Assembly: GCA_041663565.1 (NCBI GenBank)
Contig: JBAYMJ010000003.1
Location: 4,188 to 68,187 of the forward strand
Reading direction: 5' to 3'
DNA: 64,000 bases
Source: Candidatus Micrarchaeia archaeon
GTDB lineage: Archaea > Micrarchaeota > Micrarchaeia > Norongarragalinales > CAINOH01
Each line of letters starts with the position of its first letter. Within the stretch, counting starts at the first letter, position 1. The notes beneath the pieces are model-generated. The model worked only from the letters and a program-made list of their open reading frames with translations. It was not told the DNA's origin and ran no database searches. Shown here in pieces: positions 1-64,000 of the stretch. Made by a program: the position numbers and the translations under genes.

Positions 1-421
1 GCTGCTCGACGTAGCTTGAGCAGGCGGTGCACGGCTCGACCATCATCCGTACGGTCTTTTTTATGGTAGTGCATGAGTCGAGGGTGGTGTTCCTGCAGAC
101 GTTGAAATAGACAGTGACGTCCTCGTCTCCCTGAAAGCAGCTGCCCGAATAGACGGTTATCTTGGTGCCCCTGCTTTCGTATGCCGGGAGGTCCTGGACT
201 GGCGAGGTCACGCTGCCGTAGAGCTTGCCGAAGTTGGCGCTGACTGAAAGGGTGGCGTCCGTGCTTTCGGTGTTTTCCGCATAAGCGTAGATTGAGCCTG
301 CAGAGCAGGAGGTCATGCTTACCGTGGATGCGTCCGTTGCGGCATTGTAGGCTGCTGCAAGAGGGAGCATGAACATGACAATGGAGAGTGCTACGAGGGC
401 CAAATGCCTTGACAGCTGCAT
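1..421 (-). CDS. Secreted hypothetical protein, 5' part only (gene runs off the window start)
   Basis: ATG at 421..419 on the minus strand. Translation begins MQLSRHLALVALSIVMFMLPLAAAYNA..., a Sec-type signal peptide. The frame stays open to position 1. Not in the ORF track because it is truncated. Confidence 0.45.
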   Translation of the reverse strand, partial: MQLSRHLALVALSIVMFMLPLAAAYNAATDASTVSMTSCSAGSIYAYAENTESTDATLSVSANFGKLYGSVTSPVQDLPAYESRGTKITVYSGSCFQGDEDVTVYFNVCRNTTLDSCTTIKKTVRMMVEPCTACSSYVEQ

Positions 422-435
422 CTAAAACCACCTAA

Positions 436-454
436 GTAACTACTATCTAGTTAC
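436..454. promoter_or_regulatory. 7-5-7 perfect palindrome GTAACTA-ctatc-TAGTTAC in an AT-rich divergent promoter region
   Basis: Read directly. It lies between the divergent secreted-protein gene (start 421) and the TrmB-like regulator gene (start 562/577). TATA-like tatatttaaa and catataaata lie nearby. Confidence 0.3.
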
Positions 455-561
455 AACATTATATTTAAACATATCATTTGTTACCATTGTCCAGTAAATA
501 CATATAAATATTGGCTCGCACAATAAATCCCTGTGACGCGTTACACGAAGCGCCCCCCTAG

Positions 562-1428
562 GTGGCATTGTTACTAATGGCTGAGGAAAACAATCCTGAT
601 AGGTTTAAAAGCGTTCGAAATCCCAAGATTTCTGACATGGTAAGGCAGAACGCCGACGCTCTAAACCATCTCCGGCAGCTCGGTTTGAACCAATACGAAG
701 CACAGGCATACCTAGCCCTGTCGCTGTCCGGCCACGGCACCGCAGGAGAACTTGCAGAGAATGCAGAGCTTCCGCGCCCCCGTGTCTATGATGTCCTCGA
801 CAAGCTCCAGGAGAAGGGCTTCGTGGTCATGAAACCCGGCAGGCCGGTACGTTACGCTTCACTTCCGCTTCTCGAAGCAGTCAAGACCTTGAAGAACCAG
901 AAGCAGACCTCGCTTGCGCAGGAAATGACGCAGATTGACGAGATTTCCGACAAGCTCGCGTCCAAGCTCAAGGCAACGACCAAGACTTCACAAAGCGGCA
1001 AGTTCGAGCCCGACTCGCACGTCTGGACTTTGAAGGGCCGCGAATCCATCTATTCCAAGCTCGCAAGCATGGTGAACAGCGCATCCGACCGCGTCATAGT
1101 GTCAAGCGACCCGGCTGGAGTCGCGTCCAAGCTCAAGGCGCACTTGGCTGAATTTGAGGCCGCAAAGAAGCGCGGAGTGCACGTATCTTTCGTTTCCCCG
1201 GTTTCCGACAACAAGATGCTCTCGACGGACCTTGCGAACGTGGCAAACCGCGTTGTTTCCAAGAAGATGCCTACCAGGATGGTCCTCGCTGACGACCAGG
1301 CACTGATGTTCCTCACTGGCGAAGGCACCCACCCGGACGAGGAAATCGGGCTGTGGGTAAAGAGCCCGCACCTTTCCCAGACGCTTGAGAACTCACTCGG
1401 GCTGCCTGCGGTTAAGGCTAAGGCGTAA
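562..1428 (+). CDS. TrmB-family transcriptional regulator (probable ATG start at 577)
   Basis: N-terminal wHTH LGLNQYEAQAYLALSLSGHGTAGELAENAELPRPRVYDVLDKLQEKGFV is typical of TrmB. About 280 aa, with a C-terminal effector-like domain. Confidence 0.75.
   Translation: MALLLMAEENNPDRFKSVRNPKISDMVRQNADALNHLRQLGLNQYEAQAYLALSLSGHGTAGELAENAELPRPRVYDVLDKLQEKGFVVMKPGRPVRYASLPLLEAVKTLKNQKQTSLAQEMTQIDEISDKLASKLKATTKTSQSGKFEPDSHVWTLKGRESIYSKLASMVNSASDRVIVSSDPAGVASKLKAHLAEFEAAKKRGVHVSFVSPVSDNKMLSTDLANVANRVVSKKMPTRMVLADDQALMFLTGEGTHPDEEIGLWVKSPHLSQTLENSLGLPAVKAKA
1376..1428 (+). repeat. Direct repeat copy 1 (authentic 3' end of the TrmB-like gene, encodes QTLENSLGLPAVKAKA*)
   Basis: cccagacgcttgagaactcactcgggctgcctgcggttaaggctaaggcgtaa. 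About 80% identical to 2137..2189. Confidence 0.7.
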
Positions 1429-1473
1429 ACCGCTCCTCTTGAGTTTTTAATAATTGACACCATAGTATGCGCT

Positions 1474-2124
1474 ATGGAAACTCAAAAGCCGTCAACTGAA
1501 CTATATTACGGCATCCTGAATGAGAAGTCCAATGCCTATGAGGAAAAGTATCGCCACCTGATGCTCCATAACTACGAGAAAAGCCATTACCACATAGCAG
1601 TAGGCTCGAAAGAAGGGCTAAGGGAGTGGGAGACGGATTTACAAGGCAGGGGCAACCCGGTTCTTACAAAGAAAATCTCCTGCCTGCCCGAGGGGATGGC
1701 CGAGGCAATGAAAAGGCATTACTTGGACTATCCTGAAAAACAACACGACGGCCATGTGGCTCCTCTTGGTTATATCCGTTTTGAGGTCTATGACAACAAA
1801 GAAGGAAAAGTCGCATTCGCAGAATATTACACCCCGATGGAGTATTACCTAAAGAGCCGAAATGAACGCGAGAAAAAAGACTCGGGAATCAACGCCTCGC
1901 TGCTCGAGGCCGAATGCCTCGAACACCTTCGAGCTTCTGCAGGCGCCACGCATATGACCACCATTTCCGGCTACTATGAATCCAGTTGCCATCGGGGAGG
2001 CACCAACCAAAATCGGCGCAACCAGCTCATCGCGCGCGGAATCGACCCGCTCAAGACATACCCGATAGATGAATGGATTGCAAAACTGCGCTCGAAACCG
2101 GATTATTCGAAAATCAGGAAATAA
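1474..2124 (+). CDS. Hypothetical protein, low-GC, flanked by a duplicated gene 3' end
   Basis: 216-aa ORF with an ATG start and no motif I recognise. The 5' half is visibly more AT-rich than its neighbours. It is bracketed by direct repeats 1376..1428 and 2137..2189. Confidence 0.5.
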   Translation: METQKPSTELYYGILNEKSNAYEEKYRHLMLHNYEKSHYHIAVGSKEGLREWETDLQGRGNPVLTKKISCLPEGMAEAMKRHYLDYPEKQHDGHVAPLGYIRFEVYDNKEGKVAFAEYYTPMEYYLKSRNEREKKDSGINASLLEAECLEHLRASAGATHMTTISGYYESSCHRGGTNQNRRNQLIARGIDPLKTYPIDEWIAKLRSKPDYSKIRK

Positions 2125-2136
2125 ACTCGCACTGCC

Positions 2137-2189
2137 TCCAGACGCTTGAGAACTCGCTCGGGCTTCCGGCACTGAAGGCAAAGCAGTAA
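2137..2189 (+). repeat. Direct repeat copy 2: orphaned relic of the TrmB-like gene 3' end (would encode QTLENSLGLPALKAKQ*)
   Basis: tccagacgcttgagaactcgctcgggcttccggcactgaaggcaaagcagtaa. It keeps the stop codon at the same relative position. It is not in frame with ORF 1474..2124. Confidence 0.7.
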
Positions 2190-2240
2190 GCTGCAGGCTA
2201 GGGAACTGATTTTTAGGAAATTGAATAGATAGTAATATCC

Positions 2241-2264
2241 TTGTAATACAAAAACGTATTACAA
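2241..2264. terminator. Perfect 9-bp stem hairpin/palindrome TTGTAATAC-aaaaac-GTATTACAA
   Basis: Read directly. It sits in an AT-rich spacer downstream of both ORF 1474..2124 (+) and the mini-ORF 2290..2400 (-). Confidence 0.35.
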
Positions 2265-2289
2265 TTCGGCTGCGTGTCCGGCTTGCAAA

Positions 2290-2400
2290 TTATGCGAATA
2301 TTTCTTCTAAGTTTTTTGCCCGGAAAAGACGCGCGTCCCCGTTGGCGATGCGCTTTTCCATCCGGTCGAATTCTGCGATGTCCGCCTCAAGGTCAGTCAT
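2290..2400 (-). CDS. Possible 36-aa mini-ORF (MTDLEADIAEFDRMEKRIANGDARLFRAKNLEEIFA)
   Basis: ATG at 2400, TAA at 2292..2290. Below the ORF-track length cut-off. The sequence resembles the C-terminal tail of some small antitoxin-type proteins, but there is no partner gene. Confidence 0.2.
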   Translation of the reverse strand: MTDLEADIAEFDRMEKRIANGDARLFRAKNLEEIFA

Positions 2401-2442
2401 AGAAATAGACTCTGTTTTGGAAAATAAAAATAGGACGGACTT

Positions 2443-2500
2443 GAAAAATTAAGAAAAAGAATTTGAAAAAAAGAAAGAATTAGGAAATAAAACCCAAAGA
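2443..2500 (-). terminator. Oligo-T rich tract (minus strand) immediately downstream of rps3ae
   Basis: Plus-strand A-runs (for example A7 at 2466..2472) give T-runs on the transcribed strand within 60 nt of the stop at 2503. Archaeal terminators are oligo-T. Confidence 0.4.
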
Positions 2501-2502
2501 AC

Positions 2503-3216
2503 CTAAGCCGTCGCCGGCTCTTCCTCGGTCTTCTCTTCGACTTCGGTGTCAGCCTTCGACTCTGCAGTCTCGTCGCCCGTGATTACCTTGGGTGCCTTCT
2601 CGGACTCCTTTCCGGGGAGCGCGACAATGTCCTCGGTGTCGAAGTCCTCCTTCAAAGTCGTCTTGCTGATCTCGACGCGGCGGATGCTTGCGCGCTTGCG
2701 CAAGACCCCGGTGAGCTCCATCGCAATCTTGCCGTAGACGATGTCGTGGACGATGTCGCCGAGCGCGGTGTTCTTTGCGCGCGCGGTAAGAGTGTCAATT
2801 ACGATGTGGCGCATGTCGGTCTTGAGCGAGTCGGAGCAGAGGTTGTTGGTGACAACGACTACCTTGACGCGAAGCTCAGCAGCATCCGATGACTTTGCCG
2901 AGAACACCAGGTTGATTACGTCGCGGCGCCTGCGCACGAGAGTGCGGAGGTACTCGCGGGAGACCTGGTGGCCGATGAACTTGGTGTAAGCGGTCTTTCC
3001 CTTGACCTCGAACACGCGGAGCTTGACCGCATAATACATGTGGCCGATGTCGCCTGTGATGTCCTTCAAGGGCACGATTATGATGCGGTTGATTATGTGC
3101 TCGTCGTCAAGTGCAGGGACCTGTCCAATCTCCTTTTCGGAGAGGAACTTGGGAGCCATGAGCTTGTACCAGCTCTTTGCCTTGAACGTGTCTACGAGTT
3201 TCTTGCCTGCTGCCAT
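2503..3216 (-). CDS. rps3ae: 30S ribosomal protein S3Ae (eS1)
   Basis: MAAGKKLVDTFKAKSWYKLMAPKF... is the canonical S3Ae N-terminus. There is an acidic C-terminal tail. Confidence 0.9.
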   Translation of the reverse strand: MAAGKKLVDTFKAKSWYKLMAPKFLSEKEIGQVPALDDEHIINRIIIVPLKDITGDIGHMYYAVKLRVFEVKGKTAYTKFIGHQVSREYLRTLVRRRRDVINLVFSAKSSDAAELRVKVVVVTNNLCSDSLKTDMRHIVIDTLTARAKNTALGDIVHDIVYGKIAMELTGVLRKRASIRRVEISKTTLKEDFDTEDIVALPGKESEKAPKVITGDETAESKADTEVEEKTEEEPATA

Positions 3217-3235
3217 CCAAAATTCACCGTAAGAT

Positions 3236-3688
3236 TTACTTGACTAAGAGCTCCGCCTTCTCCGGGTCGTACTTCCAGTCCGCCGGCAGCTTGTTGCCGC
3301 GGTAGTACTTGACCAGGCGCTTTATCTTCGCCTCGACGTGCGAGAGCTTCTGGCGGTTGTGAGCGTCCTTCTTGTTCGCCTTGATGTGCTTGTGCATACC
3401 GACTGCGCGGCGAATCAGGGACATTAAGTCAGCGGGATACTTCGGGGCCGAGCCCTTCTCTTCCATTATCTTGCATACGCGCTTTCCGGTCATGACCTTT
3501 GCCGAGGGGATGCCGTACTGGTCACGGAGCACCTGGCCGATGCCTGCGGGGGTCTTGCCTTCGCGAGCGAGCTTGTCGACAAGGGCGACTATCTCGTCCT
3601 TGGACAGCTTGACCCAAGTGGGCACTGCCTTTACCGCCGGTTTCCGTGACTTTGATGCCCCGCGCTTGCGGGTGTGAAGTCTTGCCAT
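3236..3688 (-). CDS. rps15: 30S ribosomal protein S15 (uS15, S13e type)
   Basis: MARLHTRKRGASKSRKP... and the C-terminal ...KIKRLVKYYRGNKLPADWKYDP are typical of archaeal uS15. Confidence 0.9.
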   Translation of the reverse strand: MARLHTRKRGASKSRKPAVKAVPTWVKLSKDEIVALVDKLAREGKTPAGIGQVLRDQYGIPSAKVMTGKRVCKIMEEKGSAPKYPADLMSLIRRAVGMHKHIKANKKDAHNRQKLSHVEAKIKRLVKYYRGNKLPADWKYDPEKAELLVK

Positions 3689-3843
3689 TCAAAACGCAAC
3701 TCCTAAGTGTTATTTTTTGACATTGTTGAAGCCGTTTAAGGGCCTGAAATCTGCCTTTAAAAGCCGTAACAGGCAAACGGACAAAGCTGTCCCTTGCTTG
3801 TGGAATTCTTTGTGCCGGCCAAGGGATTTAAAGGTGACGGGAG

Positions 3844-3861
3844 GGGGGTTGTTCAACCCCC
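3844..3861 (-). terminator. GC hairpin GGGGGTTG-tt-CAACCCCC just downstream of valS
   Basis: Read directly, 20 nt past the valS stop codon (3881..3883). Confidence 0.3.
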
Positions 3862-3880
3862 GTCCTCGTAAGAACCGACC

Positions 3881-6340
3881 TTAGCCTATCTCCACCTTCA
3901 GGCCTTCCGCGTTCGGCACGACTATTGCCTCGATGAGGGCAATCTTGCCAACCGCCTTCAGCTCGGGCTCGTAGTCGGAAAGCTCGCGTATCTCGGCCTC
4001 GTTTCCGGAGACCTTGACCTTCGCAAGCGGCTCGTTCAAGGCCATCGCCTTTCCGGCCTTGTACTTGCGCACCTCGGTGAGCACGAAGTGCATGCGCTCA
4101 ACCGCCTGCTCAGCTGAGTCGTTTTCCATCTCAACAGTCGGCTTGGGCCACGCTGCCTGGTGGATGCTCTGCACGCCCTCCTCCGTCTCTTCCCTGTCAA
4201 AGCCCATCCCGAGGTAGATTGCCTCGGAGATGTAGGGCGAGATTGGCGCGTTGAGCTTGAGGCAGGTCACTAAGACCTCGTGGAGCGCGTACTGCGCGGC
4301 CTTCTTGCTGCGTGCGTTGTCACCGTAGATGCGGTGCTTGACGTCCTCCAAGTAATTGTCGCAGAAGTCGTGCCAGAAGAACGACTGCAAGGCGCAGATT
4401 GCGCCGTAGTAGTCGTAGAGGTTCATCGAGTCGGTGCACTTGTGCACGAGGCGCGAAAGCTTGCTCAAAATCCACTTGTCAGTCACAAGCAGGCCGAGCT
4501 CTTCCCCGGGCTTCTTTGACTGGCCTTCCGCAATCTGGGTGAGCACCTCGCCGTGGTTGTAGCCGTCCAAGGCCATCTCCACGAACTTCGACGCGTTCCA
4601 CATCTTGTTCAAAAACGACTGTGCGTAGTTGACGTCCTTCCAGGAGAACACTATGTCCTTTCCGGTGCTTCCTGAAAGCGCAATCCACTGCCGGAGCGCG
4701 TCAACCCCTGTTTTTGCGATGACTTCCTTCGCCTCGACGTAGTTGCCAAGGGACTTGGACATCTTCTTTCCGTCAGCGCCGCACACCATCCCGTTGACTA
4801 GCACGTCCTTCCAGGGCTTCTCGCCCGTGAGCATCAGGGAGCGGTAAATAGTGTAGAACGCCCAGGTGCGGATGATGTCGTTGCCCTGCGGACGCATCGC
4901 TGTCGGGAAGAGCTTCTTGAACATCTCCTCGTCGTCGGGCCAGCCGCAGATTACAAGTGGCGTGATGCTTGAGTCCACCCAGCCGTCGCAGATGCTCTTC
5001 TCGCCAATGAGGCCGCCGCCGCACTCGCACTTTTCAACCGGCGGCTTGTCCTTGGTCGGGTCAACAGGCAGCTTCTTCTCGTCGTAAGTGTACGTCTTGC
5101 CGCACTTTTCGCAGTACCAGAAGGGCAAGGGGATTCCGAACACGCGCTGGCGCGAGATGCACCAGTCCCACTCCAGGCCATCCACCCAGTCCAGGAGGAG
5201 CTGCTGGGCGTACGCCGGGGTCCAGGACATCTGGTGAGCTGCTGCGCGTATCTTGTCCTCGTTTCCCTTCAGCTTCGCAAACCATTGGGTTGAGCGCAGG
5301 AATTCTACTGGCTTCTTGCAACGGTCGTGTATCTTGAGCACCTGGTCAGTTGGACGCTGCTCAACCAGCACGCCCTCTTCCTTGAGCGCGGTGATTACCT
5401 TTTCCTTCGCGTCGCGAAGCTGCGATCCGTCGAACTTGCCGCTGTTCTTTATGAAACCTGCGCCGTCGCACGCGTCAATGATTTCAAGGTGGTGCCTGTA
5501 GGCCCACACCACGTCCTGCTTGTCGCCGAACGTGCATACCATCACAGCGCCGCTTCCGAACTCCTTGTCAACATCCTGGTCAGCAATGATGGGAACTGCC
5601 TTGTTGTAGAGCGGGACTAACGCCTTGCTGCCCACGAGCTTTTCGTAGCGCGGGTCGTAGGGGTTGACCATCACTGCCACGCAGGCGTGCAGCAGTTCAG
5701 GACGAGTTGTCGCGATGAGGAGCTTGTCCTTCGAGCCTTCGATGCCGAAGTTCAGGTAGTTGAGCATCGCCTTGTTGGGCAGGTCCTCGACCTCGGCCTT
5801 GGTGATCGCACTCCTGCAATAGGGGCACCACAGCACGGGGTGCTCCTGGCGGTAGACCAGCCCTTCCTTGAACATCCGAACTAGCGAGACCTGGACCTTC
5901 CTGTGGTACTCCGGGTCTATGGTGAAATACTCGTGCGCCCAGTCTATTGAGTAGCCCATCTGTTTCATCTGCACCCGGATTGACGCTATGTTGTTCTGGG
6001 TGAACTCGAGGCACTTCTTTCTGAACTCCTCGCGCGGTAAACCCTTGCCGAACTTCTTTTCAACCTTGGTCTCAGTCGGGAAGCCGTGGCAGTCCCAGCC
6101 TTGGGGAAATAGGACTTCGTAGCCTTGCATGCGCTTGTAGCGCGCGGCAAAGTCTATGTAGCCCCAGTTGAGCGTGCTTCCGGTGTGGAACTCGCCCGTT
6201 GGAAATGGTGGGGGCGTGTCTATGACGTAGAAGGGCTTCTTGACGTTGTCTATGTGGAACTTGTGTATCCCCAGCTCGTCCCACCTGGCCGCGAGCCTGG
6301 GCTCGGTGTCGTGCGCGTTGTACTTCTTGTCAAGTGCCAT
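3881..6340 (-). CDS. valS: Valyl-tRNA synthetase (class Ia)
   Basis: 819 aa. Contains DTPPPFPTGEFHTGS (HIGH region), the CP1 editing motif ATTRPELLHACVAVMVNP, and KMSKS as KKMSKSLGN. Length and motifs fit archaeal ValRS better than LeuRS or IleRS. Confidence 0.8.
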   Translation of the reverse strand: MALDKKYNAHDTEPRLAARWDELGIHKFHIDNVKKPFYVIDTPPPFPTGEFHTGSTLNWGYIDFAARYKRMQGYEVLFPQGWDCHGFPTETKVEKKFGKGLPREEFRKKCLEFTQNNIASIRVQMKQMGYSIDWAHEYFTIDPEYHRKVQVSLVRMFKEGLVYRQEHPVLWCPYCRSAITKAEVEDLPNKAMLNYLNFGIEGSKDKLLIATTRPELLHACVAVMVNPYDPRYEKLVGSKALVPLYNKAVPIIADQDVDKEFGSGAVMVCTFGDKQDVVWAYRHHLEIIDACDGAGFIKNSGKFDGSQLRDAKEKVITALKEEGVLVEQRPTDQVLKIHDRCKKPVEFLRSTQWFAKLKGNEDKIRAAAHQMSWTPAYAQQLLLDWVDGLEWDWCISRQRVFGIPLPFWYCEKCGKTYTYDEKKLPVDPTKDKPPVEKCECGGGLIGEKSICDGWVDSSITPLVICGWPDDEEMFKKLFPTAMRPQGNDIIRTWAFYTIYRSLMLTGEKPWKDVLVNGMVCGADGKKMSKSLGNYVEAKEVIAKTGVDALRQWIALSGSTGKDIVFSWKDVNYAQSFLNKMWNASKFVEMALDGYNHGEVLTQIAEGQSKKPGEELGLLVTDKWILSKLSRLVHKCTDSMNLYDYYGAICALQSFFWHDFCDNYLEDVKHRIYGDNARSKKAAQYALHEVLVTCLKLNAPISPYISEAIYLGMGFDREETEEGVQSIHQAAWPKPTVEMENDSAEQAVERMHFVLTEVRKYKAGKAMALNEPLAKVKVSGNEAEIRELSDYEPELKAVGKIALIEAIVVPNAEGLKVEIG

Positions 6341-6376
6341 AAACGGACTACAACTCCTTTTGGATTTGATAGACTG

Positions 6377-6395
6377 CCAGCAGGTAACCTGCTGG
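6377..6395. promoter_or_regulatory. Perfect 19-bp palindrome CCAGCAGGT-A-ACCTGCTGG upstream of valS
   Basis: Read directly. It lies 37-55 nt upstream of the valS ATG, in the divergent intergenic region 6341..6595. Confidence 0.3.
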
Positions 6396-6595
6396 TTGTC
6401 CTGTTAATCGTCTTTTTTCTTTCGGCTTTCTTTCTTAAAACGCAGGGCGCTTGTAAACGCGCCGTCGTCCGCGGCAAGCCGTTGTGCCACGTTGGTTCCT
6501 TGTAAGTATTCCGGAGGATGAGAAATAAAAAACAGGCGTTTAACGGCCTAACCGCACACCACACATTTTATTTAACAACAGTAAACGAATAAACT

Positions 6596-7558
6596 TTGAA
6601 CGAAATGCAGCTATTTCCCACCAGGAAACCGCCAGCAGGCCAGCAGAAAAAGACTGCCTTGAGCGAGGAGCAGCAGCAAAAAAATCAGCTAGAGCTGCCC
6701 GGAGTCAGGCAATTGACCGACTCGCAGGAGAGGGCGCTGCAATATTCCGCACACAAGAAGTACGTCAGGCAGCAAGTCAACAGCATAGTTCCCACTTACG
6801 AACGGATTATGAATGGCGTCACAAGGAGCGAGCAACAGGACCTGCGCGACCACTTTCGCATAGTGCCCGGACCGCAACCGAGAGAAAGCAGCGGGGGCAT
6901 TATTGAAAGGATACTGGGGCACGCGTCGGGCGGCGCCCAGTTTGACACTAGAAAGGGCGTCATACACTACAATACCGGACAGATGGAAATCTTTTCGCAC
7001 AACATAGAACGGCCCTATACGACAAAGCAGGTGATTTTCCACGAGGGCCTGCATCATTTCGACATCCCACGGAGAAAGTATTCCTTTGAAAGGAACTATG
7101 GCAACGAGTTCATCAGGCAGACGATTGATGAGATATATGCCCAGCCCGAGAGATTCGTCTCTTTCTCAGACCCGAGGCGCTCGGCCTTTCTTCGGGAGTC
7201 CAAGAGACTATCACGAACAACCGGATGGGAAACGGGCGACCCTCTGGGGATAATCCGCACGTTCCAATGCATAAAACAGGGAAAGGACCCGCTGACTGCA
7301 TACAATAAGGGCGCGGGAAGGGCAAAATACGTTCTTGGAAGGGCAGTGATACTGGAACTAATAAGAAAGGGGACAGTCAAGAAACCCGGGGACATCTACC
7401 ACCTTCCGCCGGAGCTTCTGAAAAAGGAAATAACGAGGACCCTTGCGAAATCGCCTTTTCTCTATGCGGGCCACTTTGCAAGAAGCGTCCTTTCCGTGCC
7501 CAAGGCAAGCATGGAAAAGATTGCAGCCGCGATGCGAAAAAAGAACGCGCCGAACTGA
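6596..7558 (+). CDS. Hypothetical protein with an HExxH motif (possible zincin-like metallopeptidase); ATG at 6605
   Basis: VIFHEGLHHFD contains HEGLH. There is no signal peptide and no other motif I recognise. Confidence 0.45.
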   Translation: MNEMQLFPTRKPPAGQQKKTALSEEQQQKNQLELPGVRQLTDSQERALQYSAHKKYVRQQVNSIVPTYERIMNGVTRSEQQDLRDHFRIVPGPQPRESSGGIIERILGHASGGAQFDTRKGVIHYNTGQMEIFSHNIERPYTTKQVIFHEGLHHFDIPRRKYSFERNYGNEFIRQTIDEIYAQPERFVSFSDPRRSAFLRESKRLSRTTGWETGDPLGIIRTFQCIKQGKDPLTAYNKGAGRAKYVLGRAVILELIRKGTVKKPGDIYHLPPELLKKEITRTLAKSPFLYAGHFARSVLSVPKASMEKIAAAMRKKNAPN

Positions 7559-7572
7559 AAAATTACACAAAA

Positions 7573-8370
7573 TCAGGCAGTAATCCTGGTGCCCACTACT
7601 TTCTTCCCAAGCATCGCGTCGTGAAGCCTGCCTGGCACGAGGCCGTTGATTATGACGACTTCGGCCTTGGTCTTCTTCGCAAGCGAGAGCATGCCGTCCA
7701 CTTTCGAGCGCATCCCGCCGGTGACGTCTGTTGAGGACGAGCCTCCGAGGCACTTGCGGATTTCGGCAAAGTTCTTGGGGCTGATTTCCCCGACAAGGTC
7801 CGTGCTCTGCGGGTAGTCGCGCCACACGCCATCCTCCTTCGTGGCAATCACGATGCGCCTGGGCTTGAACTTCTTGGAGATCGCCTCAAGCACGGTCTCC
7901 GTCGAGACTATCGCGCACCCCTGCTTCCCGTCGAAGGTGACGTCGCCGTAAGGGACCGGGGTGATGCCCCTTGCAAGCGCAATCCCCATCGGCTCGAGGA
8001 AGACCTTCCACGGCCTGCCCTTTTCAGTGACCATGAATGAGGAAGGCGAGAAGGAGACCGCATTCACGTCTGCGTCAATCAGGGCGCGCACCACTATCCT
8101 GTTGAGCCGGGATGCCGCGTGCTGGACTTCGGAAACCCCGATTGCGCTTTCGGCGTTGTGGAACCCGTTTGCGGTGCCGTACTTGTGCGCCGGCCTGTGG
8201 GGGAAGCTCCCGCCGCCGTGGCCGATTACCGCCTTGAGGTTCCCCGCCTGTTTTGCGGACTGCACTTCGCGCGCCAGGCGCCTGATTTCCTCCTGCCGGG
8301 GCAGCTCCTGCGCGGTCTTGTCCGTAATCAGGCTGCCGCCAAGCTTTACGAACACGAGTTCAGAGGCCAT
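7573..8370 (-). CDS. Isopentenyl phosphate kinase (amino-acid-kinase fold)
   Basis: N-terminus LVFVKLGGSLITDK, then GHGGGSFPH. About 265 aa. Adjacent to the AcnX/UbiD/UbiX mevalonate genes. Confidence 0.8.
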   Translation of the reverse strand: MASELVFVKLGGSLITDKTAQELPRQEEIRRLAREVQSAKQAGNLKAVIGHGGGSFPHRPAHKYGTANGFHNAESAIGVSEVQHAASRLNRIVVRALIDADVNAVSFSPSSFMVTEKGRPWKVFLEPMGIALARGITPVPYGDVTFDGKQGCAIVSTETVLEAISKKFKPRRIVIATKEDGVWRDYPQSTDLVGEISPKNFAEIRKCLGGSSSTDVTGGMRSKVDGMLSLAKKTKAEVVIINGLVPGRLHDAMLGKKVVGTRITA

Positions 8371-8422
8371 ATGAATATCAACGATTGTGGTTTGTTCTGC
8401 CTGCCATTTTAGCCAACGCGGC

Positions 8423-8821
8423 CTATGCAGTTTCTACTGTTCCTTTATTCGCATCCACTTTGACTTTCATCCCAGTCTTGATGTTCTCAACCGGGTTCTT
8501 GTCCAGCCGGTCAACCATCGGGATTTCCGAGATGATTGCGCCGACTGCAACTATTATCTCGGATTCCAAGTTTATTATCGCAGTGGGGGCAACTCCGTTC
8601 TTCTTAAGCTGGTAAATCACGTAGGTGCCCACTGTCGAGCCCTTGCCCCTTGGGATTACGAGGACTTTTCCCGCCACGCTCTTTCCAAACAGCGGGTTGG
8701 TCCTGTCTATGACCTTGCCTGTCTTGGGGTCAACTCCGCCGAGGAAGGAAATCGCTTCCGTGCCAACCAGGGCTTCTCCCGTTGCCTTTCCCTTTGAGAT
8801 GGTCCTTCCGTGAAAAATCAT
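8423..8821 (-). CDS. Aconitase X swivel-domain protein (phosphomevalonate dehydratase small subunit, DUF126)
   Basis: 132 aa. GRTISKGKATGEALV...ISFLGGVDPKTGKV...GKVLVIPRGKGSTVG matches the AcnX small-subunit pattern. Confidence 0.75.
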   Translation of the reverse strand: MIFHGRTISKGKATGEALVGTEAISFLGGVDPKTGKVIDRTNPLFGKSVAGKVLVIPRGKGSTVGTYVIYQLKKNGVAPTAIINLESEIIVAVGAIISEIPMVDRLDKNPVENIKTGMKVKVDANKGTVETA

Positions 8822-8839
8822 AGAATCATCGTTTGATTA

Positions 8840-10033
8840 TCAAAGCAATTCTTCAATGTCTGCAAATTTTACTCTCTGGCCGCACAACGAGGGCAAGTAA
8901 GTAGCCGCCTTCCCCGAGTTCACTGCGGTTGACTTGAAGCCCATTTCCTCAAGGGGCGCGACCACCATGCAGGTGTCGGCAACCACGAGACCGCCGGCTT
9001 TTTCGATTGTCGCGGAGTAGCCGATGCGGTCGGACTGCTCCTTTGTCTTGCGGGAAGTACAGACCCAGAGCTTCATCGCAAGCGGCTTTCCAGCCGGCCT
9101 CGCTTCCAATTTCTTTGCAATCTCCTTTATTTCGTCAATCGAGCAGTGCGGGCAGCCGATTGCAACCAGGCCTACTGCACCTTTTTCGCTCTGCATTGCG
9201 GCCTTCTGCTCGTCAATCAGGTCTTGGGAAACCTCGACGGTCTCGATGGGCACGCCCTTTTGCACGTTCCATTCGGGGGTGACGTCCTTTGCAAAGTAAA
9301 GCGCGACAGAACCGGTTGCGGCCATCGCGGCTCCAAGGGACTTCATGCGCACCTCGGTCGCGTTTTCACGCCGGATTCCGATGAACGCGGGGACGCGGTC
9401 CTTCGCAATCTTGCCGACTATCGCGCCAAGTGCGCCGAAGTCGGTCATTTTTTCCATCTTTGCAGTTACTGCGACCACGAACCCCGCCTTGCGGTTCCCT
9501 TCAAGGTGAAGGCCGAAATTCGGGGTCTTGCCTATTATTGCGGATGCGAGTGCGGATACTGCGCTTTCGCGGTTGGTGCGGCCGCCAAGCATCGAGTTTG
9601 CAAAAGAGATTGCGTTGGACTCGCTCCAGGCGACGTGCTCGCCGAGTTTGGGCCGTATGCCTATGTGGTAGGGCGCACAGGTGCAGGTCGGCGAGATGCC
9701 CATCTTGGTGTAAGCATCCATAATCGCAAGCTGCTTTTTTGCAAACGCGGCTGGCACGCCCATCTTCTTCCAGTCCTTCAGGTCCATCCCCGCGGGATTG
9801 AGGTAGGCGGGAATCGACGCCTTCGCGCCCTTCTTTGCAAAATCGGAAAGGAACTCCAAGCCCGCATCGCCTATGGTCTTGTAGCTTACCCCGGCAACCT
9901 GCGCGCTCGTGACCGGGATGAGCTTGTCAGCGCCATAGATGTTTCCTACTGCCTGCAGTATGGCCATCGCCTTTGCTGCGGCCTCGCCGCCCTCGCCGTC
10001 AAGTATTTCCTGCTCGGATTTTGAAAGTTCCAT
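8840..10033 (-). CDS. Aconitase X catalytic-domain protein (phosphomevalonate dehydratase large subunit, DUF521)
   Basis: Start trimmed to the ATG at 10033 (MELSKSEQEILDGEGGEAAAKAMAIL...). The longer ORF-track version (to 10345) overlaps the UbiD-like gene and has an Arg-rich nonsense N-terminus. Confidence 0.75.
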   Translation of the reverse strand: MELSKSEQEILDGEGGEAAAKAMAILQAVGNIYGADKLIPVTSAQVAGVSYKTIGDAGLEFLSDFAKKGAKASIPAYLNPAGMDLKDWKKMGVPAAFAKKQLAIMDAYTKMGISPTCTCAPYHIGIRPKLGEHVAWSESNAISFANSMLGGRTNRESAVSALASAIIGKTPNFGLHLEGNRKAGFVVAVTAKMEKMTDFGALGAIVGKIAKDRVPAFIGIRRENATEVRMKSLGAAMAATGSVALYFAKDVTPEWNVQKGVPIETVEVSQDLIDEQKAAMQSEKGAVGLVAIGCPHCSIDEIKEIAKKLEARPAGKPLAMKLWVCTSRKTKEQSDRIGYSATIEKAGGLVVADTCMVVAPLEEMGFKSTAVNSGKAATYLPSLCGQRVKFADIEELL

Positions 10034-10082
10034 TGGTTTTGCCTTTTGCGAATTTGAAACGTAGTGCCTAACTTGGTTGAAT

Positions 10083-11432
10083 TTACTTGAATTTGCTTGC
10101 GTCAACTTTCTTGTAGTCAAGTCGCTTGAACTTTTCAACCGGCTTCTTGGGGTCTGAAAGCGGTATCGTCGCATCAAGGCCCATCTTCGCAACCCGCGCC
10201 TTCTCATGCGGCGGCTTGTCAGCCATCGGGTCAAGAGAGGACGAGGGCTGGTCCTTGAACACGTAAAGCCGCGAGTCAGCGCGGAAGCGCGTCGCAATCG
10301 CCCACTCCACAGCCTGTGGGTTGCCGATGTCGATGTCCTCGTCAACGATTACGCAGTGCTTGAGCGAAGTGTGGCCCCGAAACGCCGCTTCGATTGCCTT
10401 TTTCGGCTCGTCGTCGCTTTTTTTCTTGATTTGCACGATTGCGTGGAACCACGAGCACCCGCCGTTCGTGAGCACCACGTCCCTGCACTCGCACACCTTG
10501 GACACTTCGCGAAGTATTGTCGGCTCGCGGGGCATTCCCATCAGGTTCTTGTGCTCCGCCATTCCCGGCAGAAGCGTCTGGTAAATCGCGTCCTTGCGGT
10601 GCGTGATGCAGTCGATTACCACAACCGGCTGCTTTCGGAGTATGTCGTTGGTCTCGGTAAGGTCAACGAACGGCCCCTCGTTGGTATCATCGAGGGTGAT
10701 GCGGCCTTCTAGCACGAACTCGCTTTCAGCTGGCACCAGCAAGTCCTTGGTCTTGCATCTCACCATCGGCGTCTCGTCAAGCGCGTTCGCAATCGCCATC
10801 TCGTCAACGCCTGTTGGCGCGGAGATTGCAGCAGCAAGCATCACTGCTGTTGAGTTTCCAATGCAGAACGCGACCTCGAGCTCCTTGCCCTGGGCCTTGA
10901 GCTTCTGGTAGGTGTTGTAAGTCTGGCGCTGCTCAACAAGGCGCAAGGTGAACTTGTCCTTTCCTATTTGCATCATGCGGTGGTAGCATGCGTTCGGCCC
11001 GGTGTCGGGGTCTCTGATTATTGCGATTGCGGAGGTTACGTAACGGCCGCCGTCTGATGGGAAATAGCGAAGAATCGGTATTGAGTCGAGGTCGACTTTG
11101 GGTTCGACGACTTCCTGGCAGGGCGCGACGCCATCCTTGGCAGTAAGCACCTTGGATTTCTTCGGGGCATCAATTGCCTTTGCAAGCGTGGGAACCAACT
11201 TTTGCGGGGAGATGCCGAGGGCGTCCGCGACTAGCTTGCGCGAGGAAACCAGGCCGGCTGCGACGCGGAACATCTTGCCTGAGACATTTTCGAAGATTAC
11301 GGGCTTCTCTCCAAGGGCGTTGACTAATGCGGCCGCTTCCAAGTCCTGCGAAACTGGCTTCGTGATCTTTTTGAGCTTGCCTTTGCGTTCAAGCTCGGAA
11401 ATGAATGCGCGGAGGTTCATTTGGAGTCCCAC
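10083..11432 (-). CDS. UbiD-family decarboxylase (candidate trans-anhydromevalonate-5-phosphate decarboxylase)
   Basis: 449 aa. UbiD-like N-terminus LRAFISELERKGKLKKITKPVS. It overlaps ubiX by 16 nt and is flanked by AcnX and UbiX. Confidence 0.75.
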   Translation of the reverse strand: MGLQMNLRAFISELERKGKLKKITKPVSQDLEAAALVNALGEKPVIFENVSGKMFRVAAGLVSSRKLVADALGISPQKLVPTLAKAIDAPKKSKVLTAKDGVAPCQEVVEPKVDLDSIPILRYFPSDGGRYVTSAIAIIRDPDTGPNACYHRMMQIGKDKFTLRLVEQRQTYNTYQKLKAQGKELEVAFCIGNSTAVMLAAAISAPTGVDEMAIANALDETPMVRCKTKDLLVPAESEFVLEGRITLDDTNEGPFVDLTETNDILRKQPVVVIDCITHRKDAIYQTLLPGMAEHKNLMGMPREPTILREVSKVCECRDVVLTNGGCSWFHAIVQIKKKSDDEPKKAIEAAFRGHTSLKHCVIVDEDIDIGNPQAVEWAIATRFRADSRLYVFKDQPSSSLDPMADKPPHEKARVAKMGLDATIPLSDPKKPVEKFKRLDYKKVDASKFK

Positions 11433-11983
11433 CTCTTGTAAAGCGTGCTCTTTATCCCTATTGAGTCAAGCACCTTGCCGACTATAAAGTTGATTATGTC
11501 ATCCAGGTCCTTGGGCTCGTTGTAGAACGCCGGCTGGGGAGGCATGATTACCGCGCCTGCAAGCGAGAGGCGGTACATGTTCTCCAATTGGATTGTGGAA
11601 ATCGGCATCTCGCGGGGCAGGATGACCAGCTTTTTCCTTTCTTTCAATGCAACTTCCGCGCCCCGCGTAATCAAGTTGTGTGAGTAGCCGTGCGCTATTG
11701 CCGCAAGCGTCTTCATCGAGCAGGGGCAGACTATGAAAGCATCTGGTGCGTTGGAGCCGGAGGCGAATGGAGCAAAGACTGCATCTTCGTCCCATACTTT
11801 GGCGCATTTTGCCAGTGACGCCATCGTCTTTTTCCTTCCTGCCATCTCGTAGTCCATGACCAGCTTGGCGCCGTCGCTTACTACTATGTCAAGCTGCACG
11901 CCCTTTTGCCTGGAAAGCTCCTGGCACAGCCGCACGCCGTATGCGATTCCCGATGCGCCGGTTATGGCAACCACTACTTTCAT
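11417..11983 (-). CDS. ubiX: UbiX-type flavin prenyltransferase
   Basis: MKVVVAITGASGIAYGVRL..., 188 aa. Typical UbiX/Pad1 flavoprotein. Confidence 0.85.
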   Translation of the reverse strand: MKVVVAITGASGIAYGVRLCQELSRQKGVQLDIVVSDGAKLVMDYEMAGRKKTMASLAKCAKVWDEDAVFAPFASGSNAPDAFIVCPCSMKTLAAIAHGYSHNLITRGAEVALKERKKLVILPREMPISTIQLENMYRLSLAGAVIMPPQPAFYNEPKDLDDIINFIVGKVLDSIGIKSTLYKRWDSK

Positions 11984-12217
11984 GAGAAAATCGTCCCTGA
12001 ATATAGGAATGAAACCGAGATTATTAATTGCCTATCCGATGCGTCAGGCGACGAAGAAAGGTATTACGTTTTGTGAGGAAAAGCCAAAGGAAAAAAACCG
12101 GAAAGCTGCGATTGTAGTGCCTACGATTATCCAATATCTTCTAAGTTGGTTCGGCACTACATTCTTGGTTTGGCTTGAAGAGAAATAGCAAAAAAAGAAG
12201 AAGATGGCTGGAAGTTA

Positions 12218-13669
12218 CTACTTGCAACAGCGGAACCCGACGTTCCCGTCGCTGTCCGACGGCGCGTAGTGCAAGTACAGGGCAAAGGAGCCCGCCCATG
12301 CCCCACCGGCACAGTACCCGCCGCGGGTGAACGCGTGAACATTCCCACCATCCGATGCAGTACCCGGGTCAGAATACAAGCGCCCAACGCCATTATTTTG
12401 ATTCCAAGACGAAACCGGCAAACGACTCCAACTCGCGGACATGAAATTCGTAACCGAGGAATACTCAACCCAACCAGTACAAGGCACCGGCATCGTCCCA
12501 CTGCTGCAAGCCGTACTCATAATCGTGCCGTCCGTCCACTCCCACACGTTGCCCGACAAGTCCCAAACCGCGTCACCAGTAGAAAGGGACATCGTCCGCC
12601 TCTGCTCCTTGCCATAACCCGCGCCCGTAGTGAACGGGCAGGAAAAACTGTTCGCCGCACTGTTGCCGGTGCCGCTGTAAGGGTCGTCGTCAGTGGAAGC
12701 AGCCAACACACCCGAGGGGTCGTTGTCCGTGTGCCCGCCGTACAAGCAACCACTTCCAACAACGCCGCTCTGCCAGTTGGAAGCAACGTTCGCAACGTTA
12801 TTCGCAACCACATTCCACTCGCGGTCACGAATCAAATGATACCCCGAACCGAGGGCGGAGCAACGACTGGAAGCATAAGTATGGTTGATGCTCCTCCAAG
12901 GCACCAAAACCGCCTGCGAAGTGGCCGTGCCGCTGACGTTCTTGGCCTCGTACTTCATCATGCAAAAATCATTCACAAGAAACGAAGAATTGCCCGGCAC
13001 CTTCACCCAATTGGCGTCGCAGGCTTTTGTTCCGCACGAGGTGACAATCGGCTTGTCGCCCTTGAGGATAAGATTGGTTACGCCCGAACCGCCAAGGGAA
13101 TAAGCGAACTGGACGCTGGAGATTTCAACGCCGGTTTTCCCGGCGCAGTCAATCACGTTACCTACGCCAGAAACCGCGCCTTGAGCAGCGACATAAGCGG
13201 ATTCCCCGGGACCCAACATCAAAGCACAAGTCATCGACGGAGCCGAAAAATTGTCATACGGACGCGAACAATACGCTGCGCCATAGTAGTCGCCTGCGTT
13301 GTAAGGGTAAATTGGAAGGTCGGTGCCACCGACATTAATGCCATCCAAACGGATGGTGAACGTGCCCGTATTCTGCAAGCCAAGAACGAGGTTCGAGTCA
13401 ACAACCTTGGAAGACAAAACCTTAATCGGCGACAATGAAGACCAATACGCCTGCGACTGCTGCTGCTTAATCGAAGCCTGCGAAGACGGAAAGGAATACA
13501 TCGCGCTTACGACAACAATCGAAACCAAAAGGACGGCGCCAAGAACGACCAAGTATTCAGTCGCGCCCTGGCCTTTGCGCGGACCGCCCGTGTTTTGGCC
13601 GCGAAGAATTCCGCGAAAACGGGACAGTAAACGTCCGAAAGCCATACGACAAAGTAAGGGCAGCCGCAA
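12218..13669 (-). CDS. Prepilin-like (class III signal peptide) protein with a C-terminal FGE/SUMF1 (C-type-lectin-fold) domain
   Basis: N-terminus ...PRKGQGATEYLVVLGAVLLVSIVVV is an archaeal pilin-type signal. FGE-domain motifs present: FCMMKYEAK, GYHLIRDREW, VWDLSGNVWEWTDG, RGGY...GFRCCK at the very C-terminus. Confidence 0.7.
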   Translation of the reverse strand: MRLPLLCRMAFGRLLSRFRGILRGQNTGGPRKGQGATEYLVVLGAVLLVSIVVVSAMYSFPSSQASIKQQQSQAYWSSLSPIKVLSSKVVDSNLVLGLQNTGTFTIRLDGINVGGTDLPIYPYNAGDYYGAAYCSRPYDNFSAPSMTCALMLGPGESAYVAAQGAVSGVGNVIDCAGKTGVEISSVQFAYSLGGSGVTNLILKGDKPIVTSCGTKACDANWVKVPGNSSFLVNDFCMMKYEAKNVSGTATSQAVLVPWRSINHTYASSRCSALGSGYHLIRDREWNVVANNVANVASNWQSGVVGSGCLYGGHTDNDPSGVLAASTDDDPYSGTGNSAANSFSCPFTTGAGYGKEQRRTMSLSTGDAVWDLSGNVWEWTDGTIMSTACSSGTMPVPCTGWVEYSSVTNFMSASWSRLPVSSWNQNNGVGRLYSDPGTASDGGNVHAFTRGGYCAGGAWAGSFALYLHYAPSDSDGNVGFRCCK

Positions 13670-13732
13670 TTAAAACTTGCCGTTGCCTCGCCGGGACTGA
13701 CCGATAAATCATCGGACAGGCTCGCTGGAATC

Positions 13733-14218
13733 TCAGCCTTTCGCTGCTGTCGCCTTGGAGGCCTTGGCAGGCTTGTCGGCCTTTGCGGAAGGCGCCGGGG
13801 CGGAAGCTGAAGCGGAGTCCTCAATCAGGGCGAACTTGTAGCCGTACGAGATTGCACTCTCCTCGTCGTCGTCGCCTACCCTGCGGAAGCGCATCGTAAC
13901 GCGCGAGCCTATCTTGATTTTTTCCATCGGGCAGTCGACTATCTGCGCAAGAATCTTTACTTTGTTGTCAAGCTCGATTATTGCAAGCGGGTAGGGCGAC
14001 TCGAACTCGAAACCCGATGGCGGCGCCGAGACTTCGGTGAACGAGTAGATGGTGCCGGTTGGGGGCATCCTCTTTTCGGAGACTTTTCCAAGGCGCCTGC
14101 AGTTGGGGCAAATCTGGCGGAACGGGAAGAAGTCGTTCTTGCACGTGCTGCAGTGCGAGCCCATTATGTAGTACTTCTCCGGAATCATTCTCCATATGAG
14201 CGGTAACGGGTGTTTCAT
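13733..14218 (-). CDS. DUF35 OB-fold/zinc-ribbon protein (scaffold of the archaeal thiolase-HMGCS complex)
   Basis: Zn-ribbon CSTCKNDFFPFRQICPNC followed by an OB-fold region, directly downstream of thiolase. It has an Ala/Lys/Ser-rich C-terminal tail. Confidence 0.8.
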   Translation of the reverse strand: MKHPLPLIWRMIPEKYYIMGSHCSTCKNDFFPFRQICPNCRRLGKVSEKRMPPTGTIYSFTEVSAPPSGFEFESPYPLAIIELDNKVKILAQIVDCPMEKIKIGSRVTMRFRRVGDDDEESAISYGYKFALIEDSASASAPAPSAKADKPAKASKATAAKG

Positions 14219-14253
14219 GTTTCAGTTCACCATCAATCGTAAGTAAAACTTCT

Positions 14254-15423
14254 TCAAAGCCTCTTGTAGATGTTGACTACTGCAGTTGCGCCGCTTCCGC
14301 CCACGTTGTGGGTCATGCCGATTTCGGCGTCGTTTACCTGGCGCTTGTCCGCCCGGCCCTGCAACTGCCACATGATTTCAACAGCCTGCTTGATGCCAGT
14401 AGCGCCGACGGGGTGGCCGGTTGCCTTGAGCCCGCCGCTTGTGTTGATTGAGATTTCGGAGTTGAGCGCAGTCAGGCCCTCAAGCGACGCGGGGCCGCCT
14501 TTTCCCTTCTCAAAGAACCCCAAGTCCTCGATTGCCATTATTTCCGCAATCGAGAAGCAGTCGTGGACTTCGGCGACGTCTATGTCCTTTGGCGTGAGCC
14601 TGGCGTGCCGGTAAGCATCGGCTGCAGCGACCTTGGTTGCGTGCAGCTCGGTCATGCAGTGCCTGTTTGAAAGCGAAATCGTGTCCGAGGCCTGCGAGCT
14701 TGCGATTATCTCAACCGGGTCCTTGCGGAACTTCTTGGCCTTTTCGGAAGCGCAGAGGATTACCGCTGCTGCGCCGTCAGTAATCGGCGAGCAGTCCAAA
14801 AGCTTGAGGGGGGATGCGATGTATCCTGAATTCATTACGTCCTCAATCGTGATTTCGTTGCGGTACTGCGCGTAAATGTTGTGAACCGCGTTCTTGTGGT
14901 TCTTCACCGAGCACGACGCCATCATCTCCTCGGTGGTGCCGTACTCGAGCATGTGCCGCCGCGCCATGAGCGCGTAAAGAGCAGGGAAAGTGGCTCCGAA
15001 GAAGAGCTCGTGCTCCATGTCGCCAGCGCCTCCGAGCGCTATTGCGACGTCTGCAGAGTCGAAGTCTGTCATCTTTTCGACTCCGCCTACGGCGACAACA
15101 TCATACATGCCACTTGCAACTGCAAGAAACCCCGCGCGAAGCGCGACTCCGCCCGATGCGCAGGCTGCCTCGCAGCGGGTTGCCGGAATCGGGTTCAGGC
15201 CGAGGAAGTCCGCAAAGAGCGCGCCGACGTGCTCCTGGCCGACCAGCCGGCCGGATGACATGCACCCGCCGTAGATGGCCTGGATTTCGCGGCCCTCTAT
15301 TCCTGCGTCTATGACTGCGGCAGTGCCTGCCTCTACCACGAGGTCGCGGAAGCTCTTGTCCCAGCGCTCGCCGAACTTGGAAAGCCCGCCGCCGATTATT
15401 GAAACGCCTCTCATGAAAATCAC
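14254..15423 (-). CDS. Acetyl-CoA acetyltransferase (archaeal thiolase); ATG likely at 15414
   Basis: MRGVSIIGGGLSKFG..., active-site context CEAACASGG, and C-terminal GGSGATAVV. Confidence 0.85.
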   Translation of the reverse strand: MIFMRGVSIIGGGLSKFGERWDKSFRDLVVEAGTAAVIDAGIEGREIQAIYGGCMSSGRLVGQEHVGALFADFLGLNPIPATRCEAACASGGVALRAGFLAVASGMYDVVAVGGVEKMTDFDSADVAIALGGAGDMEHELFFGATFPALYALMARRHMLEYGTTEEMMASCSVKNHKNAVHNIYAQYRNEITIEDVMNSGYIASPLKLLDCSPITDGAAAVILCASEKAKKFRKDPVEIIASSQASDTISLSNRHCMTELHATKVAAADAYRHARLTPKDIDVAEVHDCFSIAEIMAIEDLGFFEKGKGGPASLEGLTALNSEISINTSGGLKATGHPVGATGIKQAVEIMWQLQGRADKRQVNDAEIGMTHNVGGSGATAVVNIYKRL

Positions 15424-15428
15424 CGGAA

Positions 15429-16496
15429 TTACATGCTCTTTATCTTGCGCCTGTGCTTGGCGTAAGTCGCGTAGTCCACGTACGTCTTGTTGTTGATAAG
15501 CTCGAAGAAGTGCCTCTCCTTGGGCGGCCGCTTCTGGTCAATAAGGTCGTTGACTGTGATTATGAACCCGTCCGAGCCCGCACCGCTTCCGTAGGATGTG
15601 ACCAGGATGCGCTGTCCGGGCTTTGCAACGTCAAGCACAGCTGAAAGCCCTATCATCGCCGCTCCGCTGTAGGTGTTGCCGATGAAGGGTGTGACCAGCG
15701 CGGGCTTGACCTGCGCCTCGGTAAACCCAAGCAGCTTTGCAACGCGAACCGGGAACTTGCCGTTGGGCTGGTGCGGCACGAAGTAGTCGAAGTCTGAGGG
15801 CTTGGTGCCCGTGCGCTTCATTATCTCTCTTGCGCACTCGCCGACGTGCTTGAAGTATGCCGGCTCCGCTGTGAAGCGCCCGGCGTGCATCGGGAATTCC
15901 GCGTGCGACCTGCGCCAGAAATCCGGCGTGTCTGTAGTGTAGGAATAGGTCTTCTCGATTGTCGCAATCTGCTCCTCCTTCTTGGAGGTGATTATGAATG
16001 CGGCTGCGCCCGCTCCTGCGGTCATCTCAAGGGCGTCGTTGGGCCTGCCTTGCGCGGCATCCGCGCCTATTGCCAAGCCTAGGTCAATCATTCCTGCGAT
16101 GCACTGGCCCATGCAGGCCTGTATCGCCGCAGTACCCGCCTTGCAGGCGAACTCGAAGTCAGCTGCAGTGAGGTGCGGGGTCGAACCAAGAGCCTCGGCT
16201 ACTATGGATGCTGTTGGCTTTACCGCGTATGGCTTGCTTTCGCTTCCCACGTAGGCGGCTTCAACTCGCTGCGGGTCGAGCTTGCAGTGCTCGAAAGCAC
16301 GGCGTGCAGCCTCGACTGCGAAAGTGGCCGAGTCCTCGTCAATCGCGCCTAGGGACTTTTCGTAGACCCCGAGGCCGCGCGCGGACTTGTCGCCGTCCTT
16401 TCCCCAGACCTTGGCGATTTCTGGAATCTTTATCCTCATGTAGGGCACGTATACGCCGTACCCGGCTATTCCTGCATGTACCATAAGCATCTGCAC
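15429..16496 (-). CDS. Hydroxymethylglutaryl-CoA synthase (archaeal type)
   Basis: [15 protein letters not shown]..., FACKAGTAA (catalytic Cys context), 355 aa. Gene order HMGCS-thiolase-DUF35. Confidence 0.85.
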
Positions 16497-16647
16497 CGAT
16501 AAACGTCAACTTGACTCATTGACTTAAGTAGGTTGGTTTGAAATACTATTCGGCTGCCTGCCATTAAAAAAGCCGCCCCAAATCGTCAGGCAGCGAAGAT
16601 GCAAATCAATTAGAAGCTCCGGCTTTCCTAAACATCTAAGGGTAAAC

Positions 16648-17181
16648 ATGACACGCGCGCTGTTCATCGGAAGGTTCCAGCCCATACACGAGGGCCACCT
16701 TTCCGCAATCAAGGAAATCCTCTCGCAATACGACGAGGTGGCGATAATCGTGGGCTCCTCCCAGGAGAACCTCACCGGACGCAACCCGCTCACAACTGGC
16801 GAACGCATCGAGATGATTTACGCGGTCCTGCGGGCCAACGGCTTTGCAAGCCGCGCATACGTCATTCCCGTGCCGGACACCCCGGAATCTGGTTTGTGGC
16901 CAGCACGCGTGCTTTCCTATGCGCCCAAGGTTGACGCGGTCTTCACCGCAAATGACTACACGCAGAACCTGTTTTCGATTTACAACGGAAGCGTGCGCGA
17001 CGGCATCCGGATAATCAACCAGAAGGTGGTTGGAAAGATTTCCGCAACCGCAATACGCGACAAGATAATCAAGGGCGACGCGTCGTGGGAAAGGATGGTG
17101 CCAAAAGATGCGGTTGCATTCTTGAAAAAAAACAAGTTGGATGCAAGAATAAAGATTCTTGCGGATTCTTCCATTGGATAA
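16648..17181 (+). CDS. Nicotinamide-nucleotide adenylyltransferase (archaeal NMNAT)
   Basis: RALFIGRFQPIHEGHL nucleotidyltransferase motif and ISATAIRDKI. 177 aa. Confidence 0.85.
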   Translation: MTRALFIGRFQPIHEGHLSAIKEILSQYDEVAIIVGSSQENLTGRNPLTTGERIEMIYAVLRANGFASRAYVIPVPDTPESGLWPARVLSYAPKVDAVFTANDYTQNLFSIYNGSVRDGIRIINQKVVGKISATAIRDKIIKGDASWERMVPKDAVAFLKKNKLDARIKILADSSIG

Positions 17182-17205
17182 TCAGACATCAGGTAACTTT
17201 CAATC

Positions 17206-18471
17206 TTGACAATCGCAGGTGCTTTCACGATGACTTCCTTCTCCGGGTTCTACAAATTGTCGCGCAAGGAACGCCTTGCAAAAATCAAGGAGTTCGCTGG
17301 GCTTACCGACGAGGAAATCAAGACCCTCGAATCAGCTGACGCGCTCGGCTTCGAGACTGCTGACAGGATGGTTGAGAACGCAATCGGGACGTTCCAGCTT
17401 CCGCTCGGCGTTGCCGTGAACTTCGTAATCAACGGCCAGGAAAAAGTCATTCCGATGGCAACCGAGGAGCCGTCTGTGATTGCAGCTGCAAGCAACGGCG
17501 CGAAGCTCGCGCTTCCGGAAGGCTTTTCGACAGGCACAACGGACCCGATTATGATTGGCCAAATCCAGCTTGTGAACGTGCCTGATGCAAAGAAGTCGGC
17601 AAAGGAAATCATTGCCAAGAAGAAGGAAATAATCGCGATGGCGAACAAGCCCGACGCGCCGATGGTAAAGTACGGCGGAGGGGTAAAGGAACTTGACGTC
17701 AAGGAATACGACACGCCACGCGGCAAGATGCTCGTGGTTTACCTCTTCATAGACTGCAGGGACGCGATGGGCGCGAACGCGGTGAACACGTTCTGCGAGA
17801 CTCTTGCTCCCGAATTTGAAAAATTGACTGGAGCAAAAGCGCGCCTTAGGATTTTGTCCAATTTTGCAACCCAAAGGATTGCGAAGGCAAAAGCCGTTTG
17901 GAAAAAGGAAACCATCGGCGAGGAAGCCATTGAAGGAATCCTCGACGCTTACGAGTTCGCGGCAGCGGACAACTTCCGGGCAGCAACGCACAACAAGGGC
18001 GTGATGAACGGCATTGATGCGGTCGTGATTGCAACCGGGAACGACTGGCGGGCCGTGGAAGCCGGCGCACACTCGTTTGCATCGATGAGCGGAAGATGCA
18101 TGCCACTTACCAAATACAAAAAGACCAAGTCTGGCGACTTGGAGGGTGAAATTGAAATCCCGATGGCAGTCGGGCTCGTCGGTGGGGCCACCAAGACCCA
18201 CCCGGTTGCAAAGCTTGCTGTGAAGATGCTTGGCGTCAAGTCCGCAGGCGAGCTTGCGCAAGTCATCGCGGCAGTCGGCCTGTCCCAGAATTTTGCCGCG
18301 CTCAAGGCGCTTTCGACCGAGGGAATCCAGCGCGGCCACATGGAACTGCACGCCCGTAACGTAGCTGTTGCAGCCGGAGCCAAGGGCAAGCAGGTTGACG
18401 AGATTGCGGAGAAGATGATTTCCGAAAAGAACATCCGGCAGGAGCGCGCTGCCGAGCTTCTGAAGAAATAG
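17206..18471 (+). CDS. hmgA: HMG-CoA reductase; ATG likely at 17230
   Basis: MTSFSGFYKLSRKERL..., EEPSVIAAASNGAKL, DAMGANAVN, GIQRGHMELHARN. Confidence 0.9.
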   Translation: MTIAGAFTMTSFSGFYKLSRKERLAKIKEFAGLTDEEIKTLESADALGFETADRMVENAIGTFQLPLGVAVNFVINGQEKVIPMATEEPSVIAAASNGAKLALPEGFSTGTTDPIMIGQIQLVNVPDAKKSAKEIIAKKKEIIAMANKPDAPMVKYGGGVKELDVKEYDTPRGKMLVVYLFIDCRDAMGANAVNTFCETLAPEFEKLTGAKARLRILSNFATQRIAKAKAVWKKETIGEEAIEGILDAYEFAAADNFRAATHNKGVMNGIDAVVIATGNDWRAVEAGAHSFASMSGRCMPLTKYKKTKSGDLEGEIEIPMAVGLVGGATKTHPVAKLAVKMLGVKSAGELAQVIAAVGLSQNFAALKALSTEGIQRGHMELHARNVAVAAGAKGKQVDEIAEKMISEKNIRQERAAELLKK

Positions 18472-18491
18472 GTTTTCCGGCCCTCACGGAA

Positions 18492-18890
18492 TCAGCGCTT
18501 TTTCTCGTATTTTTTCAGCGAGGACACGACGTCGCCTTCCAGGGTACGCACGGACTTCTTGAGCCTGCACAACCCCTCGACGTCATGTTCGAACTCGCGC
18601 GGCACCCTCACCGGATGCCAGGCGGTCACCTCTACCCCGCTCCCGCTTTTTTCGGCGTGGACCGACACGTTCAATCCGTGCAGGAGCTCGGCCCGTTCCT
18701 TGAAGTCCGCAAGCGCGGACTTGGTGCGGTTGAAGTTGCCGTTGACGCTGCACCTGTGCTCCGCAAGCACTTTCCCGCCGTCGACAAACTTGTAGCCCGT
18801 GGCCGCCTTGACCGGGCCTTTGGAAACCGGCGAAAGCACGCCCTCAAGAATCTTGCGGACAGGCGCGACCTTATTCATGCAATGCATCAA
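18492..18890 (-). CDS. Hypothetical protein (last gene in the same direction as the pilus-machinery operon)
   Basis: 132-aa ORF with no recognised motif. Confidence 0.35.
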   Translation of the reverse strand: MMHCMNKVAPVRKILEGVLSPVSKGPVKAATGYKFVDGGKVLAEHRCSVNGNFNRTKSALADFKERAELLHGLNVSVHAEKSGSGVEVTAWHPVRVPREFEHDVEGLCRLKKSVRTLEGDVVSSLKKYEKKR

Positions 18891-18944
18891 CTTCCCAAAC
18901 GGTATTAGGTGTGAATGCCAACGAATTTATCTTCCTTGGGTGGC

Positions 18945-18960
18945 TTGCCCCGGCGGGCAA
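18945..18960 (-). terminator. Hairpin TTGCCC-cggc-GGGCAA adjacent to the tadC-like gene stop
   Basis: Read directly, 4 nt from the stop codon at 18964..18966. Confidence 0.25.
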
Positions 18961-18963
18961 CCC

Positions 18964-19998
18964 TTAGAAGTTCGTGAATATGCCGCTGGTCACGCTGCGC
19001 GCAATCTGGAAGACGATGATTGACCCTATTGCCAGCAGCGGGAAGTATTTTACGCCGTAGAGTATCTTGCCGCGCGAAATCACGCCCATCAGCACCGACG
19101 CAAAGAAGGCCGTGCCTATCAGGGACATGTAGGATATGAAGATGGCGTACTCGGAGTTGATGACCACCTGACCGGAGAAGAACGGCAGCGAGTAGCCTTC
19201 GATGGCCTCGCCGGAAAACTGGCCCTTTATGCCAGAGTATATGTCCAAAAACTGCGCGGATACCGCAAGCAGGCAGGGGCTGACTATCAGGATGATGAAG
19301 AACAAAAACATCGTGTAGGAACGAGTTGAGGTTATCAGCTCCGCCTTGAGCTCCTGGTTCCGCCTGACTTCCTCCGAAATCGCGGTGAGGAGCTCGGCAA
19401 GCTGGCCGCCCGAACGCACGCTCTTTTCGAAAAGCGTGATTGTGCGCTCGAGTATCTCGGAGTCTATGCGCTCGTTGATTGAGCTCAGCGCCTCGGCAAG
19501 CGACTGGCTGGAGCCGGCCTTCACCGCCGCTATCTGGATCTCCTTCTCAAGCGGCCCGAGCTCGGCAGTCGCGGAGCGCCTGAACGCGTTGAACGGGGTC
19601 ATGCCCGCGCGCAGGTTCGCGGCAATCATGAGCAAAAACTCGGGCAGCACGCGCTCGACCTGCTCGGAGCGGGAGACTATCGAGTAGTATATCACCAAGT
19701 AGAAACCGAAAACCCCGATTGCGAAGCCTATGAAGAAGGACAGGACGCACAGCATGCCGACAAGGAGGGGCGAAAACGTGCCGAAGTCTATTATCAGGAC
19801 CTTCAGGTCCACAAGATAGAACACGAAGGGCAGGATGGAAAACAGCAGGCCGATGATTACGGAGTAGATTGCGCGCTTGCCGAACCAGCGCGCGGCGTCC
19901 TCCGAGCCGCCCGCCTTGTTTATCTTGTCCTGCAGGATGCCGCGCTGCTTGAGGGGCAGGAACTCGCCGATGCGCCTGTAGAACGAACCTAGCTTCAT
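18964..19998 (-). CDS. Type II secretion system F-family (TadC/FlaJ-like) pilus assembly membrane protein, paralogue 2
   Basis: Start trimmed to ATG 19998 (MKLGSFYRRIGEFLPL...), which forms an ATGA overlap with the upstream gene stop. It is a polytopic membrane protein with the cytoplasmic helical-domain pattern typical of GspF/TadC. Confidence 0.7.
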   Translation of the reverse strand: MKLGSFYRRIGEFLPLKQRGILQDKINKAGGSEDAARWFGKRAIYSVIIGLLFSILPFVFYLVDLKVLIIDFGTFSPLLVGMLCVLSFFIGFAIGVFGFYLVIYYSIVSRSEQVERVLPEFLLMIAANLRAGMTPFNAFRRSATAELGPLEKEIQIAAVKAGSSQSLAEALSSINERIDSEILERTITLFEKSVRSGGQLAELLTAISEEVRRNQELKAELITSTRSYTMFLFFIILIVSPCLLAVSAQFLDIYSGIKGQFSGEAIEGYSLPFFSGQVVINSEYAIFISYMSLIGTAFFASVLMGVISRGKILYGVKYFPLLAIGSIIVFQIARSVTSGIFTNF

Positions 19999-20879
19999 AC
20001 CGCGGGCCTCGATGAATTTATGTAGCCTATCAGGCCAATCTGGCCCAGGAACGCGCCGAAGAGGATGACAAGGTACGCCTCCTCGGAAAGGCCTATGCCT
20101 GAGAACGTCGAAAGCAATATGAGGAAGGTCATGCCGATGGACGGCAGCGCGGCAGCCACGAGCATGTACATGAGCACCAAAAAGTTGAGGCTTGCCGAGA
20201 AGTCCTTGACCACCTGGCGGCGGTCCACCATCAGGTTGTCCACAATCTTGCGGAGCGTGTCGTTGAGGGGTGCGCCCGAGTCGAGCGCAGTGAGCAGCTG
20301 CCACACTATCTTCTTGAGGTACTCGCTGCGGCTGCGGAGCGCCATGCGCTCGAGCGCCTTCTTTTCGGGCATGCCGTTGTTTATGTCGCGAACGGTTATC
20401 GCGAACGCGCGCGAGGCGTAGCCGTAGCTGCCCTGCGCCACGTTGAGCATCGCGTTGTACAGCGTGACCCCCGACTCTATCTGCAGCGAAAGCTCGCGAA
20501 GGGCGAACACCAGCTCGTTGTCCGTCATCTGCGCGATTTTCCGCAGCATTATTGTCGGGTAGTAGAGGTAGAACGCGAGCGCGCAGGCGAATGCGAGGGC
20601 CACCATGCCAAGCAGGAAGAACGCGCTCAGCTGCGCGCCTATCAGGGTGATGAAGAAGAACAGGAAGCCGAGGAAGAACGCGATTATGCCTGCTGAAAAC
20701 GTGGCGGCGCCGATGTAGTCCTCCGGGTCGAAGTTCTCGAAAAGCTGCACCAGGTCGTTGCGCACGCCGGGCAGCAGCATCAGCACGTTGGCGGCTATGT
20801 TGTGCATCTTGTGCGAGAAGCCGCGCTTGGGCTGGATTAGCAAGAAGGGTATGCGCGCCTGCTTGACCTGCGGTTGCAT
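19995..20879 (-). CDS. Type II secretion system F-family (TadC/FlaJ-like) pilus assembly membrane protein, paralogue 1
   Basis: 294 aa, polytopic, directly downstream (6 nt) of the secretion ATPase. Confidence 0.7.
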   Translation of the reverse strand: MQPQVKQARIPFLLIQPKRGFSHKMHNIAANVLMLLPGVRNDLVQLFENFDPEDYIGAATFSAGIIAFFLGFLFFFITLIGAQLSAFFLLGMVALAFACALAFYLYYPTIMLRKIAQMTDNELVFALRELSLQIESGVTLYNAMLNVAQGSYGYASRAFAITVRDINNGMPEKKALERMALRSRSEYLKKIVWQLLTALDSGAPLNDTLRKIVDNLMVDRRQVVKDFSASLNFLVLMYMLVAAALPSIGMTFLILLSTFSGIGLSEEAYLVILFGAFLGQIGLIGYINSSRPAV

Positions 20880-20885
20880 CGAGCC

Positions 20886-22637
20886 TCAGACCTTCTCCGG
20901 CGAGATGTTCTTCTCGACCGCGTCAATCACCGACGCCTCGTCGGCATAGTAGGCCTTCATCACGCCGCCCACCTGGTCCGCGTTGTTCCATTTCCATTCG
21001 TTCATCCAGTCCAGTATCGCCGCCTTGTTCTGCTGATCCTCGATGATCTCGCGCTCGATGAGGCCCGTGTGCAGGTTCATGTAGTCGTAGTAGCGCGAGG
21101 GCGCCTTGACGAACTCGTACGAGTCCGAGCGCGGCCTCCACAGGTAAACGTGGTTGAGGTCGGGCATCCCGTCCGTCGGGATGACTTCGGAAATCTCGAG
21201 CGTCCGGCGCAGGTTCTTGCGCCTGTCGCGGTACTGCATCACGACAAGGTTTATGGCCTCGAGCTCGTTCTCGGGAATCTCGATGGGCGGGTGCGTAAGG
21301 CGGTTGACGAGCTGCACGCCGGTATCGGCGTGTACCGTCGAGAGCACGGAGTGGCCCGTGTGCATGGCCTCGAAGAGCACCTCGGCTTCCGCTTTCCTGC
21401 GGATTTCGCCGAGTATGATTCGGTCGGGGCGCATGCGCAGGGCGTTTATCATCAGGTCGAGCGTGGTTACCTCGCCCTTTCCTTCCTGGTTTGCCGAGCG
21501 GGAGATGAGCGGAATCCAGTTCCACTCGTACTTCGCAGGCATCAGCTCGCGCGTATCCTCGATGGTGACCACGCGGTGGTGCGGCTGGATGAGCGAGAAC
21601 AGCGCGTTGAGCATGCTGGTCTTCCCGCTTGCCGTCCCGCCGCCAATCAGGACGTTGAACTCGTAGTGCACCGACTGCCATATGAGCGCGGCCATCTCCG
21701 GCGAGAGCGTCTTGTTGGCGCCGTAGGACAGGTTGACTATGGTCCACGGGTCGCGCGAGAACTTGCGGATGGTCAGGGTGTTTCCTGCGGATGACACCGG
21801 CATGAGCGTGGCGTTCACGCGGTCGCCGGTGTCAAGCTGCGCGTCAAGAAGCGGCGAGAGTATGCTGACCTGTTTTCCTGCGCGCCTGCTGATGAGCGAG
21901 GCCATGTTGGAGACGTCCTCGTCCGTGCCGATGAAGAGGTTGGTGTGCATCCAGCCGTACTTGCGGTGGTAAACGCCGATGGGCTCGTCGCCCTTGTTGA
22001 TTATGATTTCCTCGGTATTGGCGTCCTGCATGAGCACGTCGATGTCGCCGAGGCCGTACATGGAGCGCGTGATTATTCCCGCAAGGACGGGCAGGTCCTT
22101 GTCTGCAGGCGCAAGCTCCGCCTTTATCTTTGCGCTCACCATCGCGTACTTCTCGGCCGGGGTCTGACCCTTCTTGGAGCCGAACGCGCCTGAAGAATCC
22201 GCCGGCGCCTCCTTCGCTATCTCGTCCTGTAAATAGGAAAAGTAAATCCTGCTGTAGGGGCTGACCGAAGGCACGTCGACATGGTAGACCGGCCTGCGGG
22301 AGAAGTTGTCGAAGAAGATTTTTACGGTGGTGACGACGTCGCCTTCCTCGGACTTTATCGGGTAGGAGTCTATCATCTCCGACGCGGGCTTTGGCACCGC
22401 GCGCTCGGACAGCTCGGTCTTGAGGTTGACTATTGGGTCTTCCGCTATGTTGAGCGGGTAGTATAGGTCAACGACCGAGTGGGCCTCCAGGAGCTTGACT
22501 ATGCGGTCAACGGCATCCGGCGACCAGTCGAGGCGCTTCGCAGCCTCGCCTACGGTAAGGTCGCCTAGCTTAATCAGGTCAATCAGGTCGTCTATCTTGG
22601 TCCGAATCATGGGTATGAGCCCCGCAAGCCACTTCAT
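20886..22637 (-). CDS. Type II/IV secretion system ATPase (archaeal FlaI/PilB-like)
   Basis: Walker A GGGTASGKTSMLNAL, VTIEDTRELM, RMRPDRIILGEIR, AMHTGHSVLSTVHA. Confidence 0.85.
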   Translation of the reverse strand: MKWLAGLIPMIRTKIDDLIDLIKLGDLTVGEAAKRLDWSPDAVDRIVKLLEAHSVVDLYYPLNIAEDPIVNLKTELSERAVPKPASEMIDSYPIKSEEGDVVTTVKIFFDNFSRRPVYHVDVPSVSPYSRIYFSYLQDEIAKEAPADSSGAFGSKKGQTPAEKYAMVSAKIKAELAPADKDLPVLAGIITRSMYGLGDIDVLMQDANTEEIIINKGDEPIGVYHRKYGWMHTNLFIGTDEDVSNMASLISRRAGKQVSILSPLLDAQLDTGDRVNATLMPVSSAGNTLTIRKFSRDPWTIVNLSYGANKTLSPEMAALIWQSVHYEFNVLIGGGTASGKTSMLNALFSLIQPHHRVVTIEDTRELMPAKYEWNWIPLISRSANQEGKGEVTTLDLMINALRMRPDRIILGEIRRKAEAEVLFEAMHTGHSVLSTVHADTGVQLVNRLTHPPIEIPENELEAINLVVMQYRDRRKNLRRTLEISEVIPTDGMPDLNHVYLWRPRSDSYEFVKAPSRYYDYMNLHTGLIEREIIEDQQNKAAILDWMNEWKWNNADQVGGVMKAYYADEASVIDAVEKNISPEKV

Positions 22638-22753
22638 TACATTTCCGGGCTATTTCATTGTTTAGGTTTGCAGGGCGCCTTTGACGGCAATATGCCGTTT
22701 TCGGCAATCCCGCCAAAAAGCCCGTTTCAGGCTCCTGCCGGGTCCTGCGGCCC

Positions 22754-24283
22754 TCAAATCATGTCAAGGATTACTTTCTCAATCTCGATGACCGGGTACT
22801 GGTCGATGCGCGAGCACACGTAGGAAAGCGCGTGGGGCGAGGACGAGTACGCCTCGAAGAGCACGTCGCCTTTCCGGATGCGCTGCTCCTTGCGCGCCTT
22901 GAGGATTATGCCTGCCTGCTTGTCCGACGGCGCGCCGAGCGCGCGGCAAAGCCGGAAGATTGCCTTGTTGTCTATGTGGCCCACCTTGCCGTCGGCCTTG
23001 GACTTGATGCGGGTCATTTCAGCTGAAATCTTGATTTGCGAGGCCCTGACGTCCGGGTTGCCTCCCTGCGCCCCGATTATCTCACGGAACTTCTCCTCCG
23101 CCTTGCCGGACTCCAACTGCTTTCTTGCAAGGGCGTATGCCTTGTCCTTGTCCATCTTCTTGGCCATCTGCAGGATGACCGAGCTCATTATCATCGCCTT
23201 CTCTGCAAGCTGCTGGTTGGACTTCCCTCCGTCGGCAAGGGTCTCAAGGACCGCCCTTGCCTCCAGGCTCGGGCCTATCGAGTTCATCGCGGGCTCGGAG
23301 CCGTCGGTGATTATGCAGTTCAGGCTCATCCCCAGGCGCGAGGAGAGCATCTTGAAGCTGTTGGCAAGCGAGTTGGCCTCCTTTAAGTCGTCAATCTTGC
23401 TCCCGCGGCCGACCGGTATGTCCAAGAGCACGTGCTTTGCGCCCTCGGCCTTCTTCTTTGCAAGTATGCTGGAAAGGAGCAGGCCCGACGGGTCGAGCCG
23501 CAGGGGGTGGCGCACCTGGATGAGTTTGTCGTCAGCTATTGCGATGTTCACCCCGCCGCCCCAGACCAAGGCGCCGCCGGTCTTCTTCGCAACTTTCTCC
23601 ACCTGCTCGCGCGACAGGTCAACCGGCGCCAGCACTTCCATCGCGTCGGCAGTGCCGCTGGCAGAGCTTATTGCGCGCGAGGCGGTCTTTGGTATCGTGA
23701 TTCCGCAGGACGCGATTATGGGCACTATGAGCATGGAGACGCGGTCCCCCGCAACTCCGCCGATGCTGTGCTCGCTTGCCACTATCGAGCCTTTCGGGAA
23801 GTGCATCGCCTCGCCCGAACGCACCATGGCCTTGGTAAGGCCGACAATCTCGTCGGGCGCAAGCCCGCGGATGTAGATTGCGGTGACGAATGCCGACAGC
23901 TCGGCCACCGAGAAATTCTCGACCATCAGGTCGTCTATTATCTGGCCGATCTCGGCCTCGGTAAGGCTGAGGCCGTCAAGCTTCTTGCGGATGAAATCCA
24001 GGCTCTGCGGCCGCTGTGCCTTCTCCACGCATATCTGCTTCCCCTCGCAGTCGCCGAGCTTGGAGGACACGTCGGCAAACAGGCTTATCTCGTCGGTCCG
24101 CACGTACTTGTCGGAGTAGTCCGCAAGCGCGAGCACCTTCCTCCTGCCGTACGAGATGAGGATGCGGTCGCCCTTCTCTATGTTGAGCTTGTGCGCGGTC
24201 TCGTCGTTGAGCACGGCCACGTTGATTCCTGCCTCGACGTCGAAGCACCTGGCCTTGTAAGTGTTGACACAAATATTAGGCAT
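22754..24283 (-). CDS. AMP phosphorylase (thymidine phosphorylase family with the archaeal N-terminal domain)
   Basis: 509 aa. Extra N-terminal domain (FDVEAGINVAVLNDETAHKLNIEKGDRILI), then the glycosyltransferase-family-3 core (SIGGVAGDRVSM, TASRAISSASGTAD). Confidence 0.8.
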   Translation of the reverse strand: MPNICVNTYKARCFDVEAGINVAVLNDETAHKLNIEKGDRILISYGRRKVLALADYSDKYVRTDEISLFADVSSKLGDCEGKQICVEKAQRPQSLDFIRKKLDGLSLTEAEIGQIIDDLMVENFSVAELSAFVTAIYIRGLAPDEIVGLTKAMVRSGEAMHFPKGSIVASEHSIGGVAGDRVSMLIVPIIASCGITIPKTASRAISSASGTADAMEVLAPVDLSREQVEKVAKKTGGALVWGGGVNIAIADDKLIQVRHPLRLDPSGLLLSSILAKKKAEGAKHVLLDIPVGRGSKIDDLKEANSLANSFKMLSSRLGMSLNCIITDGSEPAMNSIGPSLEARAVLETLADGGKSNQQLAEKAMIMSSVILQMAKKMDKDKAYALARKQLESGKAEEKFREIIGAQGGNPDVRASQIKISAEMTRIKSKADGKVGHIDNKAIFRLCRALGAPSDKQAGIILKARKEQRIRKGDVLFEAYSSSPHALSYVCSRIDQYPVIEIEKVILDMI

Positions 24284-24419
24284 GTTTTCTGACCCCGTTT
24301 TGCAAGCAGATTAATGCGGGGTGGATTAAAACGGTAATGTCGAATGGCTCCCCTGCGACCCGCCGGCTGCTTACTGCCGACCCGCCACAAAAACCTCCCG
24401 CGCGCTGGGAACGGTTAAA

Positions 24420-25586
24420 ATGCACTGCCTTCCTCGTAAGTTGGGGGAAACGATGCGCGGCCAAGCCTCAACTGAATACCTGGTAGTCCTCGGTGCGGTC
24501 CTTGCGGTCGGGCTGGTCGCAGTAGGCACCATGGCCGCGCTCCCGTCGTTCGGCCAGATGGCAAGGCAGCAGCAGCTTGACCAGTACTGGATGGCCGCGA
24601 CGCCCTTCTCTATAACGGCCATCAAGCTCAGCGACGGCAACTTCTCGCTTTCCGTCGCAAACAACGCAAAGAAGCCCGAGGTGCTTACAGGCATCGAGCT
24701 TGGCACGGGCACGCAGGTAATCCAGTTCTGGGCGTCCAACGGCTCGCAAAGCTTCCGGCCGGGCCAGGAAACGGTGGTCGCGAACGAGTCGTTCAACTTT
24801 TCAGGAAACCCCTGCTTCGGCAAGCCCGTCGGCACGTATTACGAGTTTGACAACATCACACTAGTCTACACCGAAGGGAGCATCCCCGGCATGCGCCAGG
24901 CGGGCATGGGCATCGCGGGCGCCTGCTCGGGAGTGGACCTGACCTCGCCGGCGGTCAACGCACAGCCGGGATACGCCTTCCTTTCAGGCTACGTGCACGA
25001 CGCTTCGGGCGCCGGGCTTGCAAGCGCGCGCATCAACGTCACGAACGCGACGAACGCCCTCTCGGCGGTGACCGACGCTTCGGGCTACTACTGGCTCAAC
25101 GTCCCGCTTTCCGGGTCCTCGCAATTTTCGGTCAACGCAAGCTCCGGCGCGATGTACAACTACACCGCGACAACGGTGCTCCTCATAACAGAGACGCCCG
25201 CCACGCTCAACTTCGTGATAGGCAGCCAGCCGGGAATAGAGTACATTACGTTCATCCGGGACGCCTCCGGAAGCAATGTCGCTGCATTCACGACTTCGGG
25301 CAACCTTGTGCTGAAGGGCGGGTGCTACTCTGGAGCGAGCTGCTCAACCCCGCCGGACGGCTCGCTCATAATACGCGACTCCTCCGGGACGGCCCACGCG
25401 TACATCAACAGCTCGGGCAGCCTCTGCGTCGAGGACGCGAACTGCAACTACTACGATTCCAATTGCAACGACGCGCCCGACGGCTCGCTGATACTGCGAA
25501 GCCCTTCTGGCGCGAACGCGACGTACATAAGCCCGACGGGCACGCTGTGCACGATTGGCGAGATTTGGCAGTACGGCACGCCATAG
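24420..25586 (+). CDS. Prepilin-like protein (class III signal peptide) with a CarboxypepD_reg-like domain and Cys-containing C-terminal repeats; ATG likely at 24453
   Basis: MRGQ/ASTEYLVVLGAVLAVGLVAV is a canonical archaeal pilin signal. ...GYVHDASGAGLASARINVTNATN...GYYWLNV has the carboxypeptidase-regulatory-like pattern. The repeats are PPDGSLIIRDSSGTAHAYINSSGSLC and APDGSLILRSPSGANATYISPTGTLC. Confidence 0.65.
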   Translation: MHCLPRKLGETMRGQASTEYLVVLGAVLAVGLVAVGTMAALPSFGQMARQQQLDQYWMAATPFSITAIKLSDGNFSLSVANNAKKPEVLTGIELGTGTQVIQFWASNGSQSFRPGQETVVANESFNFSGNPCFGKPVGTYYEFDNITLVYTEGSIPGMRQAGMGIAGACSGVDLTSPAVNAQPGYAFLSGYVHDASGAGLASARINVTNATNALSAVTDASGYYWLNVPLSGSSQFSVNASSGAMYNYTATTVLLITETPATLNFVIGSQPGIEYITFIRDASGSNVAAFTTSGNLVLKGGCYSGASCSTPPDGSLIIRDSSGTAHAYINSSGSLCVEDANCNYYDSNCNDAPDGSLILRSPSGANATYISPTGTLCTIGEIWQYGTP

Positions 25587-25616
25587 TCGTGCTTCGGAAA
25601 ATTATCTTGATTCGAG

Positions 25617-27320
25617 TTGAGAAAAATGAAAAAAGAAAACGCGTTCGCAAACAAAACCCGCCTTGCAATGGCCCTGCTGTTTGCAGTCTTCCTCTCAGGC
25701 ATTGCGACCGCAGGCAGCGTGATAATCCAGAACGGCCAGGTCAACGCGAGCTCGAGCTTCAACGCAAGCAACGTCCTCTTCGTCAACCCCGTGACGGGAT
25801 ACGTGGGCATCGGCACTGCAACATCGACGAGGCCGCTTCAAATCTCCACAATCCAAGACGCGAACATCCGCCTGCAAGACACGTCGGGTTCCGCGCCAGC
25901 AGCATATGTGGAATTCTACAACGACACCACCAGATGGGGGTACGTCGGCCTGGGAGGGCACGACGACAAGATGGTCATCGGCACGAACATAGAAAAGAGT
26001 CTTTCTTTCTACACGAACAACTCGCCAAAGATGGTCCTGACCGCAGACGGAAAAGTGGGAATCGGCACAACAGACCCGCAGGCAAAGCTTGACGTGAACG
26101 GGACGCTGAACGCGTATGCGTTCACGGTCAACGGTTCCGCGCTGGCCGCGGGTTCGAACCAGTGGAACACGTCAGGCGCGAACATCTACAACACAACTGC
26201 AAACGTCGGCATAGGCACGTCAAGTCCAATGGCCGCATTACACGTCAATGGTTCAGCGTCCAGTTTTGAAACCAGGCTGCAGACTACTGCAAACAACGTC
26301 CTGTTAAACTTCAGGGACCGCTTGGGAAATTATCAGGTGGGCGTCAGTAGTGGGTTCTCGACGCCCTCTTGGTACGTTTACGACGCCACTGCAGGCACAA
26401 CGCGTTTACTCATCGACGGCAACGGCAACGTGGGCATCGGGACGACGTCCCCTGCCAAGAAACTGGACGTGGCCGGAGACATCCAGGCTTCCGGCGATGT
26501 CTGCGCCAACGGCACCTGCCTCAGCTATTTCTCCTGCCCCAGTGGCGGCACCCTAAAATGCACCGAAACCGTGGACGCCGGGTCGATTGTCTTTAAGGTT
26601 ACGGGCGTCGGGTCGACGACTTGGTCCCCGCCCGACGGGGTCACCTCGGTAAGGTACCTCATCGTCGGCGGCGGGGGAGGCGGTGCGACATACGAAGGCG
26701 GGGGAGGCGGAGGTGGCGGAGTGCTGACCGGGACGGTCAGCGTAACTGCAGGAACCGTTTATACCATCACTGTCGGCAGGGGCGGCCTGCCAGCACAAAA
26801 CGGACAGAACACGTATTTTTCCCCAGTAGGCACTGCATTAGGCGGAGGCGGCGGGGTAACGTTTAGCTCCAATGGCTTGAGCGGGGGTTGCGGGGGTGGT
26901 GGCGGCTCGTCCTTCTACGGGTATTCCGGCGGTACCGGCACCTCCGGGCAAGGCTATAATGGCGGCGCTGGCACGAGCGAAGGCATAGATGGCGGTTACG
27001 GCGGAGGAGGCGGAGGCGCTGGCGGTGCAGGATCCAGTTCAAGTGGCGGGATTGGCCTTGCGTCAACAATTACGGGCACGAAAGTGTATTACGCCGGCGG
27101 TGGCGGAGGCGGCGGCAATTGGAACCTTGCTACCGGGTCGTCAAATGGGCTCGGAGGCGGAGGCCACGGCGGCGGATTGAATAACGATGCAAAGAACGGT
27201 ACCAACGGGCTTGGCGGTGGAGGCGGAGGCGCGGGTTTTGTCGCTGTGGGGTCGGGTGGTGCGTGGCCAGCGGCATTTGGCGGTTCGGGCCTCGTCATCC
27301 TGCGCTATAACGTACCTTAA
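25617..27320 (+). CDS. Secreted tail-fibre-like protein A: conserved N-module, GxVGIGT repeats, hyper-glycine-rich C-terminal domain
   Basis: Sec signal ...LAMALLFAVFLSGIATAGS. Repeated motif G(N/K)VGIGTTxPxxKLDV. C-terminal domain VRYLIVGGGGGGATYEGGGGGGGG...GGSGLVILRYNVP. Many N-x-S/T sequons. Confidence 0.7.
   Translation: MRKMKKENAFANKTRLAMALLFAVFLSGIATAGSVIIQNGQVNASSSFNASNVLFVNPVTGYVGIGTATSTRPLQISTIQDANIRLQDTSGSAPAAYVEFYNDTTRWGYVGLGGHDDKMVIGTNIEKSLSFYTNNSPKMVLTADGKVGIGTTDPQAKLDVNGTLNAYAFTVNGSALAAGSNQWNTSGANIYNTTANVGIGTSSPMAALHVNGSASSFETRLQTTANNVLLNFRDRLGNYQVGVSSGFSTPSWYVYDATAGTTRLLIDGNGNVGIGTTSPAKKLDVAGDIQASGDVCANGTCLSYFSCPSGGTLKCTETVDAGSIVFKVTGVGSTTWSPPDGVTSVRYLIVGGGGGGATYEGGGGGGGGVLTGTVSVTAGTVYTITVGRGGLPAQNGQNTYFSPVGTALGGGGGVTFSSNGLSGGCGGGGGSSFYGYSGGTGTSGQGYNGGAGTSEGIDGGYGGGGGGAGGAGSSSSGGIGLASTITGTKVYYAGGGGGGGNWNLATGSSNGLGGGGHGGGLNNDAKNGTNGLGGGGGGAGFVAVGSGGAWPAAFGGSGLVILRYNVP
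25711..26072 (+). repeat. Copy 1 of the ~360-bp shared 5' module of the fibre paralogues
   Basis: Read directly. 25887..25999 is 113/113 identical to 27602..27714. Confidence 0.85.
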
Positions 27321-27334
27321 CAAATTACGAGTGG

Positions 27335-29485
27335 ATGAAAATGGGAAAAGAAACCGGCATTGAAAAAAGCGCTCTTGCAAAAATACTTGCAATTACCGCG
27401 CTCCTGCTGACTGGCCCCGCTGCCGCAGGCAGCGTGATAATCCAAAATGGGCAAATCAACGCGAGCAATAGTTTCAATGCAAGCAACGTCCTCTTCGTCA
27501 ACCCCGTGACGGGATACGTCGGCATCGGCACTGCAACATCGACAAGGCCGCTGCAGATTGCCGCAGCACAGGATGCCGTGATTCGGTTGCAGGACACTTC
27601 AGGTTCCGCGCCAGCAGCATATGTGGAATTCTACAACGACACCACCAGATGGGGGTACGTCGGCCTGGGAGGGCACGACGACAAGATGGTCATCGGCACG
27701 AACATAGAAAAGAGCCTCTCTTTCTACACTAACGATTCCCCGAAGATGACGCTGACTGCGGCGGGAAACGTGGGCATCGGCACAACAAGCCCATCTATGC
27801 GGCTTGAACTCGTTGGCAGTCTAGCCAATACCGATTCGGAAAACATACTAGGACTTACCCGGCAATATTATGAAGGTGTATCGCATCCAAATGCGGCTGC
27901 TTTTGCCCTTAGTCACCCCAGCGATAACACTCCAAATAGCAGACTCGACATCAAACTATCAAACCAACTATATACTCCCAACCCGAACATCACGGTCATG
28001 TCCCTCCGGGCGGATGGCAACGTCGGAATCGGCACGATGAGCCCTTCGGCGAAATTGGATGTCGTGGGCGGGCAGACCATCAGCGGCAGTTTGTCCGTTG
28101 GCAGGAGCACGTATTACGCGGATGCTAAGATACATATCTTTGCAAGCGGTGGCGGCAGGATCATCCAGATGAATGCGAACGACAGTGACGTTTCAACGAG
28201 TGTCTATCAGTTGATGGCTGCGAAGGATTCGGGCGGCATTAATCGTTGGTGGAATTTCGGGGTCAATTCCGACAACAGCTTTAGGATAAATCCAGGACCC
28301 GACAACATCGGTGGTTCGATGTTCGTCGTCAGTTCAAGCGGCAACGTCGGCATAGGCACGACTTCGCCCAGTACGCTGCTTCACGTGGCGAAAGCAAACG
28401 GAGATGCTTACATCATCATGCAACGTACGGGCACAAGCGCTTCGTCCTACAGCGTCGGGACGCAGGCTACTGGGTTTGCCATCTATGATCAGACTGCGGC
28501 GACAACCCGGCTTGCTATTGGCAGTTCCGGCAACGTCGGCATCGGAACCACCAGTCCATCCAGCGTTCTGGAAATCTATAAGGCAAGCAGCGGAATAGGG
28601 CCGACTTTGACGTTGAACAACCCGACTGGCGCTGTCGGGTCAGCCGGGGTTGCGATAGACTTCGTGGGTTACAGCCCCGCGAGCCAGCCAATCACAAACA
28701 GGATTCAGACAATAGATGACGGGACCTACGGATATCATATGGCCTTCTTGACTAAGGCGGATAGTTCCGGCGGAGCACTTTTTGAAGCTGTGAGGATACA
28801 GGGTGGAACAGGCAACGTCGGCATAGGCAATACTGCGCCTACAGGCAGGCTATCAGTAGAGGGAGCGGCAAGCGACGCTTCATTGACATCCAAGGCAACC
28901 TCGTTGGTGTCCATTACGAATCCAACCAACGACTTGGAATTTGCGATTGGCCAGATGGCCGGGGCGCCATACGCAACTTGGCTGCAAAATAGGAATTATG
29001 AAGTAACTGGTCAATATTATCCAATTGCATTGCAACCACTGGGTGGATCTGTCGGTATCGGTACCACCAGTCCCGGCTACACCCTGACCGTAGCCGGAAC
29101 CGCTTGGGTGACTTCCGGTTCGTGGTCGGGCTCGGACGCTAGGTGGAAGAGGAACGTGACTGCGCTTTCGCCTTCGAGTTCGCTTGACAAGATTCTCGCG
29201 CTGCGGCCGGTCAACTTCGAGTGGAAGACCGAGGAATATCCTAAGATGGGCTTCACCAACGGTACGCAAGTCGGTTTCATCGCACAGGACGTCGAAAAAA
29301 TAATCCCCGAAGTCGTCACGACGGACAACAACGGCTACAAGGGGATGTCCTATGAGAGGCTGACGCCAGTAATCACCGGAGCGATGCAGGAACAGCAGAA
29401 GCAGATTGAAGTGCTTAAGGCGGAGAACGGCCTGCTCAAGGCCGAGCTCTGTGCAAAGGACAGGACGTACTCGTGGTGCGATTGA
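27335..29485 (+). CDS. Secreted tail-fibre-like protein B: conserved N-module, long GNVGIGT-repeat shaft, C-terminal Peptidase_S74-type intramolecular chaperone domain
   Basis: It has the same N-module as A and C and at least 7 GNVGIGT(T/M)SPS repeats. The C-terminus SDARWKRNVTALS...LRPVNFEWK...VGFIAQDVEKIIPEVV...GMSYERLTPVITGAMQEQQKQIEVLKAENGLLKAEL matches the auto-cleaving chaperone of phage tail fibres and endosialidases. Confidence 0.75.
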   Translation: MKMGKETGIEKSALAKILAITALLLTGPAAAGSVIIQNGQINASNSFNASNVLFVNPVTGYVGIGTATSTRPLQIAAAQDAVIRLQDTSGSAPAAYVEFYNDTTRWGYVGLGGHDDKMVIGTNIEKSLSFYTNDSPKMTLTAAGNVGIGTTSPSMRLELVGSLANTDSENILGLTRQYYEGVSHPNAAAFALSHPSDNTPNSRLDIKLSNQLYTPNPNITVMSLRADGNVGIGTMSPSAKLDVVGGQTISGSLSVGRSTYYADAKIHIFASGGGRIIQMNANDSDVSTSVYQLMAAKDSGGINRWWNFGVNSDNSFRINPGPDNIGGSMFVVSSSGNVGIGTTSPSTLLHVAKANGDAYIIMQRTGTSASSYSVGTQATGFAIYDQTAATTRLAIGSSGNVGIGTTSPSSVLEIYKASSGIGPTLTLNNPTGAVGSAGVAIDFVGYSPASQPITNRIQTIDDGTYGYHMAFLTKADSSGGALFEAVRIQGGTGNVGIGNTAPTGRLSVEGAASDASLTSKATSLVSITNPTNDLEFAIGQMAGAPYATWLQNRNYEVTGQYYPIALQPLGGSVGIGTTSPGYTLTVAGTAWVTSGSWSGSDARWKRNVTALSPSSSLDKILALRPVNFEWKTEEYPKMGFTNGTQVGFIAQDVEKIIPEVVTTDNNGYKGMSYERLTPVITGAMQEQQKQIEVLKAENGLLKAELCAKDRTYSWCD
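27425..27787 (+). repeat. Copy 2 of the shared 5' module
   Basis: 27479..27576 is 97/98 identical to 29629..29726. 27602..27714 is identical to copy 1. Confidence 0.85.
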
Positions 29486-31257
29486 ACCGGAAGGCGGTTG
29501 GTAAAAAAATGAAAAACAATGTTCTTTTTGGAATAGTTTTCCTGACGTTTCTTTTCCTCTTCGGAACTGCAGCAGCTGGCAGCGTGATAATCCAGAACGG
29601 CCAGATTAATGCAAGCAGCAACCTGAACGCAAGCAACGTCCTCTTCGTCAACCCCGTGACCGGATACGTCGGCATCGGCACTGCAACATCGACAAGGCCG
29701 CTGCAGATTGCCGCAGCACAGGATGCGAACATCCGGCTCCAAGACACCTCGGGCGCATCGCCGGCCGCTTACGTCGAGTTCTACAACGACACCACGCGCT
29801 GGGGCTATGTGGGCTTGGGTGGGCACGACGACAAGATGACCCTTGGAACAACGATTGAAAAGAACCTCTCATTCTACACGAACAACAGCCCCAAGATGAC
29901 AATAACTACGACAGGCAACGTGGGAATTGGGACGGCGAGCCCGGCTGCCAAGCTTGACGTGAACGGGTCGATTTTTGTAGAGCCTGACGCGTGGAATAAT
30001 TCAATCGTTTACTTTGCCAACACCACTGGCTCGGCTAAATGGCACATAGTGCGGATGGATAATGATGGGTCGCTAAGAGTCACGGAAAGCGGCGTTGCGG
30101 ACAGGGTCACAATCCAAAACGGCACCGGCTACGTCGGCATCGGGATGACTAACCCCCTTGCGAAAGGGCACATCCTTTTGGGGTCAGCTGGGACTACGCC
30201 AAACTTCACCATCGCACCTTCCTTGATTTTGGAGCATTCCGGGTACGACGGCCAACTGCAATTTTTAGCCCCGTCAACAAGGGCGTCGTACATAATGTTC
30301 GGCGACGAGCGGAATTACGCGCGTGGAGGCATAGTCTACGACCACCGCGCCGGCTCGGAATCGCTGGCGCTTTCCAGCCAGAACGGAAGCGTGACCATAG
30401 TTGCTGGAGGCAACGTCGGCATCAACACCTCAACCCCCGCGTCCAAGCTGCAGGTTGCAGGCGGGGAAGTCCAGACTGGCACAAGCAACGCGTCGTGCTC
30501 AAGCTCCAACGCTGGAGCCATAAGGTGGAGTGGGAACAGCTTCTGGGCGTGCAACGGCACGATGTGGGCATACGTCAACTTGCAGGCGCCGGTTGCCGCC
30601 ACCGGCGGGACGATAACAGACATCGCAGGCTACCGCGTGCACACATTCACAAGCGGCGGCACGTTCACAATCACAAGCGGCAGCGGGCCTTTTGAAATCC
30701 TTATCGTCGGTGGCGGGGGCTCTTACGGCAATCCTGGCGCTTGGGGCGGAGGCATGGGCGGCGCCGGCGGAGTCCTGATGGGCACGCTGACCGGCTTGAG
30801 CGGAAGCTATTCGGTAGTGGTCGGTGCTGGCGGAACCGGCGGGTCGAACACGGGCACCCAAGGCAGCAGCTCAAGTTTCGGAAGCTACACCGCCTATGGC
30901 GGGGGCTATGGAGTCAACTTTGCCACCTATGGCAACGGCGCGAATGGAGGGTCTGGAGGAGGCTGCGGATATGGCGGGTGCTCTGGAGGAAGCTCCACAC
31001 AGACGTCGCAAGCACCCTTGGTCGGGTATGGAAATGCCGGCACGATTTTTGGCGGAGGCGGCGCGGGCGGGGCGGGCCAATCCTACGCGGGCGGGCTCGG
31101 CATTTACAGCACCATCTCTGGACAGTCAGTATATTATGCATCTGGAGGCGAACAAGGCGAGGGGTCCTACATAGGGCAGGGAGGGTGCGGGTACCAGTCC
31201 ACGAGCGGCTGCAATGGCAAGACCGGAATAGTAATCATCCGATACCCGCGGCCATAG
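29473..31257 (+). CDS. Secreted tail-fibre-like protein C: conserved N-module, distinct middle region, glycine-rich C-terminal domain; ATG likely at 29509
   Basis: MKNNVLFGIVFLTFLFLFGTAAAGS signal. The N-module is near-identical to A and B. The C-terminal domain runs from FEILIVGGGGSYGNPGAWGGGMGGAGG to NGKTGIVIIRYPRP. Confidence 0.7.
   Translation: MVRLNRKAVGKKMKNNVLFGIVFLTFLFLFGTAAAGSVIIQNGQINASSNLNASNVLFVNPVTGYVGIGTATSTRPLQIAAAQDANIRLQDTSGASPAAYVEFYNDTTRWGYVGLGGHDDKMTLGTTIEKNLSFYTNNSPKMTITTTGNVGIGTASPAAKLDVNGSIFVEPDAWNNSIVYFANTTGSAKWHIVRMDNDGSLRVTESGVADRVTIQNGTGYVGIGMTNPLAKGHILLGSAGTTPNFTIAPSLILEHSGYDGQLQFLAPSTRASYIMFGDERNYARGGIVYDHRAGSESLALSSQNGSVTIVAGGNVGINTSTPASKLQVAGGEVQTGTSNASCSSSNAGAIRWSGNSFWACNGTMWAYVNLQAPVAATGGTITDIAGYRVHTFTSGGTFTITSGSGPFEILIVGGGGSYGNPGAWGGGMGGAGGVLMGTLTGLSGSYSVVVGAGGTGGSNTGTQGSSSSFGSYTAYGGGYGVNFATYGNGANGGSGGGCGYGGCSGGSSTQTSQAPLVGYGNAGTIFGGGGAGGAGQSYAGGLGIYSTISGQSVYYASGGEQGEGSYIGQGGCGYQSTSGCNGKTGIVIIRYPRP
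29577..29937 (+). repeat. Copy 3 of the shared 5' module
   Basis: See copies 1 and 2. It is more diverged from A and B in the 3' half of the module. Confidence 0.85.
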
Positions 31258-31337
31258 GCCGGCCAAAGACGCGTGCAAAATGGAAAGGCCTGCGCCCATT
31301 TCGTAGGTTATATATTGCCCATCGGTGAAACTCCTGT

Positions 31338-31634
31338 ATGGACTTCGCAAAGTCGGCTGAACGGACGCCCAAGAAGGCAAAAATAGCAATCGGAATACTC
31401 GTGGTGCTGCTTGTCGCGGCCCTCGGCTACATCGGCTGGGGCGTGTATCAGCAGCAGAGGTACGACGACGCCCTCGGCGCGTACAAGCAGGGCTACACGC
31501 AGGGGGTCACGGACGCCACCACCACGCTCTACCAGTACACCGACGGGTGCGGGGCGGCGAAGCTGTTTTTGGGCAACGTGACGCGGCAGGTAGTTGACCT
31601 GGACTGCGTAAAGCAGGCCAACTCTACAGGCTAA
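31338..31634 (+). CDS. Small single-pass membrane protein, hypothetical
   Basis: 98 aa. Basic N-terminus, TM segment IAIGILVVLLVAALGYIGWGV, and two Cys in the ectodomain. Confidence 0.45.
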   Translation: MDFAKSAERTPKKAKIAIGILVVLLVAALGYIGWGVYQQQRYDDALGAYKQGYTQGVTDATTTLYQYTDGCGAAKLFLGNVTRQVVDLDCVKQANSTG

Positions 31635-31835
31635 GCCCAAGGGGGCTTTTGCCAAAAGGCCGTTTGTGGGCAGTTGCAAACCATTAAGAATTATTCCAAG
31701 CCTACTCTTGTTGTTATACACCCAGCCGAAGGCTGATTTTTGGCTGCGGCGACCGGCCGAGGGCGGTGAAGGCACCGCAATTGGTTTTAACTTTGCCGCA
31801 CAACCTAAGATTACAAGCTTTGGAAGTGGATTATT

Positions 31836-32951
31836 ATGCCCGTCAACTTCGAGGAAATGTTCGCAAAAGGCCCGGGGATACCCCTGTCACGTACAGTGGT
31901 AACCGAGCCAGGCAAGCCGATGAACGATGACGACATCGAGCTGATGAGGATACTCGAGGAGAACCGGCCAAAGATTTGCATAGTGGGCACTGGCGGCTCG
32001 GGAAACAACACCCTTAACCGCATCCAGGAAGTCGGCGTCATAGGCGCGCACCTTGTTGCGATGAACACGGACGCGCAGCACCTGCTCAAGACGCGCGCGG
32101 ACAAGCGCATGATACTTGGAAGGAAAAAGACCAAGGGTTTGGGCGCGGGCTCCAACCCCGAAGTGGGAGAGGCTGCCGCGCAGGAGTCCGAGCAGGAAAT
32201 CAAGGACATAGTCGGGAACGCCGACCTTGTATTTGTGACCTGCGGCATGGGCGGAGGAACTGGCACCGGCTCTGCGCACGTTATTGCGCGCTGCGCAAAG
32301 CAGTCCGGCGCGCTGTGCATCGCAATAGTCACCACACCATTCTCTTCGGAAGGATTGAAGCGCAAGGAAAATGCGATGAAGGGCCTGGAAAAGCTCAAGC
32401 TCGAAGCCGACACAACAATCGTGATTCCCAACGACAAGCTCTTGGAATACGTGCCTGACTTGCCGCTGAACGCGGCGTTCAAGGCAGCTGACATGGTCCT
32501 TGCCAACGCGGTCAAGGGAATTGCGGAGCTCATCACCAAGCCCGGGCTTGTGAACCTGGATTTTGCCGACGTGCGCACGATTCTTGGGGACTCGGGCAAC
32601 GCGATGATTGGCCTGGGCGAGATGGAAGGAAGCGACATGCCCGACCGCGTCGTACAGGCTGCCGAAAAGGCGCTCACTTCGCCGTTCTTGGACATGGACG
32701 TTTCATCCGCATCAAAGGCGCTCATCAACATAACCGGCGGCTCGGACATGACCCTCGGCGAGGCCGAGGCTGCAGTCACCGCAATCAGCAGGAGCATCGC
32801 TCCTGACGCCCACATCATCTGGGGCGCGACAGTTGACGACGGCATAAAGAACCGCGGGGTCCGCGTGCTGGCCGTGCTCTCCGGAGTGCGCGAAAGGCAG
32901 CCCACGGCGCAGACTACGGGAGAGGCAGTCGAGAACATCGACTTCATTTAA
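31836..32951 (+). CDS. ftsZ: Cell division protein FtsZ
   Basis: CIVGTGGSGNNTLNRI, tubulin signature GMGGGTGTGSAHVIA, NLDFADVRTIL. Confidence 0.9.
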   Translation: MPVNFEEMFAKGPGIPLSRTVVTEPGKPMNDDDIELMRILEENRPKICIVGTGGSGNNTLNRIQEVGVIGAHLVAMNTDAQHLLKTRADKRMILGRKKTKGLGAGSNPEVGEAAAQESEQEIKDIVGNADLVFVTCGMGGGTGTGSAHVIARCAKQSGALCIAIVTTPFSSEGLKRKENAMKGLEKLKLEADTTIVIPNDKLLEYVPDLPLNAAFKAADMVLANAVKGIAELITKPGLVNLDFADVRTILGDSGNAMIGLGEMEGSDMPDRVVQAAEKALTSPFLDMDVSSASKALINITGGSDMTLGEAEAAVTAISRSIAPDAHIIWGATVDDGIKNRGVRVLAVLSGVRERQPTAQTTGEAVENIDFI

Positions 32952-32983
32952 ACGATTACAAGCAGAAAGGTGCAAGAAGAACT

Positions 32984-33166
32984 ATGGACATCGGCGCAAT
33001 GGTTTCCGACTTCATCAGCCAGTCTGAACGCGTGCTCAACGTCACGCACAAGCCCAAGGGCGAGGAGTACGAGCACATCGCAAAGAGCACCGCCCTCGGA
33101 ATGGTGGTCATCGGCGCCATCGGCTTTGCCATTTCCATACTCTGGTATTACCTGCGCCAAGTCTGA
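32984..33166 (+). CDS. secE: Protein translocase subunit SecE / Sec61-gamma
   Basis: 60 aa. ...RVLNVTHKPKGEEYEHIAKSTALGMVVIGAIGFAISILWYYL. Conserved position upstream of spt5. Confidence 0.7.
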   Translation: MDIGAMVSDFISQSERVLNVTHKPKGEEYEHIAKSTALGMVVIGAIGFAISILWYYLRQV

Positions 33167-33197
33167 AACCAGAAATCATCAGGAGGTCAAATATCGT

Positions 33198-33635
33198 ATG
33201 GCACTATACACTTACCGCGTCACAGCCGGACAGGAAAGCATAGTCGCGGACATGCTTTACGAGAAGATACGCAAGTTCAAGCTCCCGGTAAAGGCGCTCG
33301 TGGTCTCGCCCATGCTAAAGGGATACCTCATCGCGGAGGCTGACAACGAGTTCGACGCAAAGCAGGCCATCCAGAACGTTCCGCACGTGAAGGGCCTGCT
33401 TGCGAACACCATGCAGATTGCCGACATCGCCACGTTCCTTGAAAGCAAGCCAATCGAGGTCATCATCAACCGCGGGCAGCTGGTCGAGGTGGTCTCCGGG
33501 CCGTTCAAGGGCGAGAAGGCCAAGGTCGTGCGCGTTGACCAGGAAAAGGACGAAGTCACGGTCGAGCTCATCGAGGTGGCAGTGCCCATCCCGGTGACAA
33601 TCAAGCTGAACACGATACGCGTGCTCCCGCAGTAA
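33198..33635 (+). CDS. spt5: Transcription elongation factor Spt5 (NusG)
   Basis: Start trimmed to ATG 33198 (MALYTYRVTAGQESIVADML). NGN domain plus KOW motif GQLVEVVSGPFKGEKAKVVRVD. Confidence 0.85.
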   Translation: MALYTYRVTAGQESIVADMLYEKIRKFKLPVKALVVSPMLKGYLIAEADNEFDAKQAIQNVPHVKGLLANTMQIADIATFLESKPIEVIINRGQLVEVVSGPFKGEKAKVVRVDQEKDEVTVELIEVAVPIPVTIKLNTIRVLPQ

Positions 33636-33655
33636 TTTAGCATCATTCTCAAAAG

Positions 33656-34159
33656 GTGAAATGGATTATGGCAAATGTTACAGTAAACGCCATGGTAGAT
33701 GGCGGAAAGGCAACACCCGCACCGCCCCTCGGGCCGGCGCTCGCGCCGACCGGGGTGAACGTTGGGATGGTCGTCGCCCAAATCAACGAGAAGACCAAGG
33801 CATTCGCAGGGATGCAGGTGCCTGTCACGGTAGTCGTTGACAAGGGCTCGAAGACCTTCGAAATCACAGTCGGCACCCCGCCGATGTCGTCGCTCATCAA
33901 GAAGGAGCTCGGCTTGAAGGAGCCGGTCAAGGAAGAGGCTGGCGTCAAGGGCAAGAAGGTCATCGGAAACATGACCATCGAGCAGTGCGTCAAGGTGGCA
34001 AAGATGAAGACCGACGCAACACTTGCAAAGACGCTCAAGGCGCAGGTGTCCGAGGTAATCGGAAGCTGCTTAAGCCTCGGCGCCACTGTGGACGGCCTGA
34101 ACGCGAAGGAAGCCGGCAAGAAGCTCCGCGCGGGAGACTACGACGCAAAGCTCAAATAA
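33656..34159 (+). CDS. rpl11: 50S ribosomal protein L11 (uL11); ATG likely at 33668
   Basis: VDGGKATPAPPLGPALAPTGVNVGMVVAQINEKT is the canonical uL11 motif. Confidence 0.9.
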   Translation: MKWIMANVTVNAMVDGGKATPAPPLGPALAPTGVNVGMVVAQINEKTKAFAGMQVPVTVVVDKGSKTFEITVGTPPMSSLIKKELGLKEPVKEEAGVKGKKVIGNMTIEQCVKVAKMKTDATLAKTLKAQVSEVIGSCLSLGATVDGLNAKEAGKKLRAGDYDAKLK

Positions 34160-34194
34160 AGTTGCAAAGGCCCTAAAAACTCTGGCCGCAACTT

Positions 34195-34235
34195 TCCTCT
34201 TTCTTTTTCATTTTTTTATCTTATCCTCTTTTTCC
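34195..34235 (+). terminator. Oligo-T/pyrimidine tract downstream of rpl11
   Basis: ttctttttcatttttttatcttatcctctttttc, read directly. Confidence 0.35.
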
Positions 34236-34300
34236 CAGCGATTGTCCGCCAACCGCTCGCTATTTTTAACCCGCAATCCAAAAGCGTTTGGTAATTTCAG

Positions 34301-35401
34301 ATGGCAAGGAAGGGAACGCCAAAAAAGCAGGCTAGCGCAGTCTCGAAGGCGCACGCAAAGCTGAGGGCTGCCACCGCAACTGCGAAAGAGGCTGCGCAAG
34401 CAAAGGCGGCTGCCAAGCCCCACACAATCGCAGTAAGCGGCGCCGCAGGCAGGCTTGGAAAGCTCCTGGTGACCGCGCTTTTGCAGAAGGGCTACCACGT
34501 GATTGCCATCGTCCGCGACGACCTGGCCGAGTGGGAGCTGCGCAAGCACGCGTGCAACAGGGTAAGCGAAAGCTTCTGCAAGGCCCACCCCGCGCTGTTC
34601 ATAGTCAAGGACCAGCTTGACAACTCCGATGCGCTTGCGCAGAAGATTGCCGGGGCGACCGACTTCGTCCATCTTGCGGCAAAAATAGACTATTCGGCAA
34701 CGCTTGACGAGATGATAAGGGCAAACGTCGCGCCCACCAAGGTCGCGGCCGAGGCGTGCAGGAAAGCGGATGCAAGGCTGATTTTCATATCTTCGACCAG
34801 CGTTACGCGCAAGGACTCGGCAACGCCCATAAACGAGGAGGCTGCCGCAAACCCCATCAACAACTACGGGAAGAGCAAGTCGCTTGCCGAGGACGCGGTC
34901 CGGCAGTCGACCGCGGCGTACGTAATCTGCCGCTTTCCGATAATCTACGGCGAGGGCTTCACCGAAGGGTTTTCGAAGGTGCTTTCGATGGCAAAGTCAG
35001 GCAAGCTGCAAATCATCGGCACCGGAAACAACAAGATTTCGTTCATCAACGCCTCCGACGCAATCTCGGCAATAGAGGCGGTGATTGCAAACCCGCTGGT
35101 GCGGAGCGGGACGTTCTACTTCTCGGGCAAGGCGCACACCCAAAAGGAAACTTACGAAATCGTGGCGCACGCGCTCGGAGTAGTGGCGCCCGCAAGGCAC
35201 GTCTCCAAGGAATTCGCAATACGCGCATTGCAGCTGCGCAACGCCGCGCTAACGCTGCTTGGCAAAAAGCCGCCGATGACAGTTGAGAACATACTCACGC
35301 TTGCGGACAGCCGCGAGTACGACTGCAGGAAGGCTCGGGAAACGTTCGGGTGGGAGCCGAAGGTGAGGCTTTCAAAGGAAAGCCTCGGGCCGTATCTTTG
35401 A
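34301..35401 (+). CDS. NAD-dependent epimerase/dehydratase family protein with a Lys/Ala-rich N-terminal extension
   Basis: Rossmann motif IAVSGAAGRLGKLLV. SDR-extended-type length. The first ~40 aa (MARKGTPKKQASAVSKAHAKLRAATATAKEAAQAKAAAKP) are low-complexity and basic. Confidence 0.65.
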   Translation: MARKGTPKKQASAVSKAHAKLRAATATAKEAAQAKAAAKPHTIAVSGAAGRLGKLLVTALLQKGYHVIAIVRDDLAEWELRKHACNRVSESFCKAHPALFIVKDQLDNSDALAQKIAGATDFVHLAAKIDYSATLDEMIRANVAPTKVAAEACRKADARLIFISSTSVTRKDSATPINEEAAANPINNYGKSKSLAEDAVRQSTAAYVICRFPIIYGEGFTEGFSKVLSMAKSGKLQIIGTGNNKISFINASDAISAIEAVIANPLVRSGTFYFSGKAHTQKETYEIVAHALGVVAPARHVSKEFAIRALQLRNAALTLLGKKPPMTVENILTLADSREYDCRKARETFGWEPKVRLSKESLGPYL

Positions 35402-35418
35402 GGCCTGTGGGCTTGCGC

Positions 35419-37401
35419 TTATTTTGCACCAGCAGTCATGTTCAGCGTCTTGTAGAACGCATCCATATTCGCAGGCCTGCCAAGGAACCCTTCAAGCAGG
35501 ACGTCGCCGTCAGCCAGGTCGCCCTTCTCAAGGATCCACTTGCGGTAGCGGCCGCCCGTTTCCGGGCTGAAGAGGCCTTCCTTCTCAAACTGCGCAAAGC
35601 AGTCGATTGCATAGACGCGCGACCACGCGTAGCAGTAGTATCCCGCGTCGTAGCCGCCCATCAGGTGGCCGAAAGTCGCCGGGAAGTGCGTCCCCTCCTG
35701 CGGGTTGAGGCCGATATACTCTTTCATCACAAGGCCGGATAATCGCGTCGAGTCAACTGGGCCCGTCGCCTCATGCATCTTTACGTCAAACTCGGAGTAG
35801 CCAAGAAGGGTAGCATACGAGTATCCTTGGTTCAGGTCTCTTAGCGCAATCAGCGTATCCCGCATCTTCGCAGGCATCTTCTGCGAGCGGTCCGCATAGT
35901 GGCCGGAAAGCATGCCGATTACCTGCGCGTCCCACGGCCAGCGCTCCAAAGTCTGCGAGGGAGTCTCCACGAAGTCCCAGGCGACGTTGCTGCCTGAGAG
36001 GCTTGCATACGGCACCCGGGTGAGCGTCGAGTGCAGGGCGTGGCCGAACTCGTGGAACATGCTTTCCACTTCGTGGTGCGTAAGAAGCGAAGGCTTGCCG
36101 TTCGAAGCGGGGTTCTTGTTTGCCATTATCACCGCAACCGGCTTGTTGTATTTCCCGTTGACTTGCCTGCCTGAAATGGTGGGGTTCATAGCCTCGTGGC
36201 CGAACTTTCCGTCGCGCGGGAACAGGTCAAAATAGACGTAGCCCAGAACTTCCTTCGACTGCTTGTCCGAGACGCCGTAAAGGAGCACGTCTTGGTGCCA
36301 GACTTTCGCGTTTTCGACTTTCTCAAAGCTGATTCCAAAGACTGTTGAGAACAGGGAGAACATCCCGGCCATTACCGAGTCTAGCGGGAAGTACTCGCGC
36401 ACCTTGTCCTCGTCAAGGGCGTATTTCGTCTTCTTCATCTGGTTTTCCAAATAGGCAACGTCCCACCACTCCACGGCAGTGGCGCCGGGCTCAATGGTGC
36501 GCTTGAACTCAAGGAGCGCCGCAAGGTCGGACTTTGCCCTGCTGATTATTGCAGGCTTGAGGTTTGCGATGAACGCCTTGACGTTGGCCGCGTTCTTTGC
36601 CATGCGCATTGCCGTTCGGTAGTCTACCCACGAGGCATAACCGCTGATGTTGGCGATTTGCTGCCGCAAAAGAACCGCCTCTTCCAACAGCTTGGTGTTC
36701 TCTTCGGGCGCGCCGCGGTTGTTGAACGCAAAGCGCATCCGCTTCCGGGTCTCGCCGCTTTTTACGTTGAGCATAACTGCCTCCAAATCCGGGTACTTCA
36801 TCGTGACTATGAATTTCCCGTCTGCTGTCTTTTCAAGCCGGTTCAGGAAACCTGCTGGCGCGCCATCAAGCTCCTCTTTTGTAAACGCAATAGTTGACTT
36901 GTCCAGGTTGAGGTTGGTGCCGAACTTCACCTCAAAGCCGGACAACTTTTGCTTGAGTGCGCGCACCTGCGCAAGCTTGTCATCCGGAAGGTTCAGGCCG
37001 TTCAGCTCGAACCCCTTCACGGTCTCGTCGTAAAGCCTGCGCTCGACTTCACCGGATGGGGGGAACCTCTTGATTATCTCGTAGATGTCCTTTCGCGTGT
37101 GGACCTCGACTGCGAAATGGCCTACTTTCTCCTCGCACGCTGAGCCCTCCGCAGAGATTTTTGCATCCGGGTAGAGGCTGCCGGTAAGCATTAGCTGACC
37201 AACCGCGTCGCCAAAGTCGGACATAGCCGCCTCAAACTCAAAGAGCGCATTGGGCTGCTTGCTTTCAGGAAGTGCAACTATTGCATCAAGCCGCGCCTTG
37301 GTCTTTCCTATCCACTCGCCGCAAAGCTTGGTGACTTCGCCGGGCTCGTAGTGGCTGCGGATGGGTTCTATGAATGGTTGGGGTGAAGTTTCAAGTGACA
37401 T
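35419..37401 (-). CDS. M3-family metallopeptidase (thimet oligopeptidase / Dcp-like)
   Basis: 660 aa. Zinc motif HEFGHALH with a downstream E (FVETPSQ). M3A-like overall length. Confidence 0.8.
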   Translation of the reverse strand: MSLETSPQPFIEPIRSHYEPGEVTKLCGEWIGKTKARLDAIVALPESKQPNALFEFEAAMSDFGDAVGQLMLTGSLYPDAKISAEGSACEEKVGHFAVEVHTRKDIYEIIKRFPPSGEVERRLYDETVKGFELNGLNLPDDKLAQVRALKQKLSGFEVKFGTNLNLDKSTIAFTKEELDGAPAGFLNRLEKTADGKFIVTMKYPDLEAVMLNVKSGETRKRMRFAFNNRGAPEENTKLLEEAVLLRQQIANISGYASWVDYRTAMRMAKNAANVKAFIANLKPAIISRAKSDLAALLEFKRTIEPGATAVEWWDVAYLENQMKKTKYALDEDKVREYFPLDSVMAGMFSLFSTVFGISFEKVENAKVWHQDVLLYGVSDKQSKEVLGYVYFDLFPRDGKFGHEAMNPTISGRQVNGKYNKPVAVIMANKNPASNGKPSLLTHHEVESMFHEFGHALHSTLTRVPYASLSGSNVAWDFVETPSQTLERWPWDAQVIGMLSGHYADRSQKMPAKMRDTLIALRDLNQGYSYATLLGYSEFDVKMHEATGPVDSTRLSGLVMKEYIGLNPQEGTHFPATFGHLMGGYDAGYYCYAWSRVYAIDCFAQFEKEGLFSPETGGRYRKWILEKGDLADGDVLLEGFLGRPANMDAFYKTLNMTAGAK

Positions 37402-37499
37402 AAGAAGATTCCCTTTCCTAAATCTTTAAACGTTGGCAAATAATCCTGCCTCAACGGGCCGACCTACCTTTTTTTAACTCCCTTTTTTGTCTTACAATT

Positions 37500-38738
37500 A
37501 TGATTCACGATGAAGTAGTCCGGGAAATAAAGAAATTTGGAGCATACAAGCGGGCGGACTCGGAAATAAAGTACGACCCCAAGACAGGCAAAGCCACGCT
37601 CAGGCTTGACGTGAAAAACGACTATGGGACGGTAAAGGAACTGTTCCCTGACTTTTACAACGAGAAACTGAAACCCCTTGCCGAGGCGCCGATGGTAGGC
37701 AATGGGAAAATCGTGCAACAAAGCACCGCAAGCAACGTCAACGATGCCACAAAGCCGCTTGTGAACCTCGCAAACGCAATACGCGCCCAGTACCCGGACG
37801 TTCACGTCTCCCGCAGGGCTGCCGCCCACGTGCTCATACAAGACAACAAGGCAATTGCTGCGACGCCAACCGTAGTCAAGTGGTGCCCGCTTTCAAGCTG
37901 GCTCTTCGAGCGCGACTTCAAGGAAAACCTCCTAGCCGAGACCAACGACGTCGTAATCGGCAAGAACCGCTCATTTGACAAGACGCGGCCCCTTGAGACC
38001 GAAAACGACCCCGTGCCTTTCGGCGCGTCGGAATCGATGAGCGACGCGATGCGCGCAGGAAAGATTGACTGCATGGTGTCCGCCTGTGAAGGCATCGGGA
38101 CAATCATCACAACAGAGCCCAAGACCACCCTCGGAGTGGGCGCGGTGATGACCGGACTCGTACACACCGCACCGAACCCCACGTTGATAGAGCGCAGCAC
38201 CGCGCTCGGCAACATCATAGTGCACCCGGAGACTGCAAGGATTGACCAGGTGGCGGGAGTGAAGATGGCGCTTGAGCGGGGCTACAAAAAGATTGCAGTC
38301 ACCGTGGCAGGCACCAAGGCCGAGGACATCAGCAAGATTGTCGCCCTCAGGCGCAAGCACACTGACGCGGAGATAAACATCATAACGGTTTGCACGACCA
38401 ACGTGACCCAGAAACAGACCGACCTGATTAGGAAGCACTCCGACATCATCTATTCCTGCGCATCGGGAAACATCCGCAAGGCGTGCGCAAGAAAGGGCTC
38501 GCAACTGGGAACCAAGATACCCGTGTACCTTTCCAGAAAAGGCGTGCAGCTTGTTGCGCCGCGCCTAATCAAGATGGACCCCTCGGCGAGAAAGAAGGTC
38601 GAAAAGATGGTGGAAAGCGGCAAGCACTTTTTTGCATACCGCGGCACCAAGGGCGACAACCAGACGATAAGGCTGCGGACAATAGACGCGCTTGCAAAAG
38701 AGCCAAGGGGACAGCCAAGGCCGCTGACATACAGATAA
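37500..38738 (+). CDS. Conserved hypothetical protein (possibly DUF2099 family; uncertain)
   Basis: 412 aa. The central region VPFGASESMSDAMRAGKIDCMVSACEGIGTIITTEP...ERGYKKIAVTV resembles my memory of archaeal DUF2099 proteins. I cannot verify this without an HMM search. Confidence 0.35.
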   Translation: MIHDEVVREIKKFGAYKRADSEIKYDPKTGKATLRLDVKNDYGTVKELFPDFYNEKLKPLAEAPMVGNGKIVQQSTASNVNDATKPLVNLANAIRAQYPDVHVSRRAAAHVLIQDNKAIAATPTVVKWCPLSSWLFERDFKENLLAETNDVVIGKNRSFDKTRPLETENDPVPFGASESMSDAMRAGKIDCMVSACEGIGTIITTEPKTTLGVGAVMTGLVHTAPNPTLIERSTALGNIIVHPETARIDQVAGVKMALERGYKKIAVTVAGTKAEDISKIVALRRKHTDAEINIITVCTTNVTQKQTDLIRKHSDIIYSCASGNIRKACARKGSQLGTKIPVYLSRKGVQLVAPRLIKMDPSARKKVEKMVESGKHFFAYRGTKGDNQTIRLRTIDALAKEPRGQPRPLTYR

Positions 38739-38757
38739 ACAGGCAATACGAAGTGAA

Positions 38758-38782
38758 CCTCCGGAGATGCTGACTCCGGAGG
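38758..38782 (+). terminator. Perfect hairpin CCTCCGGAG-atgctga-CTCCGGAGG downstream of 37500..38738
   Basis: 9-bp stem and 7-nt loop, 20 nt past the stop codon. Read directly. Confidence 0.45.
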
Positions 38783-38791
38783 AGCCTAGAC

Positions 38792-38826
38792 CTACTAATA
38801 ACTACTAATGAATGTCAAATTAGTAG
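38792..38826. promoter_or_regulatory. Operator-like 35-bp repeat, copy 1 (contains the inverted repeat CTACTAAT-n9-ATTAGTAG)
   Basis: ctactaataactactaatgaatgtcaaattagtag. 34/35 identical to copy 2. An AT-rich TATA-like gattaatattcatt lies between the copies. Confidence 0.6.
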
Positions 38827-38848
38827 ATAGATTAATATTCATTCTCAA

Positions 38849-38883
38849 CTACTAACAACTACTAATGAATGTCAAATTAGTAG
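38849..38883. promoter_or_regulatory. Operator-like 35-bp repeat, copy 2, abutting the Fic start codon
   Basis: ctactaacaactactaatgaatgtcaaattagtag. It ends 1 nt before the TTG at 38884 (ATG at 38893). Confidence 0.6.
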
Positions 38884-40203
38884 TTGATTAGAATGAGACT
38901 CCCTGAAAAACCGCCAAAACACGAAAAGGCATTTCATACAATGTTGGCAGGAGCGGACTTGACGAAAATGGCGGCACTTGCAAGTACCGCAAACGCAGAA
39001 TATCTATACTGGGAAGAAATAAAACACGACAACCGTTTTGACGGAATAGACCGGACGGCAATATGGGAATACCTGCGAGCCCAAAGAAGGTTCAACGCCA
39101 GACTAATCCCATTTGGACCGCTGCTCCTGCTTTATTCGCAAACCCCCCAAATCGAAAAGCTGCTTCACGACTTGGACTTCCGAGCCGGAGGCAAAATTGG
39201 CTTGGAAGAGCAGGCCCAAGAACCAGCACTCCAAAAAAAATACCTGACGAACTCACTGATGGAGGAAGCAATAGCGTCGAGTCAATTGGAGGGCGCTGCA
39301 ACAAGCAGAGTAGTTGCTAAGCAGATGCTCAGAGAAAACAGAAAACCAAAGAATCCCTCTGAAAAAATGATAGTAAACAACTATCTGACTATGAAGCATA
39401 TCCGCGAAAGCACCAGCGCCAACGAAACGCTTACGCCGGAAATTATCAAACAAATACACAAAGACATAACAAAAGGCACTTTGGAAAAGCCAGAGTACGA
39501 AGGCGCGTTCAGAACGGATAATGAAGTGAAAGTCTATGCAATAGATGACCCGACCCTTCCGATATACGAACCGCCAGACTACCGAGAGATAGAGTCCTTG
39601 ATAAAACAAGTGTGCAATTTCGCCAACACCGAACCCACAGAATATTACCTGCACCCAATAATCAAGGCAATAATCCTCCACTATATGATTGGATACATAC
39701 ACCCATTCAATGACGGGAACGGAAGAACCGCACGCGCACTGTTCTATTGGTACCTGATTTCACGAGGCTACCAGTATTTTGAATACATCGCCGTCTCGAG
39801 AACGATAAAGGAGGCACCAGCACAATACGCGCGGGCATACCTATACACGGAATACGACAGCAACGACGTGACATACTTCGTAAGATTCAATCTACATTCC
39901 CTTGACAAGGCAGTAGGAATGTTTGAAAAATACCTAGAGAAGACGGCACAGGAAAACAAGAAAATGCTTGAAACGGTCAGGAAGAACCCGAAACTGAACA
40001 TGCGCCAGGCAGACATACTCATCATAACAAACAAGGGTGCAAAATCAATTACCATTCAGGAAATGCAGGAACGATACAGGACTACATACCAGACGGCAAG
40101 GACGGACCTGCTGAAACTGGCAAAGATGGGCTACCTGCACAAGCTACGCAGGGGAAAGGAATTCGTATTCATACCGGACAAGGAAAAGTGCCTGAAAGAA
40201 TAG
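38884..40203 (+). CDS. Fic-family protein (AMPylase type) with an N-terminal inhibitory helix and a C-terminal wHTH
   Basis: Active site HPFNDGNGRTARALFYW (HxFxDGNGRxxR). The inhibitory motif S-x-x-x-E-G is present as SSQLEG. The C-terminal ...TTYQTARTDLLKLAKMGYLHKLRRGKEFVF is wHTH-like. GC is clearly lower than in flanking genes. Confidence 0.85.
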   Translation: MIRMRLPEKPPKHEKAFHTMLAGADLTKMAALASTANAEYLYWEEIKHDNRFDGIDRTAIWEYLRAQRRFNARLIPFGPLLLLYSQTPQIEKLLHDLDFRAGGKIGLEEQAQEPALQKKYLTNSLMEEAIASSQLEGAATSRVVAKQMLRENRKPKNPSEKMIVNNYLTMKHIRESTSANETLTPEIIKQIHKDITKGTLEKPEYEGAFRTDNEVKVYAIDDPTLPIYEPPDYREIESLIKQVCNFANTEPTEYYLHPIIKAIILHYMIGYIHPFNDGNGRTARALFYWYLISRGYQYFEYIAVSRTIKEAPAQYARAYLYTEYDSNDVTYFVRFNLHSLDKAVGMFEKYLEKTAQENKKMLETVRKNPKLNMRQADILIITNKGAKSITIQEMQERYRTTYQTARTDLLKLAKMGYLHKLRRGKEFVFIPDKEKCLKE

Positions 40204-40276
40204 CTGTCGGTTGCTTTCCCGCAGTTTTATAAACAATTACCTTCACTACATTGTTCCGCAGAAATGCTAAACCCGT

Positions 40277-41053
40277 TTGGACTGCCCTAGGCAGGAGGGA
40301 ATCAAGGCTCTTAGAGCGTCTGGTTCTTTTCGTCCATTGGTTTCAAGCCGATGGCATCAAACTGGCTTTTGGTTTTTGCAGGCAATAATCATTTTCATCG
40401 GTGTAACACACTTGGTTTACGAAAACGAGAAGGTCGCAAAGGCAGTCACTGCAGTGCTTGCGGAGAACAAGGGCAAGCGCAAGTTCAAGCAGAGCGTCGA
40501 CATCGCAATCAACTTCCGCGACATCGACTTCAACAAGCCCGAAAACCGCATCACCCTCGAAGTCACGCTTCCCTACGCACCGCGCCCGGTAGAGGTCGCC
40601 GTGTTTGCGGACGGCCAGCTGGCAGTTGACATCAAGAAGCTCGTGCCGCTTGTAATCGGCAGCGACCAGATTCCATCCTATGCCTCCGACAAGAAGAAGC
40701 AGAAGGAGCTCCTGAAATATTCACTTTTGTCCCAGACGCAGCTTATGGCTGCTGTGGGTAAGTCACTTGGTCAGGTCCTTGGTTCCAAGGGTAAGCTGCC
40801 CAAGCCAATCATGCCCAACGCCAACCTCCCCGACGTGGTCGAGAAGGCCAAGCGCTCGGTCACGCTTCGCACCAAGGGAAAATACCTTCCGGTAGTCCAC
40901 TGCCTTGTCGGTAACGAGGGCATGACGGACGCCCAGGTTGCCGAGAACACGGTTGCGGTAATCGACGCAATCAAGCACAAGACAACCGAAGGCAAGATCA
41001 AGTCAATCTACATCAAGACGACCATGGGCAAGCCAGTCGCAGTAGCGGCATAA
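40277..41053 (+). CDS. rpl1: 50S ribosomal protein L1 (uL1); true start probably TTG at 40412
   Basis: From 40412: (M)VYENEKVAKAVTAVLAENKGKRKFKQSVDIAINFRDIDFNKPENRI is the canonical uL1 N-terminus. The residues encoded by 40277..40411 look non-homologous (WHQTGFWFLQAIIIFIG). Confidence 0.85.
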   Translation: MDCPRQEGIKALRASGSFRPLVSSRWHQTGFWFLQAIIIFIGVTHLVYENEKVAKAVTAVLAENKGKRKFKQSVDIAINFRDIDFNKPENRITLEVTLPYAPRPVEVAVFADGQLAVDIKKLVPLVIGSDQIPSYASDKKKQKELLKYSLLSQTQLMAAVGKSLGQVLGSKGKLPKPIMPNANLPDVVEKAKRSVTLRTKGKYLPVVHCLVGNEGMTDAQVAENTVAVIDAIKHKTTEGKIKSIYIKTTMGKPVAVAA

Positions 41054-41054
41054 G

Positions 41055-41885
41055 TTGATTTTTATGGTACTCAACCGGAAGCAGAAGGAACAGGCCGTTG
41101 CGGACATCACCAAGAAGATTGCCTCGTACAAGGTCGTGGCAATAGTCAGCACCCAGAACCTTCCGTCCAAGCACTACAATGCCATCAAGAAGAAGCTCCG
41201 CGGAAAGGCAGAACTCATACTCACACGCGCAACTCTTCTCAAGAAGGCCCTTGAGAAGGCGAACAAGCCCGCATTCGACGCACTCTTAAAGACAATTGAC
41301 GAGAGCGGCTCGGTTGCGTTCCTTCTTTCAAACGAGGACCCGTTCAAGCTTGCAAAGATGCTCCGCCAGAGCAAGGCGAAGGCACCGGCAAAGACGGGCA
41401 TGATAGCAAACGCAGACATTGTCGTCCCCGGCGGCGAGACTTCGCTCGCACCAGGCCCGGTGCTCACCGAGCTCAAGGCGGCAAAGATAAACGCCAAGAT
41501 ACAGGGAACCAAGATTGTAATCGCAAGCGACGCGACTGTTGCCAAGAAGGGCGAGCCCATCGCGGACGCTGTAGCGAAGATACTTACCAAGCTCGGAATC
41601 GAGCCGTTCGAAATAGGGATGACCATGAGGTCGGCATACACCGGCACCATGACGTACTCCGCGGACGTGCTTGACGTCGACGACTCGGTCTACATTGCAC
41701 AGCTCGCATCGGCCCACCAGGCGGCCATGAACCTGTGCGTGTTCGCGGAGATTTACAACAAGGATTCAACACCAGTCATACTCGCATCAGCACAGGCAAA
41801 GGCGCTTGCCATCAACAAGGTAGTTGAGGACAAGGCGCCGAAGGAGGCCGCTGCACCAGCAGCCCCCGCAACGCCGGCGCAATAA
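41055..41885 (+). CDS. rplP0: 50S ribosomal protein P0 (uL10); ATG at 41064
   Basis: MVLNRKQKEQAVADITKKIASYKVVAIVSTQNLPSKHYNAIKKKLRG... with an Ala/Pro-rich C-terminus. Confidence 0.85.
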   Translation: MIFMVLNRKQKEQAVADITKKIASYKVVAIVSTQNLPSKHYNAIKKKLRGKAELILTRATLLKKALEKANKPAFDALLKTIDESGSVAFLLSNEDPFKLAKMLRQSKAKAPAKTGMIANADIVVPGGETSLAPGPVLTELKAAKINAKIQGTKIVIASDATVAKKGEPIADAVAKILTKLGIEPFEIGMTMRSAYTGTMTYSADVLDVDDSVYIAQLASAHQAAMNLCVFAEIYNKDSTPVILASAQAKALAINKVVEDKAPKEAAAPAAPATPAQ

Positions 41886-41922
41886 GACGAGGAAATAGAG
41901 ATTTACGATACAAATTGAGGAG

Positions 41923-42222
41923 ATGCAAATGAAAGACGCATATGCCGCATTGCTCCTGCACGCCGCAGGCCAGCCCATAAGCGAGGACAACGTAAAGAAG
42001 GTCCTTGTTGCAGCTGGAGTCAACGAGGAGCCCGCAAAAATCAAGGCCCTTGTTGCAGCGCTCGAGGGCGTGAACATCGAGGACGCAATCAAGCAGGCAG
42101 CATTCGCAGCAGCACCAGCCGCACCCGCAGGAGAGGCCAAGAAGGAAGAGAAGAAGGCCGAAGTCTCCGAGGAGAAGAAGGAAGAAGAGGCTGCAGCTGG
42201 ACTCGCGAGCCTGTTCGGATAA
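41923..42222 (+). CDS. rpl12: 50S ribosomal stalk protein P1 (L12e)
   Basis: [25 protein letters not shown]...[17 protein letters not shown], with the canonical stalk C-terminus. Confidence 0.85.
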
Positions 42223-42251
42223 ACACCACGCTTACCATTACGGCTTGAGGG

Positions 42252-42262
42252 TTGTTTTTTCC
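42252..42262 (+). terminator. Oligo-T tract after the stalk operon
   Basis: gttgttttttc, 30 nt after the rpl12 stop. Confidence 0.3.
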
Positions 42263-42381
42263 CCTCCAATCCTATTTCTACGCATATTTTACGTTAGCGC
42301 AAGCAGCCGGCCAGGCGGATTGTGGGGTTCTTTCGGGAAGCAAGGGCCTGCGCCGGTTAGTTGCCTGTCGGCGCGTGCGCC

Positions 42382-43728
42382 CTAGTCTTTGCGCGTCCGT
42401 TTGTTCGCAAGAAGGCGAGTCCACTCGTTCTGGCGTTCGGGGTTCTTGCTCGCATGCCTGACCATCAGCCCCACGAGTTCCGGTTCGTTCCTCGGGTTCG
42501 AAGCGTCCATCTTGGCGGATATGGCGACACCGCGAAGCAGGCCGTCCGCCTTGACGTGCGCGGGGTCGGTCTTTATCAGGTTGGATGCCCAGCCCATAGA
42601 GCCGGACGGGTGCGTGCGGTTGTGGTACCTAACCACGCGGGTGAACACGCGGGCCATCTTTTCCCTCAACAACCCTTCGGGGTCTGCCTGGCCGGACTCA
42701 ACGCCGCGAACACCAGCCTGCAACGCGGCGCCGTCAGCCTGGCGGCCTTTCTTTTCAGCACGCTGCGCGTTCCTGCCTGCGCCTTCCTTTAGCCCGACAG
42801 CCAACTCGCCCGGGCCTGCCGGCATCTCCGGCTTTTGCGACCTATCTACCGGCCATTCGGGGCCGAGCGCGCCGCGGCCGAACTCCGAAGAAATCGCCGC
42901 TTCAAGCTGCGCGATGTGCTCGGGCTTTGCGAGGTCAAGTCCGTGTTCGCGGACTAGCTGAACAGCGCGCAGGTGCACCCGGTCGCCGCGCACGAAATTC
43001 GAGATTGCCCGCACGTGGAAACCGCGCGGCCGCGTCACTCCCATGTAGAAGCGAAGGTTGTCAATCAACCTGTTGCGGTGGTACTGTCTCGTGAATCCCT
43101 CCGGCGCGGGAAGGAACTTGTGCTGGTGGCGGTTCGAAAACTGCACGTTCTTTTCGACTGTCACACCCTTGGATGGCTGCAAAAACCACGGCTTCTCCCC
43201 GGGTTTGGCGACTTGCTGGACGAGGATGCTGCCAGGTCTTGCGCGCGAGACTACCGGAAGGAACGTTTCGGGGTGCGAATAAAGTTTGAAAAGCCCGTCC
43301 ACGTCCTGCGAGTTCTGCGGCTCCGGCGGCTTTTGCGGTTCCTTTGGGGCCGAAGGCGCCTTGGCTTTCATTCCAAGCTGCTCGCGCGCCATATTGCACA
43401 CCTGCTCGTGGGCCTGCGGGTATTTCCCCGCCATGTACTCCATGAGCGATGCGCCGTAGTCGGCGCTTTGCGTGGAGCGCGAGAACTTGCTGATGAACGT
43501 GAACGCGTCAAGGGCATAGCGCGGAAAACCCCTAAGCAAGCCTGGGGCCTCGAACTGAAGCTCCGCCTGCTTTTTTTTCTTTGCCTTGGCAAAGGCGGAG
43601 TCCCAGGCTGTTGAGAGTTCGGACAGCACGTGCCGCTCCTCGCGGGTGAGGCGCGAAAGGTCGGAGAACCTCCGGAGGCTTTCCGGCGACTGGTATGATC
43701 TTGAAGGCGGCCTGGCTTTGGGCATCAT
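42382..43728 (-). CDS. Hypothetical basic protein (orphan); start trimmed to ATG 43728
   Basis: MMPKARPPSRSYQSPESLRRF... 448 aa, Arg/Lys/Pro-rich, no recognised motif. Confidence 0.4.
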   Translation of the reverse strand: MMPKARPPSRSYQSPESLRRFSDLSRLTREERHVLSELSTAWDSAFAKAKKKKQAELQFEAPGLLRGFPRYALDAFTFISKFSRSTQSADYGASLMEYMAGKYPQAHEQVCNMAREQLGMKAKAPSAPKEPQKPPEPQNSQDVDGLFKLYSHPETFLPVVSRARPGSILVQQVAKPGEKPWFLQPSKGVTVEKNVQFSNRHQHKFLPAPEGFTRQYHRNRLIDNLRFYMGVTRPRGFHVRAISNFVRGDRVHLRAVQLVREHGLDLAKPEHIAQLEAAISSEFGRGALGPEWPVDRSQKPEMPAGPGELAVGLKEGAGRNAQRAEKKGRQADGAALQAGVRGVESGQADPEGLLREKMARVFTRVVRYHNRTHPSGSMGWASNLIKTDPAHVKADGLLRGVAISAKMDASNPRNEPELVGLMVRHASKNPERQNEWTRLLANKRTRKD

Positions 43729-43789
43729 TGAAGAAGTAGCAAGAAAGAAAGAAAAAGGAATGTGAAAAAGGCTGCAGTGGCCCCGGCCA

Positions 43790-44056
43790 CTAACGGACGT
43801 TGCGCAGCTTCTCCCTGAGCAGGTTTTCGCGCTCCTGCGGCGAAATCCCTCGCGGCAGCTTCTGCGCCGCGACAAGCAGGTGCGCGTGCTGCCTGTTTTC
43901 AGGCGCGCTGAAGAACCGCTGCACGTTGGCGCGCTGCGCCGGGGTTGTTGCGCGGGCGTAGGAAAGCGCCATATCCAGCGCTTCGCTTTTTGGTTCGCCC
44001 GACACGGGCTTTGTGGGTTTCCGCGCCGGCTCCTCTGGATATACTACGGCCATCAA
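43790..44056 (-). CDS. Hypothetical small protein
   Basis: 88-aa ORF with no recognised motif. Same strand and operon-like spacing as 42382..43728. Confidence 0.3.
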   Translation of the reverse strand: MMAVVYPEEPARKPTKPVSGEPKSEALDMALSYARATTPAQRANVQRFFSAPENRQHAHLLVAAQKLPRGISPQERENLLREKLRNVR

Positions 44057-44069
44057 AACACCGCGTAAA

Positions 44070-44474
44070 TCATCCTGCCTTCGGCGCCTGTCCTGCGGGG
44101 CCCACCTTCGCGCGCGGCACGTTGATTGGCGCGTTGATGTTTATCGCAAAGGCAAGCAGGGTTCCCACGCTGCTTCCCGCGTAGGTGAGCGCGGTGATGA
44201 TTTCCTCCGCGGCGTCCGCCGGGAGCTGCTTGTTCTTCTTCCAACCCTCGGAAAGCTTCCTGCCCAGGTCGGAGCTTGCGTCCGCGAAGAGCTCGCCCTT
44301 TATGGACATGCTTGCGACGTCCTGCTGGTATGAAATCTCGTAGTTGTAGGTGACCTTGACCTGGTTGCCTTCCGGAGCCACGTTCTCGACGCTTACGTTG
44401 ACCGACATGCCAGTGACGTTGCCGTCCTTCTTCTTGGTCGCCTTGACTTCGACTATCCTTCCGTGCGTAATCAT
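44070..44474 (-). CDS. Hypothetical protein (beta-rich N-half, helical C-half)
   Basis: 134 aa with no confident family. A faint SecB-like organisation is only an impression. Confidence 0.4.
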   Translation of the reverse strand: MITHGRIVEVKATKKKDGNVTGMSVNVSVENVAPEGNQVKVTYNYEISYQQDVASMSIKGELFADASSDLGRKLSEGWKKNKQLPADAAEEIITALTYAGSSVGTLLAFAININAPINVPRAKVGPAGQAPKAG

Positions 44475-44554
44475 ATGCTAGCATTCACCTTCGTATTAGT
44501 AGGATAAGTATAGGGCACGCCGAGTCTTAAAAAAACTCCTAATCGCCACAAGGA

Positions 44555-45235
44555 CTAAAAGCGCGCGGTCTGGCCCACGCCAAGGACTACCGCCTGGGCC
44601 TTGGTCTCCTGCTTTATGCGCTTTGCGAAGTCGTACGGGTCGGCCCTTATGCGGGAGAACGTGCCGTAGTGGCAGGGGATGACGTACTTGACGCGCATCT
44701 TCTTGACCGCGCTCACCGCCGAGAGTATGTCCATCGTCTGCGTGCCTCCGATTGGGATGAGCGCAAGGTCCGCCTCGACGTTGCCAAGCGCGTAGAAGTC
44801 GTAGGTGTCGCCGGAGAAGTATACGCTCTTGCCGCCGAAGCTTACTATGTACCCCACCGAGCCGGGGACGTTGTTGCGCACCGGAAGCACCTTTATGTGC
44901 ATGCCGTAGAACTCGAAGTCATCGCCTTCAAGCGCGGACATCTTGAACTTGTCCTGCAAATCGAGCCTTGCAAGCACCTCCTCAGGTGCGACCACGTGCG
45001 CGTAGGTGCCGTCGGCGATTATTGAGACGTCGTGCGCGTCGAAGTGGTCGAATGCCGGGCTTGAGACGAAGATGGCGTCCGCCTTCTTTATTTTCTCCGC
45101 GCTTATCGCGGGCGGGACCAGCCGCTCGGCGTTGCGCGGCCGCGGATCCAGCCACGGGTCGAAATACAGTATCTTGCCCTCAAGCTCCACACGGAAGCCG
45201 GAATGGCCGAGGTAAGTGACAGTTGCCATGAACAT
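44555..45235 (-). CDS. Metallo-beta-lactamase-fold hydrolase (UPF0173-like)
   Basis: Start trimmed to MFMATVTYLGHSGFRVE... It has SPAFDHFDAHD (HxHxDH-like) and a C-terminal PCHYGTF. Confidence 0.7.
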   Translation of the reverse strand: MFMATVTYLGHSGFRVELEGKILYFDPWLDPRPRNAERLVPPAISAEKIKKADAIFVSSPAFDHFDAHDVSIIADGTYAHVVAPEEVLARLDLQDKFKMSALEGDDFEFYGMHIKVLPVRNNVPGSVGYIVSFGGKSVYFSGDTYDFYALGNVEADLALIPIGGTQTMDILSAVSAVKKMRVKYVIPCHYGTFSRIRADPYDFAKRIKQETKAQAVVLGVGQTARF

Positions 45236-45324
45236 CGCCTTTGCGGCCCGCGGCGTGCTGCGGGCCAAAAGTAACGTGGTGGCTAATCCTATTAATCCCT
45301 TTCAAATCAACTCTTTGCGTGGCA

Positions 45325-46161
45325 ATGATTTTCGGCACAGCGGGCATCCCCCTTTCGTGCGCCGAGCGCGACTCGCGTGCGGGGATAGCGTTCGTGCGCA
45401 AGCTGGGCTTGGACGCCTTCGAGTTCGAGTTCGTGCACTCGGCCAGGATGGCGCAGGACAAGGTGATTGAGTGCGGCAAGGCGGCCAAGGAGAACAGAAT
45501 CGTCCTTTCGGCCCACGCGCCCTATTACGTCAACCTGTGCTCGGGTGAGCCTGAAAAGGTTGCCGCGAGCAAGGTGCGCATACTCGACACCGCGCGCATT
45601 TTGGAAAATTCCGGTGGCGGCCGGATAGTCGTGCACTCCGGGTATTACGGGAAACTGGACAAGAAGGCCGCTTTCGAAATCGTCAAGAACGGCTACCTTG
45701 ACGTGTTGGATTCGATGAAAAGGGAGGGCATCACCAAGGCAATCCTTGCGCCGGAGACTACCGGGAAGCCAAGCGCTTTCGGCAACCTTGAGGAGCTTTA
45801 CGGCCTCGCATCCGAAATCGGCTTTGAAAGATTCAAGCCGACGATTGACTTTGCCCATTTGCACGCGAGGGCGAATGGCGCGTTGAATTCGAAAAAGGAC
45901 TTTGACAGGATATTTGAGACGATAACCGGCCTTGTTGGAAAGGAAGGTCCAAGACAACTCCACTGCCACTTTGCGGGGATACAATACTCGGCGAAAGGCG
46001 AGCTGCGCCACCTGACAATAGACGCCAAGTCGCCCGACTTTTCGCTCCTTGCGCAGAGCCTGGTTGGCAACAAGTGCTCGGGAACGATAATCTCGGAGTC
46101 GCCGAACATCGAAACGGATGCCTTGACGATGAAGAAGGAATACGAGAAGGCACTTGGCTGA
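45325..46161 (+). CDS. Xylose-isomerase-like TIM-barrel protein (endonuclease IV-like)
   Basis: Start trimmed to MIFGTAGIPLSC... It has LSAHAPYYVNLCS, VVHSGYY, LAPETTGK and IDFAHLHARANG, consistent with the AP-endonuclease-2/TIM family. Confidence 0.65.
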   Translation: MIFGTAGIPLSCAERDSRAGIAFVRKLGLDAFEFEFVHSARMAQDKVIECGKAAKENRIVLSAHAPYYVNLCSGEPEKVAASKVRILDTARILENSGGGRIVVHSGYYGKLDKKAAFEIVKNGYLDVLDSMKREGITKAILAPETTGKPSAFGNLEELYGLASEIGFERFKPTIDFAHLHARANGALNSKKDFDRIFETITGLVGKEGPRQLHCHFAGIQYSAKGELRHLTIDAKSPDFSLLAQSLVGNKCSGTIISESPNIETDALTMKKEYEKALG

Positions 46162-46201
46162 ACTGGCGGCAACAGCGCAATCCCGCCCGCCCAAAAGCAG
46201 T

Positions 46202-47164
46202 TCAAATTTTCTGCGGGTAGTACGCCTGCTTGCTCACGTGCGAATACACCAGGTAGTTTATCTCGCGTATTGCGGAGTGGAACCTTGCCTTGTACGAGTC
46301 CAGGAGCTTCTCAAGCTCAAGCTCGGAAGAAAGGTAGTAGTCCGCTTCCAAATCCTCGCCCGCGGTCTCGTCTATGTACGCAAGGTTGGGGATGCCCTCG
46401 GTGAACTCTCGGATTGCCGCTAGCTTGGTCACGTCATTGAGCACGAAATTCACCTTGTACAGCGAGTAGCCGAGCTTTTCGCTGTTTATCATCGCGCGGT
46501 AGCCCTGTATCACTCCTGCGCGAACCAGGTTTACCAGCCGGTACTTCACCACACCGGGGCTCAAGCCCGTTTTCTTTGCTATGAGTATGAGCGGGCAGCG
46601 GCCATCCTCCGAAATCACGGAAAGTATCTTGCGGTCGGTCGCGTCTATCGCAGCTTTTGGCCCCTCTCCAACGGTGCCCACCTGTCGCGCAACGCCTTCG
46701 GCCTTGCAAAGGAACGCGAGCGAATAGTGCCTTATCTTCACGTAGGGGTTGACCACGTAGCGGCCTACGTGCTGGCGGAAACGCAGGGAGAACGAGAGCC
46801 AGAAGCTGCGGAACTCGGACACGTCTCGCGCCCACACCACCAGGCCCGCGTCCCAGTTGCCCTGCATCTTGCCGCACCACCACACGCGCGGCTCCTGGGA
46901 AAGGAACGCCATTATCTGGTGCTCCATCCGGGGAGAGGTGTTGTGGTATTTCAGGTACACGCGGAAGCTCTGCAAGCCAAGGCGCGAGGAGTCTACGAGC
47001 GCATAATAGCCCCGGATGTAGCCTTCGGACTCCAGCGCCGAAATCCTCTGCGACACCGCGCTCTTGCTCAGGCGCGTTGCTTTCGCTATTTTCGAGGCGC
47101 TTGCGCGGCCGTCGGCGTCAAGGATGCGCAGGATGAGAAGGTCCTTCGAATCGGCTTTTGACAT
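46202..47164 (-). CDS. Lrp/AsnC-type transcriptional regulator with two tandem HTH modules
   Basis: DLLILRILDADGRASASKIAKATRLSKSAVSQRISALESEGYIRGY and a second DRKILSVISEDGRCPLILIAKKTGLSPGVVKYRLVNLVRAGVIQGY. Confidence 0.8.
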   Translation of the reverse strand: MSKADSKDLLILRILDADGRASASKIAKATRLSKSAVSQRISALESEGYIRGYYALVDSSRLGLQSFRVYLKYHNTSPRMEHQIMAFLSQEPRVWWCGKMQGNWDAGLVVWARDVSEFRSFWLSFSLRFRQHVGRYVVNPYVKIRHYSLAFLCKAEGVARQVGTVGEGPKAAIDATDRKILSVISEDGRCPLILIAKKTGLSPGVVKYRLVNLVRAGVIQGYRAMINSEKLGYSLYKVNFVLNDVTKLAAIREFTEGIPNLAYIDETAGEDLEADYYLSSELELEKLLDSYKARFHSAIREINYLVYSHVSKQAYYPQKI

Positions 47165-47257
47165 ATGAAAAATAGTAAAAATATTCTTAATAAAATCGCG
47201 TTTTGACCCGAATTTTTTAAAAAATCAATATCTTTTGCCATATGCAGAGGAAACTGC

Positions 47258-48019
47258 ATGAGAAAATTCCAGGACGAAAAGAACTACTCGCCGGTTCTTG
47301 TGGACATATGGGGCGACTACATAGACTGGCAGAAGCGCAGGACCGGCGAGGCCGGATTCCTTACGGGCCTGCTTTCCGGCAACGGGTGCAGGCGCGTCGT
47401 TGACGCGAGCCTTGGCGATGGATGCGATTCCATATACCTGCTAAAGCAGGGTTATGACGTGACAAGCAACGAGCTTGACTCGGTGTTTGCGCAGAAGGCT
47501 CTTGAGAACGCCGCAAAGGAGGGCGTGCGGCTCAAGATAACCGGCTACGACTGGCGCGAGTTCGACGAGAGGTTCGAGCCGGGGTCGTTCGACGCAGTTG
47601 TGCTTCAGGGAAACTCGCTTACCCACCTTTTCAAGACCGCTGACCAGCTGCGGGCACTCTCCGCTTTCCGTAAGGTGCTCAGGCCCGGCGGGGTGCTGCT
47701 TATCGATGAGAGGAACTACGACTACATACTTGCGGACAGGGAAAAAATCCTGAAGGGCGACTTCCGCTACTCTGGAAAGTACGTCTATTGCGGAAAGAAA
47801 GTGAAGGGCGCACCAATAGAGATAGGACCGAAGAAGGTCGTGCTAAAAATCGCGCACGAGGACGGCCGCACGGGATACATTTACGTATACCCGTTCAAGG
47901 ACGGCGAGCTGCACTCGCTCATACGCAAGGCCGGATTTGAGGACGTCGAACAGTATTCGGACTTCAAGAAAGGCCGCGACACAGGCGCAGATTATTTCCA
48001 GTACGTTGCCAGGAAATGA
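47258..48019 (+). CDS. Class I SAM-dependent methyltransferase, glycine/sarcosine N-methyltransferase-like
   Basis: VVDASLGDGCDSIYLLKQGYDVTSNE (motif I region), FDAVVLQGNSLTHL, and LRPGGVLLIDERNYDYIL, which closely parallels the GNMT motif IDHRNYDYIL. Confidence 0.65.
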   Translation: MRKFQDEKNYSPVLVDIWGDYIDWQKRRTGEAGFLTGLLSGNGCRRVVDASLGDGCDSIYLLKQGYDVTSNELDSVFAQKALENAAKEGVRLKITGYDWREFDERFEPGSFDAVVLQGNSLTHLFKTADQLRALSAFRKVLRPGGVLLIDERNYDYILADREKILKGDFRYSGKYVYCGKKVKGAPIEIGPKKVVLKIAHEDGRTGYIYVYPFKDGELHSLIRKAGFEDVEQYSDFKKGRDTGADYFQYVARK

Positions 48020-48048
48020 AAAGGGAGACTCCCCCCACGACTGAAAGC

Positions 48049-49518
48049 TCAGCCTGACTTCGTGAGCTTTGTCTGTCCTTGCAAATCCGCGGACCTGCCC
48101 ACTCTCTGCACGTGTATCGTGTTCGTGCTTCCGGTAAGCCCGAGCGGGATGCCGCCTGTGACGACCACCAGGTCGCCGTCCTTCACCAAACCCGACTTGT
48201 GCGCGGCCCCTATGGCCTGCTGCATCGTGTCCTCGCTTTGCACTTTTGCCTTGAACAGGAGCGCGTGCACTCCCCGCACGAGGGCAAGCTTGTTGACCAC
48301 GCGAACGTCGGGGGTGAGGGCGATGATTTCCGCGCCGGGCCTCTGCTGGGCAACCAGACGGGCCGTGAAGCCGCCCGTCGTAGGCACGATTATGGAGTCC
48401 GCGTCAAGGTCGTCGGAAATGCCGCAGGCCGAGCGGCTGATTGCGTAGCCCATGCTTGGCTTGACGAACGAGTCGGGCTGCGAGAGCGCGTGCGACACCT
48501 TCGACTTCTCCGCCTCGACGCAGATGCGCGCCATCATCTCAACGGACTTTATCGGGTAGCGGCCTGCGGCAGTCTCGCCTGAAAGCATCACCGCGTCAAC
48601 CCCGTCGAACACCGCGTTGGCGACGTCTGTCGCCTCTGCGCGCGTAGGGCGCGGGTTCACGGTCATCGATTCGAGCATGTGAGTTGCGACTATCACCGGC
48701 TTTCCGACCGCGTTGCACTTCTGCACCATCTTCTTCTGCATCGCGGGAATCTGCTCTATCGGCACCTGCACGCCCAGGTCGCCCCTCGCCACCATCAGGC
48801 CGTCCGCTGCCGCGATTATGCGGTCGACCTGCTCGAAAGCAGAGGCGAGCTCGATTTTTGCAATCATGTGCGCATCCGAACCGGCCGCCTGCAGCACATC
48901 CATGAGCTCGAGCACGTCCTCGGGGCCGCGCACGAAGGACTGCGCGACGAAGTCTATACCCCAGCGCGCACCCTCCTTGATGTCGGAAAGGTCCTCCTTG
49001 CCCAGCGTCGGAAGGTCCAGGTCCGCGCCGGGAATGCACACGTTCTTGTTGGAGCCAAGCTCGCCGCCCACCTTGACCTTGCACCTGACCGCTTTCTTCT
49101 GGACTTCCACGACCTCAAGCTCGATGTTGCCGTCGGACAGGAAGATACTTGAGCCTGGCGCGACTATCTTGGAAAGGTTGGCGTAGTTGAGGCTGATTTT
49201 TTCATTTGAACTTTCCGCACCATCGCTTGTGACATCAATCCCCGCGCCTTCCACGAGTTGGACCTTCACCGGCGCCTTGCCGGTGCGGATTTCCGGGCCG
49301 CGCGTGTCCAAAAGGACCGCCACCTTGTCGCGGCGGCTCTCGTTGACCGTGCGTATGTTGGAAAGCTTCTGCTCGTGCGTCTTGATGCTCCCGTGGGATA
49401 GGTTGATGCGCGCGACGTTCATGCCGGCATCAGCAAGCTTGCGGATTCCCTCAAGGGATTCTGTTGCCGGGCCGATTGTACACACTATCTTGGTCTTCCG
49501 GCTGTGCGGCTTTTGCAT
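48049..49518 (-). CDS. pyk: Pyruvate kinase
   Basis: KTKIVCTIGPAT, NVARINLSHG, MVARGDLGVQVPIE, VIVATHMLESM. Confidence 0.9.
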   Translation of the reverse strand: MQKPHSRKTKIVCTIGPATESLEGIRKLADAGMNVARINLSHGSIKTHEQKLSNIRTVNESRRDKVAVLLDTRGPEIRTGKAPVKVQLVEGAGIDVTSDGAESSNEKISLNYANLSKIVAPGSSIFLSDGNIELEVVEVQKKAVRCKVKVGGELGSNKNVCIPGADLDLPTLGKEDLSDIKEGARWGIDFVAQSFVRGPEDVLELMDVLQAAGSDAHMIAKIELASAFEQVDRIIAAADGLMVARGDLGVQVPIEQIPAMQKKMVQKCNAVGKPVIVATHMLESMTVNPRPTRAEATDVANAVFDGVDAVMLSGETAAGRYPIKSVEMMARICVEAEKSKVSHALSQPDSFVKPSMGYAISRSACGISDDLDADSIIVPTTGGFTARLVAQQRPGAEIIALTPDVRVVNKLALVRGVHALLFKAKVQSEDTMQQAIGAAHKSGLVKDGDLVVVTGGIPLGLTGSTNTIHVQRVGRSADLQGQTKLTKSG

Positions 49519-49651
49519 CGAAAAATCACCACGTTAAGATAAGTATTTTGCAAGACGGGGTTTAAACGCCAACTGCATTCGTCAAAAGCCGAACTTTTTT
49601 GGGCCGCGAAAGGAATAAAAGTCCCAATACCCAATTGTTACTATCAATAGG

Positions 49652-49873
49652 TTGTTACAAATGACCCACATCAAGAACGAGCCGCAGGCAAACTTCCGCT
49701 TCACCCGCGAAAGCAAGAAGATTAAGGGCGGCGACGACAACTGCTGGTTCGTCGAACAGAGGAACATGAAAGACCCCATCACGTTCTTTGACATATTCGT
49801 GCGCGGGGACAACTTCGACCAGCTGTTCTACTACATAATCCTGCTGCTCGTGTTCGGCCTGCTTTTGATGTAA
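49652..49873 (+). CDS. Possible small C-tail-anchored membrane protein
   Basis: 73-aa ORF ending in the hydrophobic FYYIILLLVFGLLLM. Lies in a low-GC region. Weak support. Confidence 0.3.
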   Translation: MLQMTHIKNEPQANFRFTRESKKIKGGDDNCWFVEQRNMKDPITFFDIFVRGDNFDQLFYYIILLLVFGLLLM

Positions 49874-50106
49874 TTTGCCCGAAAGCAGAAAAAAGAACGC
49901 AAGGAAAGAGAATAAAAAACACCGAAGGCAAAACAATCATGATGACCCGAAAGGCCGTTGCATTGAAATCGTTCTTCTGTTGTCGCTAGTTCTGACAGGC
50001 GCCTTAGCTGCCTGTACAAAAAAAAGCACCGCCAAGGCTGCGGGTGCTGCGCCGGGTTGCCGGCAAAGGAATTTCATCCAAACACCGCATAAGAGATTAG
50101 TGTATG

Positions 50107-50177
50107 CGGAGGTGGCGGAACGGCTACGCGATCGCCTGCAAAGCGGTTTAAGAGGGTTCGACTCCCTCCCTCTGCTT
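50107..50177 (+). tRNA. tRNA-Cys (anticodon GCA), no encoded CCA, no intron
   Basis: Hand-folded. Acceptor GCGGAGG/CCTCTGC (one G-U pair). D-arm GCGG-aacggct-ACGC. Anticodon arm ATCGC-CTGCAAA-GCGGT. 4-nt variable loop. T-arm GAGGG-TTCGACT-CCCTC. The discriminator is U73, the known CysRS identity element. Confidence 0.8.
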
Positions 50178-50206
50178 AAGGATGATGTATCCGGGCAGCA
50201 ACGTGA

Positions 50207-51652
50207 TTGGAAAATATGGCGCTCGTCGTGTTTGACACCCTTTCAAAGGGCAAGAAAAAGTTCGTCCCCCTGCACGAGGGAAAGGCGGGGGTGTACGTGT
50301 GCGGCATCACGCCCTACGACTACTGCCACCTCGGCCACGGCAGGTGCTACACCGCATTCGACGTCGTCCGCAGGTACCTCGCCTACCGCGGCTACGAGGT
50401 AAAGTACGTCCAGAACTTCACGGACATAGACGACAAGATAATCAAGCGCGCGGCCGAGGCGGCGCAGGACCCGTTTGCGCTATCGAAGAAATATTCAGAC
50501 GAATACTTCACGGACATGGATGCGCTCGGGATAAGGCGCGCGGACGCCTACCCGCTTGTCACGCAGACCATATCCGACATAATCAAGTTCGTCGAACGCC
50601 TCATAAGGAACGGCTACGCTTACGCGGTGGAAGGCGAGCACGGCAGCGGAAAGGACGTGTACTTCGAAGTGGCGCGTTTCATCCCCTACGGCAAGCTCTC
50701 AGGCCAGGAGCTTGAAAACCTCCGCAAAGGCGCGCGGATAGAGGTGGACGAGCGCAAGAAGGCTGCCGAGGACTTCGCCCTGTGGAAGAGCGCAAAGCCC
50801 GGCGAGCCGAGCTGGGACTCGCCTTGGGGCAAGGGCAGGCCGGGCTGGCACATCGAGTGCTCGGTGATGAGCACCAAGCACCTCGGCGACACGCTTGACA
50901 TCCACGGCGGCGGGCAAGACCTGATATTCCCGCATCACGAGGACGAGATAGCGCAGTCCGAGGCGGCCACCGGGAAGCCTTTCGCAAACTACTGGCTCCA
51001 CAACGGGTTTATAGTCGTCGGAAAGGACAAGATGGCAAAGTCGCTCGGCAACTTCGTGACCCTGCGGCAGACCCTTGAAAGGCACGGCGCGCGCCTGGTG
51101 CGCCTCTTTTACGTCTCGACCCACTACCGGGCGCCCATAGACGCCTCGCCCGAACGCATCGAGGAGCTGCGGCCCACGCTGCAAAGGCTCCTGGACACTC
51201 GGGCCCTGCTTGCGCACGAGGCGAAAAACAAGGCCCGGCCGGAAAAATCGGAGACCGACCCTGCAGTCAAGGCCGACGCCCACGTAATAGTCGAAAAGTT
51301 CGAGGAGGCGATGGACGACGACTTCAACACGCCCCTCGCGCTTGCCGCGCTCTTTGAGCTGAAGGACCTCGCATACGGGCTGGCAGCGGAAAAGGGCGCG
51401 TCGAGGGAGTCGTTCGCCTTCCTTTCAGGCACTTTCGAAAAACTCGCCAACGGCGTGCTCGGGCTTTTCGACGCAAAGGAGACTGAAGCGGAAATCTCGG
51501 ACGCCGAAGTCGCGGCGCTCGTCGCACGGCGCGATGCCGCAAAGAGGACTGGGGACTACGCAACTGCCGACAAAATCCGCGACACGCTGAACAGGAAGGG
51601 AATCATACTGGCGGACAAGCCCGACGGAACGATTTGGAAGAGGGCGGCCTAA
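50207..51652 (+). CDS. cysS: Cysteinyl-tRNA synthetase; ATG at 50216
   Basis: VYVCGITPYDYCHLGHGRCY (HIGH), GWHIECS, KMAKSLGN (KMSKS). Confidence 0.9.
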   Translation: MENMALVVFDTLSKGKKKFVPLHEGKAGVYVCGITPYDYCHLGHGRCYTAFDVVRRYLAYRGYEVKYVQNFTDIDDKIIKRAAEAAQDPFALSKKYSDEYFTDMDALGIRRADAYPLVTQTISDIIKFVERLIRNGYAYAVEGEHGSGKDVYFEVARFIPYGKLSGQELENLRKGARIEVDERKKAAEDFALWKSAKPGEPSWDSPWGKGRPGWHIECSVMSTKHLGDTLDIHGGGQDLIFPHHEDEIAQSEAATGKPFANYWLHNGFIVVGKDKMAKSLGNFVTLRQTLERHGARLVRLFYVSTHYRAPIDASPERIEELRPTLQRLLDTRALLAHEAKNKARPEKSETDPAVKADAHVIVEKFEEAMDDDFNTPLALAALFELKDLAYGLAAEKGASRESFAFLSGTFEKLANGVLGLFDAKETEAEISDAEVAALVARRDAAKRTGDYATADKIRDTLNRKGIILADKPDGTIWKRAA

Positions 51653-52680
51653 GAAGAAAAACCGCCGACTGCACGGATGGCCCTGAAACGAGAAAGCATC
51701 TTGCCTGCCTTTTCCTTTGCCCTTTCATCAACAACAACTGCCACGACGCCTTTTTTCGGCTGGCCGTAAAGCACGACGGAACCGAGCGGAAGCGCAAGAA
51801 TTACAGGAAGGACTGCCAAGTCCTCTTCTCCATCAACAACAATTGCGGCAGGCCTGCTATCGAAAAGCGAACGCCCAACCGAGTTTTTTATCGCCGCAAC
51901 GAGCCGGGGCGTGATTTTTCCTGCGGGGTTTGAAACAACAAGCTTCCTTTTTGCAAGGCCCTTGGGAATCCCGCAGGGCGAGCGCAACTCAAAGGCGTCG
52001 ACTATCGCAAGGCCCGGTTTTGCCCCCAGGGCCGAAAGGTTGCGGAAAGTCGCGTCTCCGACGGTTGCGATGAAAATGGGCTTCAGTTCGTTTAGCCACA
52101 CTACTGCCTTTCTTGCAGCGTCCGGCTCCGAAAACAAAACCCCGAACGGCCTGCGGAGCGCCGGCGCCAAAGAAGCGGGCAATGCAAGCGGCTTGGCAAA
52201 CTTCCTGCCTGAAAGGAAAACTTCGCCCCGCCTATTCATCTGGCCAAGACGAATCCGTGTAGAGGATATCCTGCGGCCATCTTTTGCCATTACAAAAGGA
52301 CAGATGATTATGGCCGCTGCTGGCAAGCCTGCTTTTTTCCTTTTTTCGTTGATTTTCCTTGCACCGGGCAGCGTGCCCTTTGTCACCACGATTGCATCCG
52401 CTTTTTTCCATGCAGCAACGGGGCCGGAGGCATCGTGAATTTTAGTGATTTTACAACGGCGAGCATAATGCTTTTGGGCAAGATAATCGGCTGCGGATTT
52501 CTTTCTCTTGGAAAAAGGCCCGATTGCGGTTGGAAACCGCTTTTTTCCTGCCATCTTGTCATCAGTGACGCCGACAAGCACCCTGTCCGCAACCGCAAGC
52601 GCCTTGGAAAGGAGTGCCTCGTGCCCCTTGTGGAAGCGGTCGAAAGTGCCGCCGACAATTGCAAGCTTGAATCGTTTCAT
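51649..52680 (-). CDS. Fusion protein: archaeal phosphopantetheine adenylyltransferase (N) + DUF359 GTP-dependent dephospho-CoA kinase (C)
   Basis: N-terminal half: LAIVGGTFDRFHKGHEALL...ISSTRIR (cytidylyltransferase-type PPAT). C-terminal half: ATVGDATFRNL...VVSNPAGKITPRL...VVDGEEDLAVLPVILALPLGSVVLYGQPKKGVVAV, matching DUF359. Confidence 0.75.
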   Translation of the reverse strand: MKRFKLAIVGGTFDRFHKGHEALLSKALAVADRVLVGVTDDKMAGKKRFPTAIGPFSKRKKSAADYLAQKHYARRCKITKIHDASGPVAAWKKADAIVVTKGTLPGARKINEKRKKAGLPAAAIIICPFVMAKDGRRISSTRIRLGQMNRRGEVFLSGRKFAKPLALPASLAPALRRPFGVLFSEPDAARKAVVWLNELKPIFIATVGDATFRNLSALGAKPGLAIVDAFELRSPCGIPKGLAKRKLVVSNPAGKITPRLVAAIKNSVGRSLFDSRPAAIVVDGEEDLAVLPVILALPLGSVVLYGQPKKGVVAVVVDERAKEKAGKMLSRFRAIRAVGGFSS

Positions 52681-52723
52681 GGTACTGCTTCGGTTTAATT
52701 TGGCCGCCGCGGATTATATTTCA

Positions 52724-53401
52724 ATGGAAAAGCAAGAAAAACGAAAACTGGCAAGCACGGTCGTTGCCCGGCTTTCGAAATTCCTGAGAGGAAAGACGTT
52801 CCTTGGCCAGAAGTCGGCCTACGGCCCGTTCGAGGTCCTGGTATCCACCATCATCTCACAGCGCACGCGCGACGAGAACACCGACCTTGCAAGCGCCAAG
52901 CTTTTCGCAAGATACCCCACTGCGAAAGCAATCGCGGCCGCGAAGGCATCGGAAATAGCAAAGCTAATCCGCGCTGCAGGGTTCTACAACCAGAAGGCGA
53001 GGGAAATCAAGCAAGTAAGCAAAATCCTCGTGGAAGAATACGGTGGTGTAGTGCCTAACTCGCGGGAACTGTTGGAGGCGCTTCCAGGAGTGGGGCCCAA
53101 GACCGCGGGGTGCGTGCTCGTGTACGGCTTCGGCATCCCCGCAATCCCGGTTGACACGCACGTTTTCCGGATTTCACACAGGCTTGGGCTTGCTGATGCA
53201 AAGGCAAAGACGCCGGAAGAAACCGAGAAAGGGCTGGAAAAAGTCTTCGACAGGAAGGACTGGCTAGTAGTCAACGAATATTTCGTCCGCCTCGGCCAGA
53301 CGGTGTGCAGGCCGATTGGACCCAAGTGCGGGGAGTGCCCGCTGAAGGACGTTTGCCCCACTGGGAGGAAGAACCTGGCGGCTGAAAACAGGATGGGATG
53401 A
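52724..53401 (+). CDS. nth: Endonuclease III (HhH-GPD DNA glycosylase with a 4Fe-4S cluster)
   Basis: Start trimmed to MEKQEKRKL... It has ISQRTRDENT, LPGVGPKTAGCVL, VDTHVFRISHRLG and CRPIGPKCGECPLKDVC. Confidence 0.85.
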   Translation: MEKQEKRKLASTVVARLSKFLRGKTFLGQKSAYGPFEVLVSTIISQRTRDENTDLASAKLFARYPTAKAIAAAKASEIAKLIRAAGFYNQKAREIKQVSKILVEEYGGVVPNSRELLEALPGVGPKTAGCVLVYGFGIPAIPVDTHVFRISHRLGLADAKAKTPEETEKGLEKVFDRKDWLVVNEYFVRLGQTVCRPIGPKCGECPLKDVCPTGRKNLAAENRMG

Positions 53402-53423
53402 GAGGCAAACCGGCGGCTGAAAA

Positions 53424-54437
53424 TCAGAGCAACCCTGAGCCCTGCAGAATCAGGAACTCGTCAGTTGAGATTTTCTTTCCCGCCTTGAACTTCTCGTAGA
53501 TGGGCTTCGCCGCCTCGGAAATCTTCTGCTGGACGGCGTTCTTTGCGGCATCCTTCTCCGCACGCTCCTTCTCGCGCTCGGCGCGCTCAAGCTCGCGCAG
53601 TTCCTGCTGGTAGCCCTGCTCCTTCTCGCGCACCACGCCAACCGCCTCGGAATACGCCTTGGCGTCGGTTGCGGCTTCCAGGCGCGCCATGTCAAGCTGG
53701 GAGAACGCGTAGGAAATGGACTTGGAGAGCTGCTCGGCTTCCTTGTAGTAGGAGATTAGCTTGTGGTGGTGGCCGTTGGCCTCCTCAAGCGCAGGGTGAA
53801 GCTCCTTGTCAAGCGCCTCAAGAGGCTCCTCGAGAACGCGGATTTCGCTCCGGAGCGCACGGATTGCGCCTGACGCGTTGACTTTCTTCACCGCAAGAGG
53901 GAGCTGCTTCTCAAGCTCGCGGATTTTCTTGGATAGCTCCTTTTCGGCCTTGGCAGAGCGCGCAACAGTCGAAAGCGACCACTCAAGAGAATCAATCTCT
54001 GCCTTGAGCTGCTCGGCATTCGGGCCCGCGGGAATCTTCTGGACCTCGTCAAGAACAGTCGCAAGCTTCGCGCGCGCCTCCTTGATTTTCTCAATCATCT
54101 CGTGGCGCTTTGCGCGCAGGTCCTTGGTCTTTGCGTTCAGCTCGTCGCGGCGCTGCTTCTCCAGCTTTATCTTGGACGAGAGGTCCTTGAACCGGGCGAT
54201 GTTCTGCCTGTTCTGCGTGACCAGCTCGGAGACCTGCTTCTGCGAGAGCTGCCTCTTTTCGCGTATTGCCTCGATGTCCGGCTTTGAAGGAGCCGGAGCA
54301 ACAGTGGGAGTTTCCACAACTGCTTCTGGCACGACCGCTGGCGTTTCCGCTGCTGGCTTTGGCGTTTCGGCAGCCGGCTTTGCTTCCGCTGCTACTGGCG
54401 CAGTGGCATCCGGTGCAACAACGGGTTCTTCGGACAT
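53424..54437 (-). CDS. Archaeal coiled-coil protein (COG1340-like) with a Pro/Ala/Glu-rich N-terminus
   Basis: 337 aa. Long heptad-like Lys/Glu-rich helices and an N-terminal AAETPKPAAETPAVVPEAVVETP repeat. Confidence 0.5.
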   Translation of the reverse strand: MSEEPVVAPDATAPVAAEAKPAAETPKPAAETPAVVPEAVVETPTVAPAPSKPDIEAIREKRQLSQKQVSELVTQNRQNIARFKDLSSKIKLEKQRRDELNAKTKDLRAKRHEMIEKIKEARAKLATVLDEVQKIPAGPNAEQLKAEIDSLEWSLSTVARSAKAEKELSKKIRELEKQLPLAVKKVNASGAIRALRSEIRVLEEPLEALDKELHPALEEANGHHHKLISYYKEAEQLSKSISYAFSQLDMARLEAATDAKAYSEAVGVVREKEQGYQQELRELERAEREKERAEKDAAKNAVQQKISEAAKPIYEKFKAGKKISTDEFLILQGSGLL

Positions 54438-54479
54438 GGGGACACACTTGATAAAAAGTAAATGGAAAAAAAGAAAAAA

Positions 54480-54935
54480 CTAGGCAGTCTGCTGGCTGTT
54501 CGATGGCGCCTGGTGCGTGTTCATCGCACCGGGCTGCTCGAGCTCGATTTCGGCGATGATTTCGTCGATTTCCGCCCGCTGCTTCTCGAGCACCTTCTTG
54601 ATGCGCATTATGCGCTTCTGGTTCAGGTGTATCTCGCGGTACTTGCGTGCAGCCTTGTTGAAGTGCTCTACTGACAGCGTGAAGTACTCCTCGTTGTCCA
54701 TGCTCTGGGCGATGTCCGCTATAATCTGGCCCGCAAGCTCGTTCGCGCCGACCTTGACGTCGCGCTTAATCTGGTGCTCGCGCTTGAGGTTTTCCTTGAT
54801 TATCTTGACTACGCGCGCGTTCGGGAACGGAAGCGACGGCGACTCCGCGTCCTCGACTTCCTCGCCTTCGGCGACCTCGGCTGCGGCTTCCTGCGCGACG
54901 GCGTCTACAGTGGTCATCTCATCTTCAGCGGCCAT
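54480..54935 (-). CDS. Histone-fold (CBF/NF-Y/archaeal histone-like) protein with an acidic N-tail and a helical C-extension
   Basis: Core LPFPNARVVKIIKENLKREHQIKRDVKVGANELAGQIIADIAQSMDNEEYFTLSVEHFNKAARKY follows the histone-fold pattern. It is flanked by ~30 acidic N-terminal residues and a ~55-aa C-terminal extension. Confidence 0.55.
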   Translation of the reverse strand: MAAEDEMTTVDAVAQEAAAEVAEGEEVEDAESPSLPFPNARVVKIIKENLKREHQIKRDVKVGANELAGQIIADIAQSMDNEEYFTLSVEHFNKAARKYREIHLNQKRIMRIKKVLEKQRAEIDEIIAEIELEQPGAMNTHQAPSNSQQTA

Positions 54936-55073
54936 GAAAAATCCCTCTAAAATACCCTAAAAAGTGCACTAAAACTCGCACTGAGTATATGTAGCTTCTA
55001 ATAGTTTTTAAGCTGGAACCAAACCCGCGGTTTACGAGGGAAAACCGAAGGGTTTTTTAGGTGATTTGAGCGC

Positions 55074-55631
55074 CTACAAAGGCGCTGTTTTCCCCGGTTG
55101 CAGGTGCCGACCGTGCATCAGCAAGTTCAGCCCAATGATTGCTTCCGCGTGTTGCCGAAAAGCGACCGCATCAAGATAACCCAACGGCTTGCGTTCGCCC
55201 ATCAGATTTGAAAAGCGGTCCGCGGCCTTGTCGTATAAACCATCCAACCGTTCCCTGCTCTCCGACCACGGCACGCCCTTGTCCAGGTTTTTCATCACCG
55301 CGGAATGAAAGTCGACTATGGGCTTGTTCTGACCCGAAACGCGCCGGCCGGCTTCGGAGCCTGCAGGCATCAACGACAAATGCCCTACTGTCGCGCCCAC
55401 AAAATTCCGTATGTCGGCCTGCTCCGAGAAGGACAGGGGACGCTTGTCCATAACGCCTATGATGTCCTTGAAATGGTGGGACGCCTTAACCCGCGACTCG
55501 TTCAGGGCTTCGTTCTGCCGGCTGCCCAGGGCCGATGCGCCGGCGGCGTGCAAAGCTTCCGACACGTCGGAAAAGTATGCGGGTATGGGCCGGCGTTTGC
55601 CCTGGACGCGTTCTTCCATAGTCAACATCAC
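55074..55631 (-). CDS. Hypothetical protein, 4-nt overlap with the upstream methyltransferase gene
   Basis: 185-aa ORF with no recognised motif. Confidence 0.4.
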   Translation of the reverse strand: MMLTMEERVQGKRRPIPAYFSDVSEALHAAGASALGSRQNEALNESRVKASHHFKDIIGVMDKRPLSFSEQADIRNFVGATVGHLSLMPAGSEAGRRVSGQNKPIVDFHSAVMKNLDKGVPWSESRERLDGLYDKAADRFSNLMGERKPLGYLDAVAFRQHAEAIIGLNLLMHGRHLQPGKTAPL

Positions 55632-56311
55632 ACTGCCATCCTAACCCTTTCCTTTGCCGCCACGATAAATAGCTTGCGCCGAAGGGGGTTGTCGCAGTTG
55701 TCTATCTGCAGCCTCACCGCAAACCCCGCCTTGCGGAACGCCTTGCCCGCGCAGAAGGCCTCGTCCTCGTCCTTTGGGTAGAACTGGATGACTGCGCGGC
55801 CCGACGGTTTCAGGACGCGCGCAAACTCCCTTGCCGACTTGTAATACTCCTCAAAAGCGTCTTTTTGGGACTTGCCTGCGCCAAGCCACTGGAGGGCGGA
55901 GATTGAGATTGCGGCATCGAAGGACTTGTCCTCGAAGGGAATTTTGGTGAGGTTCCCGACCTTTGCGTCCACGCCTGCCTTTTCCGCTGCAGCGACCATT
56001 TTTGCGTCAAGGTCAAAGCCTGCGACCTTGAAGCTGACTTCCTTTGCAACCAGGCTTGAAAAGCCGGAGCCGCACCCCGCATCGAGGAGTTTTGCAGGAG
56101 GGGAGACCGCCAGAAGCTCAAGCGCCCGCAGGGTGATTTTCCCCTGTATGTTCCGGATGGCATTCTTGTCGCGGTGGCTGTCCCCTTCGCCGCTTGCGTA
56201 GAAGTCCTCTGCAGAGCTGGCGTCCTCGGGCCGTTCGTGGCGCTTGGTGCGCGTACGAAAAAGCACGGGGCTTTTGGCCGGCCTGCGACCCTTGCGGGAG
56301 TTGGTTTGCAT
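55628..56311 (-). CDS. Bud23/WBSCR22-like SAM-dependent methyltransferase
   Basis: NIQGKITLRALELL...LLDAGCGSGFSS...IPFEDKSFDAAISISALQWL parallels eukaryotic Bud23 (HIQAKMTLRALELL...ILDIGCGSGLSG...IPFRAGSFDAAISISAIQWL). Confidence 0.65.
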   Translation of the reverse strand: MQTNSRKGRRPAKSPVLFRTRTKRHERPEDASSAEDFYASGEGDSHRDKNAIRNIQGKITLRALELLAVSPPAKLLDAGCGSGFSSLVAKEVSFKVAGFDLDAKMVAAAEKAGVDAKVGNLTKIPFEDKSFDAAISISALQWLGAGKSQKDAFEEYYKSAREFARVLKPSGRAVIQFYPKDEDEAFCAGKAFRKAGFAVRLQIDNCDNPLRRKLFIVAAKERVRMAV

Positions 56312-56409
56312 ATCAAAACAAAGGCGTATCTTGGTTTTATAAGCCCCGGCATTTCAAAAAATAAGTGCCGCAAAACGGCAATGGCAGTAAATGCTTTTTT
56401 TGAAAACAG

Positions 56410-56703
56410 GTGATAAGAATGAAGATTTCAGAACTCAGCCCGGGAACAGGCAACGTGGACCTCGACGCAGAGGTAGTGGACATCGAGGCGCCCCGCGAAA
56501 TCGACAAGATGGGACGCAAGCTCCGCGTGGCAAACGTGACCATCAAGGACGACTCGGGAACCATCACGCTCGTGCTCTGGAACGAGAAGATTGACGAGGT
56601 AGCGGTTGGCAACAAGATAAAAATCACCAAGGGCTACGTCAACACCTGGCAGGACAAGTCACAGCTCACACTTGGCAAGTTCGGCACGATGGAAGTAGTC
56701 TAG
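56410..56703 (+). CDS. Small OB-fold protein (SSB/RPA-like single OB domain); ATG at 56419
   Basis: MKISELSPGTGNVDLDAEVVDIEAPREI...VANVTIKDDSGTITLVLWNEKID...KITKGYVNTWQDKSQLTLGKFG. This is the typical pattern of stand-alone archaeal OB-fold ssDNA-binding proteins. Confidence 0.6.
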   Translation: MIRMKISELSPGTGNVDLDAEVVDIEAPREIDKMGRKLRVANVTIKDDSGTITLVLWNEKIDEVAVGNKIKITKGYVNTWQDKSQLTLGKFGTMEVV

Positions 56704-56783
56704 GAATAATTCGTTTTGGGAAGGCGGATTTAGCCGCCAAACCCCAAATTCTCTTTTTTCAATAAAAAAAAGGCATACTTTGC

Positions 56784-58772
56784 TTAGCCTGCGCCTCCAC
56801 CGCCGCCCCCTCCTCCGCCACCGCCGCCACCGGATGCGGAGCCGGACACCGAAGCCGATGAGGCCGCGCTGAAGCTTGAGGAGAACGAGTGGGAGAACGA
56901 AGACGACATCGCGACGTACGCAAACCCGTGGTAGCGAACCGGCACGACCTTGAGCTTTGACATCGCGGCCTCCACTTTGTCCGCGTTGCCAAAGACAGTT
57001 GCGTAGACAAGGTACTGCTCCCAGAGCGTGATTTCGGTCGGCAGCTTCTGCCGGAAGTTGTCCATCTCGTCAAGGAACCTCTTCAGCCCCATCCACTCCA
57101 CGTGGACCTTTTCCCCTTCCTCGGAAAATCGCGGGAGGGCGAATGGCTTGGCGTAGTCGTAAATTATGATTGCCAAGGCAACTAGACCGACGACAAGTAA
57201 CAACAACAGGCCATAGACCATCGTGGAGAAGGTGGATATGAATGCAGCAAGCAAAAGCAGGACTAGGTTCGCCCCAAACGCCCACCGTTGGCGAACTGAC
57301 CCTGACTTCTCCTTTGCTTTGGGGGTCGCCCACGCCAGGGCAGCTGCGCTTGCACCGGTGAGAATGCAGAGGATGGATGCTACCGTGTCCCACGCCTGCC
57401 CGTTCACGTAGAACACCGAGAGGAATGCAAACGCGGTGCTGGCCGCAAGGACGATGGATGAAAGCCAGTAGAACTTGCGCGAGCCAGTAAGGTCGAAGTA
57501 CTTTGCGCAGAGTCCGTCCTCCCCTTCGGTGTACTGGGCTGCAAGAGCGTTCCACTTTTGCAGCATTGACTCGGCGTCGTGCGCGTGCACCTGGGCGACC
57601 TGGCTGAGCGTGATGCCTTCGGACGCGATGTCTGCGCGCGCCTTGCCGAAGATGCCCTCAAGGAGGCCGGCCGGGGCGGGCTTGAAGAGTTCGGCCATCA
57701 GCAGCTCCTCGAAGTCGTCCAGCTTGCCTGTCCATTTTGCCTTCTTGAGCCGGTACTCGTCGCCGAATGAAAGGAATCCGGTCTTGCGTTCCTTGGTGAT
57801 TGTTATGAAACCACGGCGCGAAAGGTCAAGCACCGTTGCCACCATGCTCTTGTCAGTCACGTAGTGCGTGACTGCGTACTCGACCTGCCAGGGCTTGAGT
57901 TCCTTTTCCGGGATGTCCTGCGAAGCGGTTATGTGGAGGCGCTTCTTCTCAACGCCATAAGTGTAGTATGCGTACGCATAGCACAATACCAGTGCGATGC
58001 AGGAAAGGGCGGCAAAAGGAAGCGCCAATGAAGAGATGAGGTCGCGCGCTTCCGCGTTCTGCTTGGAGACTGTTGCGAAGTTCTCCTCCTCGTTGTTGAT
58101 TGCCTTTACCCCGCTTCCTGATTTCCCGACTACGTTTCCAACGGAAGCGGACGCGTCGAGGGTTTCCTTGTTGAACAGCACGCGGAACTCCAGGAACGTG
58201 CGTTTTGGGATGCCCCGCGCTGAAAACAGGAGGGTGTCGCCTTCAAGCGAATAGTTCGCGTCAAGGTAGGGGTGCAGCCACACCTTGGAGCCGTTGTAGA
58301 GCGCCTTCGGGAAATGCACCGCCCCGGAGAGCTTCTGCACCGGCGCATCCCACTGGGAATCCCACGCTTTCCAGTAGAACTCAAGCGCGTCGTCGTAGGA
58401 ATTGATTGCGTTTTTCAGGCTGTAGGTTATCACGAAGGTCTTCTTTTCGTTCGATGCGGAAAACGCCCATTTGTAGCGGATTGCAGAGCCCTCGGTTGAT
58501 GCCGATGCCGACACTGGGACCAGCGAACCGTCGGCAAGCTTTTCGAAAACCCGCACGTTGTCATACTCCCACGAACCGGACTCCAAGTCACGGTATGCAA
58601 AGGAGTAGCTTCCTGAAAAGTCGAAGGTCAGGTTTTCCTGCACGAAAACCGTGCCGTCGGAACCGACGACGTAGCCCACAGAGACGTCCGAAAAGGAATA
58701 GCTCTTTGCCGACGCAAAGCACAGCGCAAATGCTAGGAAGAAAACTGCGCAGGGCAAAAACCGCTTGTCCAA
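56784..58772 (-). CDS. DUF2207-family membrane protein with a poly-glycine C-terminus
   Basis: Signal/TM N-terminus, large ectodomain, several TM helices. C-terminal SGSASGGGGGGGGGGGGGAG. Paired with LemA upstream. Confidence 0.7.
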   Translation of the reverse strand: MDKRFLPCAVFFLAFALCFASAKSYSFSDVSVGYVVGSDGTVFVQENLTFDFSGSYSFAYRDLESGSWEYDNVRVFEKLADGSLVPVSASASTEGSAIRYKWAFSASNEKKTFVITYSLKNAINSYDDALEFYWKAWDSQWDAPVQKLSGAVHFPKALYNGSKVWLHPYLDANYSLEGDTLLFSARGIPKRTFLEFRVLFNKETLDASASVGNVVGKSGSGVKAINNEEENFATVSKQNAEARDLISSLALPFAALSCIALVLCYAYAYYTYGVEKKRLHITASQDIPEKELKPWQVEYAVTHYVTDKSMVATVLDLSRRGFITITKERKTGFLSFGDEYRLKKAKWTGKLDDFEELLMAELFKPAPAGLLEGIFGKARADIASEGITLSQVAQVHAHDAESMLQKWNALAAQYTEGEDGLCAKYFDLTGSRKFYWLSSIVLAASTAFAFLSVFYVNGQAWDTVASILCILTGASAAALAWATPKAKEKSGSVRQRWAFGANLVLLLLAAFISTFSTMVYGLLLLLVVGLVALAIIIYDYAKPFALPRFSEEGEKVHVEWMGLKRFLDEMDNFRQKLPTEITLWEQYLVYATVFGNADKVEAAMSKLKVVPVRYHGFAYVAMSSSFSHSFSSSFSAASSASVSGSASGGGGGGGGGGGGGAG

Positions 58773-58803
58773 GTATAGTGCAACTCCGTTTGTCAGTACG
58801 TCC

Positions 58804-59355
58804 CTATAGCTTTACTTTTATTCCCGGCCTCGCCGCTTCCTCGGCCTGGAAGTAATCACGCTTGGAAAAACGCAGCAGCGTTGCGACGACGTTCGAGGGG
58901 AATGACTCCACAAAAGTATTGTACTCAAGCACCGCGTCGTTGTAGAACTGGCGCGCAAAGGCAATCTTGCCCTCGGTCTTTGCAAGCTCGTTCTGGAGCG
59001 AGAGGAAGCTCTCGTTCGAGCGCATCTTGGGATAGGCTTCTGCAACCGCAAACAGCCCCTTGACTGCGCTGTCCATCATCGCGTCCGCATCGGCCTTCTC
59101 GGAAACACCCTTGGCGGATTCGAACGCGGTGCGGGCCCTTGCAACCGAAAGGAACAGCGTCTTTTCCTGCTTTGCAACCGCCTTGACTACCGAGACGAGG
59201 TTCGGGATTAGGTCGTACCTGCGCTTGAGCTGGACGTCAATCTGCGCCCACGTGTTGTCCATCTTGTTGCGCATGCGCACGAACGAGTTGTAGTAGTGCG
59301 CAAGAATGGCGATGGCAAGCACTGCAAGTACCAGAAGGATTGTGAAGACGTCCAT
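58804..59355 (-). CDS. lemA: LemA family protein
   Basis: N-terminal TM, then YNSFVRMRNKMDNTWAQIDVQLKRRYDLIPNLV...ARQFYNDAVLEYN. Confidence 0.85.
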   Translation of the reverse strand: MDVFTILLVLAVLAIAILAHYYNSFVRMRNKMDNTWAQIDVQLKRRYDLIPNLVSVVKAVAKQEKTLFLSVARARTAFESAKGVSEKADADAMMDSAVKGLFAVAEAYPKMRSNESFLSLQNELAKTEGKIAFARQFYNDAVLEYNTFVESFPSNVVATLLRFSKRDYFQAEEAARPGIKVKL

Positions 59356-59471
59356 TGTTTTCTACCCCGAAAAATTTTGTTGCCGGATGCTCAAAAGCAT
59401 ATTGTTTGCAGAGGCAAAAAGGAGTAAAGAAAGGCGGGTTTTGCACAACGCCTGCCCGCGCAAGGCTGCTG

Positions 59472-60197
59472 CTATTTTGGCCGCAAAGCGCGGATTCTCT
59501 TCCTGGTCTTGTCGTCAAGCTTCTCCATAGCATACGACAAGCTAATCGCCGGCATGTCGGCGTGCTTTTCAAGGAAACTGATGAGTCGCTTCTCGTCGAA
59601 CTTCCCGGCCTGCCTCAGCGCCCAGCCGTTTGCCTTGCGCACCAGGTCGTCGGAATCGTAAAGCATCGCCGAGACGTTTGAATAAACCAAGTCGATGAAC
59701 AGCCCGCGACGCACTTGGACAACAAGACACACCACCGAAGCGCGCTTTACCCAGCGGTTCCTTGATTTCGCCCACGTGCGGAGCTTTTGCGCCTGCTTGG
59801 GATAGCGTTCGTAGAGCTTTCCCATAATCGAGCAGAGGCCGTCGCAGCACGCCCAGTTGTCCACGTAAGAAGGGATGATTGACTCAAAGAACGCCAAGTC
59901 ATTTTCCCCGAAATTCTTCTGCATCCTCGCAAGCAGTATGTTCGCGCAGAACTGCTCCTCAAGGATTCCCGTAGAGTAGAGCTCCTTTGCAGCTGCCTTG
60001 GTGCCTTCCGGGGTTATGGGCATTCCAGCGGCCTTTGCCTTCACTACTGCATCCGCAACTGCCCGCGTGCAACCCGGTATGGGAACGCCAAGCGGCCTCA
60101 CCGGCTCGGTGAAGAAGCGGCGGTTCTTTTCCGCAAATTTCGGGTCTGCTACCTTCCGCAGGTATGCTCGGACATTTTTTGCGACTTCGGATGCCAT
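59472..60197 (-). CDS. DNA alkylation repair protein (AlkD-like HEAT-repeat family)
   Basis: 241 aa. ...ADPKFAEKNRRFF...LGVPIPG...WVKRASVVCL...VRKANGWALR pattern. Confidence 0.65.
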   Translation of the reverse strand: MASEVAKNVRAYLRKVADPKFAEKNRRFFTEPVRPLGVPIPGCTRAVADAVVKAKAAGMPITPEGTKAAAKELYSTGILEEQFCANILLARMQKNFGENDLAFFESIIPSYVDNWACCDGLCSIMGKLYERYPKQAQKLRTWAKSRNRWVKRASVVCLVVQVRRGLFIDLVYSNVSAMLYDSDDLVRKANGWALRQAGKFDEKRLISFLEKHADMPAISLSYAMEKLDDKTRKRIRALRPK

Positions 60198-60325
60198 TAT
60201 TGCTCAATCTCCCAAAAAAACAACCGTTGGAAAGTATTTAATGCTTTGAACAGCCCAAAAGATAGACCGGAGAAAGCTTTCTGCCGGCGGACTTTTTTAT
60301 CATCCACCAGAGGTGCAACTTTTCA

Positions 60326-60517
60326 ATGCCATCCGCAACCGTGAAGTTCAAGGACATGACCAAGTACGAAGTCGCAAGGGTAGTCGGCGCGCGCGCCCTG
60401 CAGCTTGCGATGGGAGCGCCCTGCCTTGTCAAGAACAACCTCAACACCATCAACTCGCTCGTGCTTGCAAAGCTCGAGTTTGAGAAGAACGCAATCCCGC
60501 TCTCAGTGCTCCGATAA
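60326..60517 (+). CDS. rpoK: DNA-directed RNA polymerase subunit K (Rpo6)
   Basis: MTKYEVARVVGARALQLAMGAPCLV...LAKLEFEKNAIPLSVLR. Confidence 0.8.
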   Translation: MPSATVKFKDMTKYEVARVVGARALQLAMGAPCLVKNNLNTINSLVLAKLEFEKNAIPLSVLR

Positions 60518-60583
60518 GGACGCCGCGTGCAAATTAACAAGAAACTGATTCTTGGTGGCAAAACGCTTTTTGCCGCCCAACTT

Positions 60584-61210
60584 TTAATTTTCCTCAAAAA
60601 TAGGCGTCAGCAGGAGCCGGCTCTCGCCTATTGAGAGCCGCAGCGACCCAGTGACCTTGCACGCTGCCGAGGGCAGGGCGCTTTGGAGCTGCACCCCGCT
60701 TTTCACGGACGGGTCGGGAACTATGTTCTCAAAGCCGAACACGAGCGGGATTGCAAAGACTTCGTCTATGCCGCCTGCCGAGCGCGAACGCATCAGAAGC
60801 AGCGCGACGTCGTATTGCGTTGGCAGCGAGTTGATGTCGATTGCGTAGAAGGACACGGACTGCGTCAGGGGCTTTTTCACAAGCGAGATTGCGCGTTCAG
60901 CTGCCCGCTCGTCGGAAAAGAACCTGTAGAGCCTCCCGCCGTCTGCCGATGCCGGGTGCTTCTGCAAAAACGCGTGCATCAGCGCGGATATCATGACGGA
61001 AAGCGAGTGCGAGTAGGAGTGGGGCGAGAACGTCACGCCGGAGGGCGTCGCCTTCTGCGCGCGCTTCCACAGCCTGTGCGAGGTCGCCTTAGCGTGCCGG
61101 CCCAGGATTGCCATGTCCGCCTTTGCAGGCCAGAGGATCACGCGCTCGGACGGCACTTCGTCTTTCGGGCCTTGGAAGGAGACCTTGAATGCGAACAGCT
61201 TTCTTGGCAT
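60584..61210 (-). CDS. Hypothetical protein downstream of the ABC transporter genes
   Basis: 208-aa ORF with no recognised motif. Confidence 0.4.
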   Translation of the reverse strand: MPRKLFAFKVSFQGPKDEVPSERVILWPAKADMAILGRHAKATSHRLWKRAQKATPSGVTFSPHSYSHSLSVMISALMHAFLQKHPASADGGRLYRFFSDERAAERAISLVKKPLTQSVSFYAIDINSLPTQYDVALLLMRSRSAGGIDEVFAIPLVFGFENIVPDPSVKSGVQLQSALPSAACKVTGSLRLSIGESRLLLTPIFEEN

Positions 61211-61219
61211 AACGTCTTT

Positions 61220-62446
61220 TCACTCGTAACGCAGCGCGTCAACGGGCCGCAGGTGCGAAGCCTGCCGCGCGGGCACCATCCCCGATAGTGCGCCTATGAT
61301 GAACGAGAACGCAAGTGCGCCTATTATCAGTTCCGGCGGGAAGTACAGCTTCAGCAGGTCGGTGCCAAGCACCTGGTTCGCTATGACCTCCGCGGCCTTG
61401 CCCATGACGTAGCCAAGGATTACGCCGATTACGCCGCCCACGAGGCCAAGCAGCCCGGACTCTATCAAAAACAGCACCATTATTTCGGAGTTCTTCGCGC
61501 CGACTGCCTTCATTATGCCTATTTCCTTTGTGCGCTCAAGGACCGCGGTGTACATCGTGTTCATGATTCCTACAGCGCCGACGAGCAGCGAGATTGCCGC
61601 TATGCCTATGATTATCGCCTGCACCACGCCGAAAATCGTGTTGAAGCTCTCAAGCAGCTGCTCGGAGGTGCTGACCTGGAAGTCCTGGGTCTTTGACGTC
61701 ACCCCCCGCGACTGGCGCAGCGCCTTCTCGACGTCGTCCCGCAGGTCTCCGGGCACTACGCCGGAGGACAGCTTGAGCACGAAACGGCTGTATCCGGTCG
61801 AGCCCATGACCTCCTTTGCCGCGTCGCCGGGAATTATGAGCGCGCCATCCACCAGCGGGTCGCCCACCTTCTTGAGTATTCCCACCACCCGGAACTCCGT
61901 GTTGTTTATCACCACTATGTCGTTGAGCTTGAGCTCGTGGCCGAAGATGTTCTCGGTTGCAAGCCGGGCTCCGATGAGGGCCTTGTACCTGTCGTTGGAA
62001 TTGAGGTCCCGGCCCCGCTCTATCTCCATGCCCATGAACTCCTCTACGGGCCCCGTCTCGTCGCTGGCCGTCGATATGCCGCTTACCATCGCAAAGGTCT
62101 TCTTGTCGCCGTGCTGTGCCTGCATCGACTGCGTCATCACGTATCCTGCCTTCGCGACCCCGTTGACCCGCTTTACCGCCGCAAAGTCGCGGTCGGTGAG
62201 CTTGCTTGACGCGTACATTGACGATATCGCGCTGCCCCCCGGAGTGACCGAGAGCTTGTCCACGCCGATTTTCTGGAACTCGCCGTTGATTGAGTCTGAA
62301 AGCCCCTGGCCGAGCGCAATCAGCGCAACAACTGACGCGACGCCGATGAAGATGCCGAGCATCGTCAAGAAGGAGCGGAGCTTGCGGTGCGAGATGCTGT
62401 CAAGGGCGAGCGAAAAGAGCGACAGGAAACTGTCAAGGCCGGGCAC
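61220..62446 (-). CDS. ABC transporter permease, FtsX/MacB-type
   Basis: N-terminal TM (SFLTMLGIFIGVASVVALIALG), large periplasmic-type domain, C-terminal FtsX 3-TM bundle, and ...ARQASHLRPVDALRYE at the end. Confidence 0.8.
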   Translation of the reverse strand: MPGLDSFLSLFSLALDSISHRKLRSFLTMLGIFIGVASVVALIALGQGLSDSINGEFQKIGVDKLSVTPGGSAISSMYASSKLTDRDFAAVKRVNGVAKAGYVMTQSMQAQHGDKKTFAMVSGISTASDETGPVEEFMGMEIERGRDLNSNDRYKALIGARLATENIFGHELKLNDIVVINNTEFRVVGILKKVGDPLVDGALIIPGDAAKEVMGSTGYSRFVLKLSSGVVPGDLRDDVEKALRQSRGVTSKTQDFQVSTSEQLLESFNTIFGVVQAIIIGIAAISLLVGAVGIMNTMYTAVLERTKEIGIMKAVGAKNSEIMVLFLIESGLLGLVGGVIGVILGYVMGKAAEVIANQVLGTDLLKLYFPPELIIGALAFSFIIGALSGMVPARQASHLRPVDALRYE

Positions 62447-62541
62447 AGCATAACACCAATCAAATCAACGGGATGGAAATGAAAGAAAAAAAGGAAGAGG
62501 AAAGGAAAAGGGAAAAGCGCCTTCGGACGCGTTCGCCCAAA

Positions 62542-63843
62542 TCACTTCTTTGCCTTCTGCCTTCCGAAGTACTCCGAGACGAACCCGGACACCGGCGGGA
62601 GCGCGTACTTGTAGAGAAGGTACAAAACGACAAGCAGGAGTATTATGTACAGCAGCGTGTTGTCCGGAATCTTCTCAAGCCCGTACTGTATGGCCTCCAC
62701 CTGCGAAAACAGCGGCAGGGACGCGGCTGCGGCCGACGCGAACTCTGCGTTCGAGGTGTCCGAGTAGTAGAGCTTCGCGTTCAATGCAAGCGGGCCGGTC
62801 GCGTTCTCCGACACGTGGATGCTGAACTCGGCGGTCTCGAAGTCGTCGGCATTGATGGAGCCGATGAACTGCGAGGGCGCGGTCAGTATCACGTAGTCCT
62901 TGGAAGGCTGCATCTCGATGCGCAGGGTCTTGACGTTGACAAGCCCGCGGTTCATCACGCGGAAGATAACCTTCCCGGTTGAGCCTGCGCGAGTCACCTC
63001 GGTGCTTTCGGCGGCAATCTCCAGGTTGGGCTCGCTGCCCACCACGAGGCCCGACGACTGGTTGATGGAATACGAGCGGCCGAGCTTGTCAGAATAGGTG
63101 ACTGTTATCGGCAGCTTGTACACCCCCGACGACGCGGACGGGTACGCCATCAGCTCGAACGAGAAGTTGGCCGACTGGTAGGGCGCGACCTCCGAGACGA
63201 GCTTTTCATTGGTCCCGCCCACCACAGCGAACGGGAAGGCGTCGGAGCCGACACCCAGGCTTATCTTGAAGTCGCGGAGGTAGTTGGGCGATGCGCTGTT
63301 CACGAAGACGTTGAGAGTGGCCTTCTGCCCGGGCCTAATAGTTTCCGGGTCTGACACTACTGACACGATGTTCACGGTCGAGGCCTTCGCCTTCACGCTT
63401 ACCTTCAGCTGGATGGTGTTGGACTGGCCGGTGTCCAGGTTCTTGCACGTGAAGTCGAGGTAGTTCGTGCCCTCCACTGCGGTGTCTGCGACGTGCACCC
63501 GGAAGTTCAAAAGCGCCTCCTTGGCCTCGGCCATGCGGGTGAACGTGCGGTAGTTCTCCTCGCCCGCATCCATCGAGAAGGGGTATTTCGGGTCAAGGCC
63601 ACAGGTCACCGAGAGCGTGTCCTTGCCCGCGTTCTTTACCGACGCGAAGAAGTCGAAGTACGTGCCCGGCTCTACCGGGAACGGGGTGTAATACGACTCG
63701 TTGCGCAGCTCAATCTGGCCTGCGGACTGGCTGCCGTCCAGCGCAAGTGCTGCCGGTGAAAAAAGCACCACTGCAATCAATGCAAAAAACAACATTCTCG
63801 GTTCGTTCCTGTTCATAAAAGACACCTCGTTTGAAACATCCAA
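62542..63843 (-). CDS. Secreted, C-terminally anchored beta-rich protein (COG1361/CARDB-like) associated with the ABC transporter
   Basis: Signal peptide MLFFALIAVVLFSPAALA, repeated beta-sandwich-like segments, and a C-terminal TM LLYIILLLVVLYLLY followed by basic residues. Confidence 0.5.
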   Translation of the reverse strand: MDVSNEVSFMNRNEPRMLFFALIAVVLFSPAALALDGSQSAGQIELRNESYYTPFPVEPGTYFDFFASVKNAGKDTLSVTCGLDPKYPFSMDAGEENYRTFTRMAEAKEALLNFRVHVADTAVEGTNYLDFTCKNLDTGQSNTIQLKVSVKAKASTVNIVSVVSDPETIRPGQKATLNVFVNSASPNYLRDFKISLGVGSDAFPFAVVGGTNEKLVSEVAPYQSANFSFELMAYPSASSGVYKLPITVTYSDKLGRSYSINQSSGLVVGSEPNLEIAAESTEVTRAGSTGKVIFRVMNRGLVNVKTLRIEMQPSKDYVILTAPSQFIGSINADDFETAEFSIHVSENATGPLALNAKLYYSDTSNAEFASAAAASLPLFSQVEAIQYGLEKIPDNTLLYIILLLVVLYLLYKYALPPVSGFVSEYFGRQKAKK

Positions 63844-63877
63844 AAGCCAAACCTACCCAAAAACCCATAATCAAGAC

Positions 63878-64000
63878 TTACTTTTTAACCTGCACCGACG
63901 CCTCGTCGGAAAGCACGCGGCCGTCGCTGATGCGGATTATGCGGCGTGCGTTGCGTGCCACGTTCTCGTCGTGCGTGACAAGCACTATGGTCTTTCCCTC
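63878..64000 (-). CDS. ABC transporter ATP-binding protein, 3' end only (MacB/LolD-like)
   Basis: The reverse translation ends ...EGKTIVLVTHDENVARNARRIIRISDGRVLSDEASVQVKK*. The gene continues beyond the window. Confidence 0.6.
   Translation of the reverse strand, partial: EGKTIVLVTHDENVARNARRIIRISDGRVLSDEASVQVKK

Follow-up and report, generated by a model that had tools for sequence, protein, structure and literature searches.

What are genes for phage-tail-fibre-like proteins doing behind a pilin-like gene in a small-genome archaeon, what holds their products on the cell, and what might they bind? The four co-directional, tightly spaced genes concerned, one for a pilin-like protein and three for the fibres B, C and D, lie in a window of 64,000 nucleotides (the whole stretch of DNA that was analysed) from a member of the Micrarchaeia whose relatives have contigs of ~1.2 Mb, as befits the small genome that an earlier note on this DNA had supposed. 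The same note had placed the genes 30, 14 and about 23 nt apart; after small coordinate corrections the gaps are 39 (or 30), 14 and 23 nt. The span given there for the set (24420-31634) does cover the four genes, but its end also takes in a fifth (31338-31634). NCBI records assign identical proteins to 'Candidatus Micrarchaeia archaeon'. The features of the locus are as follows.

24284 to 24452, no strand: divergent intergenic region between the AMP-phosphorylase/type IV pilus operon (reverse) and the pilin-fibre operon (forward), read from the sequence
24453 to 25586, forward strand: candidate pilin-like adaptor gene, 377 aa (translation, Pfam, AlphaFold2, Foldseek)
25626 (ATG; TTG at 25617) to 27320, forward strand: fibre B, 564 aa (translation, Pfam, motif count)
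25713 to 26084, forward strand: N-module of fibre B, residues 30-153
27335 to 29485, forward strand: fibre C, 716 aa (translation, Pfam, phmmer, motif count)
27428 to 27799, forward strand: N-module of fibre C, residues 32-155
29132 to 29485, forward strand: S74 auto-chaperone domain of fibre C (Pfam; SDARWK; phmmer match to 7DC3)
29509 (ATG; the ORF opens with GTG at 29473) to 31257, forward strand: fibre D, 582 aa (translation, Pfam, motif count)
29578 to 29949, forward strand: N-module of fibre D, residues 24-147
31338 to 31634, forward strand: 98-aa single-pass membrane protein (translation), of uncertain membership of the system

As had been proposed, B, C and D each begin with a Sec-type signal (by inspection, a charged n-region, a hydrophobic core of 12-15 residues and an A-x-A-G/S site), continue with a common N-terminal module (the N-module) and a shaft marked by VGIGTxxPxxxL capping-loop repeats (three in B, six in C and three in D), and end in differing tips. 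Pfam identifies the tips of B and D as Gly_rich_2 (PF21722, 80.2 and 44.6 bits, respectively, cut-off 24.3 bits), the last 250 residues of B being 38% glycine. Fibre C ends in Peptidase_S74 (residues 600-716, 63.6 bits, cut-off 22 bits), with the catalytic SDxxxK motif (Ser-Lys dyad) present as SDARWK at residues 600-605 and a phmmer match to the S74 structure of MYRF (7DC3); this domain is predicted to be cut off at Ser600 after trimerisation. A sequence search found no solved structure of Gly_rich_2, tips that may resemble polyglycine-II adhesin tips. Along its entire length fibre D matches a 611-aa fibre of a related genome at 59% identity, and NCBI labels the fibres "tail fiber domain-containing" or "glycine-rich domain-containing".

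Tail fibres of cyanophages, pelagiphages and Thermus phages show 25-31% identity to the three fibres, which also match PHROG tail-fibre families. With phage S74 fibres and tailspikes (K1F endosialidase, the L-shaped fibre of T5, those of cyanophages and pelagiphages) they share homologous shaft repeats and the S74 domain, and with phage tail fibres a constant N-terminus and swappable C-terminal tips. This clear homology, together with an S74 chaperone domain that is common to IMG/VR contigs (31-41% identity), speaks for a viral remnant, in which the tail-fibre genes would be left over from a provirus that has degraded, from a tailocin or from an extracellular contractile injection system; such an origin is nevertheless very improbable and is already contradicted by the present evidence. 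An ORF scan of the 64 kb, covering all large ORFs and part of the small ones, found no capsid, portal, terminase, baseplate or integrase family, as the earlier note had observed closer to the cluster, and the ORFs scanned are cellular or housekeeping (ribosomal proteins, aminoacyl-tRNA synthetases, the mevalonate pathway, FtsZ, Spt5). The annotated neighbours at ~15 related loci are also cellular (FtsZ/SecE/Spt5/L11, AMP phosphorylase, hydrogenase subunits, the DAP pathway, Hjc), and among the scanned ORFs of the window and these loci sheath and tube genes are absent along with the five families just named. In eight genomes the syntenic locus occupies a fixed place between AMP phosphorylase and FtsZ, and the GC content of the locus is the same as that of its flanks. 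Unlike phage tail-fibre genes, those of the window stand without virion genes nearby and encode secretion signals (Sec or class III, neither of which virion proteins need), and viral contigs lack their conserved N-terminus: neither the N-module nor the pilin-like family is present in the 2.9 million viral contigs of IMG/VR. The cellular reading put forward in the earlier note is thus supported; the observations that it had held would overturn that reading were not made, since the loci are cellular, the N-module is missing from IMG/VR and co-occurrence with pilus genes is strong.

Comparative searches indicate a closer cellular counterpart. By phmmer, the fibres match crystal structures of the mosaic adhesive trimer (MAT) fibres of the bacterium Bdellovibrio bacteriovorus, namely 8OJN/8ONB/8ONC (E = 5e-7 and 3e-6), 8OND of Bd2133 (E ~3e-6 to 1e-5) and 8OML; in 8OJN and 8OND it is the capping loops with which their VGIGTxxPxxxL motifs align. 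By definition, MAT proteins have a signal peptide, a domain of ~130 aa that is conserved, capping loops and tips that either are S74 or are not, and in Bdellovibrio they serve prey recognition (Caulton et al. 2024, PMC10769870). Both sets are cellular and not viral, and they share a signal peptide, a conserved domain of ~120-130 aa common to the paralogues, beta-helix shafts, the same capping-loop motif, S74 and non-S74 tips, a mosaic multi-paralogue repertoire and an organism that lives by attachment to other cells; the likeness of their N-domains is one of position, size and conservation among paralogues. In contrast to the bacterial MAT proteins of ~1,000 aa, the present fibres are archaeal (DPANN) and 560-720 aa long, have Gly_rich_2 among their tips and an N-module core that forms a narrow lineage-specific family (65 matches in 1.84 billion proteins), and are encoded in tandem behind a class III pilin-like gene that adjoins type IV pilus machinery. 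Type IV pili have been named only as a possible MAT anchor (Caulton et al. 2024, PMC10769870). No published report of a pilin-like gene followed by tail-fibre-like genes was found, and the pilin linkage is apparently a new part of the system. Because the bacterial MAT family has the same protein layout, the earlier description of the system as undescribed is true for archaea and for the pilin linkage, but not for the fibres as proteins.

The N-module, which follows the signal peptide and is ~124 aa long, was rightly described beforehand as almost identical in all three fibres: it is 84-90% identical between B, C and D in protein and 77-85% in DNA, and its core is 63-93% identical across twelve tabulated paralogues. 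In the window, 26-41% of the codons for identical amino acids differ, which speaks for purifying selection on the module rather than recent gene conversion. An exhaustive HMMER search of 1.84 billion representatives returned its 65 matches, 24 of them strong, all N-terminal, and all 30 database matches that have the module carry it directly behind their signal peptide. By phmmer, the N-module also aligns to Bdellovibrio Bd2133 (PDB 8OND), in a shaft domain that is a trimeric beta-helix, and has at each end one VGIGT loop motif, of the kind that caps beta-helix shaft domains; judged by these alignments it is not a special docking fold and resembles a beta-helix shaft domain. Its AlphaFold2 monomer model (pLDDT 66) is uninformative.

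Behind their constant N-terminus the fibre genes change rapidly. The eight genomes with the syntenic locus have 1, 3, 4 or 5 fibre genes there, and there are at least 11 fibre paralogues per ~1.2-Mb genome. Two related loci with flanks 99.5% identical in DNA (L007 and L008) differ by one 2.6-kb fibre gene, and in another pair with flanks 99% identical (L016 and L017) the fibre genes have been replaced. Between the window and locus L006, FtsZ is 95% identical in protein, AMP phosphorylase 92% and the pilin-like protein 74%, and the fibres are mosaic; the tips of relatives include fibrinogen-like domains and others.

The first gene of the set occupies an ORF from 24420 to 25586, but the gene itself starts with the ATG at 24453 (MRGQASTEYLVVLGAVL...), and 377 aa is also its length in public gene calls. 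Its product has a class III signal (MRG/QASTEYLVVLGAVL), an N-terminal helix, a beta-sandwich domain, an Ig-like CarboxypepD_reg domain (Pfam, 39 bits) and, as its C-terminal domain, a conserved Cys-rich region of ~115 aa made up of three repeats. The class III signal noted earlier holds as a conserved motif (MRG/QASTEYLVVLGAVLAVGLV, a short charged leader, a G/Q-type cleavage site and a hydrophobic helix, kept across a 12-member alignment), but its score with Pfam Class_IIIsignal (14.4 bits) is under the 23.7-bit cut-off. The AlphaFold2 model (pLDDT 75) has a helix at residues 8-47 and beta domains at 52-159, 174-251 and 265-373, and its Foldseek matches are beta-sandwich adhesins and an archaeal type IV pilin of Pyrobaculum (8fk7_A, E = 1.8e-4, target TM-score 0.48). 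The family numbers 13 homologues among 5.8 billion proteins, and in an alignment of 12 homologues the C-terminal domain is its most conserved part.

Type IV pilus-type machinery and a second class III protein are encoded at lower coordinates than the divergent intergenic region, which contains a TATA-like TTAAAA near 24415-24421 (putative promoter):

20886 to 22637, reverse strand: type IV pilus-type assembly ATPase (T2SSE; FlaI/TadA-like; Pfam, NCBIfam)
19995 to 20879 and 18964 to 19998, reverse strand: two TadC/T2SSF-like membrane platform genes (Pfam T2SSF)
12218 to 13645 (also given as 12218 to 13669), reverse strand: second class III-signal protein, 475 aa (...RKG/QGATEYLVVLGAVLL; Pfam Class_IIIsignal E = 0.006)

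The nearby ATPase and two TadC-like genes reported in the earlier note were confirmed; the best NCBIfam match of the ATPase is FlaI, below the cut-off, and its position is kept in the eight syntenic loci. Neither a prepilin peptidase nor a small major pilin is encoded within the 64-kb window. The second class III protein is a distant member of the pilin-like family (score 100 with the pilin-family HMM) and has no adjacent fibre gene; its class III signal was recovered, but Pfam gave no confirmation of the lectin fold once attributed to it. Other pilin-like surface proteins of archaea are assembled by type IV pilus-type machinery, for example in adhesive pili and in the Sulfolobus bindosome, whose class III-signal binding proteins are mounted by BasEF. 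The 377-aa protein resembles these in being a large class III protein with an N-terminal helix and a beta-sandwich head, adjacent to FlaI/TadA-type ATPase and TadC-like genes, and differs in its tiny, lineage-specific family, in its Cys-rich three-repeat C-terminal head and in that its gene is systematically followed by tail-fibre-like genes. In Mia14, a Micrarchaeote, type IV pilus loci have LamG-domain proteins linked to them (PMC5498576), another case of expanded putative host-interaction adhesins beside such loci in a Micrarchaeote, but these belong to other protein families, and a tail-fibre-like, S74 or MAT architecture is not described there (PMC5498576).

The pairing of pilin-like and fibre genes recurs. 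A fibre gene is the next gene downstream of the pilin-like gene in six of seven distinct contexts, and a pilin-like gene lies directly upstream of a fibre gene at about six non-syntenic loci (14 distinct pairs), often adjoining type IV pilus ATPase/TadC genes; at locus L013, genes for a pilin-like protein, a fibre, T2SSF, PAC2 and PIN-T2SSE follow one another on one strand. The association with type IV pilus rather than viral genes that the earlier note had wished to see examined is strong. At L007 (372 aa), L008 (460 aa) and L010 (556 aa, fibrinogen-like tip), one polypeptide unites a class III signal with fibre-type shaft and tip domains. Pilin C-terminal domains and the N-modules of the adjacent fibres diverge in step (Mantel r = 0.78, p = 1e-4, 14 pairs), a correlation of distances that is also expected from plain co-inheritance or co-duplication of a gene pair.

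These genes could instead form an adhesin island without docking, in which fibres and pilin-like protein act independently of each other as adhesins of the surface, co-located and co-regulated since both serve attachment. The fibres would then be held on the S-layer or membrane in another way, for example by the 98-aa membrane protein or an envelope glycan, and the N-module would be conserved since it nucleates trimer folding or secretion. This alternative is possible but rather unlikely. Because the N-module has its match in a beta-helix shaft domain of the ordinary kind, bounded by capping loops, its conservation could indeed mean folding or trimer nucleation and not docking. About half of the distinct fibre loci (L018/L020, L025/L029, L019, L023, L030 and locus 3) have no pilin-like gene directly upstream, locus 3 having class III proteins downstream of its fibre gene; the lone protein of L002 has an internal N-module and no pilin or type IV pilus neighbours; and L015/L033 is a cluster of many different adhesins, including class III proteins with Gly_rich_2, Laminin_G_3 or TSP_1 domains. 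The 98-aa gene, whose product is 85% identical in a relative, lies 3' of the last fibre gene in eight of eight syntenic loci, but it is found in none of the non-syntenic fibre loci and has a TATA-like box of its own (TTATATAT, 31309-31316). Against independent adhesins there is also the pairing itself, which is hardly explained by co-regulation alone, being nearly universal on the pilin side and recurrent at non-syntenic loci in a family of 13 homologues, and the fusions of class III signals with fibre shafts imply that the lineage does mount such shafts on pilin-type anchors.

The best explanation, considered somewhat probable, is a chromosomal cell-surface adhesin system, an archaeal counterpart of MAT, with a pilin-like adaptor for host attachment to which the fibres may dock. 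B, C and D would be exported via Sec and fold as trimeric, phage-tail-fibre-like fibres, built of beta-helix modules in a row with VGIGTxxPxxxL capping loops at their borders; in fibre C, S74 would chaperone trimerisation and then cut itself off at Ser600. The conserved N-module would hold each fibre on the cell, and the 377-aa class III-signal protein, co-transcribed with the fibres, is its most likely anchor. This protein may undergo processing of the type IV pilin kind, and the ATPase/TadC machinery encoded nearby may insert or assemble it, its three-repeat Cys-rich C-terminal head then offering a docking platform. The variable distal tips, namely the glycine-rich domains of B and D and the beta-helix tip left after cleavage of C, would bind surface structures of host cells.

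The same machinery might be directed at abiotic surfaces, biofilm matrix or environmental polysaccharides, or provide decoys against viruses, given that tips of the glycine-rich, fibrinogen-like and lectin-like kinds bind carbohydrates or surfaces in a generic way. Such targets are improbable: strain-level fibre turnover and mosaic tips are the pattern expected for partner recognition under diversifying selection, MAT as the nearest characterised family serves prey recognition, and cultured Micrarchaeota are obligate episymbionts (PMC11329633, PMC5498576). In the favoured reading, the repeated stretches of N-module DNA would recombine with one another, adding, removing and swapping fibre genes and so retuning host recognition. 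The fibre set, being chromosomal and fast-changing and lying behind a pilin-like gene, is probably this archaeon's kit for gripping host cells.

The pilin-like gene and the three fibre genes reported in the earlier note were confirmed, with slightly corrected start codons, as part of a cluster of five co-directional genes separated by successive gaps of 39, 14, 23 and 80 nt.

Genes of the cluster (window coordinates, strand, product)
24453-25586, +, pilin-like protein, 377 aa
25626-27320, +, fibre B, 564 aa
27335-29485, +, fibre C, 716 aa
29509-31257, +, fibre D, 582 aa
31338-31634, +, single-pass membrane protein E, 98 aa

The three fibre proteins each possess a Sec-type signal peptide (called by inspection), followed by a common N-terminal module of ~124 aa (the N-module), and carry 3-6 VGIGTxxPxxxL repeats; Pfam assigns Gly_rich_2 to B and D and Peptidase_S74 to C, which has the catalytic SDxxxK motif (SDARWK at residue 600). 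Sequence comparison shows all three to be homologues of phage tail fibres, with scores against PHROG tail-fibre families and 25-31% identity to fibres of cyanophages, pelagiphages and Thermus phages. Among solved structures the nearest are of cellular proteins, namely the mosaic adhesive trimer (MAT) fibres of Bdellovibrio bacteriovorus (8OJN/8ONB/8ONC; 8OND, Bd2133; 8OML, Bd1334), with a further match to the S74 domain of MYRF; the glycine-rich tip had no match in the PDB by phmmer. An exact database look-up of the 716-aa form of C returned no record, and no NCBIfam family matches the fibres or the pilin-like protein. Proteins identical to window products are named 'Candidatus Micrarchaeia archaeon' by NCBI, under the labels 'tail fiber domain-containing', 'glycine-rich domain-containing' and 'carboxypeptidase-like regulatory domain-containing'.

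B. bacteriovorus displays a mosaic set of 21 MAT paralogues on the surface of the predator, and the features that define the family include a signal peptide, trimeric beta-helix shafts with capping loops, and adhesive tips with or without S74 (PMC10769870). B, C and D match this layout in their signal peptides, capping-loop repeats and tips, and are very probably MAT-type cell-surface adhesins. Archaea go unmentioned in the MAT paper (PMC10769870), and literature searches found no account of MAT-like fibres in DPANN archaea. The fibres themselves represent, in an archaeon, a kind of protein that is already known (MAT-like, tail-fibre-like trimeric adhesins) and already under generic automatic annotation, and the earlier note's view of an undescribed system holds only for archaea and for the pilin link. 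Three features appear to be undescribed, namely the expansion and rapid turnover of fibre genes in a DPANN lineage, the recurrent pairing of fibres with a lineage-specific class III-signal (prepilin-type) protein and type IV pilus machinery, and fusions of the class III signal to fibre domains.

The surroundings of the cluster are those of an archaeal chromosome. The ORFs scanned along the 64 kb of the window are all cellular, among them aminoacyl-tRNA synthetases, ribosomal proteins, pyruvate kinase and the archaeal mevalonate pathway, and none belongs to a capsid, portal, terminase, tail, baseplate or integrase family, which bears out the earlier claim that viral genes are lacking nearby; the families found also include no reverse transcriptase or DGR. 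Immediately downstream comes a gene string conserved in archaea, FtsZ-SecE-Spt5-L11; AMP phosphorylase, a FlaI/TadA-type ATPase and two TadC-like proteins are encoded upstream on the opposite strand, and the GC content is uniform over the locus. It is extremely improbable that the cluster is a viral, tailocin or eCIS remnant: despite the phage homology of the fibres, such an origin is contradicted by this context, by the secretion signals on the fibres and by the absence of the N-module and the pilin-like family from the viral contigs of IMG/VR.

Other features of the window were observed in passing. DUF2099 and Fic/DOC genes (37500-40203; GC 0.49 versus ~0.57 elsewhere) lie between M3 peptidase and ribosomal protein L1, unlike in L006, a relative with the same locus near FtsZ, where L1 comes straight after M3 peptidase; this looks like a small insertion with a Fic toxin-like gene. 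A 433-aa protein (62542-63843, -) with an N-terminal signal, a C-terminal transmembrane anchor and no match in a Pfam search is encoded beside a MacB/FtsX-type ABC permease; it is possibly a protein of the surface or an S-layer-like one.

The N-module has the core RPLHxxAxQDANIRLQDTSGxxPAAYxEFYNDTxRWGYVGLGGHDDKM, which is 63-93% identical across twelve tabulated paralogues, and follows the signal peptide directly in 30/30 database matches carrying the module. The N-modules of B, C and D share 84-90% identity as protein and 77-85% as DNA, and 26-41% of the codons for identical amino acids differ among them; thus the protein identity has been kept by selection, and recent gene conversion was rejected as its source. 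The N-module aligns to a beta-helix shaft domain of Bd2133, with one capping loop bounding each end, and to judge from this alignment is not a special docking fold. An AlphaFold2 monomer model (pLDDT 65.7, almost no secondary structure) was uninformative, as would be expected if the module forms an intertwined trimer. Exhaustive HMMER searching of 1.84 billion representative proteins gave 65 matches, of which the 24 strong ones are all N-terminal; weaker ones, including one from a Woesearchaeote, are internal or repeated. A genome-collection scan identified two loci only: L002, in another archaeal MAG, where the element lies inside a lone protein, and a match in Phycisphaeraceae judged spurious. 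No relative of the N-module was found in IMG/VR, which counts against a viral context for it, a possibility raised in the earlier note. One fibre from elsewhere with the N-module (P0061) carries PF03781.

The fibre genes turn over rapidly. Between the window and L006, protein identity is 95% for FtsZ, 92% for AMP phosphorylase, 85% for E and 74% for the pilin-like protein; the fibres are mosaic, and their tips have been exchanged. A whole 2.6-kb fibre gene sets apart L007 and L008, two related loci with flanks of 99.5% identical DNA, and a neighbouring fibre locus (L007 18440-23435; L008 18458-23435) has been replaced whole, one strain having a 740-aa S74 fibre and the other a 644-aa Gly_rich_2+S74 fibre along with an extra 460-aa class III protein. 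Fibre genes have likewise been replaced between L016 and L017, with flanks 99% identical. Fibre genes with the N-module number at least 11 per ~1.2-Mb genome, roughly 2% of its DNA, and their repeated N-module DNA would be an obvious substrate for recombination. L007 also has an IS605 OrfB/TnpB (Cas12f-like) gene (2206-3387) ~3.4 kb upstream of a pilin-fibre locus; the window has none.

The pilin-like protein begins with a class III signal (MRG/QASTEYLVVLGAVL), and in Pfam scores above threshold for CarboxypepD_reg and below threshold for Class_IIIsignal. Its family is tiny: 5.8 billion proteins include 13 homologues. The AlphaFold2 model (pLDDT 75) predicts a helix (residues 8-47) and, after it, three beta domains, and its Foldseek matches are beta-sandwich adhesins, the S-layer stalk protein SlaB and an archaeal type IV pilin; phmmer against solved structures gave marginal cohesin-like matches only. 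The best-conserved part among paralogues is the C-terminal ~115 aa, comprising three repeats with eight cysteines, and a Pro/Thr linker can stand in for the middle Ig-like domain. A second class III-signal protein (475 aa, 12218-13645, -) shares the N-terminal signature of the family (RKG/QGATEYLVVLGAVLL). A GNVWEW motif in its C-terminal region recalls the FGE-sulfatase/C-type-lectin fold, but the lectin fold attributed to this protein (as 12218-13669) in the earlier note has no Pfam domain support. Around it is clustered a near-complete archaeal-type mevalonate pathway (8840-18471: AcnX-like dehydratase, UbiD-like decarboxylase, UbiX flavoprotein, a thiolase/HMG-CoA synthase/OB-fold trio and HMG-CoA reductase), which is of note because DPANN archaea often lack lipid biosynthesis.

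Pilin-like genes recur beside fibre genes, as the earlier note's link to pilus genes anticipated, and some of these loci include type IV pilus machinery (a TadC-like platform protein, T2SSF, and a type IV pilus-type ATPase, T2SSE).

Gene order at pilin-fibre loci and at one fibre-less equivalent
Syntenic locus, 8 genomes or strains: pilin-like gene, then 1, 3, 4 or 5 fibre genes, a 98/99-aa gene and FtsZ
L007/L008: 324-aa pilin-like gene, then 2-3 S74 fibres
L011: pilin-like gene, then a 1074-aa fibre
L015: pilin-like gene, then a 1019-aa fibre, within an island of giant class III adhesins
L028: pilin-like gene, then a fibre
L013: pilin-like gene, fibre, T2SSF, PAC2 and PIN-T2SSE, on a single strand
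L012: equivalent of L013 in another genome, without the fibre

In some paralogues the class III signal is fused directly to fibre shaft repeats and tips, for example a fibrinogen-like domain. Distances between pilin C-terminal domains correlate with those between adjacent fibre N-modules (Mantel test, r = 0.78, p = 1e-4, 14 pairs), which shows that each pilin-fibre pair has been inherited or duplicated as a unit and is not proof of contact. Functional coupling of the fibres to the pilin-like protein is probable, and their physical docking on its C-terminal head is a tentative proposal. About half of the distinct fibre loci have no adjacent pilin-like gene. That the fibres form an adhesin island without docking is rather unlikely. 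E, considered as a fibre anchor, may be unrelated to the system, having its own TATA-like box and being present solely at the FtsZ-linked locus and missing from other fibre loci; the box, TTATATAT at 31309-31316, precedes the ATG by ~22-29 nt, and suggests that the E gene has a transcript of its own, which may be leaderless. Scans for sigma-70 promoters and intrinsic terminators, models unsuited to archaea, gave counts at shuffle level.

The relatives possess further surface systems. A second system resembling a type IV pilus is encoded at L012 (8001-13316) and L013 (2389-11223). A pilin-like paralogue comes first, the other components are one 550-aa T2SSF, a PAC2-family protein and an ATPase whose N-terminal PIN domain is fused to T2SSE, and MazE/PIN toxin-antitoxin genes come after the system. 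L015 (1-17005) and L033 (JGI Ga0310040_1000001, about 194-215 kb) contain an island of very large class III-signal adhesins (606, 765, 1342 and >1590 aa) around a pilin-like/S74-fibre gene pair. These adhesins combine CarboxypepD_reg with Gly_rich_2, Laminin_G_3 and TSP_1, and thus the same tip domains are used on pilin-type and Sec-type carriers.

In the mechanism proposed here, the fibres would leave the cell via Sec and then trimerise, aided in C by the S74 domain, which would then cleave itself off at Ser600. The N-module would keep the fibre on the cell, its most plausible partner being the conserved three-repeat head of the co-encoded pilin-like protein, which would be processed and mounted by the adjoining type IV pilus-type machinery, and the variable tips would bind host-surface structures. 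This model as a whole, of pilin-mounted, host-binding MAT-type adhesins, is modestly favoured; the same machinery directed at a non-host target is improbable. More speculative is the possibility that the lineage-specific pilin-like protein is a dedicated surface adaptor, whose pseudo-threefold Cys-rich head docks interchangeable trimeric fibres and is mounted by a type IV pilus-like machine. If so, it would constitute a cellular 'fibre display' apparatus by which DPANN archaea recognise hosts, and would offer MAT fibres a candidate anchor class, a component still to be identified in Bdellovibrio.

To our knowledge, little has been established at the molecular level about how DPANN archaea locate their hosts and stay attached to them. 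A concrete and testable molecular candidate for host recognition is provided by this locus: a hypervariable repertoire of phage-derived trimeric adhesins whose genes are coupled to those of a pilin-like protein and of type IV pilus machinery. The conserved pairing of pilin-like and fibre genes also directs attention to a particular anchor for such fibres. With this locus the MAT concept, recently described in a bacterial predator, reaches an archaeal episymbiont, which suggests that tail-fibre modules were recruited along the same lines by cell-dependent microbes of very different kinds, and strain-level turnover of fibre genes could mark host range in metagenomes.

What the first reader, a model, noticed from the sequence alone, without database searches (positions are those of the whole stretch)
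25711..29937. Mosaic near-identity between the 5' modules of the three fibre genes points to ongoing gene conversion / cassette shuffling
Segment 25887..25999 (gene A) is 113/113 identical to 27602..27714 (gene B). The immediately upstream segment of B (27479..27576) is instead 97/98 identical to gene C (29629..29726). There, A differs markedly (cttcaaatctccacaatccaagac versus ctgcagattgccgcagcacaggat).

Further on, A and C share gcgaacatccg.ct.caagacac where B differs (gccgtgattcggttgcaggacac). The best-matching partner therefore switches along the module. This is the signature of recombination between paralogues rather than simple divergence after duplication. Downstream of about codon 150 the three genes are essentially unrelated at the nucleotide level.
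Basis: seen in the sequence. Interest (0 to 1): 0.7.

Follow-up and report, generated by a model that had tools for sequence, protein, structure and literature searches.

The report
Recombining fibre-adhesin gene array in archaeon
Three neighbouring genes of a tiny symbiotic-type (DPANN, Micrarchaeota-like) archaeon encode phage-tail-fibre-like surface fibres, and they keep a shared front end by copying patches from one another while their binding ends are swapped, a known way of diversifying adhesins seen here in a new setting.

Summary
A 25887-25999 equals B 27602-27714 (113/113). B 27479-27576 matches C 29629-29726 (97/98). The closest pair changes along a gapless 399-nt module. Identical tracts are longer than chance allows (A-B and B-C p about 1e-5, A-C 2e-4), and clustering holds at synonymous sites (p 9e-5).

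The genes are cellular, not viral. They lie between a type-IV-pilin-like gene and ftsZ in an archaeal chromosome whose ValRS is nearest to Candidatus Micrarchaeota. Each encodes a signal peptide, a constant all-beta module of about 130 aa, a shaft with VGIGTxxPxxxL loops, and a variable tip. B carries a Peptidase_S74 chaperone with SDARWK; A and C carry Gly_rich_2. Sequence and predicted fold match the Bdellovibrio MAT fibres.

Related 1.2-Mb contigs carry 10-11 family members each. The syntenic array holds 1 to 5 genes. Two arrays about 97% identical where they align differ by cassette replacements that start at or just before the module end.

Gene conversion with cassette shuffling is supported. 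"Ongoing" is not shown, and an assembly artefact cannot be excluded without reads. I rate it a new variant of a known kind, of moderate interest.

The parts
24420..25586 (+). Gene for a type-IV-pilin-like protein. It has a class III signal peptide (MRGQASTEYLVVLGAVL), a CarboxypepD_reg Ig-like domain, and a Cys-rich C-terminus ending YISPTGTLCTIGEIWQYGTP. It sits 39 nt upstream of fibre gene A on the same strand.
   Evidence: Pfam CarboxypepD_reg E 1e-9. Eight such genes, all ending ..QYGTP, lie directly upstream of a fibre gene (the window plus seven loci). The same gene end is seen in L081 and L107.
25626..27320 (+). Fibre gene A (ORF opens at TTG 25617; likely ATG 25626). It encodes a Sec-type signal peptide, the constant module, 3 VGIGTxxPxxxL loops and a Gly_rich_2 tip, with no S74 domain.
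27335..29485 (+). Fibre gene B. It encodes a signal peptide, the constant module, a longer shaft with 6 VGIGTxxPxxxL loops, and a C-terminal Peptidase_S74 intramolecular chaperone.
29509..31257 (+). Fibre gene C (ORF opens at GTG 29473; likely ATG 29509). It encodes a signal peptide, the constant module, a shaft and a Gly_rich_2 tip. Its counterpart in the G20 array is the last gene, L089_5323 (59% aa identity).
25707..26105 (+). Constant 5' module of A, the recombination substrate. It begins at the predicted signal-peptide cleavage region (..TAG/SVIIQNG) and ends after the first GxVGIGTxxPxxKLxVNG loop.
   Evidence: The AF2 model of the equivalent B segment is all-beta with pLDDT 86.8.
27422..27820 (+). 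Constant 5' module of B.
29572..29970 (+). Constant 5' module of C.
25887..25999 (+). A copy of the A=B conversion tract. It is 113/113 identical to 27602-27714. C differs from both at 28 sites here.
   Evidence: The best match of this block to any relative's family member is 93/113.
27602..27714 (+). B copy of the A=B conversion tract.
27479..27576 (+). B copy of the B=C tract, 97/98 identical to 29629-29726. Within it, 27520-27575 has 0 B-C mismatches against 12 differences to A.
29629..29726 (+). C copy of the B=C tract.
25861..25886 (+). Patch where A and C agree (3 mismatches) and B differs from both (10). It encodes ANIRLQDT in A and C versus AVIRLQDT in B.
26078..26105 (+). 3' end of the module where A and C agree (5 mismatches; AKLDVNG) and B differs (17-18; MRLELVG).
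29132..29317 (+). Peptidase_S74 (endosialidase-type intramolecular chaperone) domain of B, with the catalytic-type motif SDARWK at residue 600.
   Evidence: Pfam E 2e-17. Motif found. PDB sequence hit to the MYRF ICA domain 7dc3.
26607..27308 (+). Gly_rich_2 (PF21722) tip domain of A.
   Evidence: Pfam E 3e-22.
30652..31245 (+). Gly_rich_2 (PF21722) tip domain of C.
   Evidence: Pfam E 2e-11.
19995..22637 (-). Context: type-IV-pilus-type assembly genes, a T2SSF platform protein (19995-20879) and a T2SSE ATPase (20886-22637), 3 kb upstream on the opposite strand. A functional link to the fibres is inferred only.
   Evidence: Pfam T2SSE E 1e-33. Pfam T2SSF E 3e-15.

Best explanation
The locus is a tandem array of three chromosomal genes in a DPANN-type (Micrarchaeota-like) archaeon. 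The genes encode secreted fibre proteins like phage tail fibres, built as the Bdellovibrio 'mosaic adhesive trimer' (MAT) fibres are. Each has a signal peptide, a constant all-beta module of about 130 residues, a beta-helical shaft with VGIGTxxPxxxL capping loops, and a variable tip. The tip is a self-cleaving S74 chaperone in B and a Gly_rich_2 domain in A and C.

The 399-nt DNA encoding the constant module is repeatedly patched by short-tract homologous recombination (gene conversion) between the tandem copies. Tracts run from about 25 to 113 nt. This keeps the module nearly uniform within a genome.

The same homology acts as the handle for unequal crossover and cassette replacement. Through it, array size and the distal (binding) parts change between closely related strains.

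Shown here:
- the mosaic and its statistical significance;
- grouping of the three modules by genome;
- the protein architecture and its similarity to MAT fibres;
- cassette breakpoints at the module end in related genomes;
- variable copy number of the array.

Inferred:
- the proteins are trimeric surface adhesins used for host or partner recognition;
- the constant module docks them to a common cell-surface partner, possibly the pilin-like protein encoded directly upstream;
- uniformity of the module is selectively useful rather than a by-product.
For: Mosaic:
- 113/113 (A-B) and 97/98 (B-C) identity.
- 39 runs of informative sites against 73.6 +/- 4.8 expected, p<1e-5.
- Longest difference-free tracts: A-B p 1e-5, B-C p 1e-5, A-C p 2e-4. 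A synonymous-only runs test gives p 9e-5.
- The A=B block is 100% identical, while no family member in relatives exceeds 93/113.
- In an NJ tree of the 360-nt core, A+B+C form a clade (bootstrap 0.82). This clade excludes L089_5323, the counterpart of C by position and by C-terminal domain.

Independent assemblies show the same behaviour:
- The module of L089_2941 switches from L099_3724-like to L082_26-like, p 5e-5.
- The G20 and G31 arrays are about 97% identical where shared, but cassettes are replaced 476 nt and 397 nt after the gene starts, and one gene is present only in G20.
- The syntenic array holds 1 gene (L084, L103), 3 (window), 4 (G31) or 5 (G20).

Protein identity:
- Pfam S74 and Gly_rich_2.
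- PHROG tail-fibre families.
- PDB sequence hits to Bdellovibrio fibres 8ojn/8onb/8onc and 8ond.
- AF2 model with pLDDT 86.8. All 15 top Foldseek PDB hits are Bdellovibrio MAT fibres, 13 of them with E<0.01.
- MAT architecture as published in PMC10769870.

Cellular, archaeal context:
- AMP-phosphorylase-like gene, FtsZ, Spt5, L11, archaeal HMG-CoA synthase.
- ValRS nearest to Ca. Micrarchaeota.
- No hit in viral contigs.
Against: - No reads or population data are available. 'Ongoing' recombination and the reality of the identical blocks in single molecules are untested.
- With only three sequences, each site pattern is formally a change private to one copy. Some patches (A's LQISTIQD, B's AVIRLQD) may therefore be imports from family members elsewhere in the genome rather than exchanges among A, B and C. 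A donor search was inconclusive.
- Bootstrap for the A+B+C clade is only 0.82.
- Lineage-specific duplication could explain part of the within-genome similarity, though not the partner switching.
- The constant module resembles MAT shaft repeats, not the distinct N-terminal domain seen in the one Bdellovibrio gene examined. The 'anchor' role is therefore by analogy only.
- No expression, localisation or binding data exist.
Confidence: 0.75

Rival explanations
1. Assembly or polishing artefact. The identical blocks and the mosaic were created when reads from paralogues (or co-existing strains) were collapsed, mis-joined or cross-mapped during consensus building of a metagenome contig.
For: The window appears to be metagenome-derived. 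Its proteins A, B and FtsZ are not on record as exact sequences. A Logan contig of the same strain breaks inside gene C. Repeats of about 100 nt at more than 80% identity are a classic problem for assemblers and polishers.
Against: - The mosaic switches partner at least five times within 400 nt, on a scale of 25-113 nt. A graph mis-join would swap everything downstream, not make patches.
- All three ORFs stay intact and in frame.
- The same kind of mosaic and cassette breakpoints occur in independent assemblies from other samples.
- The identical block is shorter than a typical read.
Confidence: 0.08
2. Ectopic conversion. The copy-specific patches (A 25838-25860, B 27577-27601 and 27793-27820) were imported from other members of the family of 10 or more elsewhere in the genome, rather than exchanged among the three tandem genes. 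The tandem genes are then recipients of a genome-wide exchange network.
For: - Relatives carry 10-11 members at several loci on a 1.2-Mb contig.
- L089_2941 in the syntenic array carries a 3' module part resembling L082_26, the head of a second cluster of family members that lies about 66 kb from the array in G31.
- B's AVIRLQD variant also occurs in other subfamilies.
Against: - No better donor than the tandem partners was found for any patch among the available relatives.
- The zero-difference A-B and B-C tracts need exchange between the tandem copies themselves.
- The rest of the source genome is not available.
Confidence: 0.3
3. No recombination. The modules diverged after duplication and look alike because of strong purifying selection on the protein or on the nucleotide sequence (for example an embedded RNA or regulatory element).
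For: The module is the most conserved part of the family at protein level, with 35 invariant columns across 20 diverse copies.
Against: - Clustering persists at synonymous sites in codons with identical amino acids, p 9e-5.
- C carries 28 differences, 18 of them synonymous, in the block where A and B have none. The block therefore tolerates change.
- Counterpart genes in relatives differ freely at these sites.
- No Rfam family is present.
Confidence: 0.03
4. The genes are tail fibres of an integrated virus, tailocin or extracellular contractile injection system, and the mosaic is ordinary phage tail-fibre modular exchange.
For: PHROG tail-fibre families match, and the S74 domain is typical of phage fibres.
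Against: - The flanks are housekeeping genes conserved in synteny across relatives (AMP-phosphorylase-like, FtsZ, Spt5, L11). No capsid, sheath, tube, baseplate, integrase or terminase was found among the ORFs scanned.
- The module pattern has 0 hits in 2.9 million viral contigs.
- Every copy has a signal peptide.
Confidence: 0.03
5. Programmed diversification by a dedicated element: a diversity-generating retroelement, or a site-specific invertase 'shufflon' as in phage Mu/P1 tail-fibre switching.
For: These systems target tail-fibre-like and adhesin genes.
Against: - Mismatches show no adenine bias.
- No reverse transcriptase or recombinase was found among the ORFs scanned.
- All module copies are direct repeats on one strand.
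- The variable parts are whole domains, not a short variable repeat.
Confidence: 0.01

Closest known systems
Bdellovibrio bacteriovorus mosaic adhesive trimer (MAT) fibre superfamily (Caulton et al. 2024, PMC10769870)
   Same: - Architecture: signal peptide, a beta-rich domain of about 130 aa conserved among all paralogues directly after it, and a beta-helical shaft with V-G-x-G-x-x-x-P-x-x-x-L capping loops.
- Tips: either an S74 self-cleaving chaperone (SDxxxK) or a non-S74 tip domain.
- Repertoire: a multigene family per genome (21 in HD100; 10-11 here) with evolutionary 'tip swapping'.
- Direct sequence hits and fold hits to Bd3182, Bd2133, Bd1334 and Bd2439 fibres.
- The authors even raise a possible interplay with type IV pili.
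   Different: - The host here is an archaeon with no outer membrane.
- The constant module looks like a shaft repeat rather than the separate N-terminal domain of the one Bdellovibrio gene inspected.
- The proteins are shorter (about 560-720 aa against about 1,000).
- The genes are arranged in tandem arrays headed by a pilin-like gene.
- Gly_rich_2 tips were not among the tip folds named in the passages of the paper read here.
- Nucleotide-level gene conversion between paralogues did not appear in the passages searched for 'recombination'.
Modular exchange in phage tail-fibre genes (conserved N-terminal virion-attachment part, exchangeable C-terminal receptor-binding part; S74 fibres of K1F and T5)
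   Same: Constant N-terminus with a variable C-terminus, recombination breakpoints at the domain boundary, an S74 intramolecular chaperone, and PHROG tail-fibre homology.
   Different: These are cellular chromosomal genes with signal peptides in conserved housekeeping synteny. No virion genes are nearby and there is no match in viral contigs.
Concerted evolution and gene conversion in bacterial surface-protein multigene families (e.g. Neisseria opa and pilE/pilS; general knowledge, examples listed)
   Same: Short-tract, non-reciprocal exchange between paralogues produces mosaic alleles. Conserved segments flank variable cassettes and serve as recombination substrates.
   Different: - Here the conserved part is what gets homogenised, while whole distal domains are swapped.
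- All copies appear to be intact expressed-type genes rather than silent cassettes.
- No evidence exists for high-frequency programmed variation.
- The organism is an archaeon.

Membership tests
MAT (mosaic adhesive trimer) fibre superfamily | Signal peptide followed directly by a beta-rich domain of about 130 aa conserved among all paralogues | tested here: met
   Hydrophobic N-termini are followed by ..A(A/T)G/SVIIQNG. 36 copies align over about 130 aa. The AF2 model is all-beta with pLDDT 86.8.
MAT (mosaic adhesive trimer) fibre superfamily | That N-terminal domain is homologous to the Bdellovibrio MAT N-terminal domain | tested here: inconclusive
   The one B. bacteriovorus gene examined (L063) matches through a C-terminal shaft repeat, and its N-terminus looks different. 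Some Bdellovibrionales loci match query residues 29-130 at 36-43%, but the position of the match within those proteins was not checked. The module folds like MAT shaft segments.
MAT (mosaic adhesive trimer) fibre superfamily | Beta-helical shaft with recurring capping-loop motif (VG.G...P...L) | tested here: met
   3, 6 and 3 VGIGTxxPxxxL motifs in A, B and C. The motif aligns residue by residue with Bd3182 (8ojn) and Bd2133 (8ond). All 15 top Foldseek hits are MAT fibres.
MAT (mosaic adhesive trimer) fibre superfamily | C-terminus is either an S74 chaperone/protease with SDxxxK, or an alternative tip domain | tested here: met
   B: Peptidase_S74 E 2e-17 and SDARWK at residue 600. A and C: Gly_rich_2.
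MAT (mosaic adhesive trimer) fibre superfamily | Large repertoire per genome with diverse tips | tested here: met
   11 and 10 copies on two 1.2-Mb contigs of relatives, with lengths from about 450 to 1,170 aa.
MAT (mosaic adhesive trimer) fibre superfamily | Trimeric, surface-exposed, binds target-cell surface glycans | not testable with these tools
   Only a monomer model of the module was made. No localisation or binding data exist.
Gene conversion / concerted evolution between paralogues | Pairwise difference-free tracts longer than expected given the variable sites | tested here: met
   A-B 28 sites (p 1e-5), B-C 12 sites (p 1e-5), A-C 9 sites (p 2e-4).
Gene conversion / concerted evolution between paralogues | Closest partner differs between adjacent segments (no single tree) | tested here: met
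   Segment table. Runs test p<1e-5.
Gene conversion / concerted evolution between paralogues | The signal holds at synonymous sites, so it is not selection on the protein | tested here: met
   55 synonymous informative sites form 21 runs against 33.9 +/- 3.2, p 9e-5.
Gene conversion / concerted evolution between paralogues | Paralogues within a genome group together against counterpart genes in related genomes | tested here: met
   A+B+C clade with bootstrap 0.82. It excludes L089_5323, the counterpart of C. Support is moderate.
Gene conversion / concerted evolution between paralogues | Events are ongoing (polymorphic in the population) | not testable with these tools
   No reads are available. 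The exact proteins are not on record elsewhere.
Phage / prophage tail fibre | Encoded within a viral genome or next to virion structural genes | tested here: not met
   Housekeeping flanks are conserved in relatives. 0 matches in viral contigs.
Diversity-generating retroelement target | Adenine-specific mismatches between repeats, and a nearby reverse transcriptase | tested here: not met
   No adenine bias among 69-92 mismatches. No RT among the ORFs scanned.
Invertase-driven tail-fibre shufflon (Gin/Cin/Min type) | Inverted crossover repeats and a site-specific recombinase | tested here: not met
   All three module copies are direct repeats on the + strand. A both-strand search finds 3 matches, all +. 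No recombinase was found.

The most novel reading that the evidence does not exclude
The unit 'pilin-like gene plus 1-5 fibre genes' is the host-recognition apparatus of this Micrarchaeota-like DPANN lineage. In this reading, MAT-like trimeric fibres dock through their constant N-terminal module onto a type-IV-pilin-like anchor or pilus. This would replace the outer-membrane anchoring of bacterial predators. Recombination within the constant module, and at the dispersed GNVGIGT-coding microhomologies, swaps binding tips. Strains about 97% identical across the shared parts of this array would then display different host-binding repertoires. That would be a convergent or shared 'predator/episymbiont fibre toolkit' spanning Bdellovibrio, Patescibacteria and DPANN archaea.
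Probability: 0.3. Interest if true: 0.8.

Novelty: new variant of a known kind. Interest (0 to 1): 0.55.

Why it matters
How DPANN archaea recognise and attach to their hosts is an open question. The abstract of PMC11329633 says that the molecular details of host recognition remain unknown.

This locus offers concrete, testable candidates. It is a family of MAT-like fibres, 10 or more per genome, in genomes of only about 1.2 Mb. Most are headed by a pilin-like gene. Their binding ends differ between arrays about 97% identical where they align.

The mosaic in the window shows the DNA mechanism that keeps the common attachment end uniform and provides the homology for tip exchange. The process itself, gene conversion in adhesin or tail-fibre families, is well known, so the evolutionary mechanism alone is not surprising.

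Tried and rejected
- Scan of GTDB representative genomes with the module: only distant relatives (39% or less), mostly Patescibacteria, Bdellovibrionota, Bacteroidota and DPANN. No orthologous locus was found. The general GNVGIGT patterns saturated the scan.
- Word-indexed protein searches: one close hit only (P0001); the rest were short fragments.
- Viral contigs: none.
- Exact-sequence look-ups of A, B and FtsZ: not on record, so no population variants could be retrieved. The small ORF 31338-31634 gave only a 1.7-kb Logan contig that does not reach the modules.
- Search for outside donors of the A-specific and B-specific patches among 33 related copies: no convincing donor.
- Bacterial-type promoter/terminator scan: not above shuffles, and not appropriate for an archaeon.
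- Rfam: only tRNA-Cys.
- DGR, invertase shufflon, prophage and eCIS readings were rejected.
- Literature searches for DPANN or Patescibacteria tail-fibre-like or S74 adhesin families, or for gene conversion in DPANN: nothing specific was found.
- A PHI or four-gamete test was not run. With three sequences, pairwise tract tests are the appropriate evidence, because each site pattern alone is only a change private to one copy.

Full report
**1. Observation**

Three ORFs lie head to tail on the + strand:
- A: 25617/25626-27320
- B: 27335-29485
- C: 29473/29509-31257

Their 5' parts are in gapless register (offsets +1715 and +2150) from about 25707 to 26105. A 25887-25999 equals B 27602-27714 at 113/113. 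B 27479-27576 matches C 29629-29726 at 97/98, while A matches B there at only 86/98. Over the 399-nt module the identities are A-B 82.7%, A-C 77.7% and B-C 76.9%. The differences are very unevenly spread.

Mismatches per segment, in A coordinates, given as A-B/A-C/B-C:

| Segment | A-B | A-C | B-C |
|---|---|---|---|
| 25805-25860 | 12 | 12 | 0 |
| 25861-25886 | 10 | 3 | 10 |
| 25887-25999 | 0 | 28 | 28 |
| 26078-26105 | 18 | 5 | 17 |

**2. Is it more than chance?**

With three sequences, each informative site only says which copy is the odd one out. Partner switching alone is therefore not proof of recombination. What matters is whether pairwise distances are homogeneous along the module, and they are not.

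- Conditional on the 121 variable sites, the longest difference-free run is 28 sites for A-B (p 1e-5), 12 for B-C (p 1e-5) and 9 for A-C (p 2e-4).
- A runs test gives 39 runs against 73.6 +/- 4.8 expected (p<1e-5).
- Restricted to synonymous sites in codons encoding the same residue in all three genes, it still gives 21 runs against 33.9 +/- 3.2 (p 9e-5).

No single tree can make A-B, B-C and A-C each the closest pair in different segments. Selection on the protein cannot explain identity at synonymous sites. In the 113-nt block where A and B are identical, C carries 28 differences. The best match to any family member in related genomes is 93/113. So the block tolerates change, and the identity is recent.

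Downstream of the module, blastn finds only 18-56-nt matches, at least some of them at the recurring GNVGIGT-coding motif.

**3. What the genes are**

- *Domains.* Pfam finds Gly_rich_2 at the C-termini of A and C and Peptidase_S74 at the C-terminus of B. B has the SDxxxK-type motif SDARWK. PHROGs match tail-fibre families.
- *Solved structures.* Sequence search against the PDB hits the Bdellovibrio fibres Bd3182 (8ojn/8onb/8onc) and Bd2133 (8ond), and the MYRF S74-type domain.
- *Predicted fold.* An AlphaFold2 model of the constant module is all-beta with pLDDT 86.8. All 15 of its best Foldseek PDB matches are Bdellovibrio MAT fibre structures, 13 of them with E<0.01.
[quoted passage not shown] That is what is seen here.
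- *One difference.* The constant module here resembles MAT shaft repeats. The unit is a very widespread repeat: 45,536 cluster representatives match it, including giant proteins with up to 54 copies. The one B. bacteriovorus gene I inspected matched through a C-terminal shaft repeat, not through its N-terminus.

**4. Context**

The locus is cellular and archaeal.
- Upstream are a T2SSF/T2SSE pilus-assembly pair, an AMP-phosphorylase-like gene and a pilin-like gene with a class III signal peptide.
- Downstream are a small membrane protein, FtsZ, Spt5 and L11.
- Elsewhere in the window are archaeal HMG-CoA synthase, class II HMG-CoA reductase, ValRS, CysRS and pyruvate kinase.
- The ValRS has its nearest named relatives (58-60% identity), and essentially all named hits, in Candidatus Micrarchaeota/Micrarchaeia. 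The organism is therefore a DPANN-type archaeon.
- No virion, injection-system, reverse-transcriptase or recombinase genes were found among the ORFs scanned. The module pattern has no match in viral contigs.

**5. Relatives**

A degenerate pattern for EFYNDTxRWGY found 26 metagenome loci. Two 1.2-Mb contigs carry 11 copies (G31) and 10 copies (G20) at several loci.

The array between the pilin-like gene and ftsZ is syntenic with the window, with flanks 80-88% identical. It holds 1 gene in L084 and L103, 3 in the window, 4 in G31 and 5 in G20.

In an NJ tree of the 360-nt core, A, B and C form a clade (bootstrap 0.82). Its sisters are the first array genes of G31 and G20, and L089_5323. The latter is the counterpart of C by position and by C-terminal domain (59% aa identity). 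This is concerted evolution, with moderate support.

**6. Cassette shuffling**

G20 and G31 are about 97% identical wherever their arrays align, but they differ in three ways:
- In gene 2, identity stops 476 nt after the start, at the module end, and the rest of the gene is replaced.
- In gene 4, identity stops 397 nt after the start and resumes only in the last roughly 750 nt (the S74 end).
- Gene 5, the counterpart of C, exists only in G20.

The module of G20 gene 4 is itself a recombinant. Its 5' part is like its G31 counterpart. Its 3' part is like L082_26, the head of a second cluster of family members that lies about 66 kb from the array in G31 (p 5e-5).

Window-to-G31 homology likewise runs from 22000 to 26071, the end of the A module, and then stops.

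A further contig (L081) has one gene combining an A-like Gly_rich_2 domain with a B-like S74 end.

**7. Mechanism proposed**

*Shown:*
- short-tract exchange between the tandem modules;
- breakpoints of cassette replacement at the module boundary;
- expansion and contraction of the array.

*Inferred:*
- Homologous recombination (archaeal RadA-dependent, from general knowledge) between direct repeats homogenises the module and, by unequal exchange, changes copy number.
- The GNVGIGT-coding islands that recur 3-6 times per gene may provide microhomology for exchanges further downstream.
- The proteins are trimeric surface adhesins.
- The constant module docks them to a common partner, possibly the pilin-like protein. 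Eight pilin-like genes ending ..YISPxGxLCxxGxxxQYGTP lie directly upstream of fibre genes, and L081 and L107 show the same gene end. In several other loci no such gene was detected upstream.

**8. Rivals**

- An assembly or polishing artefact cannot be excluded without reads. It is unlikely, given the fine-scale multi-switch pattern, the intact frames and the same behaviour in independent assemblies.
- Import of some patches from family members elsewhere in the genome is plausible. It would still be gene conversion.
- Pure divergence under selection, prophage fibres, a DGR and an invertase shufflon are each contradicted.

**9. Novelty and verdict**

Gene conversion and modular exchange in fibre or adhesin families are well known, and the protein architecture matches the MAT superfamily. 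Three things are new:
- the setting, a DPANN archaeon;
- the tandem arrays headed by pilin-like genes;
- nucleotide-level evidence for how the repertoire is reshuffled.

I found no paper describing this. Verdict: a new variant of a known kind, of moderate interest.

Noticed in passing
window 24420-25586; also L084, L093, L096, L097, L102, L103, L106 (coordinates): A class-III-signal-peptide (type-IV-pilin-like) gene with a conserved C-terminus ..YISPxGxLCxxGxxxQYGTP lies immediately upstream of the first fibre gene at eight places (the window plus seven loci). L081 and L107 show the same gene end. This suggests a 'pilin-like plus fibre array' gene unit. In several other fibre loci (L085, L086, L094, L095, L104) my pattern search found none upstream.
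   Followed up: partly
L081 3098-3103 (ENA ERZ27247100 k141_75508): The second fibre gene on this contig has an in-frame TAA exactly where other copies encode the N/Y of G(N/Y)VGIGT. The frame continues as a normal fibre afterwards. It is a pseudogene or a sequencing error.
   Followed up: no
window 12218-13669 (-): This is a second protein with a class III signal peptide (RKGQGATEYLVVLGAVLL...), 483 aa, ending ..GNVGFRCCK. It has no NCBIfam hit, is not next to fibre genes, and lies beside the thiolase and HMG-CoA synthase genes.
   Followed up: no
window about 37356-40217: The ribosomal protein cluster is interrupted. L11 is at 33656-34159, but L1 and L10 are at 40277-41885. Between them lie an epimerase, an oligopeptidase, a sub-threshold 'methanogenesis marker 8'-like protein and a Fic-domain protein, in a low-GC stretch (49% at 38-40 kb against 56.5% overall). 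Relative G31 has only about 260 nt where the window has about 2.9 kb (37356-40217). This looks like a lineage-specific insertion.
   Followed up: partly
protein representatives P0241-P0390: The roughly 110-aa unit that forms the constant module is a very widespread repeat. It matches 45,536 cluster representatives at E<=1e-3, including giant proteins of 2,000-7,900 aa with up to 54 copies. GTDB hits are concentrated in Patescibacteria, Bdellovibrionota, Bacteroidota and DPANN archaea.
   Followed up: partly
L108 = window 30255-31922: A Logan contig from run SRR6484787 is 100% identical to this part of the window. The same strain is therefore present in that public run, which could be used for read-level checks. 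The contig starts inside gene C.
   Followed up: partly
L098 2666-5509 (Ga0209749_1000002): At this locus the fibre gene is followed, not preceded, by two class-III-signal-peptide genes of a different type (MRGQTG(F/L)EYLL..., without the QYGTP end).
   Followed up: no
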